NCBI GenBank assembly: GCA_043228905.1
Contig: JBHGNT010000015.1
Coordinates: 13,516,001-13,580,000, forward strand
Reading direction: 5' to 3'
Source: Azolla caroliniana
Taxonomy: Eukaryota > Plantae > Polypodiophyta
DNA: 64,000 bases
The translations under genes were made by a program, and so were the position numbers. This document shows positions 1 through 64,000 of this stretch, piece by piece; within the stretch, counting starts at the first letter, position 1, and every line of letters starts with the position of its first letter. A model generated the notes under the pieces. The model was not told the origin of the DNA, made no database searches, and was given only the letters and a program-made list of their open reading frames with translations.

Positions 1-658
1 TGTGATCAAGCCGTGCAAGACTACCGCCCCTAACATTCCCGACGGCTCTGGAAAAGTGCAGTGAATGTGAGCTTCTCCTAAGGGAAGAGCCCCATGTATC
101 CTTCACCCCGATTTTGCCAATTAGGAAAGCCCATGAATCCAGCTCTGCACCATAAATAGGCCTCTGGGTCCCTCCTTTCCTATCTCCCAGGTGTTTAGTC
201 ATGTTGAAATCACCTGCCATTACCCAAGCCTCAGCATCAGGTAATGTTGTCACTAACATCCTCCAAAAGATTGCTCTCTCGGGGGCTGAGTTAGGGGCAT
301 AAATGTTTAGCACCCCAACTTGTAGGTGATTCCATTTCAGAAGCACGTATAAGGCCCGACCCTCCACCAACGTGCTAGATGATGTTACTTCGTATCGGGC
401 CTTATCGCTGATCGAGATGCAGACCCCTCCTCTTTGGTGGAGGTCACCTTGTGCAGCTGACCACCATGTGGTCCACCCACCCGACAAGGGGTTTACTAAG
501 CTCTGAGTTTGCTCTTGCGAGAGGTGGTGTTCCTACAAAAGCAATATGTCAATATGGCCCCCTATATTAAGGGGATTCAGCTCCTCCTGAAGTCTTCGAC
601 ACTCTTGGTGTTGTCGGCCTCCACCAAGGCCCTGTACATTCCACGTTAGGATCCTCAT
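1..658 (-). mobile_element. L1-type LINE ORF2 5' part (APE endonuclease), degenerate, runs off window start
   Basis: Minus strand from ATG at 658 reads MRILTWNVQGLGG...IDILLL*EHHL and further on VLNIYAPNSAPERAIFW...WVMAGDFNM, the APE endonuclease motifs; contains in-frame stops. Confidence 0.85.
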
Positions 659-2460
659 CCGAAAGCGGTGACGCTGACGCCCATGTTCGGGCCGATCCCC
701 ATGTTAAGGGGCAACCTAACACCTATTTTGGGGGGTATGGTCTCCACAGCAGGCTGCAAATCCCCTATGGGATTCTCAGCCGGTCGTTCACAAAAATTGG
801 GCCATGCAATTAAAAACCCTACATCAACATAAAAGGACAATATCCAATTGATGTATTCTTACAACTTTTATAAGCAAACTCCAAAATAGGAAGATATTAT
901 TGCATTTGGTAGGCTTCTCGGAGACATATACTTGAAGAATATCCTTAATGATTTGATTAACTCATTCTGTTTGTCAATAAGATTGAGGGTGGTATGTGAA
1001 ACTCATGCTCAAAGTAGTTTCTCGTTTCTTAAAGATTTGCGTAACTTAAAAAATTGCAAGTAAACTTAGTATCTCTATCACTCACTATATCTTTCAAGAA
1101 ATCTAGATGATGACGATGAGATCAAATTACAAATCCAATAAGAGATTATAGAGTTGGAGAGACAAAAGTTAATTAAGGACAAACAAGAAATCAACATGGG
1201 TATAAGCAAATTCAAAAGAAATGCCCATAGACGAGATGAGTTCATGAGGGGGGCTAATATATACAACCTTAGAAGGTAAATTGCATGCATATTTTAAATT
1301 CAATATTTACATTATAATATTTGGATATGCAATAGGAGTGTGGGGAGGGCGGTCTCTAGTGAAAGCAACATTTAGGGGTGTGATTTCTCGAAGACTCATT
1401 TTAATATTAATGCTAAATGATATATTATTAATAATCTAAATATTAACTATATACAAATTAATTATAGTGAAGAATATAAAAGATTGTACCTCCAACAATA
1501 CTATGTATCCTGAAAGAGAAACATGATCTCCTTTAAGACCATCTTTATTTGCCATCTTGTCCCAAACTCTTACGAATATCATCTTGATCCCTACATTACG
1601 AAACTAGGATGTACTAATTGTAGGCCTAATATTGTAACATTGATAATATGTCACAAACTTGTAAACTTATTTCCAATAGGTCTCCATTGGAGGGAGATAT
1701 GACTCTGCGATGTCACATTACCTCTTTTTGGAACCACCTACTTCCTAGATGAATCAAGTCAAGGTTCTCATCGAGGATACATGGTGTGTCTTTTTGAGGA
1801 TGACCTTGTGGATCCATGTCCATCGATCCACATAGAAGGTTTGAGGCCATGTTGGAAGTTAGTTCGCTATGAATTTTGAGACATCTTTGGTACATCCTAT
1901 TCAAAGGAAAAAGGAAAAATTTGGAAAAATTTGTAAATGTTATCTAGAATATACCTAAAGTAGAGAAATACATACCTTTCACCACTGTGATTTGCTTGAG
2001 TTGGTATGGAGGAATTGTTAACTTGAACCCCTTTTCATTTGACAACATGTAACTACTATTAGGAATTAATATGTGAACCAAGTAAGCTGAGATTGTGATA
2101 AACAATGCACTTACCTAGAATGTGTGAACTGCAACTCATGGTCAAGAAAGATATCATGTTCGAAAGTTGATTTTGTAAACCTTGCTTACAAGTGTTCTTA
2201 GTAACAGTGGGTGTGGATGTGTAAGTACTAGTCTAAATTGTTGGTGATGCACGTGTTGGCGTTGTCATGGTCAATGCCGACTCAAAAAAATGAAGAGTGC
2301 TTATTTGTAATTGATTTAAACATTTATGGCATTCATCTTCTCTTTATGCTCATCTTTTGAAAGCCTCAATCCTGAGTAGATTCCTTAACATGAAGAGGTG
2401 TGTTGGAATGGTTTTGATAAATAATCAAAAGGCTCAATTTTTACCTAAAACACATATCAA

Positions 2461-2810
2461 GATGTATGTATGTGTGTATAAATTAATGATCGTATGGATG
2501 TGTATATATTGAATGAATGGCTGTATGAATGAATGTACATATGCATGCATGCATGAATGTGTGTGTGTATCCAAATGTGTATAAATATATGAATTCATGT
2601 ATATGTATGCAAGTATGTATATGGGTATGAAGGCGATTTAATGAATGTGGGAATCTATGTTTGAGTGTATGAATTTATATATGTATGTGTGCTTGAATTT
2701 GTGTGTAAATGTTTGTATCGTGAATGTATGCATATGTTTGATTGAATGAATGTGTGAGAGTGTATAAATGTATGATTGAATGAATGTAGAAATGTAGAAA
2801 TGTATGTGTA
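2461..2810. repeat. Low-complexity (ATGT/GAAT/GT)n tract
   Basis: Degenerate atgt/gaat/gtgt repeats seen directly. Confidence 0.8.
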
Positions 2811-2959
2811 GCTTGTCTCTAATAGCTACCAAATCATTAAGAGGCTTGGTGAGGGAATCACCGCCATGAATGATGTAGGGTGCGGTGCGTAGGCGAGGGT
2901 GCGTGCAATCTGCATTGTCCGATGTAGATAAAAAAAAGCGTCCACTCAAAAAAGTTGAT

Positions 2960-5900
2960 AGCTTGCCACTAGGAGCTCGATTCTCTGACAGGCTTTGTCA
3001 CCAAGAGCCTGATTGACTTAGGGCAAGAGCCCAACTGAAATCACTAGCTCGACAGACTTAGGAAGGAGCCCGATTCAAATCAAGACCCCAACTCAAAAAT
3101 AGACATAAAAAATTCTAAGTGAAACCAAAATTTGCCATCAAAATCTTACACTAAAATCCCTCTAAAAAATCTAAAACTTCCAATTACACAAAACTTAAAA
3201 CTTAATTTAAGCGTCAAATAACAAATCAAACTTAAAACTTAAAGCTTCAAATAACAAATCAACTTTATACTTAAAGCTTTAATTTACACTTACGTTAAAG
3301 CTTAAAACTTCAAATTACACAAATTCTCTATGCCAAAATGGTTCTAACATTACAAGATATGTAGTTTTGAGTTCGGAGAACAAAAATGTCCAAATTCCAA
3401 GTCAAAAAACCTAAAGATGAAATTCTAACATCACAAGATATGTAGTTTTGAGTTCGGAGAACAAAAAGTCCAAATTCTAACACATGTAAGCAGAGATTAT
3501 GGCTGTGGGGATGATGGCAAAATAGAGCCACAAAATTTGCAACATGTAACATTCGAATCTCTTGAAGTCAAGGTCAAGCCGTCACAATGCAGATACCGAA
3601 CCTTCTCAGTTTCACATATCGGCAATCGCCTCCAACCCCGACTTGCACCTCTTTGTAGTTTTCTAGTGTGGGATTGGGAAGTGTCTTGCGAGATGTCGAG
3701 TGTTGCTCCTCTTTTTGCACTAATTTGTTGCTTTTGACTTATGGATCTACCACCTTCTTCATTGGTGGATTTTGGTGCACCAACACGATAGACCGTCTTA
3801 GTTAGATCTTCCAATGTCTGTATACATTTCAAAATAGTTGCACAATCAAAGGATCCTCACCCTTGCTTGAGGCATTGAATAGCTTACTTGGCCATGTGTA
3901 TTTTGGACTTCCATGATTCCATCTCATTTGATGTAGGGTTTGTCTCCCTGACTGGTTCGACCTCTTTCTCCACTTCTATTTCTATGATATGACCCATTCA
4001 CATTTGGGCCATGTGAGCTATAAAAGGCAATGACCCACATAGGTGTAGCATGCACCTCTTAATAAATGCATACACTTACTCGCAAGGAATTGGAAATCAC
4101 AATATGAGCATTGGAGTGAGACATATACTATAGTGTGGGAGATGTCAAGCTCAATATTCTAAACCAATTGAGCCAAACATTGGGCTTGTCCGCATATTTT
4201 ACCTTTAACTCCTCACACATTGCATTGAATGCGGCTTCCGTAATGCTTTGCTTGAGTTACCACATCCATTGATAAAGATGGTTTCTCTCAAGCGCACTTA
4301 CTTTTGGTAACAAGTTGTCCACCCATGATTTTTGGGTGTGGAACTAACACAACAAAGGCCGACAATGTGTTTGCGCCCGTTGCGCATTTGCAATAATCCA
4401 AGATTGATGGTCTATTGTAACCATATTACCTATGCCATTATATGATGTCCAATATTTATTGATCACTATCACATTTGGCCTCACCTTGGGCATCCTTGGG
4501 AATATGACTCTCAAGCAACTTTCTTATGTGACTTGCTCATGGTTTGACCCCTTATTAGAACTACATTTAATCATGTACCATAACAGGATCCTAATTCCCA
4601 TGGCTTTGGGGCAACAACTATATATAATGGCAACCCGAATTGGTTTGTTTTAACTGTGGAGTCAATTGTCCAAGAGTTGTGTAGTGACAATTTCTCACAC
4701 ATTTCTAACATCGATTGATCTTGAAGCCCCAAGATAAGTGGTTGCATGGTTGGAGTTTTGGAGGAATCATGCAAGTAGGGTTGGACATGAGCCACCTTTC
4801 GAAGATCCCGGATTGCATATGCATCTTGCATAATCAAAGACCAATCAACATTTGACATAACACTCTTGATTTTTAAGCTAGGACCTCCTTTGGTATCATA
4901 AAGAACCTATAACTACCAAGTTCTAATGGACTAACGTTGAACTTACGATATGCTTTCTTACTCATGCTGATACATGCCACATGCCAAGCACACACAACAT
5001 CAAATAGGTCATCTTTGCAACATCTTATGACATTTGGGTGTGCCGGCAAATGGTACACATCCTGTCTACTACCTGGAACATGACCAGTATGAGGTCCATT
5101 TATTGAAATGGTCATGGACCCATAGTCAACTCCGTTGTTTATTCTAACTTTGATATGGAAGCTACACTCACATCTCAATGAACCCCTTCGCCAATGAGTG
5201 GAAGGATGAACACGTCGAGGCGCACCAGCACGATGACAGTTATACCTAGTCATGCACACACCCTTTTGTACTCCTTTCCGAAAGCATGTGTGATACTTTC
5301 TTTGAACATCCGTGAGTGCATCATGTAACTTAAGGAATTCTATCTTGATCACTTCTATGGGAGTGTTATATTTGACGACGCTCATTCCCACCATGTCGGT
5401 TGGTGTTGCCTTTGACACCATTTGGCAACCACAATGTTCACTAGTGATGCTATGATCACGAAGATCACAAGTCCTATGTCTCTTTAACACTTTTAGAGTC
5501 TTTGTCAATGGGTGATGGGAGGTGCTACCATGTGATGCCAATACCACCTCCCTCCAGTTCTCTACGTATATGACTTGTAGATTAGGTGATGCCTTAAGAT
5601 AGATTGCATTCTCATTCCCTAGCTTGAGTCGACTCTTCGTGCGCCTCCATGCATGGAGATTGAGAGGTGCACCTCTTGCGACATCACTTAATGTTTCTAA
5701 TGTTACCTTAACTTGTCTCGATAAATCTTCAACCCTCAAATCATACGTACCTCTTGTGAATGCAAAATACCTGGGGGAACAATACATGAAAGGATCCATC
5801 GCATTTTCTTCACATTCGGATACAAACGACTCAATGGTCATCTCCAATTCATCCTCAAATGTAAATGATGTTGTGGACTATGATGATGTATCCTCCAACT

Positions 5901-6250
5901 CATCTTCTTCCGTCATGGCAAAGAGTTCCATGATGCATTGTGATTGAATTTGGGTGTGATCGATCAGAAGTAATCTTAGCCCAATCCATTTGGGTGTGAT
6001 AGGAATAAATTATTTCCTTTGATTAGGGTGTGTGATTGAATTATGTGGAAAATAGACGTTAGTATGATCGATTATTTTCTGTGACTATTGTGTGTGATTG
6101 AATTTTGTGTTAGTAATCTTCTTAGTATGAGCATCATTTTCTGTGATTATTTCCAGTGGAAAATGGAAGTTAGTATGATCATTGCCAAGCAATCATTACT
6201 GGTGGTTGGGCTCTTACATGCTCAACGAGTCGGGCTCCTGCCTTCAGTCA
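2960..6250 (-). mobile_element. Decayed Mutator-like (MULE) transposon with fragmented transposase (about 3497-5847)
   Basis: ORF 4571-4858 has TIDSTVKTNQFGLPLY (MULE DDE first-Asp motif); ORF 4873-5847 has RYNCHRAG...CECSF...HTGH (WRKY/FAR1-like Zn finger); AGGAGCCCGA-like motifs at ~2970-3075 recur inverted at ~6204-6240. Boundaries are approximate. Confidence 0.65.
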
Positions 6251-7299
6251 TGCAGAAGAAATGCGGATATCAAAAGCGAGATTATGAACCCCCATTATAT
6301 TTTAAATTTTCCTTAAAAAACATGTCGTTATGCAACATGTCATTTAATGACATGTTCCAATGTGGAAACATTGTTAGGCTCACAAGTTGCTAAACAACAC
6401 ATGCTTTCTGTGTGGGATAGCAACACCGTTTCTAAAATCAAGGCATGTCGCTATGTGACTTGTTTGTAGAAGCGAATGTTTAGCAAGACCATGGCGAACC
6501 TTAACTAGGGAAGATGGATTGTCAATGACATTGTCCTTGAAGGGTGGGGATATTGTGAATATGAGATGGCATCATTGTGCTTCTAACGATCTTTTCCTTC
6601 ATGTTTTGTGCGGGTGCACTTGTAAGCACACTCTTTCTACATGGGATAATGTGCTTGCATTTTATGATTGTGTGTGCTAGAACATTTTGACAAACCTTGT
6701 CTTCTGTTTGCATGAGAAGAGGAATTTGCAATAGTATGTTGGTTTAATTCACTCAATGCACATGTACGCTCCCTCGTGCACGTGGGTATGACTTACTCTC
6801 TCAAGTGTACTTGTAAACATGAGTGTGAGTGATGTCCTTATATGCGTGGTTTGTTGGTATGAGCTCGTTCATATTAATGTGTATCATGTGTGGAGCGAGT
6901 GGTGTATTTGTATTTGCATTTATGTGCAAGTGTGTGTTTTGGGTACATGTGCTTGTGTTTTTTATATAACTGTCAGGTGTGAAAAAGAAAGGAAAGCTCA
7001 CCGCGATGTTTACAATGTGGATGGGTTGGGTGGGGGATCTCTTCCGTACAAGCAAGGTATTATCACCAAGACATTGAGGCATCTTGCTTTTGCTTTTTGA
7101 TTTTGTGCTTGCTTTTGTGGGGTTGCTTTTACAGTACTTCATGTACAATGTGGGCAAGCAATGATTGCACGTGAAGAAAAGAACAAAGAGGGGCAAGACA
7201 AGGCAAAGAAAGGCCAAGGCCACATTGTGTGATCCATTTAAACAACTTCCGGAACTTGGGGAGGATCTTGATGAATGGGATCGCCCCGGCGCAAGAAGG

Positions 7300-8745
7300 A
7301 TGGATGTGGTGTCGATGGCCATGTACTGGATGGGCATGTATGCCCTTCTCGAGAGGCTTCTCCCGCCGCCCCTACGCCAATGGGTCGATGACAAAATGCA
7401 AGCATTCTGGGATTGGCTACTCCATCGCAACAAACCTTCGAATGTCGTCACTCTTAGGGTTCCGGAGAGATTTGAGGGCTATACCACAAACCACTTGTAC
7501 CGCCACTCATTGGCGTATGTGGGTGCCCTTGACAAGGCCCTACACAAACACAACTGCCTCGATGTCATGCGGGAGGACGAAGAAGGCCAGATCGGGTTTC
7601 GGCTCCCGGTCGGGGAGCTCCTCCATGACACCTTCCGCGGGGTCGACGTGCAGTGGCGGAGGCAAAGGGATAATAAAGAGGAGAATGAGTCTGGTGATAG
7701 CGAGGCGTATTTCACGCTCGAGTTCCCGCAGTCGGCCAGGTCGGCAGTGGTGCCCGACTACCTGGAACATGTCACGCGGACCGCCATGGACATCCAACGC
7801 CGCAACACGCAGCTCGACATCTACAAAAACTCAGCCTGCGGGCATTGGGAATCTACTCCCTTCCATCACCCTTCCACCTTCAGCAGCCTCGCCCTCGACC
7901 CTCACCTCCGTGGCCAGCTCCTAGATGATCTCGATGCCTTCTGCCGGAGCCGGGAGCTGTACCATCGGCTCGGGCGTACATGGAAGCGGGGCTACCTGCT
8001 CCACGGCCCACCTGGCACGGGCAAGACCAGCCTCATCGCTGCGATTGCGAACCACCTCCACTACAATGTCTATGACCTCGAGCTCACGGATGTGACTGAC
8101 AATGCCGAACTCAAGTTGCTCCTCATGAATACCACTCGCAAGTCAATCATCGTCATAGAGGACATTGATTGCTCTTTCAGTCTCACGGACCGGGGGAATG
8201 TTCCGGAAGTCCCCTCGGTCGACCACACCCCCACCCCCACCACCACCACCACCACCACCACCACCCCCACCACATCATCCGATGAAACCCCCATGAACAA
8301 ATCGGATGCCATAGCTTCATCGAAATTGACGCTCTCCGGGCTGCTCAATTTCACGGATGGCTTGTGGTCGGGCTGCGCCGAGGAGAGGATCTTCATCTTC
8401 ACCACCAATTTCAAGGAGAAGCTCGACTCTGCGTTGTTGAGGCCTGGCCGCATGGACGTACATTTTCTCCTCTCCTATTGCAGCTTCGCTGTCGTGAAGA
8501 AGCTCGCAGAGAATTACCTGAACGGAGCCTCGCCCGAGACCCACCCGGATTTGTTCAAGGAGCTCGAGGAAGTGGTGTGTGGGAACCATACCGTCACTCC
8601 GGCTATGGTGGCCGAGATGTTCCTAGGTCATCAAGATGATTATCCAGAGGTTGCACTAGCAGCAGTGATTGAAGCTTTTAAGAAATCCGTGAATGTGAAC
8701 AAGAAGGGCAACAACGCAGCTCCTTTAATCACACTTACAAATTAA
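7300..8745 (+). CDS. Plant BCS1-like AAA-ATPase (AAA_assoc N-domain plus AAA domain), intronless, 481 aa
   Basis: Intact ORF with HPSTFSSLALDP, WKRGYLLHGPPGTGKTS (Walker A), IIVIEDIDC (Walker B), LTLSGLLNFTDGLWS and FTTNFKEKLDSALLRPGRMD. First ATG is at 7300 (the track start at 7165 is a TTG). Confidence 0.93.
   Translation: MDVVSMAMYWMGMYALLERLLPPPLRQWVDDKMQAFWDWLLHRNKPSNVVTLRVPERFEGYTTNHLYRHSLAYVGALDKALHKHNCLDVMREDEEGQIGFRLPVGELLHDTFRGVDVQWRRQRDNKEENESGDSEAYFTLEFPQSARSAVVPDYLEHVTRTAMDIQRRNTQLDIYKNSACGHWESTPFHHPSTFSSLALDPHLRGQLLDDLDAFCRSRELYHRLGRTWKRGYLLHGPPGTGKTSLIAAIANHLHYNVYDLELTDVTDNAELKLLLMNTTRKSIIVIEDIDCSFSLTDRGNVPEVPSVDHTPTPTTTTTTTTTPTTSSDETPMNKSDAIASSKLTLSGLLNFTDGLWSGCAEERIFIFTTNFKEKLDSALLRPGRMDVHFLLSYCSFAVVKKLAENYLNGASPETHPDLFKELEEVVCGNHTVTPAMVAEMFLGHQDDYPEVALAAVIEAFKKSVNVNKKGNNAAPLITLTN
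8239..8272 (+). repeat. (ACC)n microsatellite encoding a poly-Thr insert in the AAA-ATPase
   Basis: caccaccaccaccaccaccacca; PTTTTTTTTTPTT lies in the variable loop after Walker B. Confidence 0.9.
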
Positions 8746-9200
8746 GGAGAAGATGACATCAGGATTTACCTCCCTAAAAAAATACCATCAGATTGGTATA
8801 AGTATTTCTCTTTGCATAAAATTCAGCAAATCCTTGTTTTGGTTGTGCCAACTCCCCAGTAAATGTAATGCAATGTTCATGATTTCTTCTGGTATGTATT
8901 CAATTTGTGGCATTTCTATTTTTCTCCTATCTTTTATCTCCTGCATATCCCATCTTCTTCCTCTTTTGTGACCATGGTCATTATCTTTTGTTTGGAAAAG
9001 GGAAGTTATAGTGCATTCTTGTGAAAAGAGAGAATAACTTTTCCATCCGCCCACAAAGCTTGTAAATGCAAAATAATGAGCAAGAGAGCTCATTGTCTTT
9101 GGGTTCTATATTTTAGGGACTTTATTGCCCATGCTTCCTTTAGAGGAGATTCAATGGGAAAATAGGATATTTTAAAGGCGATTGAATGGGAAAATTGTTA

Positions 9201-9522
9201 TGTTGGCGTCCCTCCCAATGGGAGAAGACGGCCGGAAAGGCTGAAATCAGCAAAAAGGCTGATTAAGGGCCTGAAATCGGCTACTAAGTTGTTCCATTCT
9301 TTGCGTTTTCCCCTTTCTATTGTCTACGTGGTTTCCCTCTACTCTACTCGGCGAAGTTTGTGTCAAGGTTATTGCCTTGAGATTCTAGATATTCCCCTAG
9401 CGATCTAGGAAGGTTGTAACCATCTATACACTTTGTTATACGGAAGTTTTGGCACCCTGAGGGTTCCATGGTTTATCCTTGTTTTAGGGTTTCCATGTAA
9501 AATCTTGTGTCAAAGCAAGGTT
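9201..9522 (+). mobile_element. LTR fragment (Copia-like), cut by the TIR at 9523
   Basis: Starts TGTTGG; contains gggtttccatgtaaaatcttgtgt, a common plant Copia U5-type motif; no matching end found. Confidence 0.5.
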
Positions 9523-9985
9523 AACACCGGGACATTTGAAATAGGTAATATGTCGCATTCTTTGATTCTCATCTTGGTGAGATATTAAAAAATGCTTTAT
9601 TTTACTAGAATTTCAAAGACGTACTACGCATGCATACATGGTTTCTTAAAACATAGTCGAATTTAGATCTAAATAATTTCATGGCAATATGTGAATTCTA
9701 TATCTCTTGCTTTGGTATCCAACTCCAAATTGCAAAACAAAATTCCATGGAGGTTGACTTTCATTAACCGTAATTGTGGAGAATATAAAAATAGTACCCC
9801 ACTTTTGGAAGTGGTACAATGATAAATTTATTGTCTATTTACATATAATATATCACAATGTAATTTATGAAAGTGACAGTTATCTATTGAGTGAAATGAT
9901 ACAATTTGAAATCAACAACCTTGCAACCAATGTCACATGCAACTTCCATGTGTAATATTATAGAACAAATTTAACTATCCAATGG
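9523..9985 (-). mobile_element. Terminus (TIR plus subterminal region) of a second copy of the ParB-MTase transposon
   Basis: AACACCGGGACATTTGAAATAGGTAATATGTCG matches the 33-bp TIR at 51538 with 2 mismatches. Downstream blocks (ttggtatcc, aaccgtaatt, tagtacccca, acaatgtaatt) match the reverse complement of ~58950-59105. Confidence 0.85.
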
Positions 9986-10260
9986 AATGTTGTGGATGTA
10001 GTCAAGGAGATTTGGTTGGCCTTGGTGCATACATTAAAAGGAGAATATGACGCCATCAAGGGTGATTCAGATGTAGTCTTTCGAAAGAAAAAGGTTTTTA
10101 AGAAGAGATGGGAAAGGATGAATGTATTCCACATGGTTAATTGTTGTATACATTGGAGTTATCAACCACCTCTTTGGGCATTTTCTCCACCGATATGAGG
10201 CATGTGGCTATGTATAATTGTTCTTGGTATTGTCTTAGGAGTCTATGAGTAGTTGAAAAG
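9985..10260 (+). mobile_element. LINE ORF2 3'-terminal fragment
   Basis: WNVVDVVKEIWLALVHTLKGEYD...F...W...IHWSYQPPLW resembles plant L1 ORF2 C-termini; it interrupts the transposon terminus. Confidence 0.5.
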
Positions 10261-10539
10261 AAAGAAATAACTGAGATTTTGTGCAATCTCAAGGCTTGGG
10301 CTAAGAAGAAAGACCTTTATGACTTATTTTCTGGTTTGTTGAAAGCACGTGGCAACATGGGAGATATATAGAAAGGGAACAATTTTTTTTGCTTCATCAG
10401 AATGGATGAGTTCATTAAAAGCTGAAAATAATAACATTTTTACACATGGCTTTCAAATGTGGTGCTTTGTACCTAACTCATTAGAGGATATGTAGAGAAT
10501 GGCCAAGATAAAGACTCATAGAATTATGTTCAGCTTATG

Positions 10540-13000
10540 CAAGATTAGGGTATCTTTCTCAATCCTTTAGCTCTGATTTGTATCTTGAAAATAGGTGGAC
10601 ATGCATGTGTTGCTAGCAAAGGCCAAGGAATGGATGTGATGATAACAAAGAAAGGATTACTTGAAATTAATGTGATTGTTGGAACTGTCTTGCTGAATAT
10701 GTATATGAAATGTGCCTTTCTTGCAGAGACAATCAAGACCACGTTGATTTTAAGATAGGTTGAAAACAGGTGTGGGAAAGATGCTTTTATATGGCACTTA
10801 CACTTACGTATGCATTCGGAAGGTATATCTCTGAATGTTGTTTGTGTCTTAGAAAACTTGTGGAAGTTACAAAGACTTACAACTTAGGAAGAACTTGAGT
10901 TTGTTGATTACACAAGGACATTTATCTGGACATTCCAAGAGATGTTTAATATTTTCATCTCATATTTGATAAAGCCATATGTTATCGTGATCCTTTGTGG
11001 AAATGATGCACACTTGACAGTGCTTGTTGAGAAATTTACCTTGAATGTCAGTTTGAAGCATGAAGGAATCTTGTGTGAAAGAACGCTTGTGAAGCTGTTC
11101 GAGTTGAGGTCTCATGTTGGTGCTGAATCGGATTTTTATTCTCATCTATCTGTTTTTCCTTCTTGTAAGATTTGAAAAATGATGATGGTGTAGGAATCAT
11201 ACAACAACAATGGGAGGACAGAGAAAGCAAGAGAAGAAATCCAAAATCATTCAGGCTTCAGCTAGATATAGAGAATGAAAATATGATTGAGAGTGAGAAT
11301 AATGTAGCTGAAGATCAGTTCTCTAGTATTATTAGTGGAAGAAGCTTAAAGAAAAGGAAGCATTGCTATAGTGGTGGGAGAGCACCTAAGAAAAGGCGAC
11401 TATCACTCTTGAATTTAATTGCTAGGAAAAATCTAGAAACATTATCTACTCCCAATAGAAATGTGGAAACAATATCTAATGTTTCCTCTCCTGAAGCTTT
11501 TAGAAAAAGGGGGAGAAAATATGAGGTAGAAAACTTATTTCACAGTATGCTTCCTCTTTAGGAAGCATGTGATGATGTATGTGAAGAGGTAGTAGGAGGA
11601 TGGGACTAGGCAATCTATGAGCAAGACCAAGTGATATATTCATCATCATGTGATAATATAGAAAATAGGAGAGCTACAAAAATGCCTAATGAAAAGCAAT
11701 ATAGATGGAACTTGAACGGAGTTGAAGCCTCTAATAGATGTTTAAGGGATTGCAAATCATCAACAAAGACAATTACATGGAGAGATTCAAGAACATACAT
11801 GAGTGGGTTGTTGAATGGAGAAATGATCGGTATTATAAATATTCTTGGTGAGAAAGTCCTCGATTTGTTAAACCACCATGGAGAAGTGACTTCATTTGAA
11901 GCATTCAAGTTTATCATGAAGAATCAACACAACACAATTGTGACACTTGTCAAGTTGATCGAAGCACAATAAATGTTTCTAAAATTAAAGCATGTGACAA
12001 GGTACAACCATAAATTGAAGATATTGAGTGGACAATATGCAATTGAGGCAAAGTTTATAGAATTCATGTGTCACATAAGTTGTACATGAAAGTTTTTTAC
12101 ACATCAGTTCATCTTTAAGGATAGATCTGATTCACGAGCTCTTCACTTGGCAGCTTTTCAACATCTTAAAATCTATAGAGCTATGCAGAGGTGATAGATT
12201 TGAAGAGAGGTTTGTGTGGTGTGCATCTGCCCAAGAATTTGTAAATATTGAATTGTTACTTATGGCGAGCATCAAGTCATTACCTTTGACTTACCATAGA
12301 TCTCAAAGACGTTGGCAAAGCAGAACCCTGAATGAACTTAGAGTTGTTTTATGTCAAAAGAAACAATGGCAACATGGCTTATCTAGAATTTTGCCTTTCG
12401 AGCAGTAGAAAAATGATAAGAAGTGAAATATGAAAACAGGGTTTGGATCATGATATTGTAATCACTAATATGCTAAATGATATGTATGCAGAATTTCATT
12501 TCTTCTTATGAGATGCCAAATGGAGTCATTGAAATAGGTGGGGGGAGGATGCTCTTACGTATGCATTCGGAAGAATTCCATATCTTCTTATGTGATGGAT
12601 GGAGTCATTGTTCTTCAAATCTTGCATATAAGATGTGATTTTCATGGTCGAACACATCTGATTTAAAAGAAAGGAAAAGAAATCCATATTGCCATCGCTC
12701 ATCTAGGTATCAACTTGGGTATGCTCATTAGAAGCACTGTTAATATGTATGCAACATGTGGAGGTTTATCAGATGCATGTAAACTGTTTGATGGGCTGAG
12801 ATCCCTCAAGGTGGGTGTTGATCACATGGCTTTACATAAAGGCATGTTCATACATGCTAGAATAATGGATTGAGGCATACAAAATGACCTCTATACCATA
12901 ATGCTTTGCTTGAGTTTTACGTTGAATATGGAAAATAGAGGATGCTTGGTCATTGTACATGTGGTGGTATATTGGATGCATGTAAAGTTTGTTAAGGATT
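10540..13000 (+). pseudogene. Degenerate PPR (PLS-class) gene fragments
   Basis: Fragments translate as GLLEINVIVGTVLLNMYMKCAFLAE (~10655), STVNMYATCGGLSDACKLFDGL (~12735) and NALLEFYVEYGK (~12900); no continuous ORF. Confidence 0.65.
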
Positions 13001-13240
13001 AGATGGCCCAAAGGTGGTATCTAGATATCTTGAATATGAACATGATGAGGAAGATTGATTTGCTTTGAGCATATGCAAATTCATGATATGTTTCAACTAT
13101 TAAGGAAGTGCTCAATCAAGTGTATCAAACGAAGGATTCATGGCTAGCCATTGTCTTACAGAAGACGGGTTGGGGAAGGATAATCACTTTCTTTCCATCA
13201 ATTTGTATTTTGTAGCTGATATGCTTTTTAAAACTAATGG

Positions 13241-14275
13241 TGTCAAGAATAGTATCGAGACAAAGAGGAAATTAGTACTAAGAGATGAATATTAGTACTA
13301 ACAATGGGCACGGTTCGGTTTTAAGGCAAAGAAACCGAACCGAACCGAAGCCAAACCATTTATTTAAAACAAAAACAAAACCAAACCGTTTATGAACTCT
13401 CAGTATTTAAACCAAACCATTTAAGAAAAAGTTGAAACCAAACCATTTAAAACCAAACCGTTTAGGGAAAAGTTAAAACCAAGCCGAACCATTTAATAAA
13501 AAATTTAAACCTAACCAGTTAAATAAAACTAATTAAACATCTAAATAAACAAAAATACATCAAATTAAATAAGCATTTAAGTTAAATTTAATAAATCAAT
13601 AAAAGAAACTTTAATTGAACCATTAAATTAAATAAACAATTAAGTTAAATTAATTAAATCAATAAAAAACCATTAAATCAATAAACTATTAAGGTAAAAA
13701 AAAAGATAACCAAAAACCTATAAACCCTTAAACCAAACCTATAAACCTATAAACCTAAGTTTTAGAACCGAACCGAACCGAACCCGAACCGAACTAAAAC
13801 CGAACCGTTCATCGAAAATCCAAACCAAACCACACCATTAAAATTTTTTAGAACCAATAATCCGTTAAACCATGGCTTAACGGTTCGGTTCGGTTTGAGC
13901 CGAAACCATGCCCCTTGCTAATTAGTACTAAGAGGAAAAGAGGGTGTAGAACATGAGAGAGAGAGAGAGAGAGAGAGAATGATGATAACAACGATATATT
14001 ATGTGAAAACAATATACAAGGATGGCTAGGAGCCTTAAGACTGACGTTGAAATGATTTGGTTCGAAATAATGCCTTGTGCCTCCTTTTATAGAGTTCTCA
14101 GGAGTACTCCTAAAGTTTGTAGAATGTTCTAGAGAAATCTAGAATATACATCAATTTTCTATAGTAAAACTTAAATGAAAATAATATCTTTTGTATTACA
14201 ACATATAGTCTAATGCTCAAGAGCTCAACCCATGTAACATAAGGTCATGGGTTCAAGTCTTGCCATATCATGACA
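13241..14275 (-). mobile_element. Solo LTR of the Gypsy family whose 5' LTR is at 32026-32414
   Basis: TG...CA ends; reverse-complement match to 32026-32414 including the (GA)n tract; flanks aatgg/aatga (4/5 TSD). Confidence 0.88.
13299..13920. mobile_element. hAT-type MITE inserted in the solo LTR
   Basis: Imperfect TIRs TAACAATGGGCACGGTT / AACCATGCCCCTTGCTA; 8-bp TSD ATTAGTAC on both sides; many subterminal AACCG repeats. Confidence 0.88.
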
Positions 14276-14508
14276 AATGAAAAGATATGTTTTCTAAAAA
14301 AAATAATATTATGTGAATAGCCTAAACTATGAAAGAGCCTCTTGACAACTTGTATATAAATACAATTTAAATACTTAAACATTTTGTTTAAGAAGTGAGG
14401 AAATGCACCCGTGAAATAAACTAAAACTTTAAGGATTAATATATAACGAAGTCAAAAGTCAAAGATGAACATTTAATATTCCTCAAATTATACAATTCAC
14501 CATATAAA

Positions 14509-15115
14509 TCAATTTATAAGCAAGTTTGGTATGGTGGGCTCTTTAGGAAGAGTTGATTGTTCTAGATTGTTTTCATTAGCATCGCCTACATGCTCCACTG
14601 AATCTTGTGTATGTTCAGACTCTAATACATCTTCTAGGTCTACAAGGTCCGTGCCTCCTTCTTCATCTATTGGTTCCATTGGTTCTCTTGAAGTTATTTG
14701 GAACCTCTCTTTTTCATTGATATGCTTGACTCCAACTTCGTGATCTTGATGGGGATAGTCCCAGATACCTTGGATCCTCATTTTGATGAACTTTACTTGT
14801 TCAAGGTCCTTCTCCAATGCAACGCAGTTTCGAAACATCTTTAATGCACAAGCTGTAGTAGTACCTGATAGTGGAATGGAAGTGAACAAGTACAAATAAG
14901 AATTATATGAATTTGAGTAAACTTATATTATATACCTGTGCCAGAGAACAAATCTAGAACCAGATCATTTGGGTTTGAGAACAACTTGATAAGACGGTTC
15001 ATTAATCTTTGAGGTTTTTGAGAAGGGTTCACAAGACTCTTATCACCTGAAATATGTCGTAACTTCTTCGTCATAGTTGGGCACATGATATAATTGACCA
15101 CGTTGTGTTCGTTAA
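14509..15115 (-). pseudogene. Last two exons of a second beta-class DNA amino-methyltransferase copy, truncated by a Copia insertion
   Basis: NPSQKPQRLMNRLIKLFSNPNDLVLDLFSGTG|GTTTACALKMFRNCVALEKD; homologous to ~57975-58591 with the same intron inside the FSGTG Gly codon. Confidence 0.9.
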
Positions 15116-17197
15116 TGTTGAGAGACAAGCTCAACATGGGCCGAATCAGCTGACGAAGCTAAGAGCTGGATTGAATGTGGGCTGATCGGCTAGGCCAGGA
15201 TTGGCCGAAGAAGCTAAGAGCCGGATCGGGAGGGAGCCGACAGGTTGATAGTGTTGTCATAAAAGGCCGACTCTTTCCACTTTGTATCCATAGTGTGCAC
15301 ACGTCCTCTATCTAGGGCTTGAGTATATAAGCTCAAACCTTACATTGTAAAGATATACTCGGAGTGTAAGAGTTGTAGACTAAGAGAATAAGAACTTCCA
15401 TTGAAGCTCTAAAACTATGTCCATCTTTTGTTTGTCTTCTTGTTTTACATCTATGTTTCTTGTTGTGAATCTCTTGAAGGTCCTCATACACATTCTTCCA
15501 CATATTTCTTCATGTACTTTCATAAAGTGGTATCAGAGTGACCTCACTGTCAAGCGGCAACGATAAGCAGAGAAGACTGAGAAGGGAAGATATCTGGCTG
15601 AAAGGAAAGACTAGGTGAACAACATCTACTTCTAGTAAAAGAATGGCGACACAGTCCGACATGAGTGTGGAAATTTGGAAGTTTGATGGTAAGAACTTCG
15701 CCCACTAGAAGGAAATGTTGCAAGATGTACTCATCATCCTATGACAAGTTGAAACTATTATGGATGAAATAGCCAGATCTGCCATTCGAATGCATTTGGC
15801 CGAAAGCGTCTATTTCAGCATGGCCAAGGAGACAACAACATTCTCTTTGTGGGAGAAGTTATAGGCGGTGTACGAGAAGAAATCCTCCTCATCAAAGTTG
15901 ATATTGATTCGACAACTATTCAACATGAAGATGAAAGAGACGAACCCAGTTACCTCCCACATTAACACCTTTAGCTGAGTGTGATCTGAACTCTCCTCCC
16001 AAGGGATTAACTTTGAAGAAGAAGTCAAAGCCCTTGCTCTCCTTTTGAGCTTGCCGGCGAGTTGGGAGGTATTCTGCACAACCTTTGTCAATAGTTGTCT
16101 AAATCTAAATCTAGATGAGACGAGCAGACAAGTCCTCACAGAGGACATCAGGCGAAAATCGATGGGCTCACCATCAATGAGTCGGCAGAAGCCCACCACT
16201 CAACCGAGTCGATCAAGCGATTGAGCCGATCAAGAGAACAAGTTGGAAGAATCGGTCGGAACACCAGTCAACCAAGAAAGAGGGGATATCAACAACAGTC
16301 GAAGTCCAGGAATAGTCGATCAAGTGATTTTTGCACTCATTGCTAAAAAACTGGTTACAGTGTTTCCGACTACTAGTCGATCAAGAGGAAAGAGAGCGGT
16401 CAGCAATTTGAGTGGAACTCAGTACGATCTGACGCGAACCGTTCTCCAGATGGCAACCAAATCAATGTTGCCGATGCTTGATCAGGAGAAAATCTCTCTC
16501 TACAGGACTCAATGATTGGAGAAGTCCTATACAATTCACAAGATGCACAAACGTGGCTATTAGACTCTAGTGCCACATTTGATGTGACCCCGAATATAGA
16601 ATGGTTTTCGAACTATTCAGCTGGCGCCAACGGCACAGTCAGACTAGGCAATGGGTAGGAGTGCGCAATCACAGGGATCAGAGAGGTCCTTATCCAATTT
16701 CCAAATGGCAATATTATCACCCTATACCAAATCTGGCATATACCCATGCTGGAAATGAGTCTAGTCTCCATCAATGTGCTTGCCGAAGCTGGGTATAGAA
16801 CAACTCTGAATGAGTGGACATGGATGATTAGCCGAGGAAATCTAAAAATCGGGAATGGATACAAGTACAATAACTTGTATGCACTAATGGCGATTAGTCT
16901 AGAAGGGGCAACAATCAGAACAATAACTTAAACTTATGGCATGGCCGACTTGGCCATATGTCTCAAGCCAGACTGAATCGGCTAATGGCAATCGGCTACA
17001 TCCCGAAGCTCCAGACAAAGATGGACTTCTATGAGCATTGTCGCTATGGGAATTAGGCTCGAAATCCGCACTCTCTCCATTACGAGACCGTACATCAACC
17101 CCTAGAATTGGTCCACACAAATATATGTGGACCGATGCCCGAAAGGTCACTAGGAGGCTCCCGGTACTTGATCACATTCGTAGATGATTGTACACGG
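15116..17197 (+). mobile_element. Truncated, degenerate Ty1/Copia element (5' LTR 15116-15522, PBS-Met 15528-15538, gag-PR-start of INT)
   Basis: TGTTG...TTTCA LTR followed by TGGTATCAGAG; KFDGKNF gag start; WLLDSSATF protease; stops and frameshifts throughout. Confidence 0.85.
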
Positions 17198-17545
17198 TGT
17201 TGAGATGGAATCGTAAATCTCTCTTTGGAAGATACCGAGAATTACACATCTTGAAATGGAGAACATCAAAGAGACAAAATATATAATGCACACTATTTAT
17301 GTGGAAATCCTAAACGGGGAAAACCATAGGAGAACAGATCTTCCACTATACACAGAGAATACAAAGAATGGTTACAACTCTTCTTTGATGCTCAAAGGAT
17401 AACCCCTTAGGATTCTTGGCCGGTTCGCTAAACTCTGCCGCCGCTCTTTCTCTCTCTCGCTACAAGAATTATACACTTTATGTTCTACACACAACAAAAA
17501 TATTTCCCTAATTGTATTTATACTTATACACAAAATGGGTTACCT
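17198..17545 (-). mobile_element. LTR fragment, reverse orientation
   Basis: Begins TGTTGAG exactly where the Copia integrase stops; carries atgtggaaatcct...gaaaacca (reverse U5-type motif); right end unresolved. Confidence 0.5.
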
Positions 17546-17789
17546 ATGCAAAAAGCTACCAGTGATAAAAAGTCATTTTTGCACCATCAATGAAAACATT
17601 AGAATGTTTCAATTATATAAATGAGCACCATAAATGTGCAACATAAATGTCTAGCATAAATGGATATGTGCACCATAAATTATATACCGAATTCCTAGGT
17701 CCATTGTGCATGATCCATTGCCACATGATGTTGGCCATCACTTTGTGACTATTTAGGCTTAGATTACTGCCATTGTTCCTAAACCCTAT

Positions 17790-18290
17790 TGAGTCCACTC
17801 CTCCATTGCCGCCATTCTACACTCAATTGTTGCCATTGTGGGGTCCAAGCATCATTTGCCACTATTTGATCCGATGAAGTTCACTCCTCCATTGCCACCA
17901 TTTTACACTTAGTTGCCGCCACTGTTCGCTCCTATTGAGTTCACTCCTCCATTGCCGCCATTCTACACTCAGTTGCCAATACTGTTCGATCATGGATTGT
18001 TGCCATAGTTCGATTTGACGGAGTTCACTCCTCCTCCACTGCCGCCATTCTACACTCAGTTGTTGCCACTGTGCGTTCCAATCATCATCTTCCATTGCCA
18101 CCATTCTACACTCAGTTGTCGCCATTGTTTGGTCCTACATTGCAATAATTGTTCGAACCAATAGAGTTCACTCCTCCATTGCCGCCATTCTACACTCAGT
18201 TGCTGCCACTGTGCGTTCCAAGCATCATCTTCCATTGTTCGATCGGATGGAGTTCACTCCTCCATTGCCAACATTCTACACTCCATGAGT
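17790..18290. repeat. Tandem repeats with core GAGTTCACTCCTCCATTGCCGCCATTCTACACTCAGTTG
   Basis: About 6-7 degenerate copies with variable spacers. Confidence 0.85.
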
Positions 18291-18379
18291 GCAATTTATG
18301 TTTATTCCTCAAAGGTATGAGATATCAAACATGAATTTTGGGAAGTGAAGATAGATGAAGTAAATAAGGAGAAAACCTA

Positions 18380-18997
18380 GGAGGGCCAAGGAATTCCCCA
18401 ATTGCAATCTCTCCATGTTGTTCGGGGTTATTCTAGGTTGGATGGTCATTGTATTGCGGTTAGAGAATTAACTTGTTTTGCTTCCATTGTGTGCAGGGAA
18501 ATTGGAGGTATTGTTTAAATAAAGTATATATTCAGAATTGGGAGTACCATACATTGAATGATAAGGAAGCAGTTGATGGAGAAACGGAAAATAATGTTGG
18601 CTTCACATATCAGGAATGTGGAGATACTCTGAGCGATGTCTTAAACGTTGGGGATAATTTTGTTGTAAATGCAGAAGAATGCAATTCAGAGGGTGTTGAT
18701 TTCTATATATTGAAGTGCACGGTTTGTAAACATTGTGCAACGAAGAATATTGTAGATGCTTGGGGAAATTTTGTATCTGTCGGGACATTCTACATCAAAG
18801 GTATTTTTTATGCAACACTAGATCATTATGATTATGTGTATATGCTTTTAGAAGACAAACCAATAACGTACATTTACTCTCATTTGGTCGAGCGCATCAA
18901 CATCCCGATGTCGCAATCCAATAGTTGCTCAGGTTTATACACAATTAATGCTAATGTGTATGAATTTATTTACAACAGTATGCCATGGAATTTGTAG
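18380..18997 (+). pseudogene. C-terminal fragment of a DNA transposase (possibly Sola-like)
   Basis: GIPQLQSLHVV...AVRELTCF / CFHCVQGNWRYCLN (one frameshift), a R-x-x-[ST]CFCxxC...C-x-N Cys cluster of the kind seen in DDD transposase C-termini. Confidence 0.45.
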
Positions 18998-21419
18998 CTA
19001 CAAGGAGATCATACCAATTTTCTTGTAAAACAAGCAGAGGACATGTATTGCAAAAGAACAGTTTAATAAAATTGTTTGGGAGACTTTCTTCTTTCTGATA
19101 TACAGTTTTCTTTCCATTCTTGTTTCTTAATAAAATGATTTGGGAGTCTTCTTTTTTATATACAATCTTCTTTCTTAATAAAATCGTGTGTCTGTTTAAT
19201 AAAAAACTTTCTTAATAAAATCGTGTGTCTGTTTAATAAAACACTTTCTTAATAAAATCGTGTGTCTTTTTTATATACAGTCTTATTTCTTAAAAAATAG
19301 TTTAATAAAATCGTTTCAGAGTCTTCTTTCTGATATACAATTATAGTTATTGCAACTTTCAGTCTTAGTGTTTGTTCAATGTGCATAATGACGATTATAC
19401 TGCCTGGAATACATTTTGGCAATGGTTTTATTACTCTCAAGTGAACCATGTACCAGTTTAAACAGTTTTCCTAATTTGAAGAAAAAGTAGCAACATGAAA
19501 TCAGAAATCGTGTACCTACTCTTAAAATTACACAGTAGATAATTTACTCAAAACAAGCGATTTAATTCTTCATTGATTAATCTGTCGTCAAATTACATAT
19601 TTATAATACACCATTGGCAATGTCTACAAAGCGCCTATAAATAGCTAAGCTCTTGTTGGTCAGTGGAACTTCTCTACATATATGATCTGCATACCGAGCT
19701 CGGTATGGAGTCCACAACCATGCAATTAATTCGCAGGTTAATGTTTTCACCAAGTAGTTATCAGGCATTTCCTCTGGTACAATGAGACAGCATCTGCGAA
19801 GGTTGAAGTAATGCTGGAAATGTTCTGTATCCACAATCAACATATTGTGGGCATTATATTCGGGCCAAGTATCCCAAAAATCAGAAAGTCTTTTTAATCT
19901 TGCATTATCCTTCAGCTCACATTTTTCTCGTGTCCACTAACCCTTGAAATGTTGTCGCCACTTGGGGAAGAATCTTTCAACTGTACACACTTCCACACAT
20001 ATGTATGTGGTTTTTCACTCCAAATAAACAAATCAAAGTATTGCACAACCCACTCTAGAAATTGATTTGAGTCCCTCCTTGGCTGCATATATCACACACC
20101 CATAAGGACTTTATCATGCTCCAAGATCAAGGCTCTTCTTTCGTCTTCTAATGTTTTAGGTTTCCATTCCTGCAACTGTGCCTGTGTTACACCAAGTATT
20201 GGTAGCACACGATCAATTTCAATAAACTCAGGTTCTGTCGACACAATTGGTGTTCTTTTCCTCTTCAAAGCCCTGGTCGACTGTGTCATTGGGTCTGGCT
20301 TCACCTTGTATTGTTGTTGTGCAGCCATTGGGCCAGACTTCACACTACTTTGCTCTTGTATAGTCGACTGTATCATCGGTCTTGGCATTACCTCTGTGCA
20401 TGTAGATACTTCTCTAGTCGATATCAGCCCATTAGTGGCACATTATGCATCTACCTGCAAAATCAGAACATTTGTACAACATGCTTGATCTACTTGCGTG
20501 ACCAGATCATTTATGTCAGTTGCTACATCTACTTTCAAGATGGGGTCCTCTAAACATGCAACAAAATCAACAGTTTCCACACTGACATCGGCCTTAGGAG
20601 CAATAGATTCAAACCCTTTAGACTCTGCAACATCAGAAAACACCAACATATTCACACTCACAAAGTAGTTAACAGTCTCACAAAACAACATAATGAACAT
20701 GAAATATTCTGCAACAAAATAATAATATTATCGTAATATCCATCATAGAATTCCATTACATAATGTGGATCAAGCAACAACCAATCTGAGGTTTTACTTG
20801 TCCAAATAGATCATAGAAAATCTTCATAATTTTCTCGGAAAATAGCTCACAATCATATCCCACTAATTAGTAACTGGCAGTAATTAGCTCCAATTCAAGA
20901 GCCCCTTGACCAAGTAATTGGTCTTGTCCTCGATTGTAGTCCCTTCTTCAGGCTTTTTCTAGCTGATTGCCCATTTAGCCTTGCTTCTTTCATCCATTGC
21001 GGAAGTGTGTCCTCCTCCGACAACCTTTCCGTTGCCTCAGGAGCGACTTGCATGTCAACTGTGTCATGTGTTAGCTTTTCAAGTAAAAGTGGAATCTGGT
21101 GGGACATCATCAATAGTTGGGCTCGGCGGGGTTGAATCAAGGTTTTGGGGTTCGAAGAAATGTTGCATTAAGTGTTCAAAAATATTGTTGTTATGAACCT
21201 TAGATTTACATGTTGTTTCCAATATTTCATGGCTTTTCACAACGTTGCCTAATTCAGTACAATCTTCCAAAAGAATAAGGTGGAGCTGATCTGAAGGAAA
21301 TGTGATAGCAGGATTCTTACTTTCAACCACGTTGTCAGCTATCTCCTCGTCGGTTGCGGTGTCATCGGCACTAGACACCTCATGCAACCTCCTTAATCCA
21401 CGAGATTCTACAACAACAT

Positions 21420-22270
21420 GTCAGCTAATTAGCGGCTTCTCTTGTGTTTTTCTATCACCTTAGATTACAGCTAAACATGGTAGCTTGATACCATGATATC
21501 CTAGCTAATTAGCTACATCTTAGCTAAGAATGGGAATAGCTAATTAGCTATTCGACTTAAGTATGGTAGTAGCTAATTAGCTCCTAGACTATAGGCTAGC
21601 AGTAGTTAATTAACTACATCTTAGTTAACAGCAGCTAATTAGCTACCACTTAGCTAATTAGCTACATTATAGCTAATCAACTCCTAGACTATAGGCTGAC
21701 AGTAGCTAATTAGCTACATCTTAGCTAATTAGCTATTCTTCTTAACTATAGCAGTAGCTAATTAGCTACCACTCTTATTGCTTAGCTAATTAGCTGATAG
21801 ACTATAGATTGGTAGGAGCTAATTAACTACATCTTAGCTAATTAGCTCTTTGACTTAAGTATGGTAGTAGCTAATTAGCTACCGCTTAGCTAATTAGCTC
21901 CTAGACTATAGGCTGGTAGTAACTAATTAGCTATTCTTCTTAACTATGGCCGTATCTAATTAGCTACCACTTAGATGTAGCTAATTAACTATTCTTCTTA
22001 ACTATGGTAGTAGCTAATTAGCTACCACTCTTGATATTGCTTAGCTAATTAGCTACATCTTAGCTAATTAGTTGCGAAACTATAGATTGAAAGTAGCTAA
22101 TTAGCTATTCGACTTAAGCAGGGTAGTAGGGAATAGTTAATTAGCTACATTGTAGTAATTAGTTGCTAGACTATAGGTGGGCAGAAGCCAATTAGCTACA
22201 TCTTAGTTAATTAACTATTCTTGTTAACTATGGCAATAGCTAATTAGTTACAACTCTTGATATTGGTTAG
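21420..22270. repeat. Satellite built on the palindrome AGCTAATTAGCT (left part)
   Basis: Dozens of AGCTAATTAGCT cores with short variable spacers. Confidence 0.92.
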
Positions 22271-25200
22271 TGTAAAAGAATACGTGTGCGGAAGCGTATG
22301 AGAAACACAGAGTATACAGTTCGGAGAACTCTGAACACACAGAGATGGAGATGTAGAGAGGGAGAGACTAAGAGAGTAGACAACTCAATTCTATTTCAAA
22401 ATAATGACACTCTATGTACATACACCGTGCTCAGTGAGCACCTTTAATACAAGCCCTGACAATTGGGCTGACACAAGTACTGACAGTACTTGAATGCTCA
22501 TAAATGAGCCTCGATACTCACTCCCAAAATTATTCCTTACAAGGAATATCTCTCTAATGGCCTTTCGGTTCCTCCGATCGGTTTTCGCTCTCATTCGAGT
22601 TGGCTGTCTCCAACTCGTCTTCGGTCTTCTTGCCCTTGATGGATGTATCTCCCCCTGATTTGGCTGCCCTCGGCTCTTCCCTATGATTGCGGCTCTTGCT
22701 TTCTTCTTCAGCTTCTTCAGCCGGTCCATCTCGGTAATCGAATTCTTCATCCGATTCCTCATCTCGGTCACTTCCGCCGTGATGCTTACCTTCGCTCCTT
22801 TCACACTCTTGTCCCTATTCTTCCTTTCTCCCCCTCAAGTTCGGCGTGTCGAGGTGACGCACCCCAAGCGCACCCAAGAACTGCTGTAACTTGTCGAGAC
22901 CAAGAGGTTTTGTGAAGATGTCGGCAATCTGCTGATCAGTCGAAACATGCACCAATTCGACTTCTCCTGAAAGGACCCGCTTGCGGACAAAATGGTAATG
23001 CACCTCAATGTGCTTGGTCCGGGCGTGGAACACGGGGTTTTTCGCAAGGTGGATACTGCTGAGGTTGTCACAATAGATCGTCGTCAGATCAGACACCTCT
23101 ACATGCAGATCCCGTAATAGCCGTTTTAGCCAAATGACTTTGCACACAGCGACAGTCGCCCCTCGATACTCGGCCTCCGTGCTCGACAATGCTACTGTCG
23201 GCTGCTTCTTATTGCTCCATGCGATCGCTGCACTTCCTAACGAGAAGGCGTATCCGGATGTGGATTTACGATCTCTGGCATTTCCGGCCCAATCAGCATC
23301 CGTGTAGCCGACTAACTGTTCGGCTACGCTTGTTCGATATAGCAACGCCATGTCTTTCGTACCGCTTACATATCACAATATCCTTTGCACGCACTGAAAG
23401 TGTTCGGCCGTAGGCTATGACATGAATTGACTGATTAGGCCGACTGGATAACTAAGATCCGGCCGAGTAATCGCCAGATAGATAAGGCTTTTGACAATTT
23501 GTCGGAACCATGTCGGGTCACACTCCTTTCCCGAATCTTGGCGAAGCTTTGCGTTTCTATCTAGAGGGGTCGAGATGGGCTTACAGTTTGCCATTCCGAA
23601 CTTGAAGAGCATATTCAGCGCGTAATGACGCTGGCTGATCAATATGCCTTCGGGGGTACGGATCACTTTGATCTCGAGGAAGTAATGAAGGTCTCCGAGA
23701 TCCTTCATTTCGACTAATGCCACATGTTGAGACTTTACGCGGCAGATTTCTTCTAGATCGACACCGGCGATGACTAAATCATCAACATACAATAGAAGGC
23801 GTACTGGGCCATGTTGACTTTGCCGAACAAATAATGAAGAGTCAGACTTCGATGTCGAAAAACCCATCCTACGCAGCTGTTGCGTAATCTTCGCGTTCCA
23901 CGCTCGCGGGGCTTGCTTAAGTCCGTACAATGACTTCTTCAGTCGGCAAACTACCGAGGTATTTTGTTCGGATAGAAATCCTGGGGGCTATATCATGTAC
24001 ACCTGCTCCTCAAGATCACCTTGCAGGAACGCGTTCTTTACATCCATCTGATGTAAGTGCCACCCCTTTGCCGCTGCTACGGCTAGCAAGACTCCCACGG
24101 TAGTCATCTTTGCGATAGGCGCGAAGGTCTCGTCATAGTCCATGCTGTGCTTCTCCGTGTAGCCTTTTGCTACTAAACGAGCCTTGTAGCGATTGACAAA
24201 GCCATCGGTGTTGTATTTCACCTTATACACCCATCTGCATCCGATCGGCTTTACACCCTTCGGTGCGTTAACTAGGTCCCATGTCTCGTTCTGCGTTAAG
24301 GCGCGCATCTCTTCCTCCATCACGGCACGCCAATTTGCGTCTTTCGCCGCTTCTGCGTAACTCTCCGGCTCACGCACTTCCGCCACTCGCGTCATGTACA
24401 CGTAATGGTGCGCCATGTACTCATTATACCCGTATCTCTTTACGAGGTTCTTCTGGCGGGTGGATCGGCGTAATTCGTGATTACCCGATTTCGTGACCTT
24501 TTCGGTCGATTTCGACCTCTTCCGTGGAGGTTCCTTCTCGATTGGCTCGAGGTCAGATTCACTTCGAACTGACTCCCCACTACCGAAGTCGTATTCCGAC
24601 GTCTTCTTCTTGCCCTTCTCCTTTCGCGTAAACCGTCTCCTCGGTTCTTTACGTGGGGACATCACGGCTGAGTCTCCACTACTTGTCGTCTCACCATCTG
24701 GTTGGCCATCTTGGCCCAACCTTTCATTTGGCCCGCTAAGTCGAAATGAGACCGGACTCTATCTCAGAGCTCTGACGTCCTCATCGTGCGGAGGCATTTC
24801 AGCCTCGCTGATCTCTGGTTCAGAAATCGGATTGGAGGTGAGGTTCAGAGTCGGAGGCAAGTACCAGGACGCGGACTCGTCAAACACAACGTCGCGACTC
24901 ATGCGCGCTTGTTTGGTGCGTGGGTTATAACACTTATAACCCTTCTGCTCATCCGAATAGCCGACCAAGATAGACTTCTCGGCTTTCGCGTCCAGCTTCC
25001 TCCGTTTCTCCTTCGGCACGTGCACATACGCGATGCTGCCGAAAATGCTCAAGTGTGCCAAGTTCGGCTTCTTCCCGAAGTACAGCTCATGTAGCGACAC
25101 TCCTCCATTAGCAGAAGTCCGATTCTGCAGGTCGATGGCTGTCTTTACGGCTTCAGCCCAATAGAATTTTGGCATATGCTTCTCTTCAAGCATTGCCCTG

Positions 25201-27644
25201 GCCGCTTCTTCAATTGTCCGATTCTTCTGCTCGGCCACACCGTTCTACTGCGGCGTGTATCTACACGAGAATTCGCGTCGAATTCCCTCCTTCCGTAGAT
25301 AACATGTGAACTAGTTAGAGAAGTACTCCTTCCCGCCATCGGACTGTAGGCATTTGATCTTACGCCCTGTTTCCCTTTCCGCGAGGCTCTTCACCTCTAG
25401 GAAACATGTGAAAACTTCGCTCTTCTTTGCGATCGAGCATGCCCACGTGTGCCGAGTGAAACCATCGATGAAGGTTACAAAGTAACGACTTCCACTGAGA
25501 CTTACGTTCTGTGCTGGTCTCCACACATCCGAATGGCTCAAATTGAGCGGATTACGGCTCCGATTACGCTCGTTGGGGAATGGAAGTCGATGTTGTTTTC
25601 CCATCTGACAGGCTTCGCAGACTTGGCCGTTCCGGTCACGAAAGTTCAGCAACCCGAAAACAATGTTCTTCGTCTGCATTTCACGAAGCCGTGGGAAATT
25701 CATGTGGCCGAACTGCTTGTGCCACAAGTCGATATCCGATTCGAACCTTTGTCCTTTCGCGTACAACGTGGTTCCGGCTTGATTAGTGTCGAGGATAAAA
25801 ATCGTCCCTTCGCGACGCCCTTGCGCAATTTCTTTGCCTTCTTCTTCTATGAAGCAGCCGAGATGCGTGAATCGAACCTGCATTCCCTGGTCGACGATCT
25901 GACTGACCGACACCAAGTTCTTCGTTATTGTCGGCACGTGCAACACGTCCATAAGCTTCCCTTTCTGCCCTGACGTGGCTGAGGGAAACTTCACCGACAT
26001 GTTCGATGGTATGCAGGGTGTCATCTCCCATTTCGACAACCCCTCATGATTCCGGCTTCTCCAAGTACGAGAACCATTCCTTGTGACTCGTCATATGATT
26101 TGACGCTCCGGAATCGACATACCACACCTTGCTTGATTTTGAGGTGTTCACGGCCATTGAGTTGGCCTTATGCTTCATTACAAAGGCAGGGCCCGCTCCA
26201 TTTCTGGCTTGTTGCGAGCCTTCTGCATAGTGCGACTTTTGATGCCTTCCTGCGTCTCTTCCGCTCGATCCAACTTTGTCTGAATCGGCTTGTTTCTTCC
26301 AACACTCGCTCTGCTTGTGGCCTTTCTTGCCACAATACCAGCAATCCGGTGCGGTCTTCTCTTGCCGTCTTCCGGCGCCGCCATGACTCCCCCTACTTGC
26401 GGAGGGTTCAGAATTGCTTCCGGCATCTTGATTATGCCGTACATTCTCCTCTTTTCAGCCGCCTCCATTGCGCACCGATCCGCCTCGTCCACCACGACCA
26501 CAAGGCCTGTCATCCTCTGTGTAAAGCATCTTGCCATCGGCGTGCGCACTCGTCGACGCACCCGCGTGGTTTTCTTCAACGAGCAACATTGATTGAAGCT
26601 CGAAAAATGAAGGCGTAATCTCCCTCGTGCGGACTACCGTTCGGAAAGGTCCAAACTTTGACGCCAAACCACCAAAACAAAGCTGCACCGGTTCATCTTC
26701 CTCGACATTCATGTTGACGGAGGCGAGAGAGTCACAAATTTCTTTGATCTTGGTGGTGTAATCAACCACCAACATATCGTTTTGTCGTACATTGCTGAGC
26801 TCCTGTCTGAGCTGTAGCTTTCTGGCCATTGTGCTGGCGGCGAAAATCCTTTAGAGATTTGCCCACGCGTCCTTCAATGTCTTGGCATCTCGAATATAGC
26901 TCAAAAGCTGATCGCTCACACAGGATTCAAAGCAGTATAGCACTTTGCTTGCCGCTTGTTCCCAAGCCGGATAGTTCCTGTGTGTCGAGTCGGGTGCCAC
27001 ATCGTTTGCTCCTTCGACATAACTCCAGTAGCCATGGCCGAGTAGGTACTGGTGCATCTTGTAAGACCAAGATGTGTAGTTGCTTCTGTCAAGCTTTTCA
27101 GTCGAAAGTGAGCTTCCCATTCCTCTTTCCATAGTACAGTTTTTGTTTTTCTTCTCCGAACGCGAACAACTTCAACTTTGTTTCGTCACTAACTTTTCTT
27201 GGCGGCTGCAGAGGACTTCAACCCTCGCGCTTTGATACCATGTAAAAGAATACATGTGCGGAAGTGTATGCGAAACACAGAGTATACAGTTCGGAGAAAT
27301 CTAAACACACAAAGATGAAGATGTAGAGAGGGAGAGACTAAGAGAGCAGACAACACAATTCTATTTCAAAATAATGATACTCTGTGTACATACACCGTGC
27401 TTAGTGAGCACCTTTTATACAAGCCCTGACAATCGGGCTGACACAAGTACTGACAGTACTTGAATGCTCATAAATGAGCCTCGATACTCACTCCCAAAAT
27501 TATTCCTTACGAGGAATATCTCTCTAACGGCCTTTCGGTTTATGCACCGATACGGCCAGGTTGTGCGTACTAACTTACACGTCCAGTCTACACATTAGGT
27601 TACGCGCCATATTACGCACCCAATGTTGAGCTTGTCACTCAACA
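22271..27644 (-). mobile_element. Full-length degenerate Ty1/Copia element; 5' LTR 27241-27644, partial 3' LTR 22271-22570, TSD GTTAG
   Basis: Matching LTRs start TGTAAAAGAATAC; PBS (tttgatacca, 27231-27240); gag, INT (CEACQMGKQ, SDGGKEY), RT ([16 protein letters not shown]) and RNase H (YTDADWAG, HARTKHIEV) split by frameshifts; GTTAG at 22266-22270 and 27645-27649. Confidence 0.95.
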
Positions 27645-27995
27645 GTTAGCTAATTAGCTACATCTTGGCTAATTAAATATTCTGCTTAAGTATGGCAGTA
27701 GCTAATTAGCTACATCTTGGCTAATTAGCTATTGTACTTAAGTATGACAATAGCTAATTAGCCACCACTCTGGATATTGCTTAGCTAAGCAGTATAACAT
27801 TACATTGTAGCTAATTAGTTGCGACAATAGCTAATTAGTTGCCACAATAGCTTATTAGCTACTACACTTTATACCGCTTAGCTAATTACCTATGTTGTAG
27901 CTAATTAGCTACTACACTAATGAACCATACCAACTAAATAGCTACCACACTTTATATGGCTTAGCTAATAAGGTAAGATGTAACTAATTAGCTAT
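27645..27995. repeat. AGCTAATTAGCT satellite (right part)
   Basis: Continues the same array after the Copia TSD. Confidence 0.9.
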
Positions 27996-29406
27996 TGCAC
28001 TTTAGAGACAAGCAACAATTTTACCTACCAGTTTTCTCCACTCATCTGGGAGAGTTGTATTGCAATCCCCCACACAGACTGCAGCAATGTGATAGGCATA
28101 TTGAAAACAAACGATATGGTATGTGTGCTTGCATGGTCGTAGGTGTACCAATAGAGTAGCAGTTTTGTCCCCTACGCCTAAGCTGCGAGTGATGCAAGGT
28201 GCTTAAATAGTCAATATATCGTTGCTTGATTCTCCTTCGTTTGGTAAGGGAGCAAGAATGTTGACATCCAATTCTTGTCTGTTCCTTACCATCCCCTCCA
28301 CAAAATGTAGTTGCTTCTTAAGGCAACTAACTACGTGTTCTCCACGGGAGTATTGTTCCTAGAACACAACCAAGAAATTTACCGATTTATCATTCCTTAA
28401 TGAGGAAGATAGAACAACAAGAAACAAGAATCATCAACTTACTTGGGGGTTTTCCAAATTGTAATCAGTGACAATATTTACACCTAGAAGGTCCAGGTTC
28501 ATTGAAAGAACCTAGATCTTTGTCTACAGTTGTATATTCCGTTGGGGATCCAGTGGCCCCTCAATTTCGAGCTCATGTTGAGCAACCTGTTCTAGATAAT
28601 GCCTCACTAAGCAGATTTTCATGTACAAGTTATTTATAACATGTTACATACTAGCAAAATAATAGCTAGCTATATCTTATTTTTGATTGTTCTCACTGCC
28701 AAAGTGACTTTGCTCTCCATCGCAGCAACCAATGTTGCTTTCTCTAAATCAATCTTTGTTGCCTCCAATGTCTCACAGGCTTCATGGACATTTTTAAGCA
28801 TATAGCTAATCAATGTCTCACATGTATCATCGACATTGGCTTTCATTGTGTTTTGGTGTGGTGTAAACTTGCGGGTTTGTTGGGAGTCGACAGTTGCATC
28901 ATCAACGGTCATGCTCCAGAATCTTGCCATTTTTTGTTGCAAGCTCCCCATCTTCCAGCATCGTTCTACCGATGCCTCACCATAAATAGTCCAAGCTATC
29001 CTGTACTTTTAGGGTATGTTGCTTCCTTCGTTGTTTTGCATTAGTTGTATGCAAAAGCTTTGGCGAATGCAATGGACAAATCGTTGTTGATTGTGATCTC
29101 TTGATGTACTTTCTGGTGGAGCCTCATGCAGTCATCATATAGCTCCGATCGTACATGCTTGAGGTTCACCTTGCCTTTCACTCTAGGAACTTATAGATTG
29201 ACAACCAGTCTACATCACTAATCAATTTATCGGTTAGAACAACAGGGTCAATACCCTCTAATGACAAACCATATATGTTGCTAAAGTCCTCCTTTGTCTT
29301 GCAAAACGTTGCAAAGTTCAACACTCTAGGATATGGAGAAACGCACCACTTGAAATAAAAAATCAATACATGTTACCTCTGCTATTGGGACAGATGTATT
29401 TAGATC

Positions 29407-30035
29407 CATAATTGGTAGGGAAGAATAAAAAATAAAAAATGAGTCACATTCACTCAAATCCTAAAGCCAAATTGGGGAAAGTTTGCAGACACACAACCAT
29501 TGAAATCAGAAATGTGAATTGGTGCAAATTTCCAACACTAAATCTTAAATTTTCAACAGTAATCAGAAATCAACCGCTAAAAAAAGCAGAATCCCTATTC
29601 GAAAACCTTAATAAAAAACCCTAATCAGAAATCAACCGCTAAAAGAATAAAAAACCCTATTCAAAAACCTTTAAAAAATCCTAATCAGAAATCAACCGCT
29701 TAAGGAAATCAAAAACCCTAATCTGAAATATGTATGAAATCAACCCTAATCATAATTGGTACGGAAGAATCAAAAATAAAATATCCACCCAAATCCTATT
29801 AATAAAGTTTGGGGGAAGTTTGCAAATACACAACCATTGAAATCAGAAATGTGAATTAAAGATCCATACTGATGACAATGGATTTGACATGCTGACAAAG
29901 AACCTAGTGATTTCCTTAAGCGGTTGATTTTTTATTAGGGTTTCTTATTAAGATTTTTTATTAAGGTTTCTGATTTTTTAAGCGGTTGATTTCTAATTAC
30001 TGTCAAAAATTTCAGATTTAATGTTGAAATTTTGC
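29407..30035. repeat. About 345-bp tandem duplication with AATCAGAAATCAACCGCT subrepeats; part of the second unit is inverted
   Basis: Units start CATAATTGGTA at 29407 and 29751; 29908-30035 is the reverse complement of the expected continuation. Confidence 0.75.
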
Positions 30036-32025
30036 TGTGTAAACTCTCCCTCTTCCACTTTCTCCTGTAACCAGTGATACCTCCTCTTTATATGTTTGGT
30101 TCGGAAGTGGTATGCAACATTCTTGGCTAGATGTATGGCGCTCTGATAGTCACAATGAAGCAAGAGCTCCCATTGCTCCATTCCCAACTCACTGAAAAAG
30201 TTTCTAATCCAAATCAGCTCTTTGCTAGTCTCTATCACTGCCATATACTCTAGCTCTATGGTCGACAGGGCCACAAACTTCAACAGTCGTGATTGCCACG
30301 ACACTACTCCCCGTGCCTAGGTCATCATGTACCCTGAACTGGATCAACTTGAGTCGGCATCTCCCGACATGCCCGAATTGGTAAACCCTTGGAACATAGG
30401 TTTTCCGGCACCATACCTTAGGCATACCCCAGAGGTGCCTTTTAAGTACCTGAGTATCCACTTCACCGGTGCCTAATGTTCTCTTCCTAGATTACTCATG
30501 TGTCGGCTTACTGCTCCCACAACAAATGTTATGTCTGGTCTCATACAGACCATAACATACATTAAACTATCGACGACCGAGGCATACAATACTTTCCTCA
30601 TCTCAACTTTTTCTTTCTCCCCTCTCGGGCATTGCTTTGCATTCAACTTGCAATTGGTCGGCAACACAGAGCCGACTGGCTTTGCTTCCGACATGTTGAA
30701 TCTTTCTAGGATCTTTGTCACATACTTCTCTTGTGACAACAACAACACTTTCTTTGTTCTATCCCAAACTATGTGCATCCCTAAAATCTGTTTTGCTGGT
30801 CCAAGATCTTTCATGGAAAATGACTTGCGTAGAGCTTTCTTCAAGCTCACGATCATCTTCGCTTCTTGTCTAACTATCAACATATTATCCACATATAATA
30901 AGAGAATCAAGAAGTCACCTTCATCATACCTTTTGGCGAACACACAGTGATTAGCTTGCGTTTTCTGGAAACTATGTTCTTGCATGAAGGACTCGAACTT
31001 CTTGTACCATACAAGCTTTTCTTCAGTCGACACACCAAGTTCTCTTTCCCTTTCTCCACAACGCCTTCGGGCTGGTGCATGTAGATCTCTTCATCTAGCT
31101 CTCTGTGCAAGAATGTTGTCTTGACATCCAACTGTTCGATCTCCAGGTCCATACTGGTAGCTATGCTTAGAACAGTTCTAATGGATGTCATCTTCACAAC
31201 TTGTGCGAAGATCTAATCAAAGTCAACACCCTTTTTCTGTTGGAACCCCTTCATCACAATGAGGGATTATATCTGGGTGTGTTGTTGATTTCTCTAGTCT
31301 TCACATTGTAGACTTGGCATTTATTTCTGAGTGCTCTCTTACCTTTTGGTAGCTCCACCAAATCATAGATATAATTTTCTTGCAAGGAGTCCACATCTCA
31401 TCTTGCATTGCACTCTACCATTTCTCTTTGTGCTCTTTGGCCATGGCTTCTTCATAGCACTTAGGTTCACCTTCATCAGTCAAGTGGATGTATTGATTGG
31501 CATATGTCGTCGGTGCTCTCCTTTCTCTAAGTGGGTATCTCCTTCCACTTGTTCTCGGCTCCAATTCAGATGTCTCTACCAACACTTCTCTTGGCTCAGG
31601 TTCATATGTGTCGATCGGTCATTGACGGGTTAGCTGATTCTGCCTCTTATTCCTCGATCGACTTCAATAGCTCTGCCCGACTCTGACTCATCTGTATTTC
31701 TTGGTTGGTCCGAGTCGACCGACTCGGATTCGGTTGTGCTGACTGGCTGTCTCCGAATAGCTGAGTGTGTTGGTTGACTTGGCCTTGAGTCGGTAGTAGT
31801 GGGAGTCGAGTGGGAAGTCAATTCCGACTTCTATTGCTTCCAGTCCTAAATGTTCTTGTCTTCCAAGAAGACTAACATCCTAACTCCTCACTACTTTCTT
31901 ATTGACTAAGTCCCACAACCTGTAGCTTCGACCTCTGATCCTTAGCCATATGCATATGCACCAGACATCCGAACACCCTCAAGTTTCGGTAGGAGACATC
32001 CTTTCCTGTCCACACCCTTTGTGGG
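30035..32025 (-). mobile_element. Degenerate Copia pol fragment (INT C-terminus, RT, RNase H)
   Basis: QLDVKTTFLH, LLLYVDNMLI, MKDLGPAKQILGM and CDYQSAIHLAKN...RTKHI. Confidence 0.9.
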
Positions 32026-33477
32026 TGCCATGATATGGCATGACTCATGCCCATGACCTTACGTTACATGGATCGAGCTCTTGACCATTAGACTATATGT
32101 TGTAATACGAAGGATATTATTTTCATTTAAGTTTTACTATAGAAAATTGATGTATATTCCAAATTTCTCTGGAACATTCTAGAAATTTCAGGAGTAGTCC
32201 TAAGAACACTATAAAAGGAGGCACACGGCATTATTTCGAACCAAATCAGTTCAACGCCAGTCTTAAGCCTCCTAGCCGTCCTTGTATATTCTTTTCACAT
32301 AGTATATCGCTGTCATCATCATTTTCTCTCTCTCTCTCTCTCTCTCTCTCGTCTTCTACACCCACTTTTCCTCTTAGTACTAATTTCCTCTCTATCTCAG
32401 TACTATTCCTGATAGTTTGAACCGATTTTCTTTCACCTCTTTCCTCCTCTTCCTTTTATCTTCTTACGTTTCCCTCGCTTCATACTAATATCTTATTCCT
32501 CTTTCCTCTCATCCTATGGCCACTGTTAGTTCTCAAGAATATCAATCCGTTTTCTCGAAGCTGCAATGCTTGAAAGAAAAGTTCGTTGCTTTGGAACAAG
32601 AAAATCAATGGTTGTTGGGGGATCTTCAACAAATTTCCTTAGAAAAGCAGCAGACGCAACAACAACATGGAGAACTAGCGTTACGTGTGTAAGAACTTGA
32701 AGCAACCATAGTAGCGATGCAACAACAAGGACCTAGTACGTAAGGGATTCATAAAGAACCCAAGATCGGACTTCCCATGAAATTCAATGGAACGCGATGA
32801 CAGTTTAGAGGATTCCTTAATCAGGTATGATTAGTCATTCAAATGCATCCTTCCCGATATCCCACTGATGCATCACGAGTGGGTTTAGTAGGCACGGTGT
32901 GAAGTGGCTCAACTTTGGCATGGTTCGCTCCATTGTTAGAAAAGGAATCTCCTTTACTAAACAATTTTGAAGAGTTTTTAAGTGAGTTTAAAGCCTGTTT
33001 TGGAGATACTGACAGCATAAGGACAACAATCAACAAAATCTGACGATTACGTCAAGGTGATCATCCAGCCTATGCATATGTTGCAGATTTCCACCTACTC
33101 ACCTCCGATATCCACTATGATGACCAAGCACTAATGGAGCAATTTTGTTATGGTCTACGTAACTATGTCAAGGATGTACTCTTGACCTTCCCCAATCCAG
33201 CACTAATGAAGTCATTGACAAAAGCAATCAGTTGCGTGGTGAGATGTGACAATCATCTTTTTGAACGACGTTCGGAACGTTAGTTCAAGATGCCAAGGGC
33301 AAGATCAAAGCCCACCTACGCCTCAATGCTAGCAAACCCTTTTCCAAGGGAGTCATATAATGCATCTCCAGTAAATACTCCAACTCCTATGGAAATTGAT
33401 ACTACATGTCGTCGCATACCATTAGTGGAAGAAGAAAAGCAGCTACGCCGTGCAAATTGACTATGTCTTTACTGCGG
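32026..33477 (+). mobile_element. Ty3/Gypsy (Tf1/Tcn1-like chromovirus) 5' LTR (32026-32414) plus degenerate gag, truncated
   Basis: EPKIGLPMKFNG...FRGFLNQ...RLRQG...PTPMEID...LCLYCG with stops; LTR is homologous to the solo LTR at 13241-14275. Confidence 0.85.
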
Positions 33478-36400
33478 TGTCGTGTTGTTACGCTCACGTG
33501 TATGAAATAAGGCGGGACCGCGGGGGCCCTAAACCGAGGAGTGTCAAAGAGAAGAGGGAGAGAGATTCGCAGGAACACAGAAAGACAGAAACGAAAGAAC
33601 CAATTCCAATAATAGTATAGATTATAGAGATTGCAATGTTACAACCGGCTAGCTGGTGACAGACTCAACACAGACGAACACACGCGCTGAAATACGTGGT
33701 GGAGCCTCTACGGGAAGCACGCGGGCTTACACGTAGAAGAGGCAACCAACCTAACCCAAAATCCCGGATCTGGTCTCGTACCGTTGCAAGGGTCCGGCCC
33801 CTCCGGCTTTTCTCGCACACATGTCTTCTACCAGAACTTCGTAGTTCTGGCACACGGCTTCCACAAAGCCAGTCTTTTCTTCAACTGGATATCTCAACCC
33901 GGTGACCTTCCGGACCCTTCTTTCCGCACGGTCCGCTTCGTCCCTTCTCAACCGCATGCCGGCGAGGCCTTCTAGCACCACCGGCAAGAACCCAGAATCT
34001 TTGTTCTTCCGGCCTTCGTCACTCCTGACCCGGATTCCTGCCGACGCCGAGTAGTGGATGGTCTCCGAGTGGCGCGGCGCCGCTTCTTCCATCAGTCTCT
34101 TCATTCCTTCTCGTCTGATATTTAGCTCCAGGGCTCTTCGGGTCTCGCTAGCATGCACCCTCCCATTCCATAGGTACACCACATTAGCCCTTATTGCTTC
34201 AGCGAAGTCCACGCAATCCTTCCGGACGTGACCGACTGTGTCACACCACAAGCAACGATACCCACCCGGAGGGCTTCGGTCGCGAGGCTGCTCACTGCCG
34301 TCCCTCCTCGCTTGTGCAATCTGGAGGTCTCATACCATCTGCGTTAGTTCTTCCAGAACCGCTCCGCCGGACGGGCGCTTGACCATGTTGGACGAGCCTG
34401 TCTCAAGCCAATCTTGGGTTCCCTCCTTGCGCGCCCGTAGGGGTTCCTTGAGGTTTCTTGCCGCAACTGCTCCTGCCCCCAACGAGCCCTTGTCGACCGA
34501 CTCACGCCGTTTATTCAAACGGACGCAGACCCCTTTTACCACGGTCCAGTCAGCTGTCAGCCCATCGTCCATCTCCAGCAAGAGACCCACTTGCTCCCGA
34601 TCCCGCATGTCCACAAGTTTGACGAATAAAAGGACACGGCTCGTATCCAATATGGTCCAGTCTAGTGCCGAAAGACGTGTAAAGCGTTCCTCGAACTCCC
34701 GGAGGAGCGCCGACGCATTCCTTCCCTTTCCTAGGGTCTCTACCCAATCCATAAAGTCCCGCTTCGATAACCGAAGCGTGTCATCAAGCCCGTACAGCTC
34801 GAGGAGCCGCGTTTCGAATTCCCCTCCAGTTCCGGCATCGAGCCCACACCTCGAGCACCTCTGCATGGATGCCTGGTGTCGGTACTCGGGGAAAACCAGC
34901 CATACGCCTCTCCTCTGGGATGTCCCTTGTTACCATTTCGGACAGGTAGGCCGCCAAATAACTCCTGGCGCCCTTCCCATCAAACCGGCCTATTGTGCCG
35001 ACAATTGCTTCAATGGCCCTGTCGAGGGCGCCTGTGCTGTTGCGAGGACTTACTATCCGATCGACTGCTGCCGCCATGGCTTCAATGAGCTTTAATCCCG
35101 TCAATTTCGATTTCTCTACCGCCTTGTTTCACGTCGGCTTCACAAATTTAATGTCGTGTTGTTACGCTGATGCGTATGAAATAAGGCGGGACCGCGGGGC
35201 CTTGAACCGAGGAGTGTGAGAGAGAAGAGAGAGAGATATTTGCAGGAACACAGAGACACAGAAACAAAAGAATCAATTCCAATAACAGTATAGATTATAG
35301 AGATTGCAATGTTACAACCAGCCAGCTGGTGATAGACTCAACATAGATGAACACACGCGCTGAAATTCGTGGTGGAGCCTCTACGGGAAGCACGCGGGCT
35401 TACACGTAGCAAAGGCAACCAACCTAACCCAAAATCTTGGATCGGGTCTCGTACCGTTGCGAGGGTCCGGCACCTCCGGCTTTTCCTGCATACATGTCTT
35501 CTACCAGAACTTTGTAGTTCTGGCACATGGTTTCCACAAAACCGGTCTTTTCTTCAACCGGATGTCTCCACTCGGTGACCTCACGGACCCGTCTTTCCAG
35601 ACAATCCGCCTCTTCCCTTCTCAACCGCACGCCGGCGAGGCATTCTAGCATCATTGGCCACAATCTGGAGTCTTTGTTCTTCCGTCCTTCGTCACTCCCT
35701 ACATGGATTCCTACCGACGCCGAGTAGTGGATGGTCTCAGCGTGGCGCGCCGCCACTTCTTCCATCAGTGTCTTCATTCCTCCCCGTTTGATATTCACCT
35801 CCAGGGCTCTCTGGGTCTCGTTAGTGTGCACCCTGCCGTTCCATAGGTACACCACATTAGCCCTTATTACTTTTGCGAGGTCCATGCAGTCCTTCCGGAC
35901 GTGACCGATCGTGTAACACCACAAGCACCGATGCCCACTGGGAGGCCTTCGATCGCAAGGCTGCTCACTGCCATCCCTCCTCGCTTCTGCAATTTGGAGG
36001 TCTCGTACCATCTGCGTCAATTCTTCCAGAGCCGCTCCGCCGGACGGACGCTCCGCTCCCTCCTTGCGCGCTGGCGGGGTCCCTTGAGGTTTCTTGCCGC
36101 AACCGCTCCTGCACCCGACGAGCCCTTGTCAACCCACTCACGATGTTTGTCGAAACGACCGTGGACGCCTTTTGCCACGGCCTAGTCGGTTGTTTGCCCA
36201 TCATCCATCTCCAACAGGAGACCCACTTGCTCCCGATCCCCCAAATCCAAAGGTTTGACGAATAAAAGGACACGGCTCGTGTCCAGTACGTTCCTGTCCA
36301 ATGCCGAAAGACAAATGAAGCATTTCTTGAACTCCCGGAGGAGCGCCGACGCATTCCTCCCCTTTCCTAGGGTCTCTACCCAATCCATAAAGTCCCGCTT

Positions 36401-37688
36401 CGATAACTGAAGCGTGTCATCAACCCCGTACCACTCGAGGAGCCGCACTTCGAATTCCACCCAGGTCCGGCATCAAGCCTGCACCTCGAGCACCTCTGTG
36501 TGGATGCCCGGTGTCGCTACCCGGGGAAACCCAGCTAGACGCCTCTCCTCTGGGATGTCCCTCAACACCATTACGGCCAGGTAGGCCACCAAATAACTCC
36601 TAGCGTCCTTCCCATCGAACCGGCCTATTGTGCCGACAATTGGTTCAATGGCCCTGTCGAGGGCGCCCGTGCCCTCTCGAGCATTTACTATCCGATCGAC
36701 TGTTGGTGCCATGGCTTCGGCGAGCTCTAATATCCTCATTTTCGATTCCTCTGCCTCCTTGTTTCACGTTGGGTTCACCAATTTAATGGCGTGTTGTTAC
36801 GGTCGTGCGCATGAAATAAGTCGGGACCGTGGGGGCCCTAAACCGAGGAGTGTGAGAGAGAAGAGGGAGAGAGATTCGCAGGAACATAGAGAGACAGAAA
36901 TGAAAGAATCAATTCCAATAATAGTATAGATTACAGAGCTTGCAATGTTACAACCAGCCAGTTGGTGACCGACTTAACACACATGAACACATGCGTTGAA
37001 ATACGTAGTGGAGCCTCTACGGGAAGCAGGCGGGCTTACACGTAGCAGAGCCGACCAACCTAACCCAAAATCCCGGATCGGGTTTCATACCGTTGTGAGG
37101 GTCCGGCCCCTCCGGCTTTTCCCACACGCTTGTCTTCTACCAGAACTTTGTAGTTCTGGCACACGGCTTCCACAAAGCCGTTCTTTTCTTCGACTGGATG
37201 TCTCCACCCGGTGACATCCCAGATTTGTCTTTCCGCACGGTCCGCTTCGTCCCTTCTCAACCGCACGCCGGCGAGGCCCTTTAGCACCACCGACCATAAC
37301 CCGGAGTCTGGATTTCTGCCCCGCGTGGTCTCCACATGGCGCGGCACCGCTTCTTCCATCTGTCTCTTTATTCCTCCTCGTTTGATATTCATCTCCATGG
37401 CTCTCCGGGTCTCGCTAGCGTGCACTCTCCTATTCCATAGGTACACAAGAATAGCCCTTTTGCTTTTGCGAAGTCGACACAGTCCTTCCGGACGTGACCG
37501 ACTGCGTCACACCACAAGCATCGATGTCGACCCGTAGGCCTTCGGTCGCAAGGCTGCTCATTGTCGTCCCTCCTGGCTTGTGCAATTTGGAGGTCTCGTA
37601 CCATCTGCGTCAGTTCTTCCAGGGCCGCTCCGCCGGACGGGCCCTTGACGATGCCGGATGAGCCTATCTCAAGCCAATCCCGGGTTCC
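33478..37688 (-). mobile_element. Tandem array of ~1.65-kb gag-only retroelement units (partial LTR - PBS-Trp - gag); unit 3 continues at 43119-43459 and 62268-62645
   Basis: Unit starts at 33478, ~35152, ~36787 and ~62646 (TGTCGTGTTGTTACG); gag with GRFDGK and CLWCDxVGHVRKDC knuckle; TCACGTCGGGTTCACCA-like site next to each unit end. Confidence 0.85.
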
Positions 37689-40600
37689 TGTCGAATACAT
37701 GTGTATAATGGACGTATTCACACCATCCCGTTTTGGCCATTTATGTAATTAGCATAAAGGGTAGTTGCCCTAAGTCGGTCACTATATATAGTGACCTTGT
37801 AACCTCTTTGTGAGGTTGGTTGTTGTATTGTTGCTTTATGAAATAAAGACTCTTGTGTGCCTCTCTCTCTCTCTCTCTGTGCAACGACATAGAAACTGTC
37901 ATACACAGGGAATAAACAGGAATCGAGTGCTTCTTGATCTTCCGCACAGACGACATTGCTCGCAACATCTGGTATCAGAGCCTGCACAGTAGTCGGTCCT
38001 TCAATCCGCTGTCGGCCGTCGTCTCTGCATTCGGTTTCCTGCGTCATTCGAAGAAAGAGAGAAGAAGAAGAAAAACCAGGTTTGCATCTCATTGCGTTAG
38101 ATCATCTTGCTTGGAGTAAGCCATCAGGTCGTACTCTGTTCGTTGTGATCGTAACCGCTTGAGGTGAAATCCCCTCGTGCATCATTGACACGATCGTGCT
38201 CCATTCGGTTAAACGGCATCCAAAGAGGTAATCAAACGTCGCTCGTTGTAACCACTCGGTGCAGATCGGTCTCAAGACAACAACCCCAATTCGTGCTTCA
38301 TCCGGCTGATCGACATTCGAGAGGATCAGTTGGATCTGTCTCTCTCGTCGCTGCAGCCACCCGAAGCAGAATCGGTCCAGATAATCGGTTTCAATAATCG
38401 GTATTCGGCACATATATCCGAAGCGAACCGGGCTCACTCCGACTCGGCAACATTCGGGAAGACCAGTCGGTTCTGTCCCTCAAGCTACCGGAGTCAATTC
38501 GAGCAAGTTCCGAAGCCGAACTGACTCGGGTTCAAATCCGACTAGAACGATATCGGGTGAGCCAACCGGCTGCACTCCACCAAGGTTCGTAGTCAACTCC
38601 GAACCGAGCTTCGTCAACCGAAACCGAATTTGATGGCATCAACATCCGGCTCGTCAGAAATGAGTCTACGAAAGTTCGATGGATCGAACTTCAACTTCTG
38701 GAAGGAACAAATGCAGGACTATCTCATAGTCAAGGGACAAATCGATCCCATCGAAAATGAAGAACCTCCAGAAGGATACAAACCAATGGAGTGGCAGAAG
38801 CTGGACAGAATCGTCCGCGCCACGATTCGGATGCACCTATCGGAATCGGTATACTTTACGGTGCAATCGTGTACGACAGCATTCGAACTGTGGAAAACAC
38901 TGTCGGACACTTACGAAAAGAAGGTCGCCGCAACGAAGATGTTTCTGATCCGGCGCCTCTACAACTTGCGGATGAAAGAATCCGATTCGGTCCAAGCACA
39001 CCTCAATGAGTACGAAAGCATAAGCTCCCAAATCTCGTCACAGGGGACGGCAATCGAGGATGAACTCAGAGCAATGATACTCATGAGCAACCTTCCCTCA
39101 TCATGGGAAACTTTCGTCACAACCGTGTGCAACGCGTCAACCACGGCTGTTAAATACTCCGAAGTCACGAGCGCAATCCTGACCGAAGCAGCTCGGAGAA
39201 AGTCTTTTGCCAAAGACTCAACAGACGACGCTTACGTAGTACAAGGTTCGACAGACCGATCGAACATACGAGGAAGAGATTCCTCACGACCGCCGAACAA
39301 TCAGCGAAGACGGAGCCAGTCACGGGATAACCGAATCTGCAACTATTGCAAGAAACCCGGACACATCAAAGCCGACTGCCGCGCACTCAAGAACAAGAAC
39401 AACAAGAAGAGTGGCCGGCATGAGGAGATCAATTACGTCAGCTTCTCGGCTGATGTACTACCGGACGACCCGAATATACTGTCAATCGAAAATCCAGTCG
39501 GATCCGAAGTTCTGCTCACGACTGAAGAATCGAGCACATGGCTCTTGGATTCGGGCGCGTCATTTCATGTGACTCCTCATCGGTCCCAATTTCGGCAATA
39601 TACGATCCATCACTCCGACTCAGTTCGGGTCGGCAACTCACAACACTGTGACATCATCGGAATCGGCACAGTAGAGCTCAACCTTGCAGGTGGCTCTACA
39701 CTTGTACTCCACAATGTCCGACATGTACCCGAGCTCTCAAGGCCATTGATCTCAGTCGGACAACTAGATGAAGACGGCATTCGTGCCGGTTTTTCTTCGG
39801 GAGGGTGGACACTCCACAGGGGGAACCTCCTGCTTGCTAGAGGACCTAAGATACACTCCCTGTATCCGTTACATGTTACGCTCAGAGAGGGTAACCTGTT
39901 TTTGGTGGACATTCCTGTGTCATCACTATGGCACCGAAGATTAGGACACCTCAGCAAGGCCGGCATCACGCACCTATCTAGAGCCGGGTACATCCCCAAA
40001 CTCTCCTTCTCCGACCATCAATTTTGCGAGCATTGCCAGTATGGCAAACAAGCAGCCGGATCACACCCGACATCAGCACCAAGAGAAACGAGACCTCTCG
40101 ATTTAGTCCATTCGGACGTCTGTGGCCCAATGCTGCATCAGTCTCTAGGCGGTGCCTCTTACTTCGTCACTTTCATTGACGATTCGACTCGAAAGGTGTG
40201 GGCTTATCCGATTCGCACCAAAGATCGGGTCTTCTCGATCTTCTCAGATTGGCTCGCTATGGTAGAAAATCAAACCGACCGAAAACTGAAATGCTTTCGG
40301 ACCGACAATGGGGGAGAGTTCAAATCCGAAGAATTCGTCAAATTCTGCCGACAACGCGGCATCCGACGTGAATTTACGGCACCACACAGTCCGGAGCAAA
40401 ACGGGATTGCAGAACGAATGAATCGGACAATCCAAGAACGGATAGTTTCCATGCTCCAACACTCCCGACTGTCGGATGGCTTCTGGGCAGAGGCTCTACT
40501 CACGGCAGTACACATAATCAATATGTCGCCAAGTAGACCTCTAGGACTTCAAATTCCTCAAGAACTATGGATCGGCAGCAAGCCGAATTACGACAAGCTG

Positions 40601-43118
40601 AGGATCTTCGGATGCGAGGCGTACGCCCTTATTCCGAAAGATGATCGCCGAAAACTTGCACCTCGGTCCAGGAAATGCATTTTCCTTGGATATGGATCAG
40701 ACGGCGAAATGGGATACCGACTCTGGGACCCCGAACGCAGACAAATCGTTCGAAGTTCGGACGTTGTGTTCAACGAGTCGGCTATGAATCCATCAGTCGA
40801 AAAACCGATCGAAGTCCGAAGGGTAACTTTTTCCGATGTGCCGACCCTTCAAGAAGGCCCCGCTCTCAACACACGGTCAGCTTCACGGGTAGCTGAACCT
40901 TACACTACCGACTCGGACAACTCTGACTCGGCACAGCCGAATGATTCGGTTTCGGACCATCCGACCTCGATACCCGATGCGACCAGTCCAATCATACCTC
41001 GACGATCCGAGAGACTGTCGCAACCTCCGGAGAGGTATTCTCCTGGAATTTTCTTCACCGACGCCGGCGAACCGACGTCTTACGAAGAAGCATCGACATC
41101 TGTCGATTCGGCCACCTGGCATCTGGCGATGGAGTCGGAAATGCACTCCATTCGGGCAAACAAGACTTGGGATCTGGTCGAATTACCTAGGAACCGACGT
41201 GCTCTTCCTTGCAAGTGGGTTTATCGACTAAAAGAGACGTCTGATTCGACCACCCCAAAGTACAAGGCCAGATTAGTTGCGAAGGGCTTCCGACAAGAAT
41301 ATGGCGTCGACTTCGACGAGATTTTTTCACCAGTGGTGAAAATGACAACCCTTCGTTTTCTGCTCGGCGTCGTGGCAGCCGACAACTTGGAGCTGATTCA
41401 GCTAGATGTCAAAACAGCCTTCCTCCATGGTGATCTCGAGGAGGAAATTTATATGGAGCAGCCAAAAGGCTTCGTGGCAACTGGCCAAGAACATCTAGTC
41501 TGCCGACTCAGGAAGAGTCTATACGGCCTCAAGCAGGCACCGCGACAATGGTACAAGAAGTTCGACGACTTCATCCAATCAATCGGCTTCTCCAAAAGCG
41601 ATGAGGACCATTGTCTCTTCACCAACACAGCTCAAGATGGATCACCCATCTTCCTCATCATTTACGTGGACGACATGCTAATTTCTGGACGCCACGCGGG
41701 CGAACTTGCCGATCTCATTCGGCAACTGCGGTTGAAGTTTGCCATGAAGGACCTCGGTCCGGCACGACACATCCTTGGCATGAAGATTAGTCGGCATCGC
41801 GATAAACGACATCTTTTTTTGTCTCAGACCGACTATATCGGACGTGTCTTGGAACGCTTCAACATGCAATCAGCCAAATCTGCTTCAACCCCGCTCCCTA
41901 TGAATCTTCGGCTCTCTCAGCGAGACTGCCCGACATCCGGTTCGGAGGGGGAAGATATGAAGTCGGTACCGTATGCACCGGCAGTCGGCTCCCTTATGTA
42001 CCTGATGGTCGCGACACGGCCTGATATCTCTCATGCCGTAGGAGTCGTTAGCAGATTTATGCACAATCCTGGCCGATCGCATTGGAACGCAGTCAAGCAT
42101 GTGTTCAGATATCTGGCTGGCACAAAAGATCACGGCATTCTTTTCGGTCCGAACCGAACCTCAGGCGTAGTCGGTTACACCGACTCGGACTTCGCCGGCT
42201 GTATAGACAGTCGGAAATCAACAACCGGATACTGCTTCAAATTCGGCAATGGAGCAATCTCGTGGAAGTCGAAACTTCAGGAGTGCACAGCGACCTCAAC
42301 GACCGAAGCAGAATATGTAGCTGCGGCCGACGCAGCAAAAGAAGCTTTGTGGCTCGGTCGGCTGGCGCACACGTTTCGACAAGTCGAACATGACTCGGCT
42401 CCAGTTGTCTACAGCGACAGTCAAGGTGCTGTTGCCTTGTCGAAAAATCCGGTTCACCACAACGCCTCCAAACATATCGACGTTCGATATCACTTCGTTC
42501 GGGACTGCGTCATTTCAGGGAAAATCGGTCTAGAGAAAATATCCACAACCGACAATGTCGCAGATGGAATGACCAAGTGTCTTTCGGCAGACCGTTTTCG
42601 GTCTCTTCGGCATCAGATGGGCGTAACGACAAACCAGTCCGGTTAGAGCCGGACACAGAGCAGGATGGTTCCCGACAACCGACATCAGTTCCTTAATGAT
42701 CGGCTTCAACTGTTCCGACCCGACCAGTTCGGTCTTCTGCCTTCGGACCCTGCCGACTCGAACAAAGCTGATATGTCCGAGAACCTAAGTCTATACCTGT
42801 AATCTTAGATAACCCATGTATACGCCCATTACGGGTTCCTGTCGAATACATGTGTATAATGGACGTATTCACACCATCCCGTTTTGGCCATTTATGTAAT
42901 TAGCATAAAGGGTAGTTGCCCTAAGTCGGTCACTATATATAGTGACCTTGTAACCTCTTTGTGAGGTTGGTTGTTGTATTGTTGCTTTATGAAATAAAGA
43001 CTCTTGTGTGCCTCTCTCTCTCTCTCTCTGTGCAACGACATAGAAACTGTCATACACAGGGAATAAACAGGAATCGAGTGCTTCTTGATCTTCCGCACAG
43101 ACGACATTGCTCGCAACA
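37689..43118 (+). mobile_element. Intact, young Ty1/Copia element; 279-bp LTRs 37689-37967 and 42840-43118; PBS-Met 37970-37981; TSD GTTCC
   Basis: The two LTRs look identical by eye; TGGTATCAGAGC PBS; GTTCC at 37684-37688 and 43119-43123. Confidence 0.97.
38633..42646 (+). CDS. Copia gag-pol polyprotein (gag, CCHC, PR, INT, RT, RNase H), uninterrupted
   Basis: CNYCKKPGHIKADC, WLLDSGAS, HSDVCGP...TDNGGEF...NGIAER, QLDVKTAFLHG, IYVDDMLI and YTDSDFAG. Confidence 0.97.
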   Translation: MASTSGSSEMSLRKFDGSNFNFWKEQMQDYLIVKGQIDPIENEEPPEGYKPMEWQKLDRIVRATIRMHLSESVYFTVQSCTTAFELWKTLSDTYEKKVAATKMFLIRRLYNLRMKESDSVQAHLNEYESISSQISSQGTAIEDELRAMILMSNLPSSWETFVTTVCNASTTAVKYSEVTSAILTEAARRKSFAKDSTDDAYVVQGSTDRSNIRGRDSSRPPNNQRRRSQSRDNRICNYCKKPGHIKADCRALKNKNNKKSGRHEEINYVSFSADVLPDDPNILSIENPVGSEVLLTTEESSTWLLDSGASFHVTPHRSQFRQYTIHHSDSVRVGNSQHCDIIGIGTVELNLAGGSTLVLHNVRHVPELSRPLISVGQLDEDGIRAGFSSGGWTLHRGNLLLARGPKIHSLYPLHVTLREGNLFLVDIPVSSLWHRRLGHLSKAGITHLSRAGYIPKLSFSDHQFCEHCQYGKQAAGSHPTSAPRETRPLDLVHSDVCGPMLHQSLGGASYFVTFIDDSTRKVWAYPIRTKDRVFSIFSDWLAMVENQTDRKLKCFRTDNGGEFKSEEFVKFCRQRGIRREFTAPHSPEQNGIAERMNRTIQERIVSMLQHSRLSDGFWAEALLTAVHIINMSPSRPLGLQIPQELWIGSKPNYDKLRIFGCEAYALIPKDDRRKLAPRSRKCIFLGYGSDGEMGYRLWDPERRQIVRSSDVVFNESAMNPSVEKPIEVRRVTFSDVPTLQEGPALNTRSASRVAEPYTTDSDNSDSAQPNDSVSDHPTSIPDATSPIIPRRSERLSQPPERYSPGIFFTDAGEPTSYEEASTSVDSATWHLAMESEMHSIRANKTWDLVELPRNRRALPCKWVYRLKETSDSTTPKYKARLVAKGFRQEYGVDFDEIFSPVVKMTTLRFLLGVVAADNLELIQLDVKTAFLHGDLEEEIYMEQPKGFVATGQEHLVCRLRKSLYGLKQAPRQWYKKFDDFIQSIGFSKSDEDHCLFTNTAQDGSPIFLIIYVDDMLISGRHAGELADLIRQLRLKFAMKDLGPARHILGMKISRHRDKRHLFLSQTDYIGRVLERFNMQSAKSASTPLPMNLRLSQRDCPTSGSEGEDMKSVPYAPAVGSLMYLMVATRPDISHAVGVVSRFMHNPGRSHWNAVKHVFRYLAGTKDHGILFGPNRTSGVVGYTDSDFAGCIDSRKSTTGYCFKFGNGAISWKSKLQECTATSTTEAEYVAAADAAKEALWLGRLAHTFRQVEHDSAPVVYSDSQGAVALSKNPVHHNASKHIDVRYHFVRDCVISGKIGLEKISTTDNVADGMTKCLSADRFRSLRHQMGVTTNQSG

Positions 43119-43537
43119 GTTCCCTCCTTGTGCGCCGGCGGGGGTCCCTCGAGGTTTCTTGCCGCAACCGTTCCTGCCCCCGACGAGCCCTTGTTGACCC
43201 ACTCACGCCGTTTGTCGAAAAGGCTGCATACCTCTTTTACCACAACTGATCGTTTGTTCGAATAGGAGACCCACTTGCTCTCGATTCCGCACGTCCACAA
43301 CTTTGACGAATAAAAGGACACGACTCGTGTCCTGTATAGTCCTGTCCAGTGCCAAAAGACGTGGGAAGCGTTCGTCGAACTCTCGGAGGAGCGCCGACGC
43401 ATTGCTCCCCTTTCTTAGGGTCTCTACCCAATCCATAAAGTCCCGCTTCGATAACCGAAAGTTTTCCGCCGGAATAGTAACCGACGGACAAGAGCGCAAT
43501 AATATGGAATAGAATAATATTGTAACGCATGTAACGG

Positions 43538-44329
43538 TGTCGAGATATTACGCAAGTGCGTGTGGAAACGAGGCGGGACCGCGGGGGTCTCAAACCAAAG
43601 AGCAAGCGAGGGAGGAGAAAGAGAGAGAACCGGCTACGCAGGACCGGGGATACACAGGGACACGGCCCTTCAGCACGGAGAACGCGAACAGACACCGACA
43701 CAGACAGATGCGAATGACTAAATATGTATATTAACAAAAATGGCTAACACGACTACAACCCTCGATGGGGCACAGGTTGGTTACAATCGAACAGGCCGGC
43801 GAACAGATGCCGATGCTTGTTCACTTCGACGCACAAAGGGGTAGCAGGTCAGAGGTGCTGCCGGAAGCACTCGGGCGTTCCTCGAAACAGCGCGAGCCTC
43901 CTCGGGACCCTGCACAGAAAGCTATGGAGCTCAAGAAGGAAGGAAACAGAGAGAGAAGCGTCCAGAAACGGTCCGACAGCACTTCGTCCTCTCTGCGCGA
44001 GATGCCTGCAACAGCTCTTTCCTGCTCCTTATATAGGCCGACGAGCAGGCCGTCATGTCAGCTTTATTCCCTGTCCCTTTCGAACAGGGATCCGCTCCGT
44101 TCTTCACGCATCCGCGTAGTTACGCCGCCGACTCGTACAGTTCCTTAGCTCGCGCGCGCGACCGAAAAGACTGTTCGCGCGGTCTTTGTCTCCACTTGTG
44201 TTAGGGCCCGTTCCTGCCGATTATCCTCCTAATTCGCTTCTATGTACAACTTGGAGCGTGCGCGCGTGAAGAACCGGTTCCCACGCCTTGGTGCGCCGAT
44301 TCCGCTTATGGACGGTTTTCTTCACGACA
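43538..44329 (-). mobile_element. Solo LTR (792 bp) inserted in the Gypsy 5' LTR, related to the ends of the tandem gag units; 4-bp TSD ACGG
   Basis: TGTCG...CGACA termini; ACGG at 43534-43537 and 44330-44333; the empty site in the 3' LTR reads gtaacggttcacg; shares aggcgggaccgcggggg with the array units. Confidence 0.88.
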
Positions 44330-47300
44330 ACGGTTCACGTGGGAATTGTGAATGGCTAAAAGAACCTGCGTATATAAAAACCTCTGATAGAGGTAGCGTA
44401 TCGTAATAAAGTTCTATCTTCTCTCATATCGGTGCGTATATGTGGTTAATCTATTGTGTGTCTGTAATCCTTAAGAGCATAGGCATGAGTAACGGTATGT
44501 GTGCTAGCCCATTGTCTAAGGAGCTCGGTTGTAGCCGTTTCCCTTATACGCTGCTAGGTTACGGGAAGTATCCCACTAAGTATTAGGCACAAACGCTACC
44601 ATTTGTTGTCACAAAGTCACTTGGAGGTCTAGGTCGAAGGACTGACCATAGACCGTGTTCCTAATCGGTAACAGTTTTGGCACACTTGGTGATCTGTGTC
44701 TTCTCACAGACGAACAATGATGAATGGATGTTTAGCTGCAGACGCCCTAGAGAACCAACACGACAAGACCGGCCAATCACAAGGTCCATCACACGCCAGG
44801 TAGAGGAACGCGCACGGGAAAAGCCTCGCTTCGGTGACCTCAGTACTACCTATTGGGACCAAAAAGACGATTTCTCGCTCCCCAAATAGCTCGGCGATAC
44901 GCGGGAAGCGCGCTCACCACATAAGCATTGTGGTCTTTCTCTGACTGCCGTAGCACCCAACATGGCCTTTGCCTATCCCCACTTCAACGGCAAAACCGAC
45001 GCCGCAACCCACATCCATCTATTCCTCAATGTCTGGAATGCAAACCACATGGCACAGAGCCTTTCCAAGGCCGTAGGCGCACCAGTCCAAAATGACGGAG
45101 TTCGGATTAACCTTAGATGGGAGAGCGGCGTTTTGGCATTCGCAAATGGATCTGTCACGAATCACGACCTTCAACCAGCTGCAGTCAGCCTTTCTGCGGT
45201 TCTTTCATCGGAGGGTGCTGCAACGCGAAATCCTCGGGCAGTTCTACACAATTAAGTAGCTGCCGACTGAGACGATCGTGGATTTCAGCTTACGTTTCCA
45301 AACTCTATGACGGACATTAGAACGGGGTCCGACGGAGGACGAGGCTAGGGAGACATTTCTGGCAGCATTACGCCGACCCATACGGACAATGCTCAACAAC
45401 AATAGCGTGAAAGGGGAAACGACCGATATGGTCATAGAACGAACGCTACAGCTCGAGCTGGACGAATAAGTGGAAAGGTTTTCCATGTCCTCATTACGAC
45501 AAGCGTTACCTCAGGACAAGGAATGACATTTTCGTCAAGCAATCGAGTGCACGATTTGCTTGAATTCAGGGCATTCCGTAGTTGAATGCAACATGCGAAT
45601 CCACTGTCCAATACGTCACTTGAAAGCTCACACAGTTGAGCAGTGCAAGTACAATATGTTGAACAGAGCCACGCCCACAATACGCAGCATGGACACACAA
45701 CGTCCCCCATGCCGTAATGAACAAAGGCGGCAGGTAGACCGACCACGGTATATGGATCACAATCCACGCGATGACCGGCACTATCAGAATCTCCGGAATT
45801 ACAACGATTCTGAGGAAGACGAGCCGGAGTACGAAGAATACCGGGGCCACCCGAGAAATACTAAAGGGGGCCGACGCTATGAGAATTACCCTCCGACAAA
45901 CAAACGTAGCGGCTTCAATGCACCTCGCGGAAAGCATCGGCAATATCGAGACCAACGGCGGTATGACGAATGTTTGGAGGATGACCGGCACCAAGAACCC
46001 CACCGGGACCAACACCAACTACCGTGTACGCTCCGACGAATGAATTAGGACCAAGAGGAGCAAGTCACATCTGGGGATCGGCACAAGCCACCAGGGGCCG
46101 AGAAGGGCGAATCTAGCATCCATTGTTTTGTTTGTCAACAACCTGGACATTATGCCACACAATGCCCAGTACGCAAGGGCAAGGGGCCCGCTGTCAATAC
46201 GATTACGGAGGAAGTACAACAAGTCATGACATGTCAGCAAACAAAAACTGTTGATTGGCCGCGCAAGATGAAAAACGGCGAACAACCCAGGCATGGGTTG
46301 AAAAAGCAAATGCGACAAATACAGAGCGCATGCAGAAGGAATCCGCAAACACGGTGGAGCTATTGGAGGACGAGGGACCATCCCCGGACCCCATATGGCA
46401 AGCACTGACAGGCTGCGAGATAACGTTAACCATGGAGAAGCTGCTGCAACTAGTCCCATGATTCCGCCAGGCCGTGGAAGAGCGGGTGACGAGCAGACCT
46501 GGGGTAAACGTCGCCACGAATTTTATGGACATTAGCGACGGACCGACAGTAGTGGATCACCACAACCCGGCTATTAAGTTGATATTACACGTTCAAGAAA
46601 TCCTAGGATGCGTAATCGATGGCGGCTCGGGTGTTAATGTAATTAGCGCGAAGACATGCGAACAATTGGGAATTTCAGAATGGGAAGCTTGCCCGTTCTG
46701 GCTCCGCATGGCAGATACCCGCTCAGTACGACCATTGGGGTTGATACGCAAGGTAGGAATTATCGTGGGAGGACATCGCTTCGACATCTCGGCGGTAGTC
46801 CTTGCCCTTGACGCCCCAGGGGCATACCCTATGCTGCTGGGCAGACCGTGGCTTCATTCAACGAATATCAAGTAGAGCTGGCAACACAAGTGTATCAGCT
46901 TTCAACGTGGACGCACCAAAGTCCGCGTACCAACAAAGGAAATGAAGACACAACCCAAGGACATAACACCATTGTACGCGGAGGATATAAATATGCTGGC
47001 TAGAGTGGATGATACAGAATTAGAGGCATACCTAGACGAGCACCCTCAGATTATTCCGTTGTTCGAAATCAATGTCATCGAAACCGCGACGGAATATGCC
47101 ACGGCCACTACACTCCACGACGAGGCTTACAAACCAAACCTGGAGTCAAGATTAGAACTAAGCATAGCATGGCCAACATTTGAGAGGGAAATGGAAATTT
47201 CACGATGAGTCACTGCCTCAGCTGTGGAAGAAGTAAATGTGGGTATGACGTCAGAACCCCGTTTCCTCTCCATCGCAAAAGAATTAAGGCCAGACCAGAG

Positions 47301-50134
47301 AGACGCGATGATAGTACTACTCAAGAAGTACAAAGATGTGTTCGCCTAGACCCGAAGTTCTATCAACGTAAGATTAATTTAGCAACTGACGCGCAACCGG
47401 TTCAACAACATCGATACCGCATGAACCCAAACTACACGACCCACGTAAAAGAAGAAATTGACAAACTCCTGAAGGTGGGATTCATACGGCTAGTTAAACA
47501 AGCTACATGGTTAAGCCTGATTGTAGTCGTACCAAAGAAAAACGGCAAAATACGGGTATGCGTGGACTACCGAAAATTAAATGCCGTAACCATTACAGAC
47601 GCATTCCCTTTACCATTCACCGATAGCGTACTGGACGCCATCGCGGGGCATGAGATGTACAGTTTTTTAGATGGCTTTAGTGGATACAACCAATTACGCA
47701 TGCAACCCGATGACCAAGAGAAGACGACATTTATCACGAATTGGGGAGTCTATGTGGCAGTCGTCATGATGTTCGGGCTAAAGAAGGCACCTACGACATT
47801 TCAACGGACAATCACGGAGATTTTTGGGGAATATAGTCCGACATTCATGCAAGTTTTTTTGTATGATTTCGCAGTATATGGGAGAACAACCGACCATTTT
47901 ACGCATCTGCAACTGTGCCTAGAACGCTGCCGCACCGCACGCTTAAGCCTGAATCCCGCCAAATGTGCCTTCGGCATTACCAGCGGGGCTCTCCTAGGCC
48001 ATATAATCAGCAAGGAAGGGATAACAGTCGATCCGAATAAAATCTCCGCGATAACTCAAGCCAAAACGCCGACAAACGCGAAATCACTCAGCCGTTTTTT
48101 AGGACAAATACGATGGCACAGTCGGATGATATGCTATTTGGCGGAATTCGCCACGCCGTTACATGCCGCCGTGCATCGGACTCCCTTCCAATGGACAGGG
48201 ATAGAAGAAAAGGCATATGATGCACTAAAGGTAATGCTAACGCAGGCACCCGTCGTACAACCACCGGTTTGGGCGAAACCTTTCCACGTGTTCGTAGATA
48301 CCTCGGCCTCGGACATAGCAATAGGAAGTGCCCTAATGCATCTTACGGAGCCGAATTGCTACCGACTGGTGTACTACGCTAGTCGGAAATTATCAACGAC
48401 GCAGCGTAACTATTCCACAACGGAACGTGAGGCGTTGGGGATGATCTACAGTATCAGTAAGTTCCAGCATTATCTGCTAGGGCGGAAATTCACGTTTCAT
48501 GTGGATCATTCGGCACTGCTGTATCTGGTGGAGAAACAAGCGCTGACGGGGAAATTGGCGAGATGGATGCTGCTGCTTCAAGAATTTGACTTTGTAATTC
48601 AGCACCGCTTGGGTACGCAACACGTAGTGGCAGATTTTTTGAGCAGAATCGATAATGGAGAAATGGCGTAGAAGGATGACAATGACTTTCCAGATGCAGA
48701 CATTTTGTAGATAGTAGCACTAGCAGAACGAACGGAAAAGACCTTCTCGGACCGGTGGCTCATGGAAATGACCTACTTCCTGACCACGGGGTTACCGCCA
48801 CCCTAATTACAGACGGATGAGAAAAAACGGCCGGCCGTCCGCAGTCGGAATTTCTGTTTAATGGAAAATATACTATACCAGAAGGGCAGTGACGACATCT
48901 GGAGGCGTGGAATACGACAGGATGAGAAGGCCGCGATTCTATGCGAAGCCCATTGTGGTACGGTGGGAGGACATTATGCGGGCGATGTTATGGCTCGGAA
49001 AATTTGGCAAGCAAGATTGTGGTGGCCGACGACGCAAAAGGACGCGTATGAATATTGCAGGCAGTGCGATTTATGCCAACGACTGGGCCAACCCACAGAA
49101 GTCGCAAGAATGCCACATCAACCAGTGTTGCCATTGGATCCTTTCCAAAAGTGGGGGTTAGATTTCGTGGGACCTTTTACCCCGACGGCCGCTTGAATAG
49201 GCAATAAGTACATCATGGTGGCTACGGATTACTGCACGAAGTGGGTAGAAGCGAAACCACTACACGAGAATACTGTGGCAGTCACGACAAAATTCCTGTA
49301 CGAACACATCTGGTGTCGTTTCGGCTGCCCCATCGAGCTCGTTAGTGACCAAGGGAGTCACTTTCTGAATACGGTCATCAGCGAACTGACCCAACATTAC
49401 GCGGTGGTGCACAAGAAAAGTACGTCGTATTACCCGCAGGCAAATGGCTTGGCGGAATCCACAAACAAAACCCTCCAGACTATCCTCAAAATGATAGTCA
49501 ATGAGAACAAGACGGATTGGGTCAGCAAGTTGCATAGCGCGTTATGGGCATATCGTACCAGCTATAAGAGCAGCATACAATCAACACCATTCAGGCTGGC
49601 ATTTGGTCTGGAGGCCATGATGCCATATGAATTCTAGGTACCCAGTCTACGGATCCATATACGAGCCCGGCTACCAGAGGGCAAATCCGCACAAATACGG
49701 CTACAGACACTACTAGAGCTAGGAGAAACAAGGGTACGTAGTATGACCATTTTAGAGTAGGAACAACGATGGCGCAAAGCATTTGTTGACCGACATCGGC
49801 ATGCGAGTGAAAAAGATTTTACGGTTGGAAGAGCGGTATTAGTTTTCAAAACCCGCAAGGGGCAGATGCCAGGAAAATTACGATTCCACTGGACAGGCCC
49901 GTACTGGATAGTAGGAGCAGAACAAGGCACGTTTCAATTAGGCACGCTGGCCGAGGAAGTGTTACGACAGAAAGTGAATGGGTTTCGCCTTAAACCTTAT
50001 CTGGGACCTACGCCACCTAACCCGTTCCTCGCCGGATAGGACAAAGCCAGAGAATCCGTGGAATAAGTAGACGGCCCGGCCCCACTTGTATTATAGTGTA
50101 AAAATAGTATTGTATGTAACTGTTATGAAAAAAG

Positions 50135-50172
50135 AAGAAGAAGAAGAAGAAGAAGAAGAAGAAGAAGAGAAG
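50135..50172 (+). repeat. (GAA)n microsatellite
   Basis: Seen directly downstream of the Gypsy integrase. Confidence 0.9.
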
Positions 50173-51864
50173 ATAGCGACGCTATTAAAAGGACTTACGG
50201 CATGCACATACTTCTAGACCAAGAACACACGGCACCACGATGGCTCACCAACCAATGAACCCTAGGCCACAAAAAGAAGGAAATAGAAGGTTTTCTGCAC
50301 AATAGAAAAAGCAACCTTCTAACTCTCAGCGCTCTCATCGCTCCCCTTCCTCACTTTCTTCTCCATCCCATCACAGAGCTCAATCCCACCGCAACCAACA
50401 GTCTTCACCCCCTAGCCACGAGCCTATTCTGACTATGCCGATATTCATCTCTACCACCTTGTGTCGATGGCTCGTGGAGAAACGCTTGGATGGGTACATC
50501 AGGGTCGCGGAGGCACCTCCACACCCTGATGCACTGGACATCGCCAGAAAGCTCAACATCGACACGGTCACCAACTCATCCATCCGGAAAAAGTTGGACG
50601 TGTCATCACTAGGTGAAAGGCATTTCGAAATCCCTCCTGCGGAGTCCCTACAGAGATATTTTGGTCCATATTCTTCATCTGCCAAGGCATATAGAACGAA
50701 GGAGATCCTAGATCCCTTTCTCCGCGAAATCGCCAAGTTCCTATTAGAGGTTGGATGCATACATGTAAACGCATATGGGATGCCCAAGCAGAAGGCAGGT
50801 ATCATCATTGATACCTTTGAAGGGCGTACGGTCGATTGGGGGGTCATCACGGGGCCGACGTTAAGGGAAGGCCTGCACGCGTATTAAGGAGGCAAAAAGC
50901 TCAGGCCTATCATACAACAGTACCTGACAATATTATTCCCACCCCGAGGCCTGCCGACATCGCAGCCCAGCAAGCCCACGCTGCCGCCTCGATCTGCGAA
51001 GCGAAGGTCAGCGGAGTTAGCCACCACAGAGTGGGAGGATGAACCCCAACCCACCCAGCCGAAAACACGAACAACGTAGGAAGAGTAGGTGCGCGCACCG
51101 AGGAAGCGGCACCGGAGCCAAAAGTTGAACCACGGTAGGAAAGCTTGAGGTCGAAAAGGCGGAGGCTGGACAAGAAAGATGGGCGAGGGTTAGTTAAACA
51201 TGCACTCATGGCTACGGAGACAATGACCGTGGGCGACAGCTCCGCAACTACGGAGCCCAACACCACCTTCGAAGTAATTCGGGAACCACGGACGATCATT
51301 ACAACCCAGTCACAGCGAGGGAAAGCCGTATTGACGGCAGAAAGCGAGGTCCTCGCGTATCAAGACATTCCAGACACGGTCCATGAATTCGGCGCACTAT
51401 TACAGTTCGGAACCTCTTTTGAACTCATGGAATTCTTGGCAACGCAACAGATAAAAGTCTCAAAGTGAATGGTCGAGGAGCACACGGAGCGCCAAATGAT
51501 CGAGCATGCATTAACACAAACGACAGAAAGCGACGATAACACCGGGTCATTTGAAACAGGTAATATGTCGCATTATGAGAACACTACGTCGAAAAAGGGC
51601 ACAAAAGCACGCAGTTTTCAAAAAGACACGACGCATGCGTAAAGCTTTTCAGAAAAGGTGGCAAAATATATTGAATTTCAACATGACTACCACTTTGAGT
51701 CATAAGTAAAATGCCTCCAAAAATACATCACCAAAATTACAAAATAATGTACAATATGTCTACCAGTTACAATTATACATATTCGTGAGTTTACATCCAA
51801 AACAAATTTACAAAGTTTCCGATCATGTAGTAAAACAATCCCCAGCTTGAACCAAACCAATATA

Positions 51865-54536
51865 TTAAGACATGTCTGATGGACTAGAAGAGCATTCTGA
51901 CGTCTCATCCTCATCATCAGTGGCAATCAAAGCATTATCCTCATCCAATTCCAACCCAACATCTTTGTGGTTATGAGAATTGCTTCTAGTTATTCTCTGT
52001 ATTTCGTTTGACACCATGTTTGGGATTTTCTCCTTTATTATCTTGATAGTTGCTTGTCTTAGATGACTTGATTTTGTCAATGAGAAGTCATATACTAGTA
52101 TGTCAACACGGTCTAGTGCGAGAGTAGCCGTGCTCGGTATATTCTTTCTTCTTCTCTTTCTGCTTGAACACCCGACATCCTTAACCATCTCTAAAGAATA
52201 CTTTCCTGTAAATGCATCAGTTGAATTTGTCTGATACTAATGGACTACTATTGACTTTGTCTGACTACTTTCTTCATCCCTTACTAGTTCAATAATGTTT
52301 GCAATCCAAAATGGATGGCCCAAGGTATCGTCCCCTGCTAATGTTGCAACCAACATTCCCACTTGTAGTTCTTGCAAATTACCTTGCCATCTTGCCTCAA
52401 CAGTACGTGACTTTCTTGGTCCCACATAAATATCTCTTTGCAGTGGCCGAACTAAATCATGAAGCTCCATATTATTCGATTGTTGGTGATGAGTCTGCGA
52501 TATCGTTGATGTCATCCCAATGTTCCATGTGAATGGGATACGGATTGGCCATAAACCGGCAATGTAATTATCTAAAATGGTGCGTTGATGGGTGAAGAAA
52601 ATCTCCCACCATTCAACATCCTCATCACCGGCATACTTCTTAGTCCGATCAATATTATTTTGTTTCTCTGCTAGACATCTCAACCAATATGCCCTTTGTT
52701 CATCAATAGTACTATTTGGTGCTACACTTTTACGATCATCATATGGCATTTGTTGTGCACCATGTAGAGGTTCATCTGGGATATGAAGAAGGAGCCTACA
52801 ACCTTCTTGGGGCTCCCATTGTGCACTAGATGAGTATTGTTTCGCAAACAACACCGTCATCTTCAGGTGGGCCGATCTTTGTTTTATGAGGAAGACATGG
52901 TTGAAACTTATATTATTAAGAGGTGCAAGCACCCTACCTTTAGTCCCGTCACTATCCATGCAGAAACGTTTAAAGTCGTATACTTCTTCCAAGTGTTGTA
53001 CTTCAGGCTTTGGTGTATATGCTTCACTAATCAATTTGGATAGCATGGGAAGTGTGAAAGCATTACAGCGAGCAAGTTTCTTTGAGAACCTACTGAACAT
53101 TTGATCTATGTGATCATGGGTATGACCAACCAACAAGAAGTTAACCTTTATCTTTTTAAATATGCCCCTCTCTACTAGCATGCTTAGATAGCCGAAGACA
53201 GTTGAGTTCTTATTCTCTCTTGCTGTGTTGTCTAATTGCACATATAGAACTGGCGGGAGTATACCTAACCATGATTGCAATACCCTGTGCATGACAGTGA
53301 CAGTAAGATTAGGGTCGTTGTGGATATTGGGATAAGTTAAGAACACTTGCGGTCTTATAGTTTGGCAGTATGTCAAACAACCCACTAGATGCATTTGCAC
53401 GAGACACTCATCTCCAATATCCTTGGGGAGTCTTTGAAAATGCGGCAAACAAGTTTTCTTTTGATCCATGCCGTCAATAATCATGCACATATACTTTTCG
53501 GGAGATTGAAACGCTTTTTGTCGGTGATGCATAGCCTAGTATGTTCCAATGCCTGACTTTCACGATGTTCTTTGAACAGGTTCTTGTAATTCTTGATCTC
53601 TACATCTGATTTTCCACCCTCGGCAATACTTTTTAAACTCGCACATATTGAGCAGACTCCCATTCGCACCTTTCGTGGGATAACCACGTTATTAAATTGT
53701 AACCTCCATAGTCGATTAAAATGCCTGTACTGTATGTAAGGCTCAACATCGGAAGACATGTCGTCCTTGTACGATTGGTAAACTTCCCTTCGAGTAAAGT
53801 TATCTGACAAATGAAGTCTTCCTGTCGTTAGCATAACTTCGCACTGTTTTGAAAAATATACCTCCATCCACCTAATTGCCTGTTGCCCACTTTGACCCTT
53901 ACATCCAGAACCATTTTGATCGAACTGTACCCAGAAGCCCTTCACAAGTCGCTCTTGAACTCGTTGCAGCCGCATATTTCCAATGCTATGAGTGATTTTA
54001 AAAGTTGCTCGACAACACTTGGTATATAGTCCAAGGAAATATTCAACTTGCGTTGAATTAGGCCCTGCTTTGTGATCCAATTTAAGTTGCATATGCGCAA
54101 GAAGAAATGTATCTTGCTCTTCCCCATTAAGCGACAAGTATTTTTGTCGTGTTTCACGTAACCTTGACTTTCCATAAGTTGATAGACAGAGATTCGCACA
54201 ACACGATTTGTTCAAGTCGCATAGAAGTTGATGATCAGAACATAAGAAATTAAATCTCTTTTCACTAACTTGTCGAGGAACTCTTTTAAATGCTAGAGGT
54301 TTAGTAATGCTATTGTTATCTATCGACGAAGAATCGTCCGCTTGTAAGCTTGCATGAAGAGGGCCATCAACAGGATCAATTGAAAACAGAGAATTCGAAG
54401 TACTAGGAGCCACACTTTTCTGTTTAAGCCGCGAATGTTTTTTGTGGTCGTACTCTTCTATTGAGAAATACGAGTTATCTGACAATGAAAAGTGGGCAAT
54501 AGAAAAAAGAGATGTTCTACTTGTAGAAGAAGACAT
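51865..54536 (-). pseudogene. Sola-like DDD transposase (DUF7869-like), one frameshift (~53540) and one TAG (52237)
   Basis: Cys-rich N-terminus (CCANLC, CCRATF, CSIC), then IIDGMDQKK, LYVQLDNTARENKN and FLLVGHTHDHIDQMFS. Superfamily is inferred from these motifs plus the 4-bp TSD. Confidence 0.75.
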
Positions 54537-54833
54537 TTGAGGGAGTCTAATTGTATTCTAAAACCTTCTTTTGAGAAAATTAAGGAATGCTGAAGCCTAA
54601 CTATATAACTACCCGAACACTTAGATTAACTATATTATTTTCCGAAATTTTCCTAAAATACAAATAATTAAAAATTATTTTTTATTTTAAAAAGAATGCT
54701 AAAGTCTTCTATATAAGGAGGTTAGAAATTTCATTTTCATTATCACGTGAAAGAATCCATCGAGCTCAGAGCACAGGCCAATTTTCGAGCACTCAGAAGC
54801 ACATCGTGGACAACACTACCTCCGGCACGAACC

Positions 54834-57800
54834 ATGAACAAGGGAAAGAAAATCGTCAGGTTAGTAATATTCATTACATTTTTTAAGATTCCTAAAGATT
54901 CCTTAAAGATTCCTTTCCTCAACACATAGAAATTTTATTTTATTTTGTACAATGAACTTGGAAAGCAATTCTGAAAGCCAGGACCTTCAACCAAAATCCG
55001 ATGCTGTGCATCGGATTTTGGTTGAAGATCCTGCCTTGCAACGCAAATCCGATGCAGTGCATCGGATTTCGGTTGAAAGTCCTGCCTTTCCTCAACACAT
55101 AGAAATTTTATTTTATTTTGTACAATGAACTTGGAAAGCAATTCTGAAAGCCAAGACCTTCAACCAAAATCCGATGCAGTGCATCGGATTTTGGTTGAAG
55201 TCAGGACCTTTCAACCAAAATCCGATGCACTGCATCAGATTTCAGTTGAAAAAAATGTTGTTTTTGCGATAAAAAACTATCGCATGGGACCATAAAATTG
55301 ACGTAATTTAAATGATAATTTACGTGATTTAGATGAAATTGTACGTTGTTTCTATGTTTTCACCAACGTTTTTAATTTTAGTGAACCCAGACAAAAAGTT
55401 CCTTCATTTAGATTGAAGATTCGATCTCCGACAAAACGAGATTCTGGCTCCTTCATGAAGGACACGAGTAAAAAGAATTTATTTGACTCAACGGGGGAAG
55501 GAGGATCCAAGTCATCTGTGGCTACTACCAAAATCAACAAAGGTAGTACGCAAGAGGAGAAAACGGTTGAGGTGAAATATAAGGATTACCCCGAACTTGA
55601 ATGGTGTCTCTCTTATGTCGAGGAGGATGGGGTGTTGTTATTGATAACGGCAAAATCGGACGGGGAAGGGAAACTTCAGCTTGGAAAAACATTTAATTAC
55701 GGGCATGTAACCAAGCTAGAGTACGAAGACATTGATTCTACATGTATTTTAATCGACATCTCGAGCTCAGTTGGCGACAGGCGATTGCAACTTGATGAGG
55801 GAAACCTAGTACCCGAATCTTGCAATCCCAAGGCTTTGCGTAAAGACCTGCAAACGAAAAATAACTTGTTGGTAGCTCTTCGGCCGTACGTGACAGGAGA
55901 GACGATGACCGGTGAAGCAGAAACTCCACCGAAAAAGTCTAGGAAGACAAATCCTGTTCAAAAGAAATATACTAAACGACCACGACCCGAAGAAGAAGAA
56001 GAAGAAATATTAGAGTTCGTGGAAGAAGAAGACGACCAACAAGTCGACGTCGTGGCTCCAGGAGGACAACTATCTTCTGGTGTCCTGACGTCAGAACAAA
56101 ATAAAATAAGAGAAAATATTGTGAAGACTAAACTTGTGCGTAGGGGCCAGCTATTTCATTTGCCCATTACTTCTATCCAAAGGCCCCCCATTGACCCCGT
56201 GACTGGAAGATGTCCCTTGGAAATTAGGGAGCCGCACTCCGTCCATGTCCAAAACCTGAAAAACAAAATGAAAATCAATCCTCACGCTACTGTGGTGCCA
56301 TTTTTGGTAATGGTTGATCAAGAACAATGCCCAACAGTAGCAGATTTCAAGTATAGCTTTGCAGACGATCACACATACTATGTAATCGGAGGATCACATT
56401 CGGCCGAAGCTCGACGACAGCTTGTCAAAGAATATCCTCTCACGCCGTTCTTCAAATACGTCGAATGTAAGGTATATGCAGGACTAACTCACGAGGAGGC
56501 GAAGCTGCTCGCATGGGACCATAACAATGACAACGATTATAGGCAAAAGATGTCATGTATAGAGAGGATAAGATTTTTTCATCATGAATACCTCGATGCC
56601 TTGAATCGTTTTGGTCCAAGATTGTGGCCTGGATTGCAACGTCAGTGTTTATTGGAAGTAGGGATTGCAGTGGATGAGAGTACGAAATCCGAAGGTCTCC
56701 GAAAATATGATTCTTGATTTCAACTAGCTTTTCGGACCGGAGAGGTGTGGGATCTCCAAGACAAAATATTCTCTATGTGGGAGCGGAAAGAAGTCAAGGG
56801 GCAAAGATCAAAAAAGGGAAGAATTGATCCACAAGTTGAGATGAAATCAAAGACCAAGGGAAAAAGCGACTTGGTAATCGAGGAGTTACCAGAGGACATG
56901 AAACTTTTACCTTGGAGATCATTACAAGGTATCAAAGATGATAGATTGTTAATATCCGTGCTATCTCGAGTGGTCGCCAAGGAATTTAGTTTGGACGAGA
57001 TGGTAACAGACTTGCAAAAGTAAGTGTTTATAGTATACCTTTTCATGAAAGTCTTCAATTATTTTGAATATCTTATTTCTAATTTCATATTGATTGTGCA
57101 GTCACAAGGTATACATGAAGATTCAAGAGTTGATGATGCAAAAACTGAGTTTACCGACATGGGAAGAAGTTGAAGAAGCCTGCCCGATAACTTCTTCCTA
57201 CAAGGCATTGGAGGAATATTTTATTGTATTTAGAGAATGGGTATGTGTCTTTTGAATGTTGATATGTTAGAAAGTAATGTTCCCTACTAACAACAATGAC
57301 ACTTGCAGAAACCATCAAAATCGAAAAAGAACAACGACAATAATGACGGTATTCCAGCGGCCTTCATCACGCACTTAGAACGTGCGAAATATGAGAAGAG
57401 AATGACCAAAGGGAAGGAAATGGAACTGCTCGAGGATTCGGAGACTGTAAAGAGTTTTTTGCATAGGTCTGATCCTTTCAAACAGCTTCATTATAGTGTT
57501 TTCAATGGCGAAGTATCCCAGATGCTCGAACTGTTACCGAGAAGGCACTACACTTTGCTGATAGCTGACATACCATATGGTTTCCGTATTGCGGGATCAA
57601 CATATGATGATGTGCCTTTCGAGTACCCTCAGATCGAGAAAATGGTAAAGGATTTCGCAGAACTGACATTGGCCCCCTTGTGGAGGATAGTCATATTTCA
57701 TAGCATGGGGCAATCACTGTCAGTCACAACAGCTTTGAAGTCTCGTTGTCATGCCACTGAACATATGCATTGGTGCGTTATAGTTCGCTTTTACTCATTA

Positions 57801-58591
57801 CAGTACTTCTTATTATATGTACACATTTACACCTCTAATACTTGATTTTCTTTCTCTATAGGATCAAAACAAATATTACACGTAGCCCTGGCGATCGAAT
57901 GGTTAGTGCGGTCGAACATTTTTGTGTGGGCTACTATGATTCAATTACAAAGAAGAAGGCTAGAGCACATGTCAATGAGCGTAACGTGGTTAACTACATC
58001 ATGTGCCCAGCTGTAACCAAAAAATTAAGACATGTGTCAGGGGATAAAAGTATGGTGAACCCTTATCAAAAACCTCAAAGATTGATCAACCGCCTCATAG
58101 AGCTCTTCTCGAATCCAGATGATTGGGTCCTAGACTTGTTCTCTGGCACAGGTATAATATATATATTTAATTTCAATCTTGTCTATCAAGTTTAAGACGT
58201 TACTTCTTATATATACTTGTTTGTGTTCATGCGACCATTAGGTACAACGACAGCTTGTGCATTGAAGATGTTTAGAAACTGTGTTGCATTGGAGAAGGAC
58301 CCTCCTCAAGTTAACTTCATCAAAATGAGGATCACAGGAATCTGGGACTGTCCAGATCAGGATCAAGAAGTCGGAGCAAAACACATCAACGAGACAGAGA
58401 TGTTCCAGATGACTTCACGAGAACCAATGGAACCAATTGATGAAGAAGCAAGGGAGCTGGTGGACCTGGAAGATGTAGCACAGTTTGACCATACCTCAGA
58501 TTCGGGAGAGCTTGGAGATGACACGAATGAAAACAGTCTAGAACAATCAGCGCCAGAGGAGCCTGCTCTGCCTGATTTGCTTATAGATTGA
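54834..58591 (+). pseudogene. Six-exon ParB/Srx-like domain plus beta-class N6A/N4C DNA methyltransferase (~958 aa), with one in-frame TGA at 56715
   Basis: Predicted exons 54834-54859, 55412-57019, 57102-57240, 57309-57772, 57862-58151, 58242-58591; all GT-AG and frame-preserving (2877 nt). Motifs: LPITSI...PFLVMV...YYVIGGSHSAEARRQL...LTHEEAKLLAWDHN (ParB-like); LLIADIPYG, HW|IKTN, PYQKPQRLINRLIELFSNPDDWVLDLFSGTG|TT...RNCVALEKD (MTase). Exon 1 is the least certain. Confidence 0.85.
54985..55250. repeat. Four palindromes with core AAATCCGATGCA-N-TGCATCGGATTT in predicted intron 1
   Basis: 54985-55027 (20-bp arms), 55045-55069, 55158-55200 (21-bp perfect arms) and 55210-55250; partly within a direct duplication (~54912-55027 vs ~55085-55200). 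Confidence 0.9.
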
Positions 58592-60435
58592 TGTAGATGG
58601 CGTAATGTAAAAATTGAGGATTTTGAGGCATAATGTTCACCATCACTTCATATTATATCTGTATATGAGAACATGTGTAATTGTTTATCGTTTAATTAAA
58701 TTCACCTGTTCATAATTTCCCTTTTTAATCATTATTGGAACCGTTGTTTGTATTTACATATAATTGGTCACCATGCTCTTCTTCAGTTTGAGATATTAAC
58801 ATGATATTGTAATTTCTCATTTCCATTAGCATGACTGTATATGAAAAGGCGAATGTTTTTGATAATAAGAGGTTTTTAGTTACCTACGGTTCAAGTCTAC
58901 TAGTTCCACATAGTATAAATGAATGTCGTACGTAATTGTTACTCTTACCAATTACATTGTCATGAACTATATGACATTATACAATGAAACTATCGATATA
59001 CCCGTCCAACATGTGGGGTACTACTTTATTCCTAAACCCAAAACCACATATTTATAATTACGGTTTATGTAGTTTTACTCTACAATTTGAATATGGATAC
59101 CAATTTTAGAACTTTATATTGAACCAAGTCTTCAATTGTGCTCCATGATATGCAAATTGACACGAATGTGGACACATATACAATTTAGTAATTGCTAGGT
59201 TTTTTTGTTCTATATTTAACCATCAAGTCGCAAAAGGGGTACGCATGCATCGTATATTTTCGATATCGGGCTAAAATAGGGTACTTTTCTACATCTGGCC
59301 AACTATGCCAAAAGAGAATACGACATATTACCTGTTTCAAATGACCCGGTGTTCGATGAGGATCAGTTAGCTAGAGTCGACAGACAGAGGAACGCCGGTA
59401 TACGCCGAATGGGAATGGAACTACCCCCATTAAACGCGGCCCTTGTCGAAGTTCATAGGGAACTAGCAAAGGTCAGTATGGGTGCCAAGGATATGGTGAT
59501 TAAAAATAAAAATGTCTGAAAAAAGGTTAAATTGACCCAAGCCGAGCTACAAAGAGCTAATGAACACATCACGGAGTTCGAAAATAACGTGACTACGGCG
59601 CAACAGGAAACTCCACCACCAACCAACGCCGTCGAAGCCCTAAGGGAAGAGATTGAGGCCCAGACCACCATTGCCTCAAAAGCAAAATGGGTTGTACAAC
59701 TAGTGGAATCAGAGATTGACCGCCTCCGCGCAGAACTTCGCCATTCCTCGGACAGAGAAAAGGACATCCGGGCCAACGGCCGAAAGGCAATGAAGACCCT
59801 TGAAGAGAAACTCGCAGCGGAGACAACATAGCACACTCGGACGAAAGAAGAAAACGCCCAATTACGGGAGGAAGCGAAAAAATCGGAAGCGGCAATCGTA
59901 GGACTCCGGGCCTTATTAGAGAAGAAGAAAGGATGGTTCGACAAGCAGCTGGTGGGAGAATAGGGGAGAAGGCATCAGCTCGAAATCCACCTGAACAATG
60001 AAATGGGAAAACTGGAAGAACTACATGCGAAGGAATCCCAGCTTTGGGTAGGAATAAGGAGCACATATGAGGAAGCGGCGGCAGTTAATTAGCAAGAAAT
60101 TACAAACCTCAAGAAATCTGTAGAAGAAGCACACAACCGTTGCCAAGCCATAACAAACAACGTGCGTATCCTTTTGCAAACAAATCGGGAGAGGTTTATA
60201 GCCAATTAAAAACGGCGCTAGACAAAGGATGGATAGCGTGGGTTGCACAAGCGGCGGAATTGCATACATATCGAGCGGACTGGGAGAACCGGAGGAAAGA
60301 TGGTCGAGGGTTCTATAAAGTCAATGAGAAGCATTGTGGTAGTACGCGAGGACCTAGTGCAAAACTATCGCACGCTAGCGGACCAACATTCCGAGGAGCT
60401 CGCGCAGCTACTAGATGACTGGCAACAGTCTGGAG

Positions 60436-61214
60436 CAAGGTTGTTAGGTACGTTAGGTACGGTACAAATACCATACATATTTAACGTATTAATACCCATA
60501 TAGTACCTCCCAATTTAAAAATATTTTAAATACATTTTCTTAATATGTTACATACTTATAAAATACGTAAAGTACGTAAAATACGTATTTTACGTAGAGT
60601 ACATTAAATACTTCTAGAATTTGAAAATTATTTACCTTTCTAAAAAATATCTATAATATTGTAAAAAATATCTATGTCTACACAATTTTGTGATGTACAA
60701 TATAGTTCTACATCCTAAAATGCATATAAGACATTTGAACATTTCACATCCTAAAATAGGTCCTGTAGTAATATGGATCTCGACATTCGCTTATTCTATA
60801 AATTAGTGTAAGTGTGTATCACGCTGTTCTACTTCAAATTGTAATTATTTACAATTATGCCTTCATAAATTGAGAAATCATCTATGATTATCACACTCAT
60901 GATAGGTTTCTCTTTTCTTCGTTTTCTTCTTCTTCTTCATCTTCTTCATCGTCGTGTCTTCTATTCTTCTTTCTTCCTTCCTTTGGCTTCTTTTTCACTA
61001 AAATATTGTTTTTCTTTTAGTTTTTGTTAGGGTTTTACTTACATTTTCTTTATAAATACGTATTATACCTGTTTTTTTATAAATACGTTAAATACCGTAT
61101 TGGACAAATGTACATGATATTTGACTGAACAACATTGAGGTATAGTACGTACTATACAAATGATGAGGTACTATACGTATTTAAATGTTAAATACGAGTA
61201 CGTAAACAACCATG
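60436..61214. mobile_element. hAT-type non-autonomous element in the Gypsy extra ORF
   Basis: Termini CAAGGTTGTT / AACAACCATG; 8-bp flanks GTCTGGAG / GTCAGGAG (7/8); AT-rich interior with TACGT repeats. Confidence 0.8.
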
Positions 61215-62749
61215 GTCAGGAGGACCTGTTTCACCAGATCACGCAAGCCAACAACACACGAACAAACGAGGAATCCATCGCGACACCAATTTCGGATACT
61301 GCCGAAAAAGAGGAACCTCAGGCCATGTCCCCAGAAATTACCACGACAGTGAACAACGCGGAGCAGCGTGCGGAGTCCCCCACAATACCAGACAGCGAAA
61401 CCACTGCCCAAGTGGAACCCCATCAACCGGAGCATACGCTTACGGCTGACAGCACGGAAAACATTCCAGACCAAGAGGAACAGCAACCCCACTCCCCAGA
61501 GTGTACAATGACGGCCGACATCACGGAGGAAGTGACGGACGAAACAGAGCCGTGACCTACCACAAGCCCGCGGACGATTGAACCAAACCCCCCTAGCCCA
61601 AGAAGAACCCACAGAACTTGGACCGCCCACACAGGACGACTGCGACACCATGAGAAGCCCTCCCGACCAAGCAGGGAAACCACACAACGACGTGCCTACA
61701 GGCCCTACGCCATTCCCGGACACGGACACCGTAGCAGAACCAAACATCAGGGCCATTTTCGAGGAAGATTAAAGGGATGGGTCCAACGTGCCATGGCACT
61801 ATCCCACAGGCGTGCCAGGTGTTGTCCGCCGGAATAGTTACCGACATTCAAGAGCACAGTAATATGGAATAGAATAATATTGTAACGCATGTAACGGTTC
61901 ACGCGGGAAGTGTGAACGGCTAAAAGACCTTGCGTATATAAAGGGCAGAAAACCTCTGATAGAGTAGCGTGTAATTTTGAATGTAAAAGGTTTATCATAA
62001 TAGAGTTCTATCTTCTCTAATATCTGTGGGTATCTGTGGTTAATCTACTATGTGTCTATAATCCTTAAGAGCGTAGGCGTGAGTAATGGTGTGTGCGCTA
62101 GCCCACTGTGTAAGGAGCTCGGTTGTAGCCGTCTCCCTTATACGTTTCTAGGTTACAGGAAGTATCCCACTAAGTATCACGCACAAACGCTACCATTCGT
62201 TGTCACACAGTCACTTGGAGGTCTAGGTCGAAGGATTGACCATAGACCATGTTCCTAATCGGTAACACCGAAGCGTGTCATCAAGCCCGTACCGCTCGAG
62301 GAGCCGCGCTTTGAATTCCCCAAGTCTGGCATTGAGCCTGCACCCCGAGCACCTCTGCGTGGATGCCCGGTGTCGCTACCCGGGGAAAACCAACCAAACG
62401 CCTCGCCTCCGGGATGTTCCTCATCACCATTTCGGCCATGTAGGCCACCAAATAACTCATGGCGTTCTTCCCATCGAACCGACATATTCTGCCGACAATT
62501 GCTTCAATGGCCCTGTCAAGGGCGCCCATGCCCTCGCGAGCAATTACTATCTGATTGATTGTTGCCTCCATGGCTTCAGCGAACTCTAATCCCCTCATTT
62601 TCGATTTCTCTGCCGCCTTCTTTCATGTCGGGTTCACCAATTTAATGTCGTGTTGTTACGCTCATGTGTATGAAATAAGGCAGGACCATGGGGGCCCTGA
62701 ACCGAGGAGTGTGAGAAAGAAAGAAAGATATATTAACGTCTTCTAAGGC

Positions 62750-64000
62750 CAAATTTGGCCCATGAGACAATTGGTTTACAAAAAAAATGAGTGTTTATCC
62801 AATCATCAAAATTAAAATAAAAGAAAATAGCTTAAGTTGAGAGAGTTCTAGTAGTGTACAAAACTTTGCACTAAGCCTAATCTCATTTCCACCCAAGTCT
62901 CTCAAAAAGAAGTGGGAGGTCAAAAGTTGTTGGTGTGGGTGTGACCCATCGTCCTGGTGTATAGAGTGCCCTAGCCATGGCTTATAGGCGGTGTAGTTCA
63001 TGTTCCCTTATTTTCTTTATTGCTTCAACATCTCGTCGAGTTCCTTTGAAACCCGGCATCCAAGGGCATTTGGTTCTTCTTTGATTTTCTGCTTCATCAA
63101 GGAAAAGCCCGAGTGGTGTAGGTGTGTCGACATTCATTGTCTCCCCCTGTTCCTGAAAAACTTCATTTGTTACATGTTGGTAAACATTAACAACATTATT
63201 ATCAACGTTTTGTAACTTATTCTCTCTGTGTTGTTTCAATTCTAAGATTTATCTACCTAATTTCTTTATATCTAGTGTATCTAATAGTTTAGGGAGGGTG
63301 GGAGAGGAACCAAGTATGTCTTGGTATTTTGCCCTTATCTCGGCATAGGTGGGGCATTTGCATGTAAAATGGTACTCATCCTCTATCTCTATGTGGCATA
63401 ACCTACATATCCTTTCCTCCCTAGGGACTCCATTAGTACGTCCATTCTCAATCTCAAGTTGGTGAGATGATATTCTAAGTTGACCAATGGCAACCCTTAG
63501 TGCATGTGGTAAGAATACATCTAGATATCTTGGCCGCATAATAAAACCTAACTTAGAGAAGTGCATAAAGTGTTCCTTATAGTACGGCATTTTAGATGGG
63601 AGTGGCTCTAGTGGGGTGATCCATTTATACCGAGTATAAATTTGCCATATTTCTTGGCATATTACTTTATTACGGTCCTCATGAGAGATTAAAGTGTTAT
63701 CAGTCGTGTGGTCGTACTTAAGGGGGGGGGAGGTTATTAATGTCTAGACCATTGGCAAGAAGCCAACTCACCATCATGCCATACCATGAGCTAGTATAGC
63801 CGGACTCATATAGTGCTCAAGAAGCCTTAAAAGCTTGATGAGATATTCTATCAAGTGGTTGGTTATGTATCCTTTGGATAAAGACTATAAGTTGAAAAAG
63901 TGCTTCTACTAACATAGGGGGTAGAGTGAACTCAGCCCTAATAATGTCATGTGGGATCGATGATTTGCTTCGGAGTTGGCGTGATAACATCATCACCAAT
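62750..64000 (-). mobile_element. RTE-like LINE 3' portion, degenerate; truncates the gag-array unit at ~62720
   Basis: QLRISSHQLEIENGR...REERICRLCHIEIEDEYHFTCKCPTY, a C-terminal Zn-binding motif typical of RTE/RTE-X LINEs. Confidence 0.75.

Follow-up and report, generated by a model that had tools for sequence, protein, structure and literature searches.

The window analysed here, a 64,000-nucleotide stretch of the genome of the fern Azolla caroliniana (contig JBHGNT010000015.1, positions 13,516,001 to 13,580,000, forward strand), contains exons of an amino-methyltransferase gene in two places, in both next to the terminal DNA of a transposon. This raises the question of whether the methyltransferase is a selected part of a transposon family and, if so, what it might do there. 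An earlier note on this DNA took positions 9523–15115 (copy A) for a second, independent copy of the element at 51538–59353 (copy B). We find that copy A derives from a DUF7869 (Sola-like) transposon with terminal inverted repeats (TIRs), of which it represents the right end, inverted with respect to copy B. The second copy is therefore real, but it is a fragment only and belongs to a separate subfamily. The features of the two copies are as follows.

9523–9559, minus strand: right TIR of copy A, 37 bp, starting with AACAC on the plus strand
9560–9979, minus strand: subterminal DNA of copy A, aligning to the 3' ends of L017, L018, L019 and copy B
9980–14275, no strand: secondary insert of 4.3 kb that splits copy A (from self-BLAST, repeats and translations)
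About 9980–13240: AT-rich repeat DNA inside the insert, including PPR-like stretches in decay
About 13241–14275: LTR-like repeat inside the insert, with a second occurrence at 32026–32412
About 13285–13919: MITE-like insert within the LTR-like repeat
14276–14508, minus strand: 3' non-coding DNA of the copy A methyltransferase gene, 69% to copy B 58592–58815
14509–14864, minus strand: last methyltransferase exon of copy A, with the end of motif I, motifs II–III, an acidic tail and the stop; open frame
14865–14935, minus strand: intron of copy A in the FSGTG Gly codon, 71 bp, GT–AG
14936–15115, minus strand: 3' part of the penultimate methyltransferase exon of copy A, with motif X (NPSQKP) and motif I (LDLFSG)
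15116–15525, plus strand: Copia-type LTR, with TG start at 15116, which cuts copy A inside the exon at 15115/15116
51538–59353, plus strand: copy B, complete element of 7.8 kb with 37-bp TIRs (51538–51574 and 59317–59353) and a 4-bp target-site duplication (TSD), CGAT
51865–54536, minus strand: DUF7869 transposase of copy B (PF25273, E = 3e-52), with a frameshift near 53500
54990–55250, no strand: palindrome array of copy B between the two gene starts, with sites at 54998, 55049, 55171 and 55222
55413–58591, plus strand: spliced gene of copy B for a ParB-fold and beta-class amino-methyltransferase protein, with a premature stop at 56715–56717

The TIR of copy A agrees with the left TIR of copy B at 35 of 37 positions, as the two mismatches noticed earlier imply, and with the right TIR at 34 of 37. 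The homologous subterminal DNA ends at 9979 rather than at 9985 as first given, and resumes at 14276–14508 as proposed; the two stretches align at 64–69% to the right end of copy B. The last two methyltransferase exons lie where they had been placed, on the minus strand at 15115–14936 and 14864–14509, opposite in orientation to copy B. The last exon was identified by tblastn and codon alignment to copy B, and the penultimate exon part matches Pfam N6_N4_Mtase (PF01555, E = 9e-10). The TG start of the truncating Copia LTR and the TGGTATCAGAG site are read directly from the letters, and beyond the LTR come a primer-binding site and gag-like remains. Within the window neither a second copy of this LTR was found nor any of the missing parts of copy A (transposase, ParB exon, motif-IV exon and second TIR). 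With one TIR, no transposase and a methyltransferase gene cut by an LTR, copy A is non-autonomous, and as only a single end is in hand the 4-bp TSD is readable only around other copies. The 4.3-kb insert has no match among the related elements and is missing from run X10, which contains both the TIR and the methyltransferase; before 9523, 44 contigs of X10 show loose ends that agree at only 0.4, that is, many different flanks.

A 4-bp TSD is a criterion for Sola transposons (PMC10741241), and one is found around copy B and, as TAGA, around the element of the liverwort Riccia (L012, 2883–13813). TIRs are of 37 bp in copy B and L003, 34 bp in L002, 21 bp in L007 and long in L011, and the termini start with AACA(C/T) throughout. 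The only Pfam match of the transposase is DUF7869, which our literature search found mentioned in no paper. In the intact contig L003, to which copy B is 98.7% identical, the transposase is an open frame of 890 residues in which D355, D436 and D478 form a candidate DDD triad. The elements are called Sola-like here on the TSD and the TIRs.

Over all 171 codons shared by copies A and B, dN/dS is 0.15 (95% CI 0.09–0.25, P = 3e-17), with values of 0.17 for the last exon and 0.105 for the penultimate exon part. The five differences on which the earlier note had relied are indeed all synonymous, but the 20-codon segment containing them, with no non-synonymous difference, is the best stretch of the alignment; over the whole of the shared coding region, 56 differences are synonymous and 48 are non-synonymous (pS 0.51, pN 0.12). 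The intron, GT..AG in both copies and 71 bp long in A compared with 90 bp in B, splits the same FSGTG Gly codon after its first base, as had been seen. This position is common to copy B and its fern relatives, and the intron is missing in the Riccia elements. Intron identity between the copies is 50 of 71 aligned columns (70%) and that of the 3' non-coding DNA is 69%; these regions are more diverged than the coding DNA overall, as had been claimed, but not more than its synonymous sites.

Branch rates, derived from pairwise distances between extant copies, give copy A a dN of about 0.07 in the conserved core against 0.01–0.03 in its sisters. A count of private changes, which undercounts synonymous changes and is usable only as a comparison between branches, gives a pN/pS of 0.79 for copy A. 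Its own branch has an excess of amino-acid changes, two of them at near-invariant residues; copy A is therefore a relic in decay, and it is the active lineages that give the selection signal. In one correction to the earlier reading, purifying selection acts on the family's active lineages and not on copy A, which is without the catalytic motif-IV exon and keeps only motifs X and I.

Across the family, the transposase lies head-to-head with a gene for a ParB-fold and beta-class amino-methyltransferase protein in 15 of the 17 distinct contigs that are long enough, and the methyltransferase exon is downstream of ParB in all 43 rows. Look-ups started from the transposase recovered the linked methyltransferase in 3 of 3 cases. 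The fusion is on the strand opposite to the transposase, within one TIR element, in copy B, L002, L003, L006, L007, L011 and L012. This layout is found in more than ten subfamilies and one liverwort (Riccia L012 and L094), as well as in the intronless L011, with element sizes of 7.6–11 kb in these streptophyte plants; homologues occur in Ginkgo and Chara. Family-wide median dN/dS is 0.036 for the ParB part, 0.047 for the motif-IV exon, 0.067 for the penultimate exon and 0.091 for the core of the last exon. Among related subfamilies the transposase core has a median of 0.05, similar to the conserved methyltransferase exons (0.04–0.09), and values near 1 were not seen. Motifs IV, X and I are nearly invariant across about 45–54 loci. 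Transposase and ParB distances correlate within ferns (Mantel 0.72, uncorrected for shared ancestry). No confirmed RNA run contains the element sequence, and the matches listed include no joint across the intron; the viral contigs searched contained no relative of the ParB part. With both low dN/dS and transposase linkage, the methyltransferase is, as the earlier note concluded, a selected part of a multi-copy family. Taken as one joint claim, we are highly confident that 9523–15115 represents a decaying, non-autonomous right end from a separate subfamily of a fern and liverwort Sola-like cut-and-paste family, and that in this family the ParB–methyltransferase gene lies head-to-head with the transposase, experiences strong purifying selection and has diverged alongside the transposase.

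The motif order IV, X, I (DIPYG, NPYQKP and FSGTG in copy B and relatives) is that of the beta class. When exons were searched one by one, the ParB part and motif-IV exon were not recognised by NCBIfam, PHROGs or Pfam, and Atlas gave a single lead, to N6_N4_Mtase (0.86). The model of a natural intronless homologue, P0283, matches beta-class enzymes (E = 6e-11) with a permuted Rossmann fold. The predicted methyltransferase structure is nearest to the 6mA enzymes M.BceJIV, M1.HpyAVI, M.MboIIA and CcrM, the 4mC enzymes PvuII and N4CMT scoring only slightly below, and this together with the Asp-type motif suggests that the target is probably 6mA rather than 4mC. The ParB part is predicted to adopt the N-terminal fold of ParB, with a helical DNA-binding region after it: its top 14 Foldseek matches at E < 1e-3 are all ParB or Noc (E down to 1e-5), and PadC, pNOB8 ParB and KorB are its top matches by VIA (Z 9.8). 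The nucleotide-binding motif of bacterial ParB is GxxR; the family reads GG[SN]H[ST] there (GGSHS), and since the Arg is absent CTP use by this domain is putative only.

Arrays of palindromes with a spacing of about 51 bp are found in copy B, as four CGATGC-N3-GCATCG sites, and in L059. The copy B type of site recurs in L001, L007, L032, L052 and L054, and Riccia has other sequences. We propose that in active copies element-specific palindromes of 15–19 bp, set in an array between the two promoters, are bound by the ParB-like domain, which delivers the fused enzyme to the DNA of the same element. There the enzyme would write an amino-methyl mark that may help intact copies to be expressed or mobilised in the face of host silencing. 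As such a protein would act on DNA carrying its own sites, the benefit would return to copies of the same subfamily and the gene would be kept under selection. Copy A, having lost the transposase, ParB exon, motif IV and array, is capable of none of these steps. For the self-marking mechanism by itself the balance is about even; the combination of a decaying copy A with self-marking in active copies is the explanation that we mildly favour for the data as a whole. Against self-marking, the arrays could be transposase sites instead, motif IV is DIPY rather than DPPY, the GxxR Arg is missing, and copies carry host 5mC. Most differences between copy B and the high-coverage contig L003 are C>T changes (CG 3.0% and CHG 4.8%, compared with 0.3% transitions at A/T sites); inserted copies therefore receive host 5mC, and whatever protection there is does not last. 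The CpG o/e of the elements, 0.6–0.8, is not distinctive. More tentatively, land-plant Sola-like transposons might run a private epigenetic system in which a parS-like array, a ParB-derived reader and a methyltransferase mark the element's own promoter region, array and protein changing together between subfamilies and the whole being retained since before the liverwort–fern split; we regard this joint reading as possible rather than probable.

Dam methylation regulates bacterial IS10 and IS50, and the enzyme could similarly act on the transposition reaction, marking ends or target DNA and timing excision or insertion rather than transcription. The strict linkage and co-divergence with the transposase would suit this, as would the palindromes near the ends and in introns of Riccia L012, but the array of the fern subfamilies is in the central intergenic region, more than 3 kb from either end, and the copy A end has no repeated palindrome, so that we consider it unlikely. 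We give still less weight to a DNA-binding or chromatin accessory factor with a catalytically weak or dead methyltransferase domain, for which DIRS1 methyltransferase domains are cited as precedent (PMC4738411). Motif IV is non-canonical across plants (DIPY, DLPY, DAPY, DFPY) and enzyme activity is a prediction; however, motif IV retains its catalytic Asp, Pro and Tyr and the SAM-binding motif I is likewise retained, at dN/dS < 0.1, and deeper homologues have canonical DPPY. That selection reflects a host function, such as sperm 4mC as for Marchantia MpDN4MT1, and that the transposon is just its carrier, would fit the homologues among plants whose sperm are flagellated (Chara, Riccia, ferns and Ginkgo) and the two genomic homologues without a transposase within 10 kb (L008 and L013); it is improbable given that the genes are many-copy and inside TIRs, that genomic copies are mostly broken (A, B and L008), and that MpDN4MT1 is without extra domains (PMC8885841), whereas the protein here includes a ParB domain and shows no SPPY motif. 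A one-off capture of a gene from the host or from bacteria, with neutral hitchhiking, to which only the near-neutral rates of copy A's own branch lend anything, is contradicted by the shared layout and by dN/dS far below 1 and can be set aside.

The value of copy A is that, as a diverged second subfamily, it supplies a measured selection signal. Should the enzyme be active, ferns and liverworts would possess a mobile 6mA or 4mC writer, and if the private-system reading is true, a land-plant transposon encodes a DNA-mark writer that would be a source of non-5mC marks in ferns. The intact natural copy L003 and the predicted binding site are at hand for biochemistry.

In motif order (IV...X-I) and fold the enzyme resembles CcrM, M.MboIIA, M.RsrI, M1.HpyAVI and M.BceJIV, and in its ParB association phage ParB–methylase loci (PMC4738411); unlike the bacterial beta-class enzymes it has introns and a DIPY motif and is carried by a TIR transposon of a eukaryote. 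Marchantia MpDN4MT1 and bdelloid N4CMT are likewise bacterial-type beta-class amino-methyltransferases in eukaryotes (bioRxiv 10.1101/2021.02.12.428880; PMC8885841), but they are host genes making 4mC, have no ParB domain and are not transposon-borne. VANC of the Arabidopsis VANDAL elements is, according to the summary of the Bostrychia paper, also a transposon accessory protein, one that works on short motifs repeated within the element encoding it; it removes 5mC, is not a methyltransferase and belongs to the Mutator superfamily. PAG2 and PAG3 of red-algal Plavaka (EnSpm) elements, suggested to bind the element carrying them and to modify it (bioRxiv 10.1101/2025.02.11.637652), share a transposon-borne PF01555 methylase and a ParB-like domain adjoining inverted-repeat arrays, but there the transposase superfamily is another and the methylase-SET and ParB-2OG oxygenase are in separate genes. 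Sola1-1_Ec32 of the brown alga Ectocarpus, a 21.5-kb Sola-type transposon with a 1104-residue protein (PMC12477816, Genome Biol 2025), has, in the available part of that account, a ParB-like domain fused to a 4mC/6mA methyltransferase opposite the transposase strand and the same proposed self-marking role, and that part gives no dN/dS or palindrome array. The likeness is one of described layout, the fern and liverwort elements are smaller (7.6–11 kb), and no named brown-algal match that would bear on common descent was present among the proteins looked up, a minority of 660 profile hits. The ParB–methyltransferase transposon design is thus already published for Ectocarpus, and the plant family is a new member of it, with a methyltransferase under as much constraint as the transposase core; the algal guess on the importance of the accessory protein is now quantified and extended to land plants.

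Self-comparison of the window shows that the right end of the complete 7.8-kb element at 51538–59353 (copy B) is homologous, in inverted orientation, to 9523–9979 and 14276–15115, which belong to the element fragment at 9523–15115 (copy A). The inverted homology described in the earlier note therefore stands, except that its first block ends at 9979 rather than 9985. The two mismatches reported for the TIR at 9523 are confirmed against the left TIR of copy B (35 of 37 positions match); against the right one there are three. Comparison with copy B places the last two exons of the methyltransferase (MTase) gene of copy A at:

15115–14936, minus strand, penultimate MTase exon
14864–14509, minus strand, last MTase exon

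The reading frame is open in both exons, and the intron between them splits the FSGTG glycine codon in both copies, as had been noticed (71 bp in copy A, 90 bp in copy B). A Copia-type LTR starts at 15116, within the penultimate exon; a 4.3-kb insert keeps the MTase gene and the TIR apart; and nothing of copy A was found in the window beyond the TIR, the subterminal DNA and these two exons. The repeat-derived insert at 9980–13240 has decayed PPR-like stretches and internal duplications, and is probably a gene-fragment-carrying repeat family because many related contigs occur in sequencing runs. At 13285–13919, an AT-rich, MITE-like element whose inverted ends are rich in AACCG is nested inside an LTR-like repeat found again at 32026–32412. 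Elsewhere in the window, palindromic tandem repeat arrays are common to 21494–22270 and 27643–27997, accompanied by a 95% identical 300-bp repeat (22271–22570, 27241–27540), and a 1338-codon open frame (38630–42646) lies in a GC-rich nested LTR-retrotransposon region where CpG is not depleted (o/e 1.17).

Over 171 shared codons, counted per exon, copies A and B differ by 56 synonymous and 48 non-synonymous changes (pS 0.51, pN 0.12), giving a dN/dS of 0.15 (bootstrap 0.09–0.25; Fisher P = 3e-17), which is not near 1. The values are 0.105 for the penultimate exon, 0.17 for the last and 0.185 for the acidic tail. The segment in which the earlier note counted five changes, all synonymous, was read correctly and is the best stretch of the shared coding region. 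The intron and 3′ non-coding DNA, said to be much more diverged, are indeed only ~70% identical in aligned columns, but their divergence does not exceed that of synonymous sites. For ten related copies, median dN/dS is 0.036 for the ParB part, 0.047 for the motif-IV exon, and 0.067 and 0.091 for the core of the last two MTase exons, compared with 0.05 for the transposase core.

In a tree of a contiguous genomic segment, copy A forms a separate branch beside the copy B group and a second group (L018/L019). Its best relatives are ~79% identical, and it is a subfamily of its own. When pairwise distances are split among three extant copies, its branch has a core dN of ~0.07 against 0.01–0.03 for its sisters (bootstrap P 0.02–0.05) and a dN/dS of ~0.3; the dN excess is not significant when all shared codons are counted. 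At a motif-X position that is Tyr in 53 of 54 loci, copy A has Ser; at one before motif I that is Trp in 51 of 53, it has Leu. From the core dN excess and these changes at near-invariant residues, we conclude that the purifying-selection signal stems from active ancestors and that copy A has been drifting since its inactivation. The feature is real, a dead copy, and the inference drawn from it is correct at the level of the family.

That family is multi-copy and ancient. Homologue searches and fetched loci recover a recurrent layout, a DUF7869 transposase head-to-head with a ParB-methyltransferase gene between TIRs. In 19 rows, representing 17 distinct contigs, the DNA on the upstream side of the ParB part extends for 3 kb or more; 15 of these contigs contain the transposase, and the two that do not are a Chara gene and a disrupted Ceratopteris copy. 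An MTase exon is present in all 43 rows with sufficient downstream DNA, and all three look-ups that began from the transposase found the partner gene. The repeated layout and low dN/dS bear out the claim that the MTase is a selected part of a multi-copy family and no one-off capture. Transposase and ParB distances are correlated (Mantel 0.90 overall, 0.72 in ferns), and three fern groups are broadly alike on both trees, with support weak in places. Contigs of sequencing run X10, from a different organism, span the TIR and the MTase exons and lack the 4.3-kb insert; for 44 of these contigs the match stops at 9523 and the flanking sequences differ, so the terminus is fixed and insertion sites are many. 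An intact copy (L003; coverage 111 by contig name) is 98.7% identical to copy B and encodes an 890-aa transposase. The liverwort Riccia sorocarpa (L012) shares this design; a 4-bp TSD is present, and the FSGTG intron seen in ferns is missing. Its two adjacent DUF7869 elements (2883–13813, 18064–22101) differ in palindrome type, the second sharing its palindrome with locus L094. Annotated homologues occur in Adiantum, Ceratopteris, Ginkgo and Chara. The relatives of copies A and B suggest a fern as their host. The Ginkgo proteins P0119 (Gb_10123) and P0123 (Gb_37443) are ~46–49% identical over the ParB part, motif IV being missing or clipped in their gene models. A further locus, L011, contains:

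630–9803, DUF7869 element bounded by long TIRs, in which a 17-bp quasi-palindrome recurs

Its ParB-methyltransferase is intronless (981 aa), has a canonical DPPY and shares ~25% identity with the fern protein; within the right TIR, transposase-end sequence occurs a second time (9446–9560).

The N-terminal conserved region has a ParB/Noc-like predicted fold (pLDDT 80), in which a different residue takes the place of the arginine found in the bacterial nucleotide-binding motif; protein-family scans, in which the spliced gene's exons were searched separately without joining, left the ParB part unexplained. In the C-terminal region, motif IV (DIPYG) is followed by X and I, the order typical of the beta class. 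The modelled structure of a natural intronless homologue best matches the 6mA enzymes M.BceJIV, M1.HpyAVI, M.MboIIA and CcrM, the 4mC enzymes PvuII and N4CMT scoring slightly lower. Palindrome arrays lie between the two gene starts in fern subfamilies: CGATGC-N3-GCATCG in copy B and four other loci (L001, L052, L054, L059), spaced ~51 bp in B and L059, and CGATAC-N3-GTATCG in L007 and L032. None was picked up in L006, and Riccia elements have different palindromes of 16–17 bp. In size and symmetry the family's palindromes are similar to parS sites. Our best reading, in which we infer binding, catalysis, target base and effect alike, is that the ParB domain would bind the array and the fused methyltransferase would mark the element's own DNA, a mark that may help intact copies to remain expressed or mobile. 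Copy B departs from L003 chiefly by C>T changes in CG and CHG contexts, at ~10 times the A/T transition rate. This pattern is the mark left by host 5mC on copy B after its insertion and shows that inserted copies eventually become host-methylated.

The family studied here shows the 4-bp TSD, TIRs and size described for Sola elements (PMC10741241), its placement resting on these features. We found no description of it in land plants in literature searched largely outside subscription journals. The Ectocarpus report describes, on Sola1-1_Ec32, a gene lying opposite the transposase that encodes a ParB-like part plus a 4mC/6mA methyltransferase; its proposed role is modification of the element itself (PMC12477816, 2025). 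Judged from that description, the likeness to this family is one of layout, a gene of similar domain make-up lying opposite the transposase. In red-algal Plavaka elements, inverted-repeat arrays lie next to a ParB-like gene, and the PF01555 methylase is encoded separately (bioRxiv 10.1101/2025.02.11.637652), whereas in this family ParB and MTase are fused.
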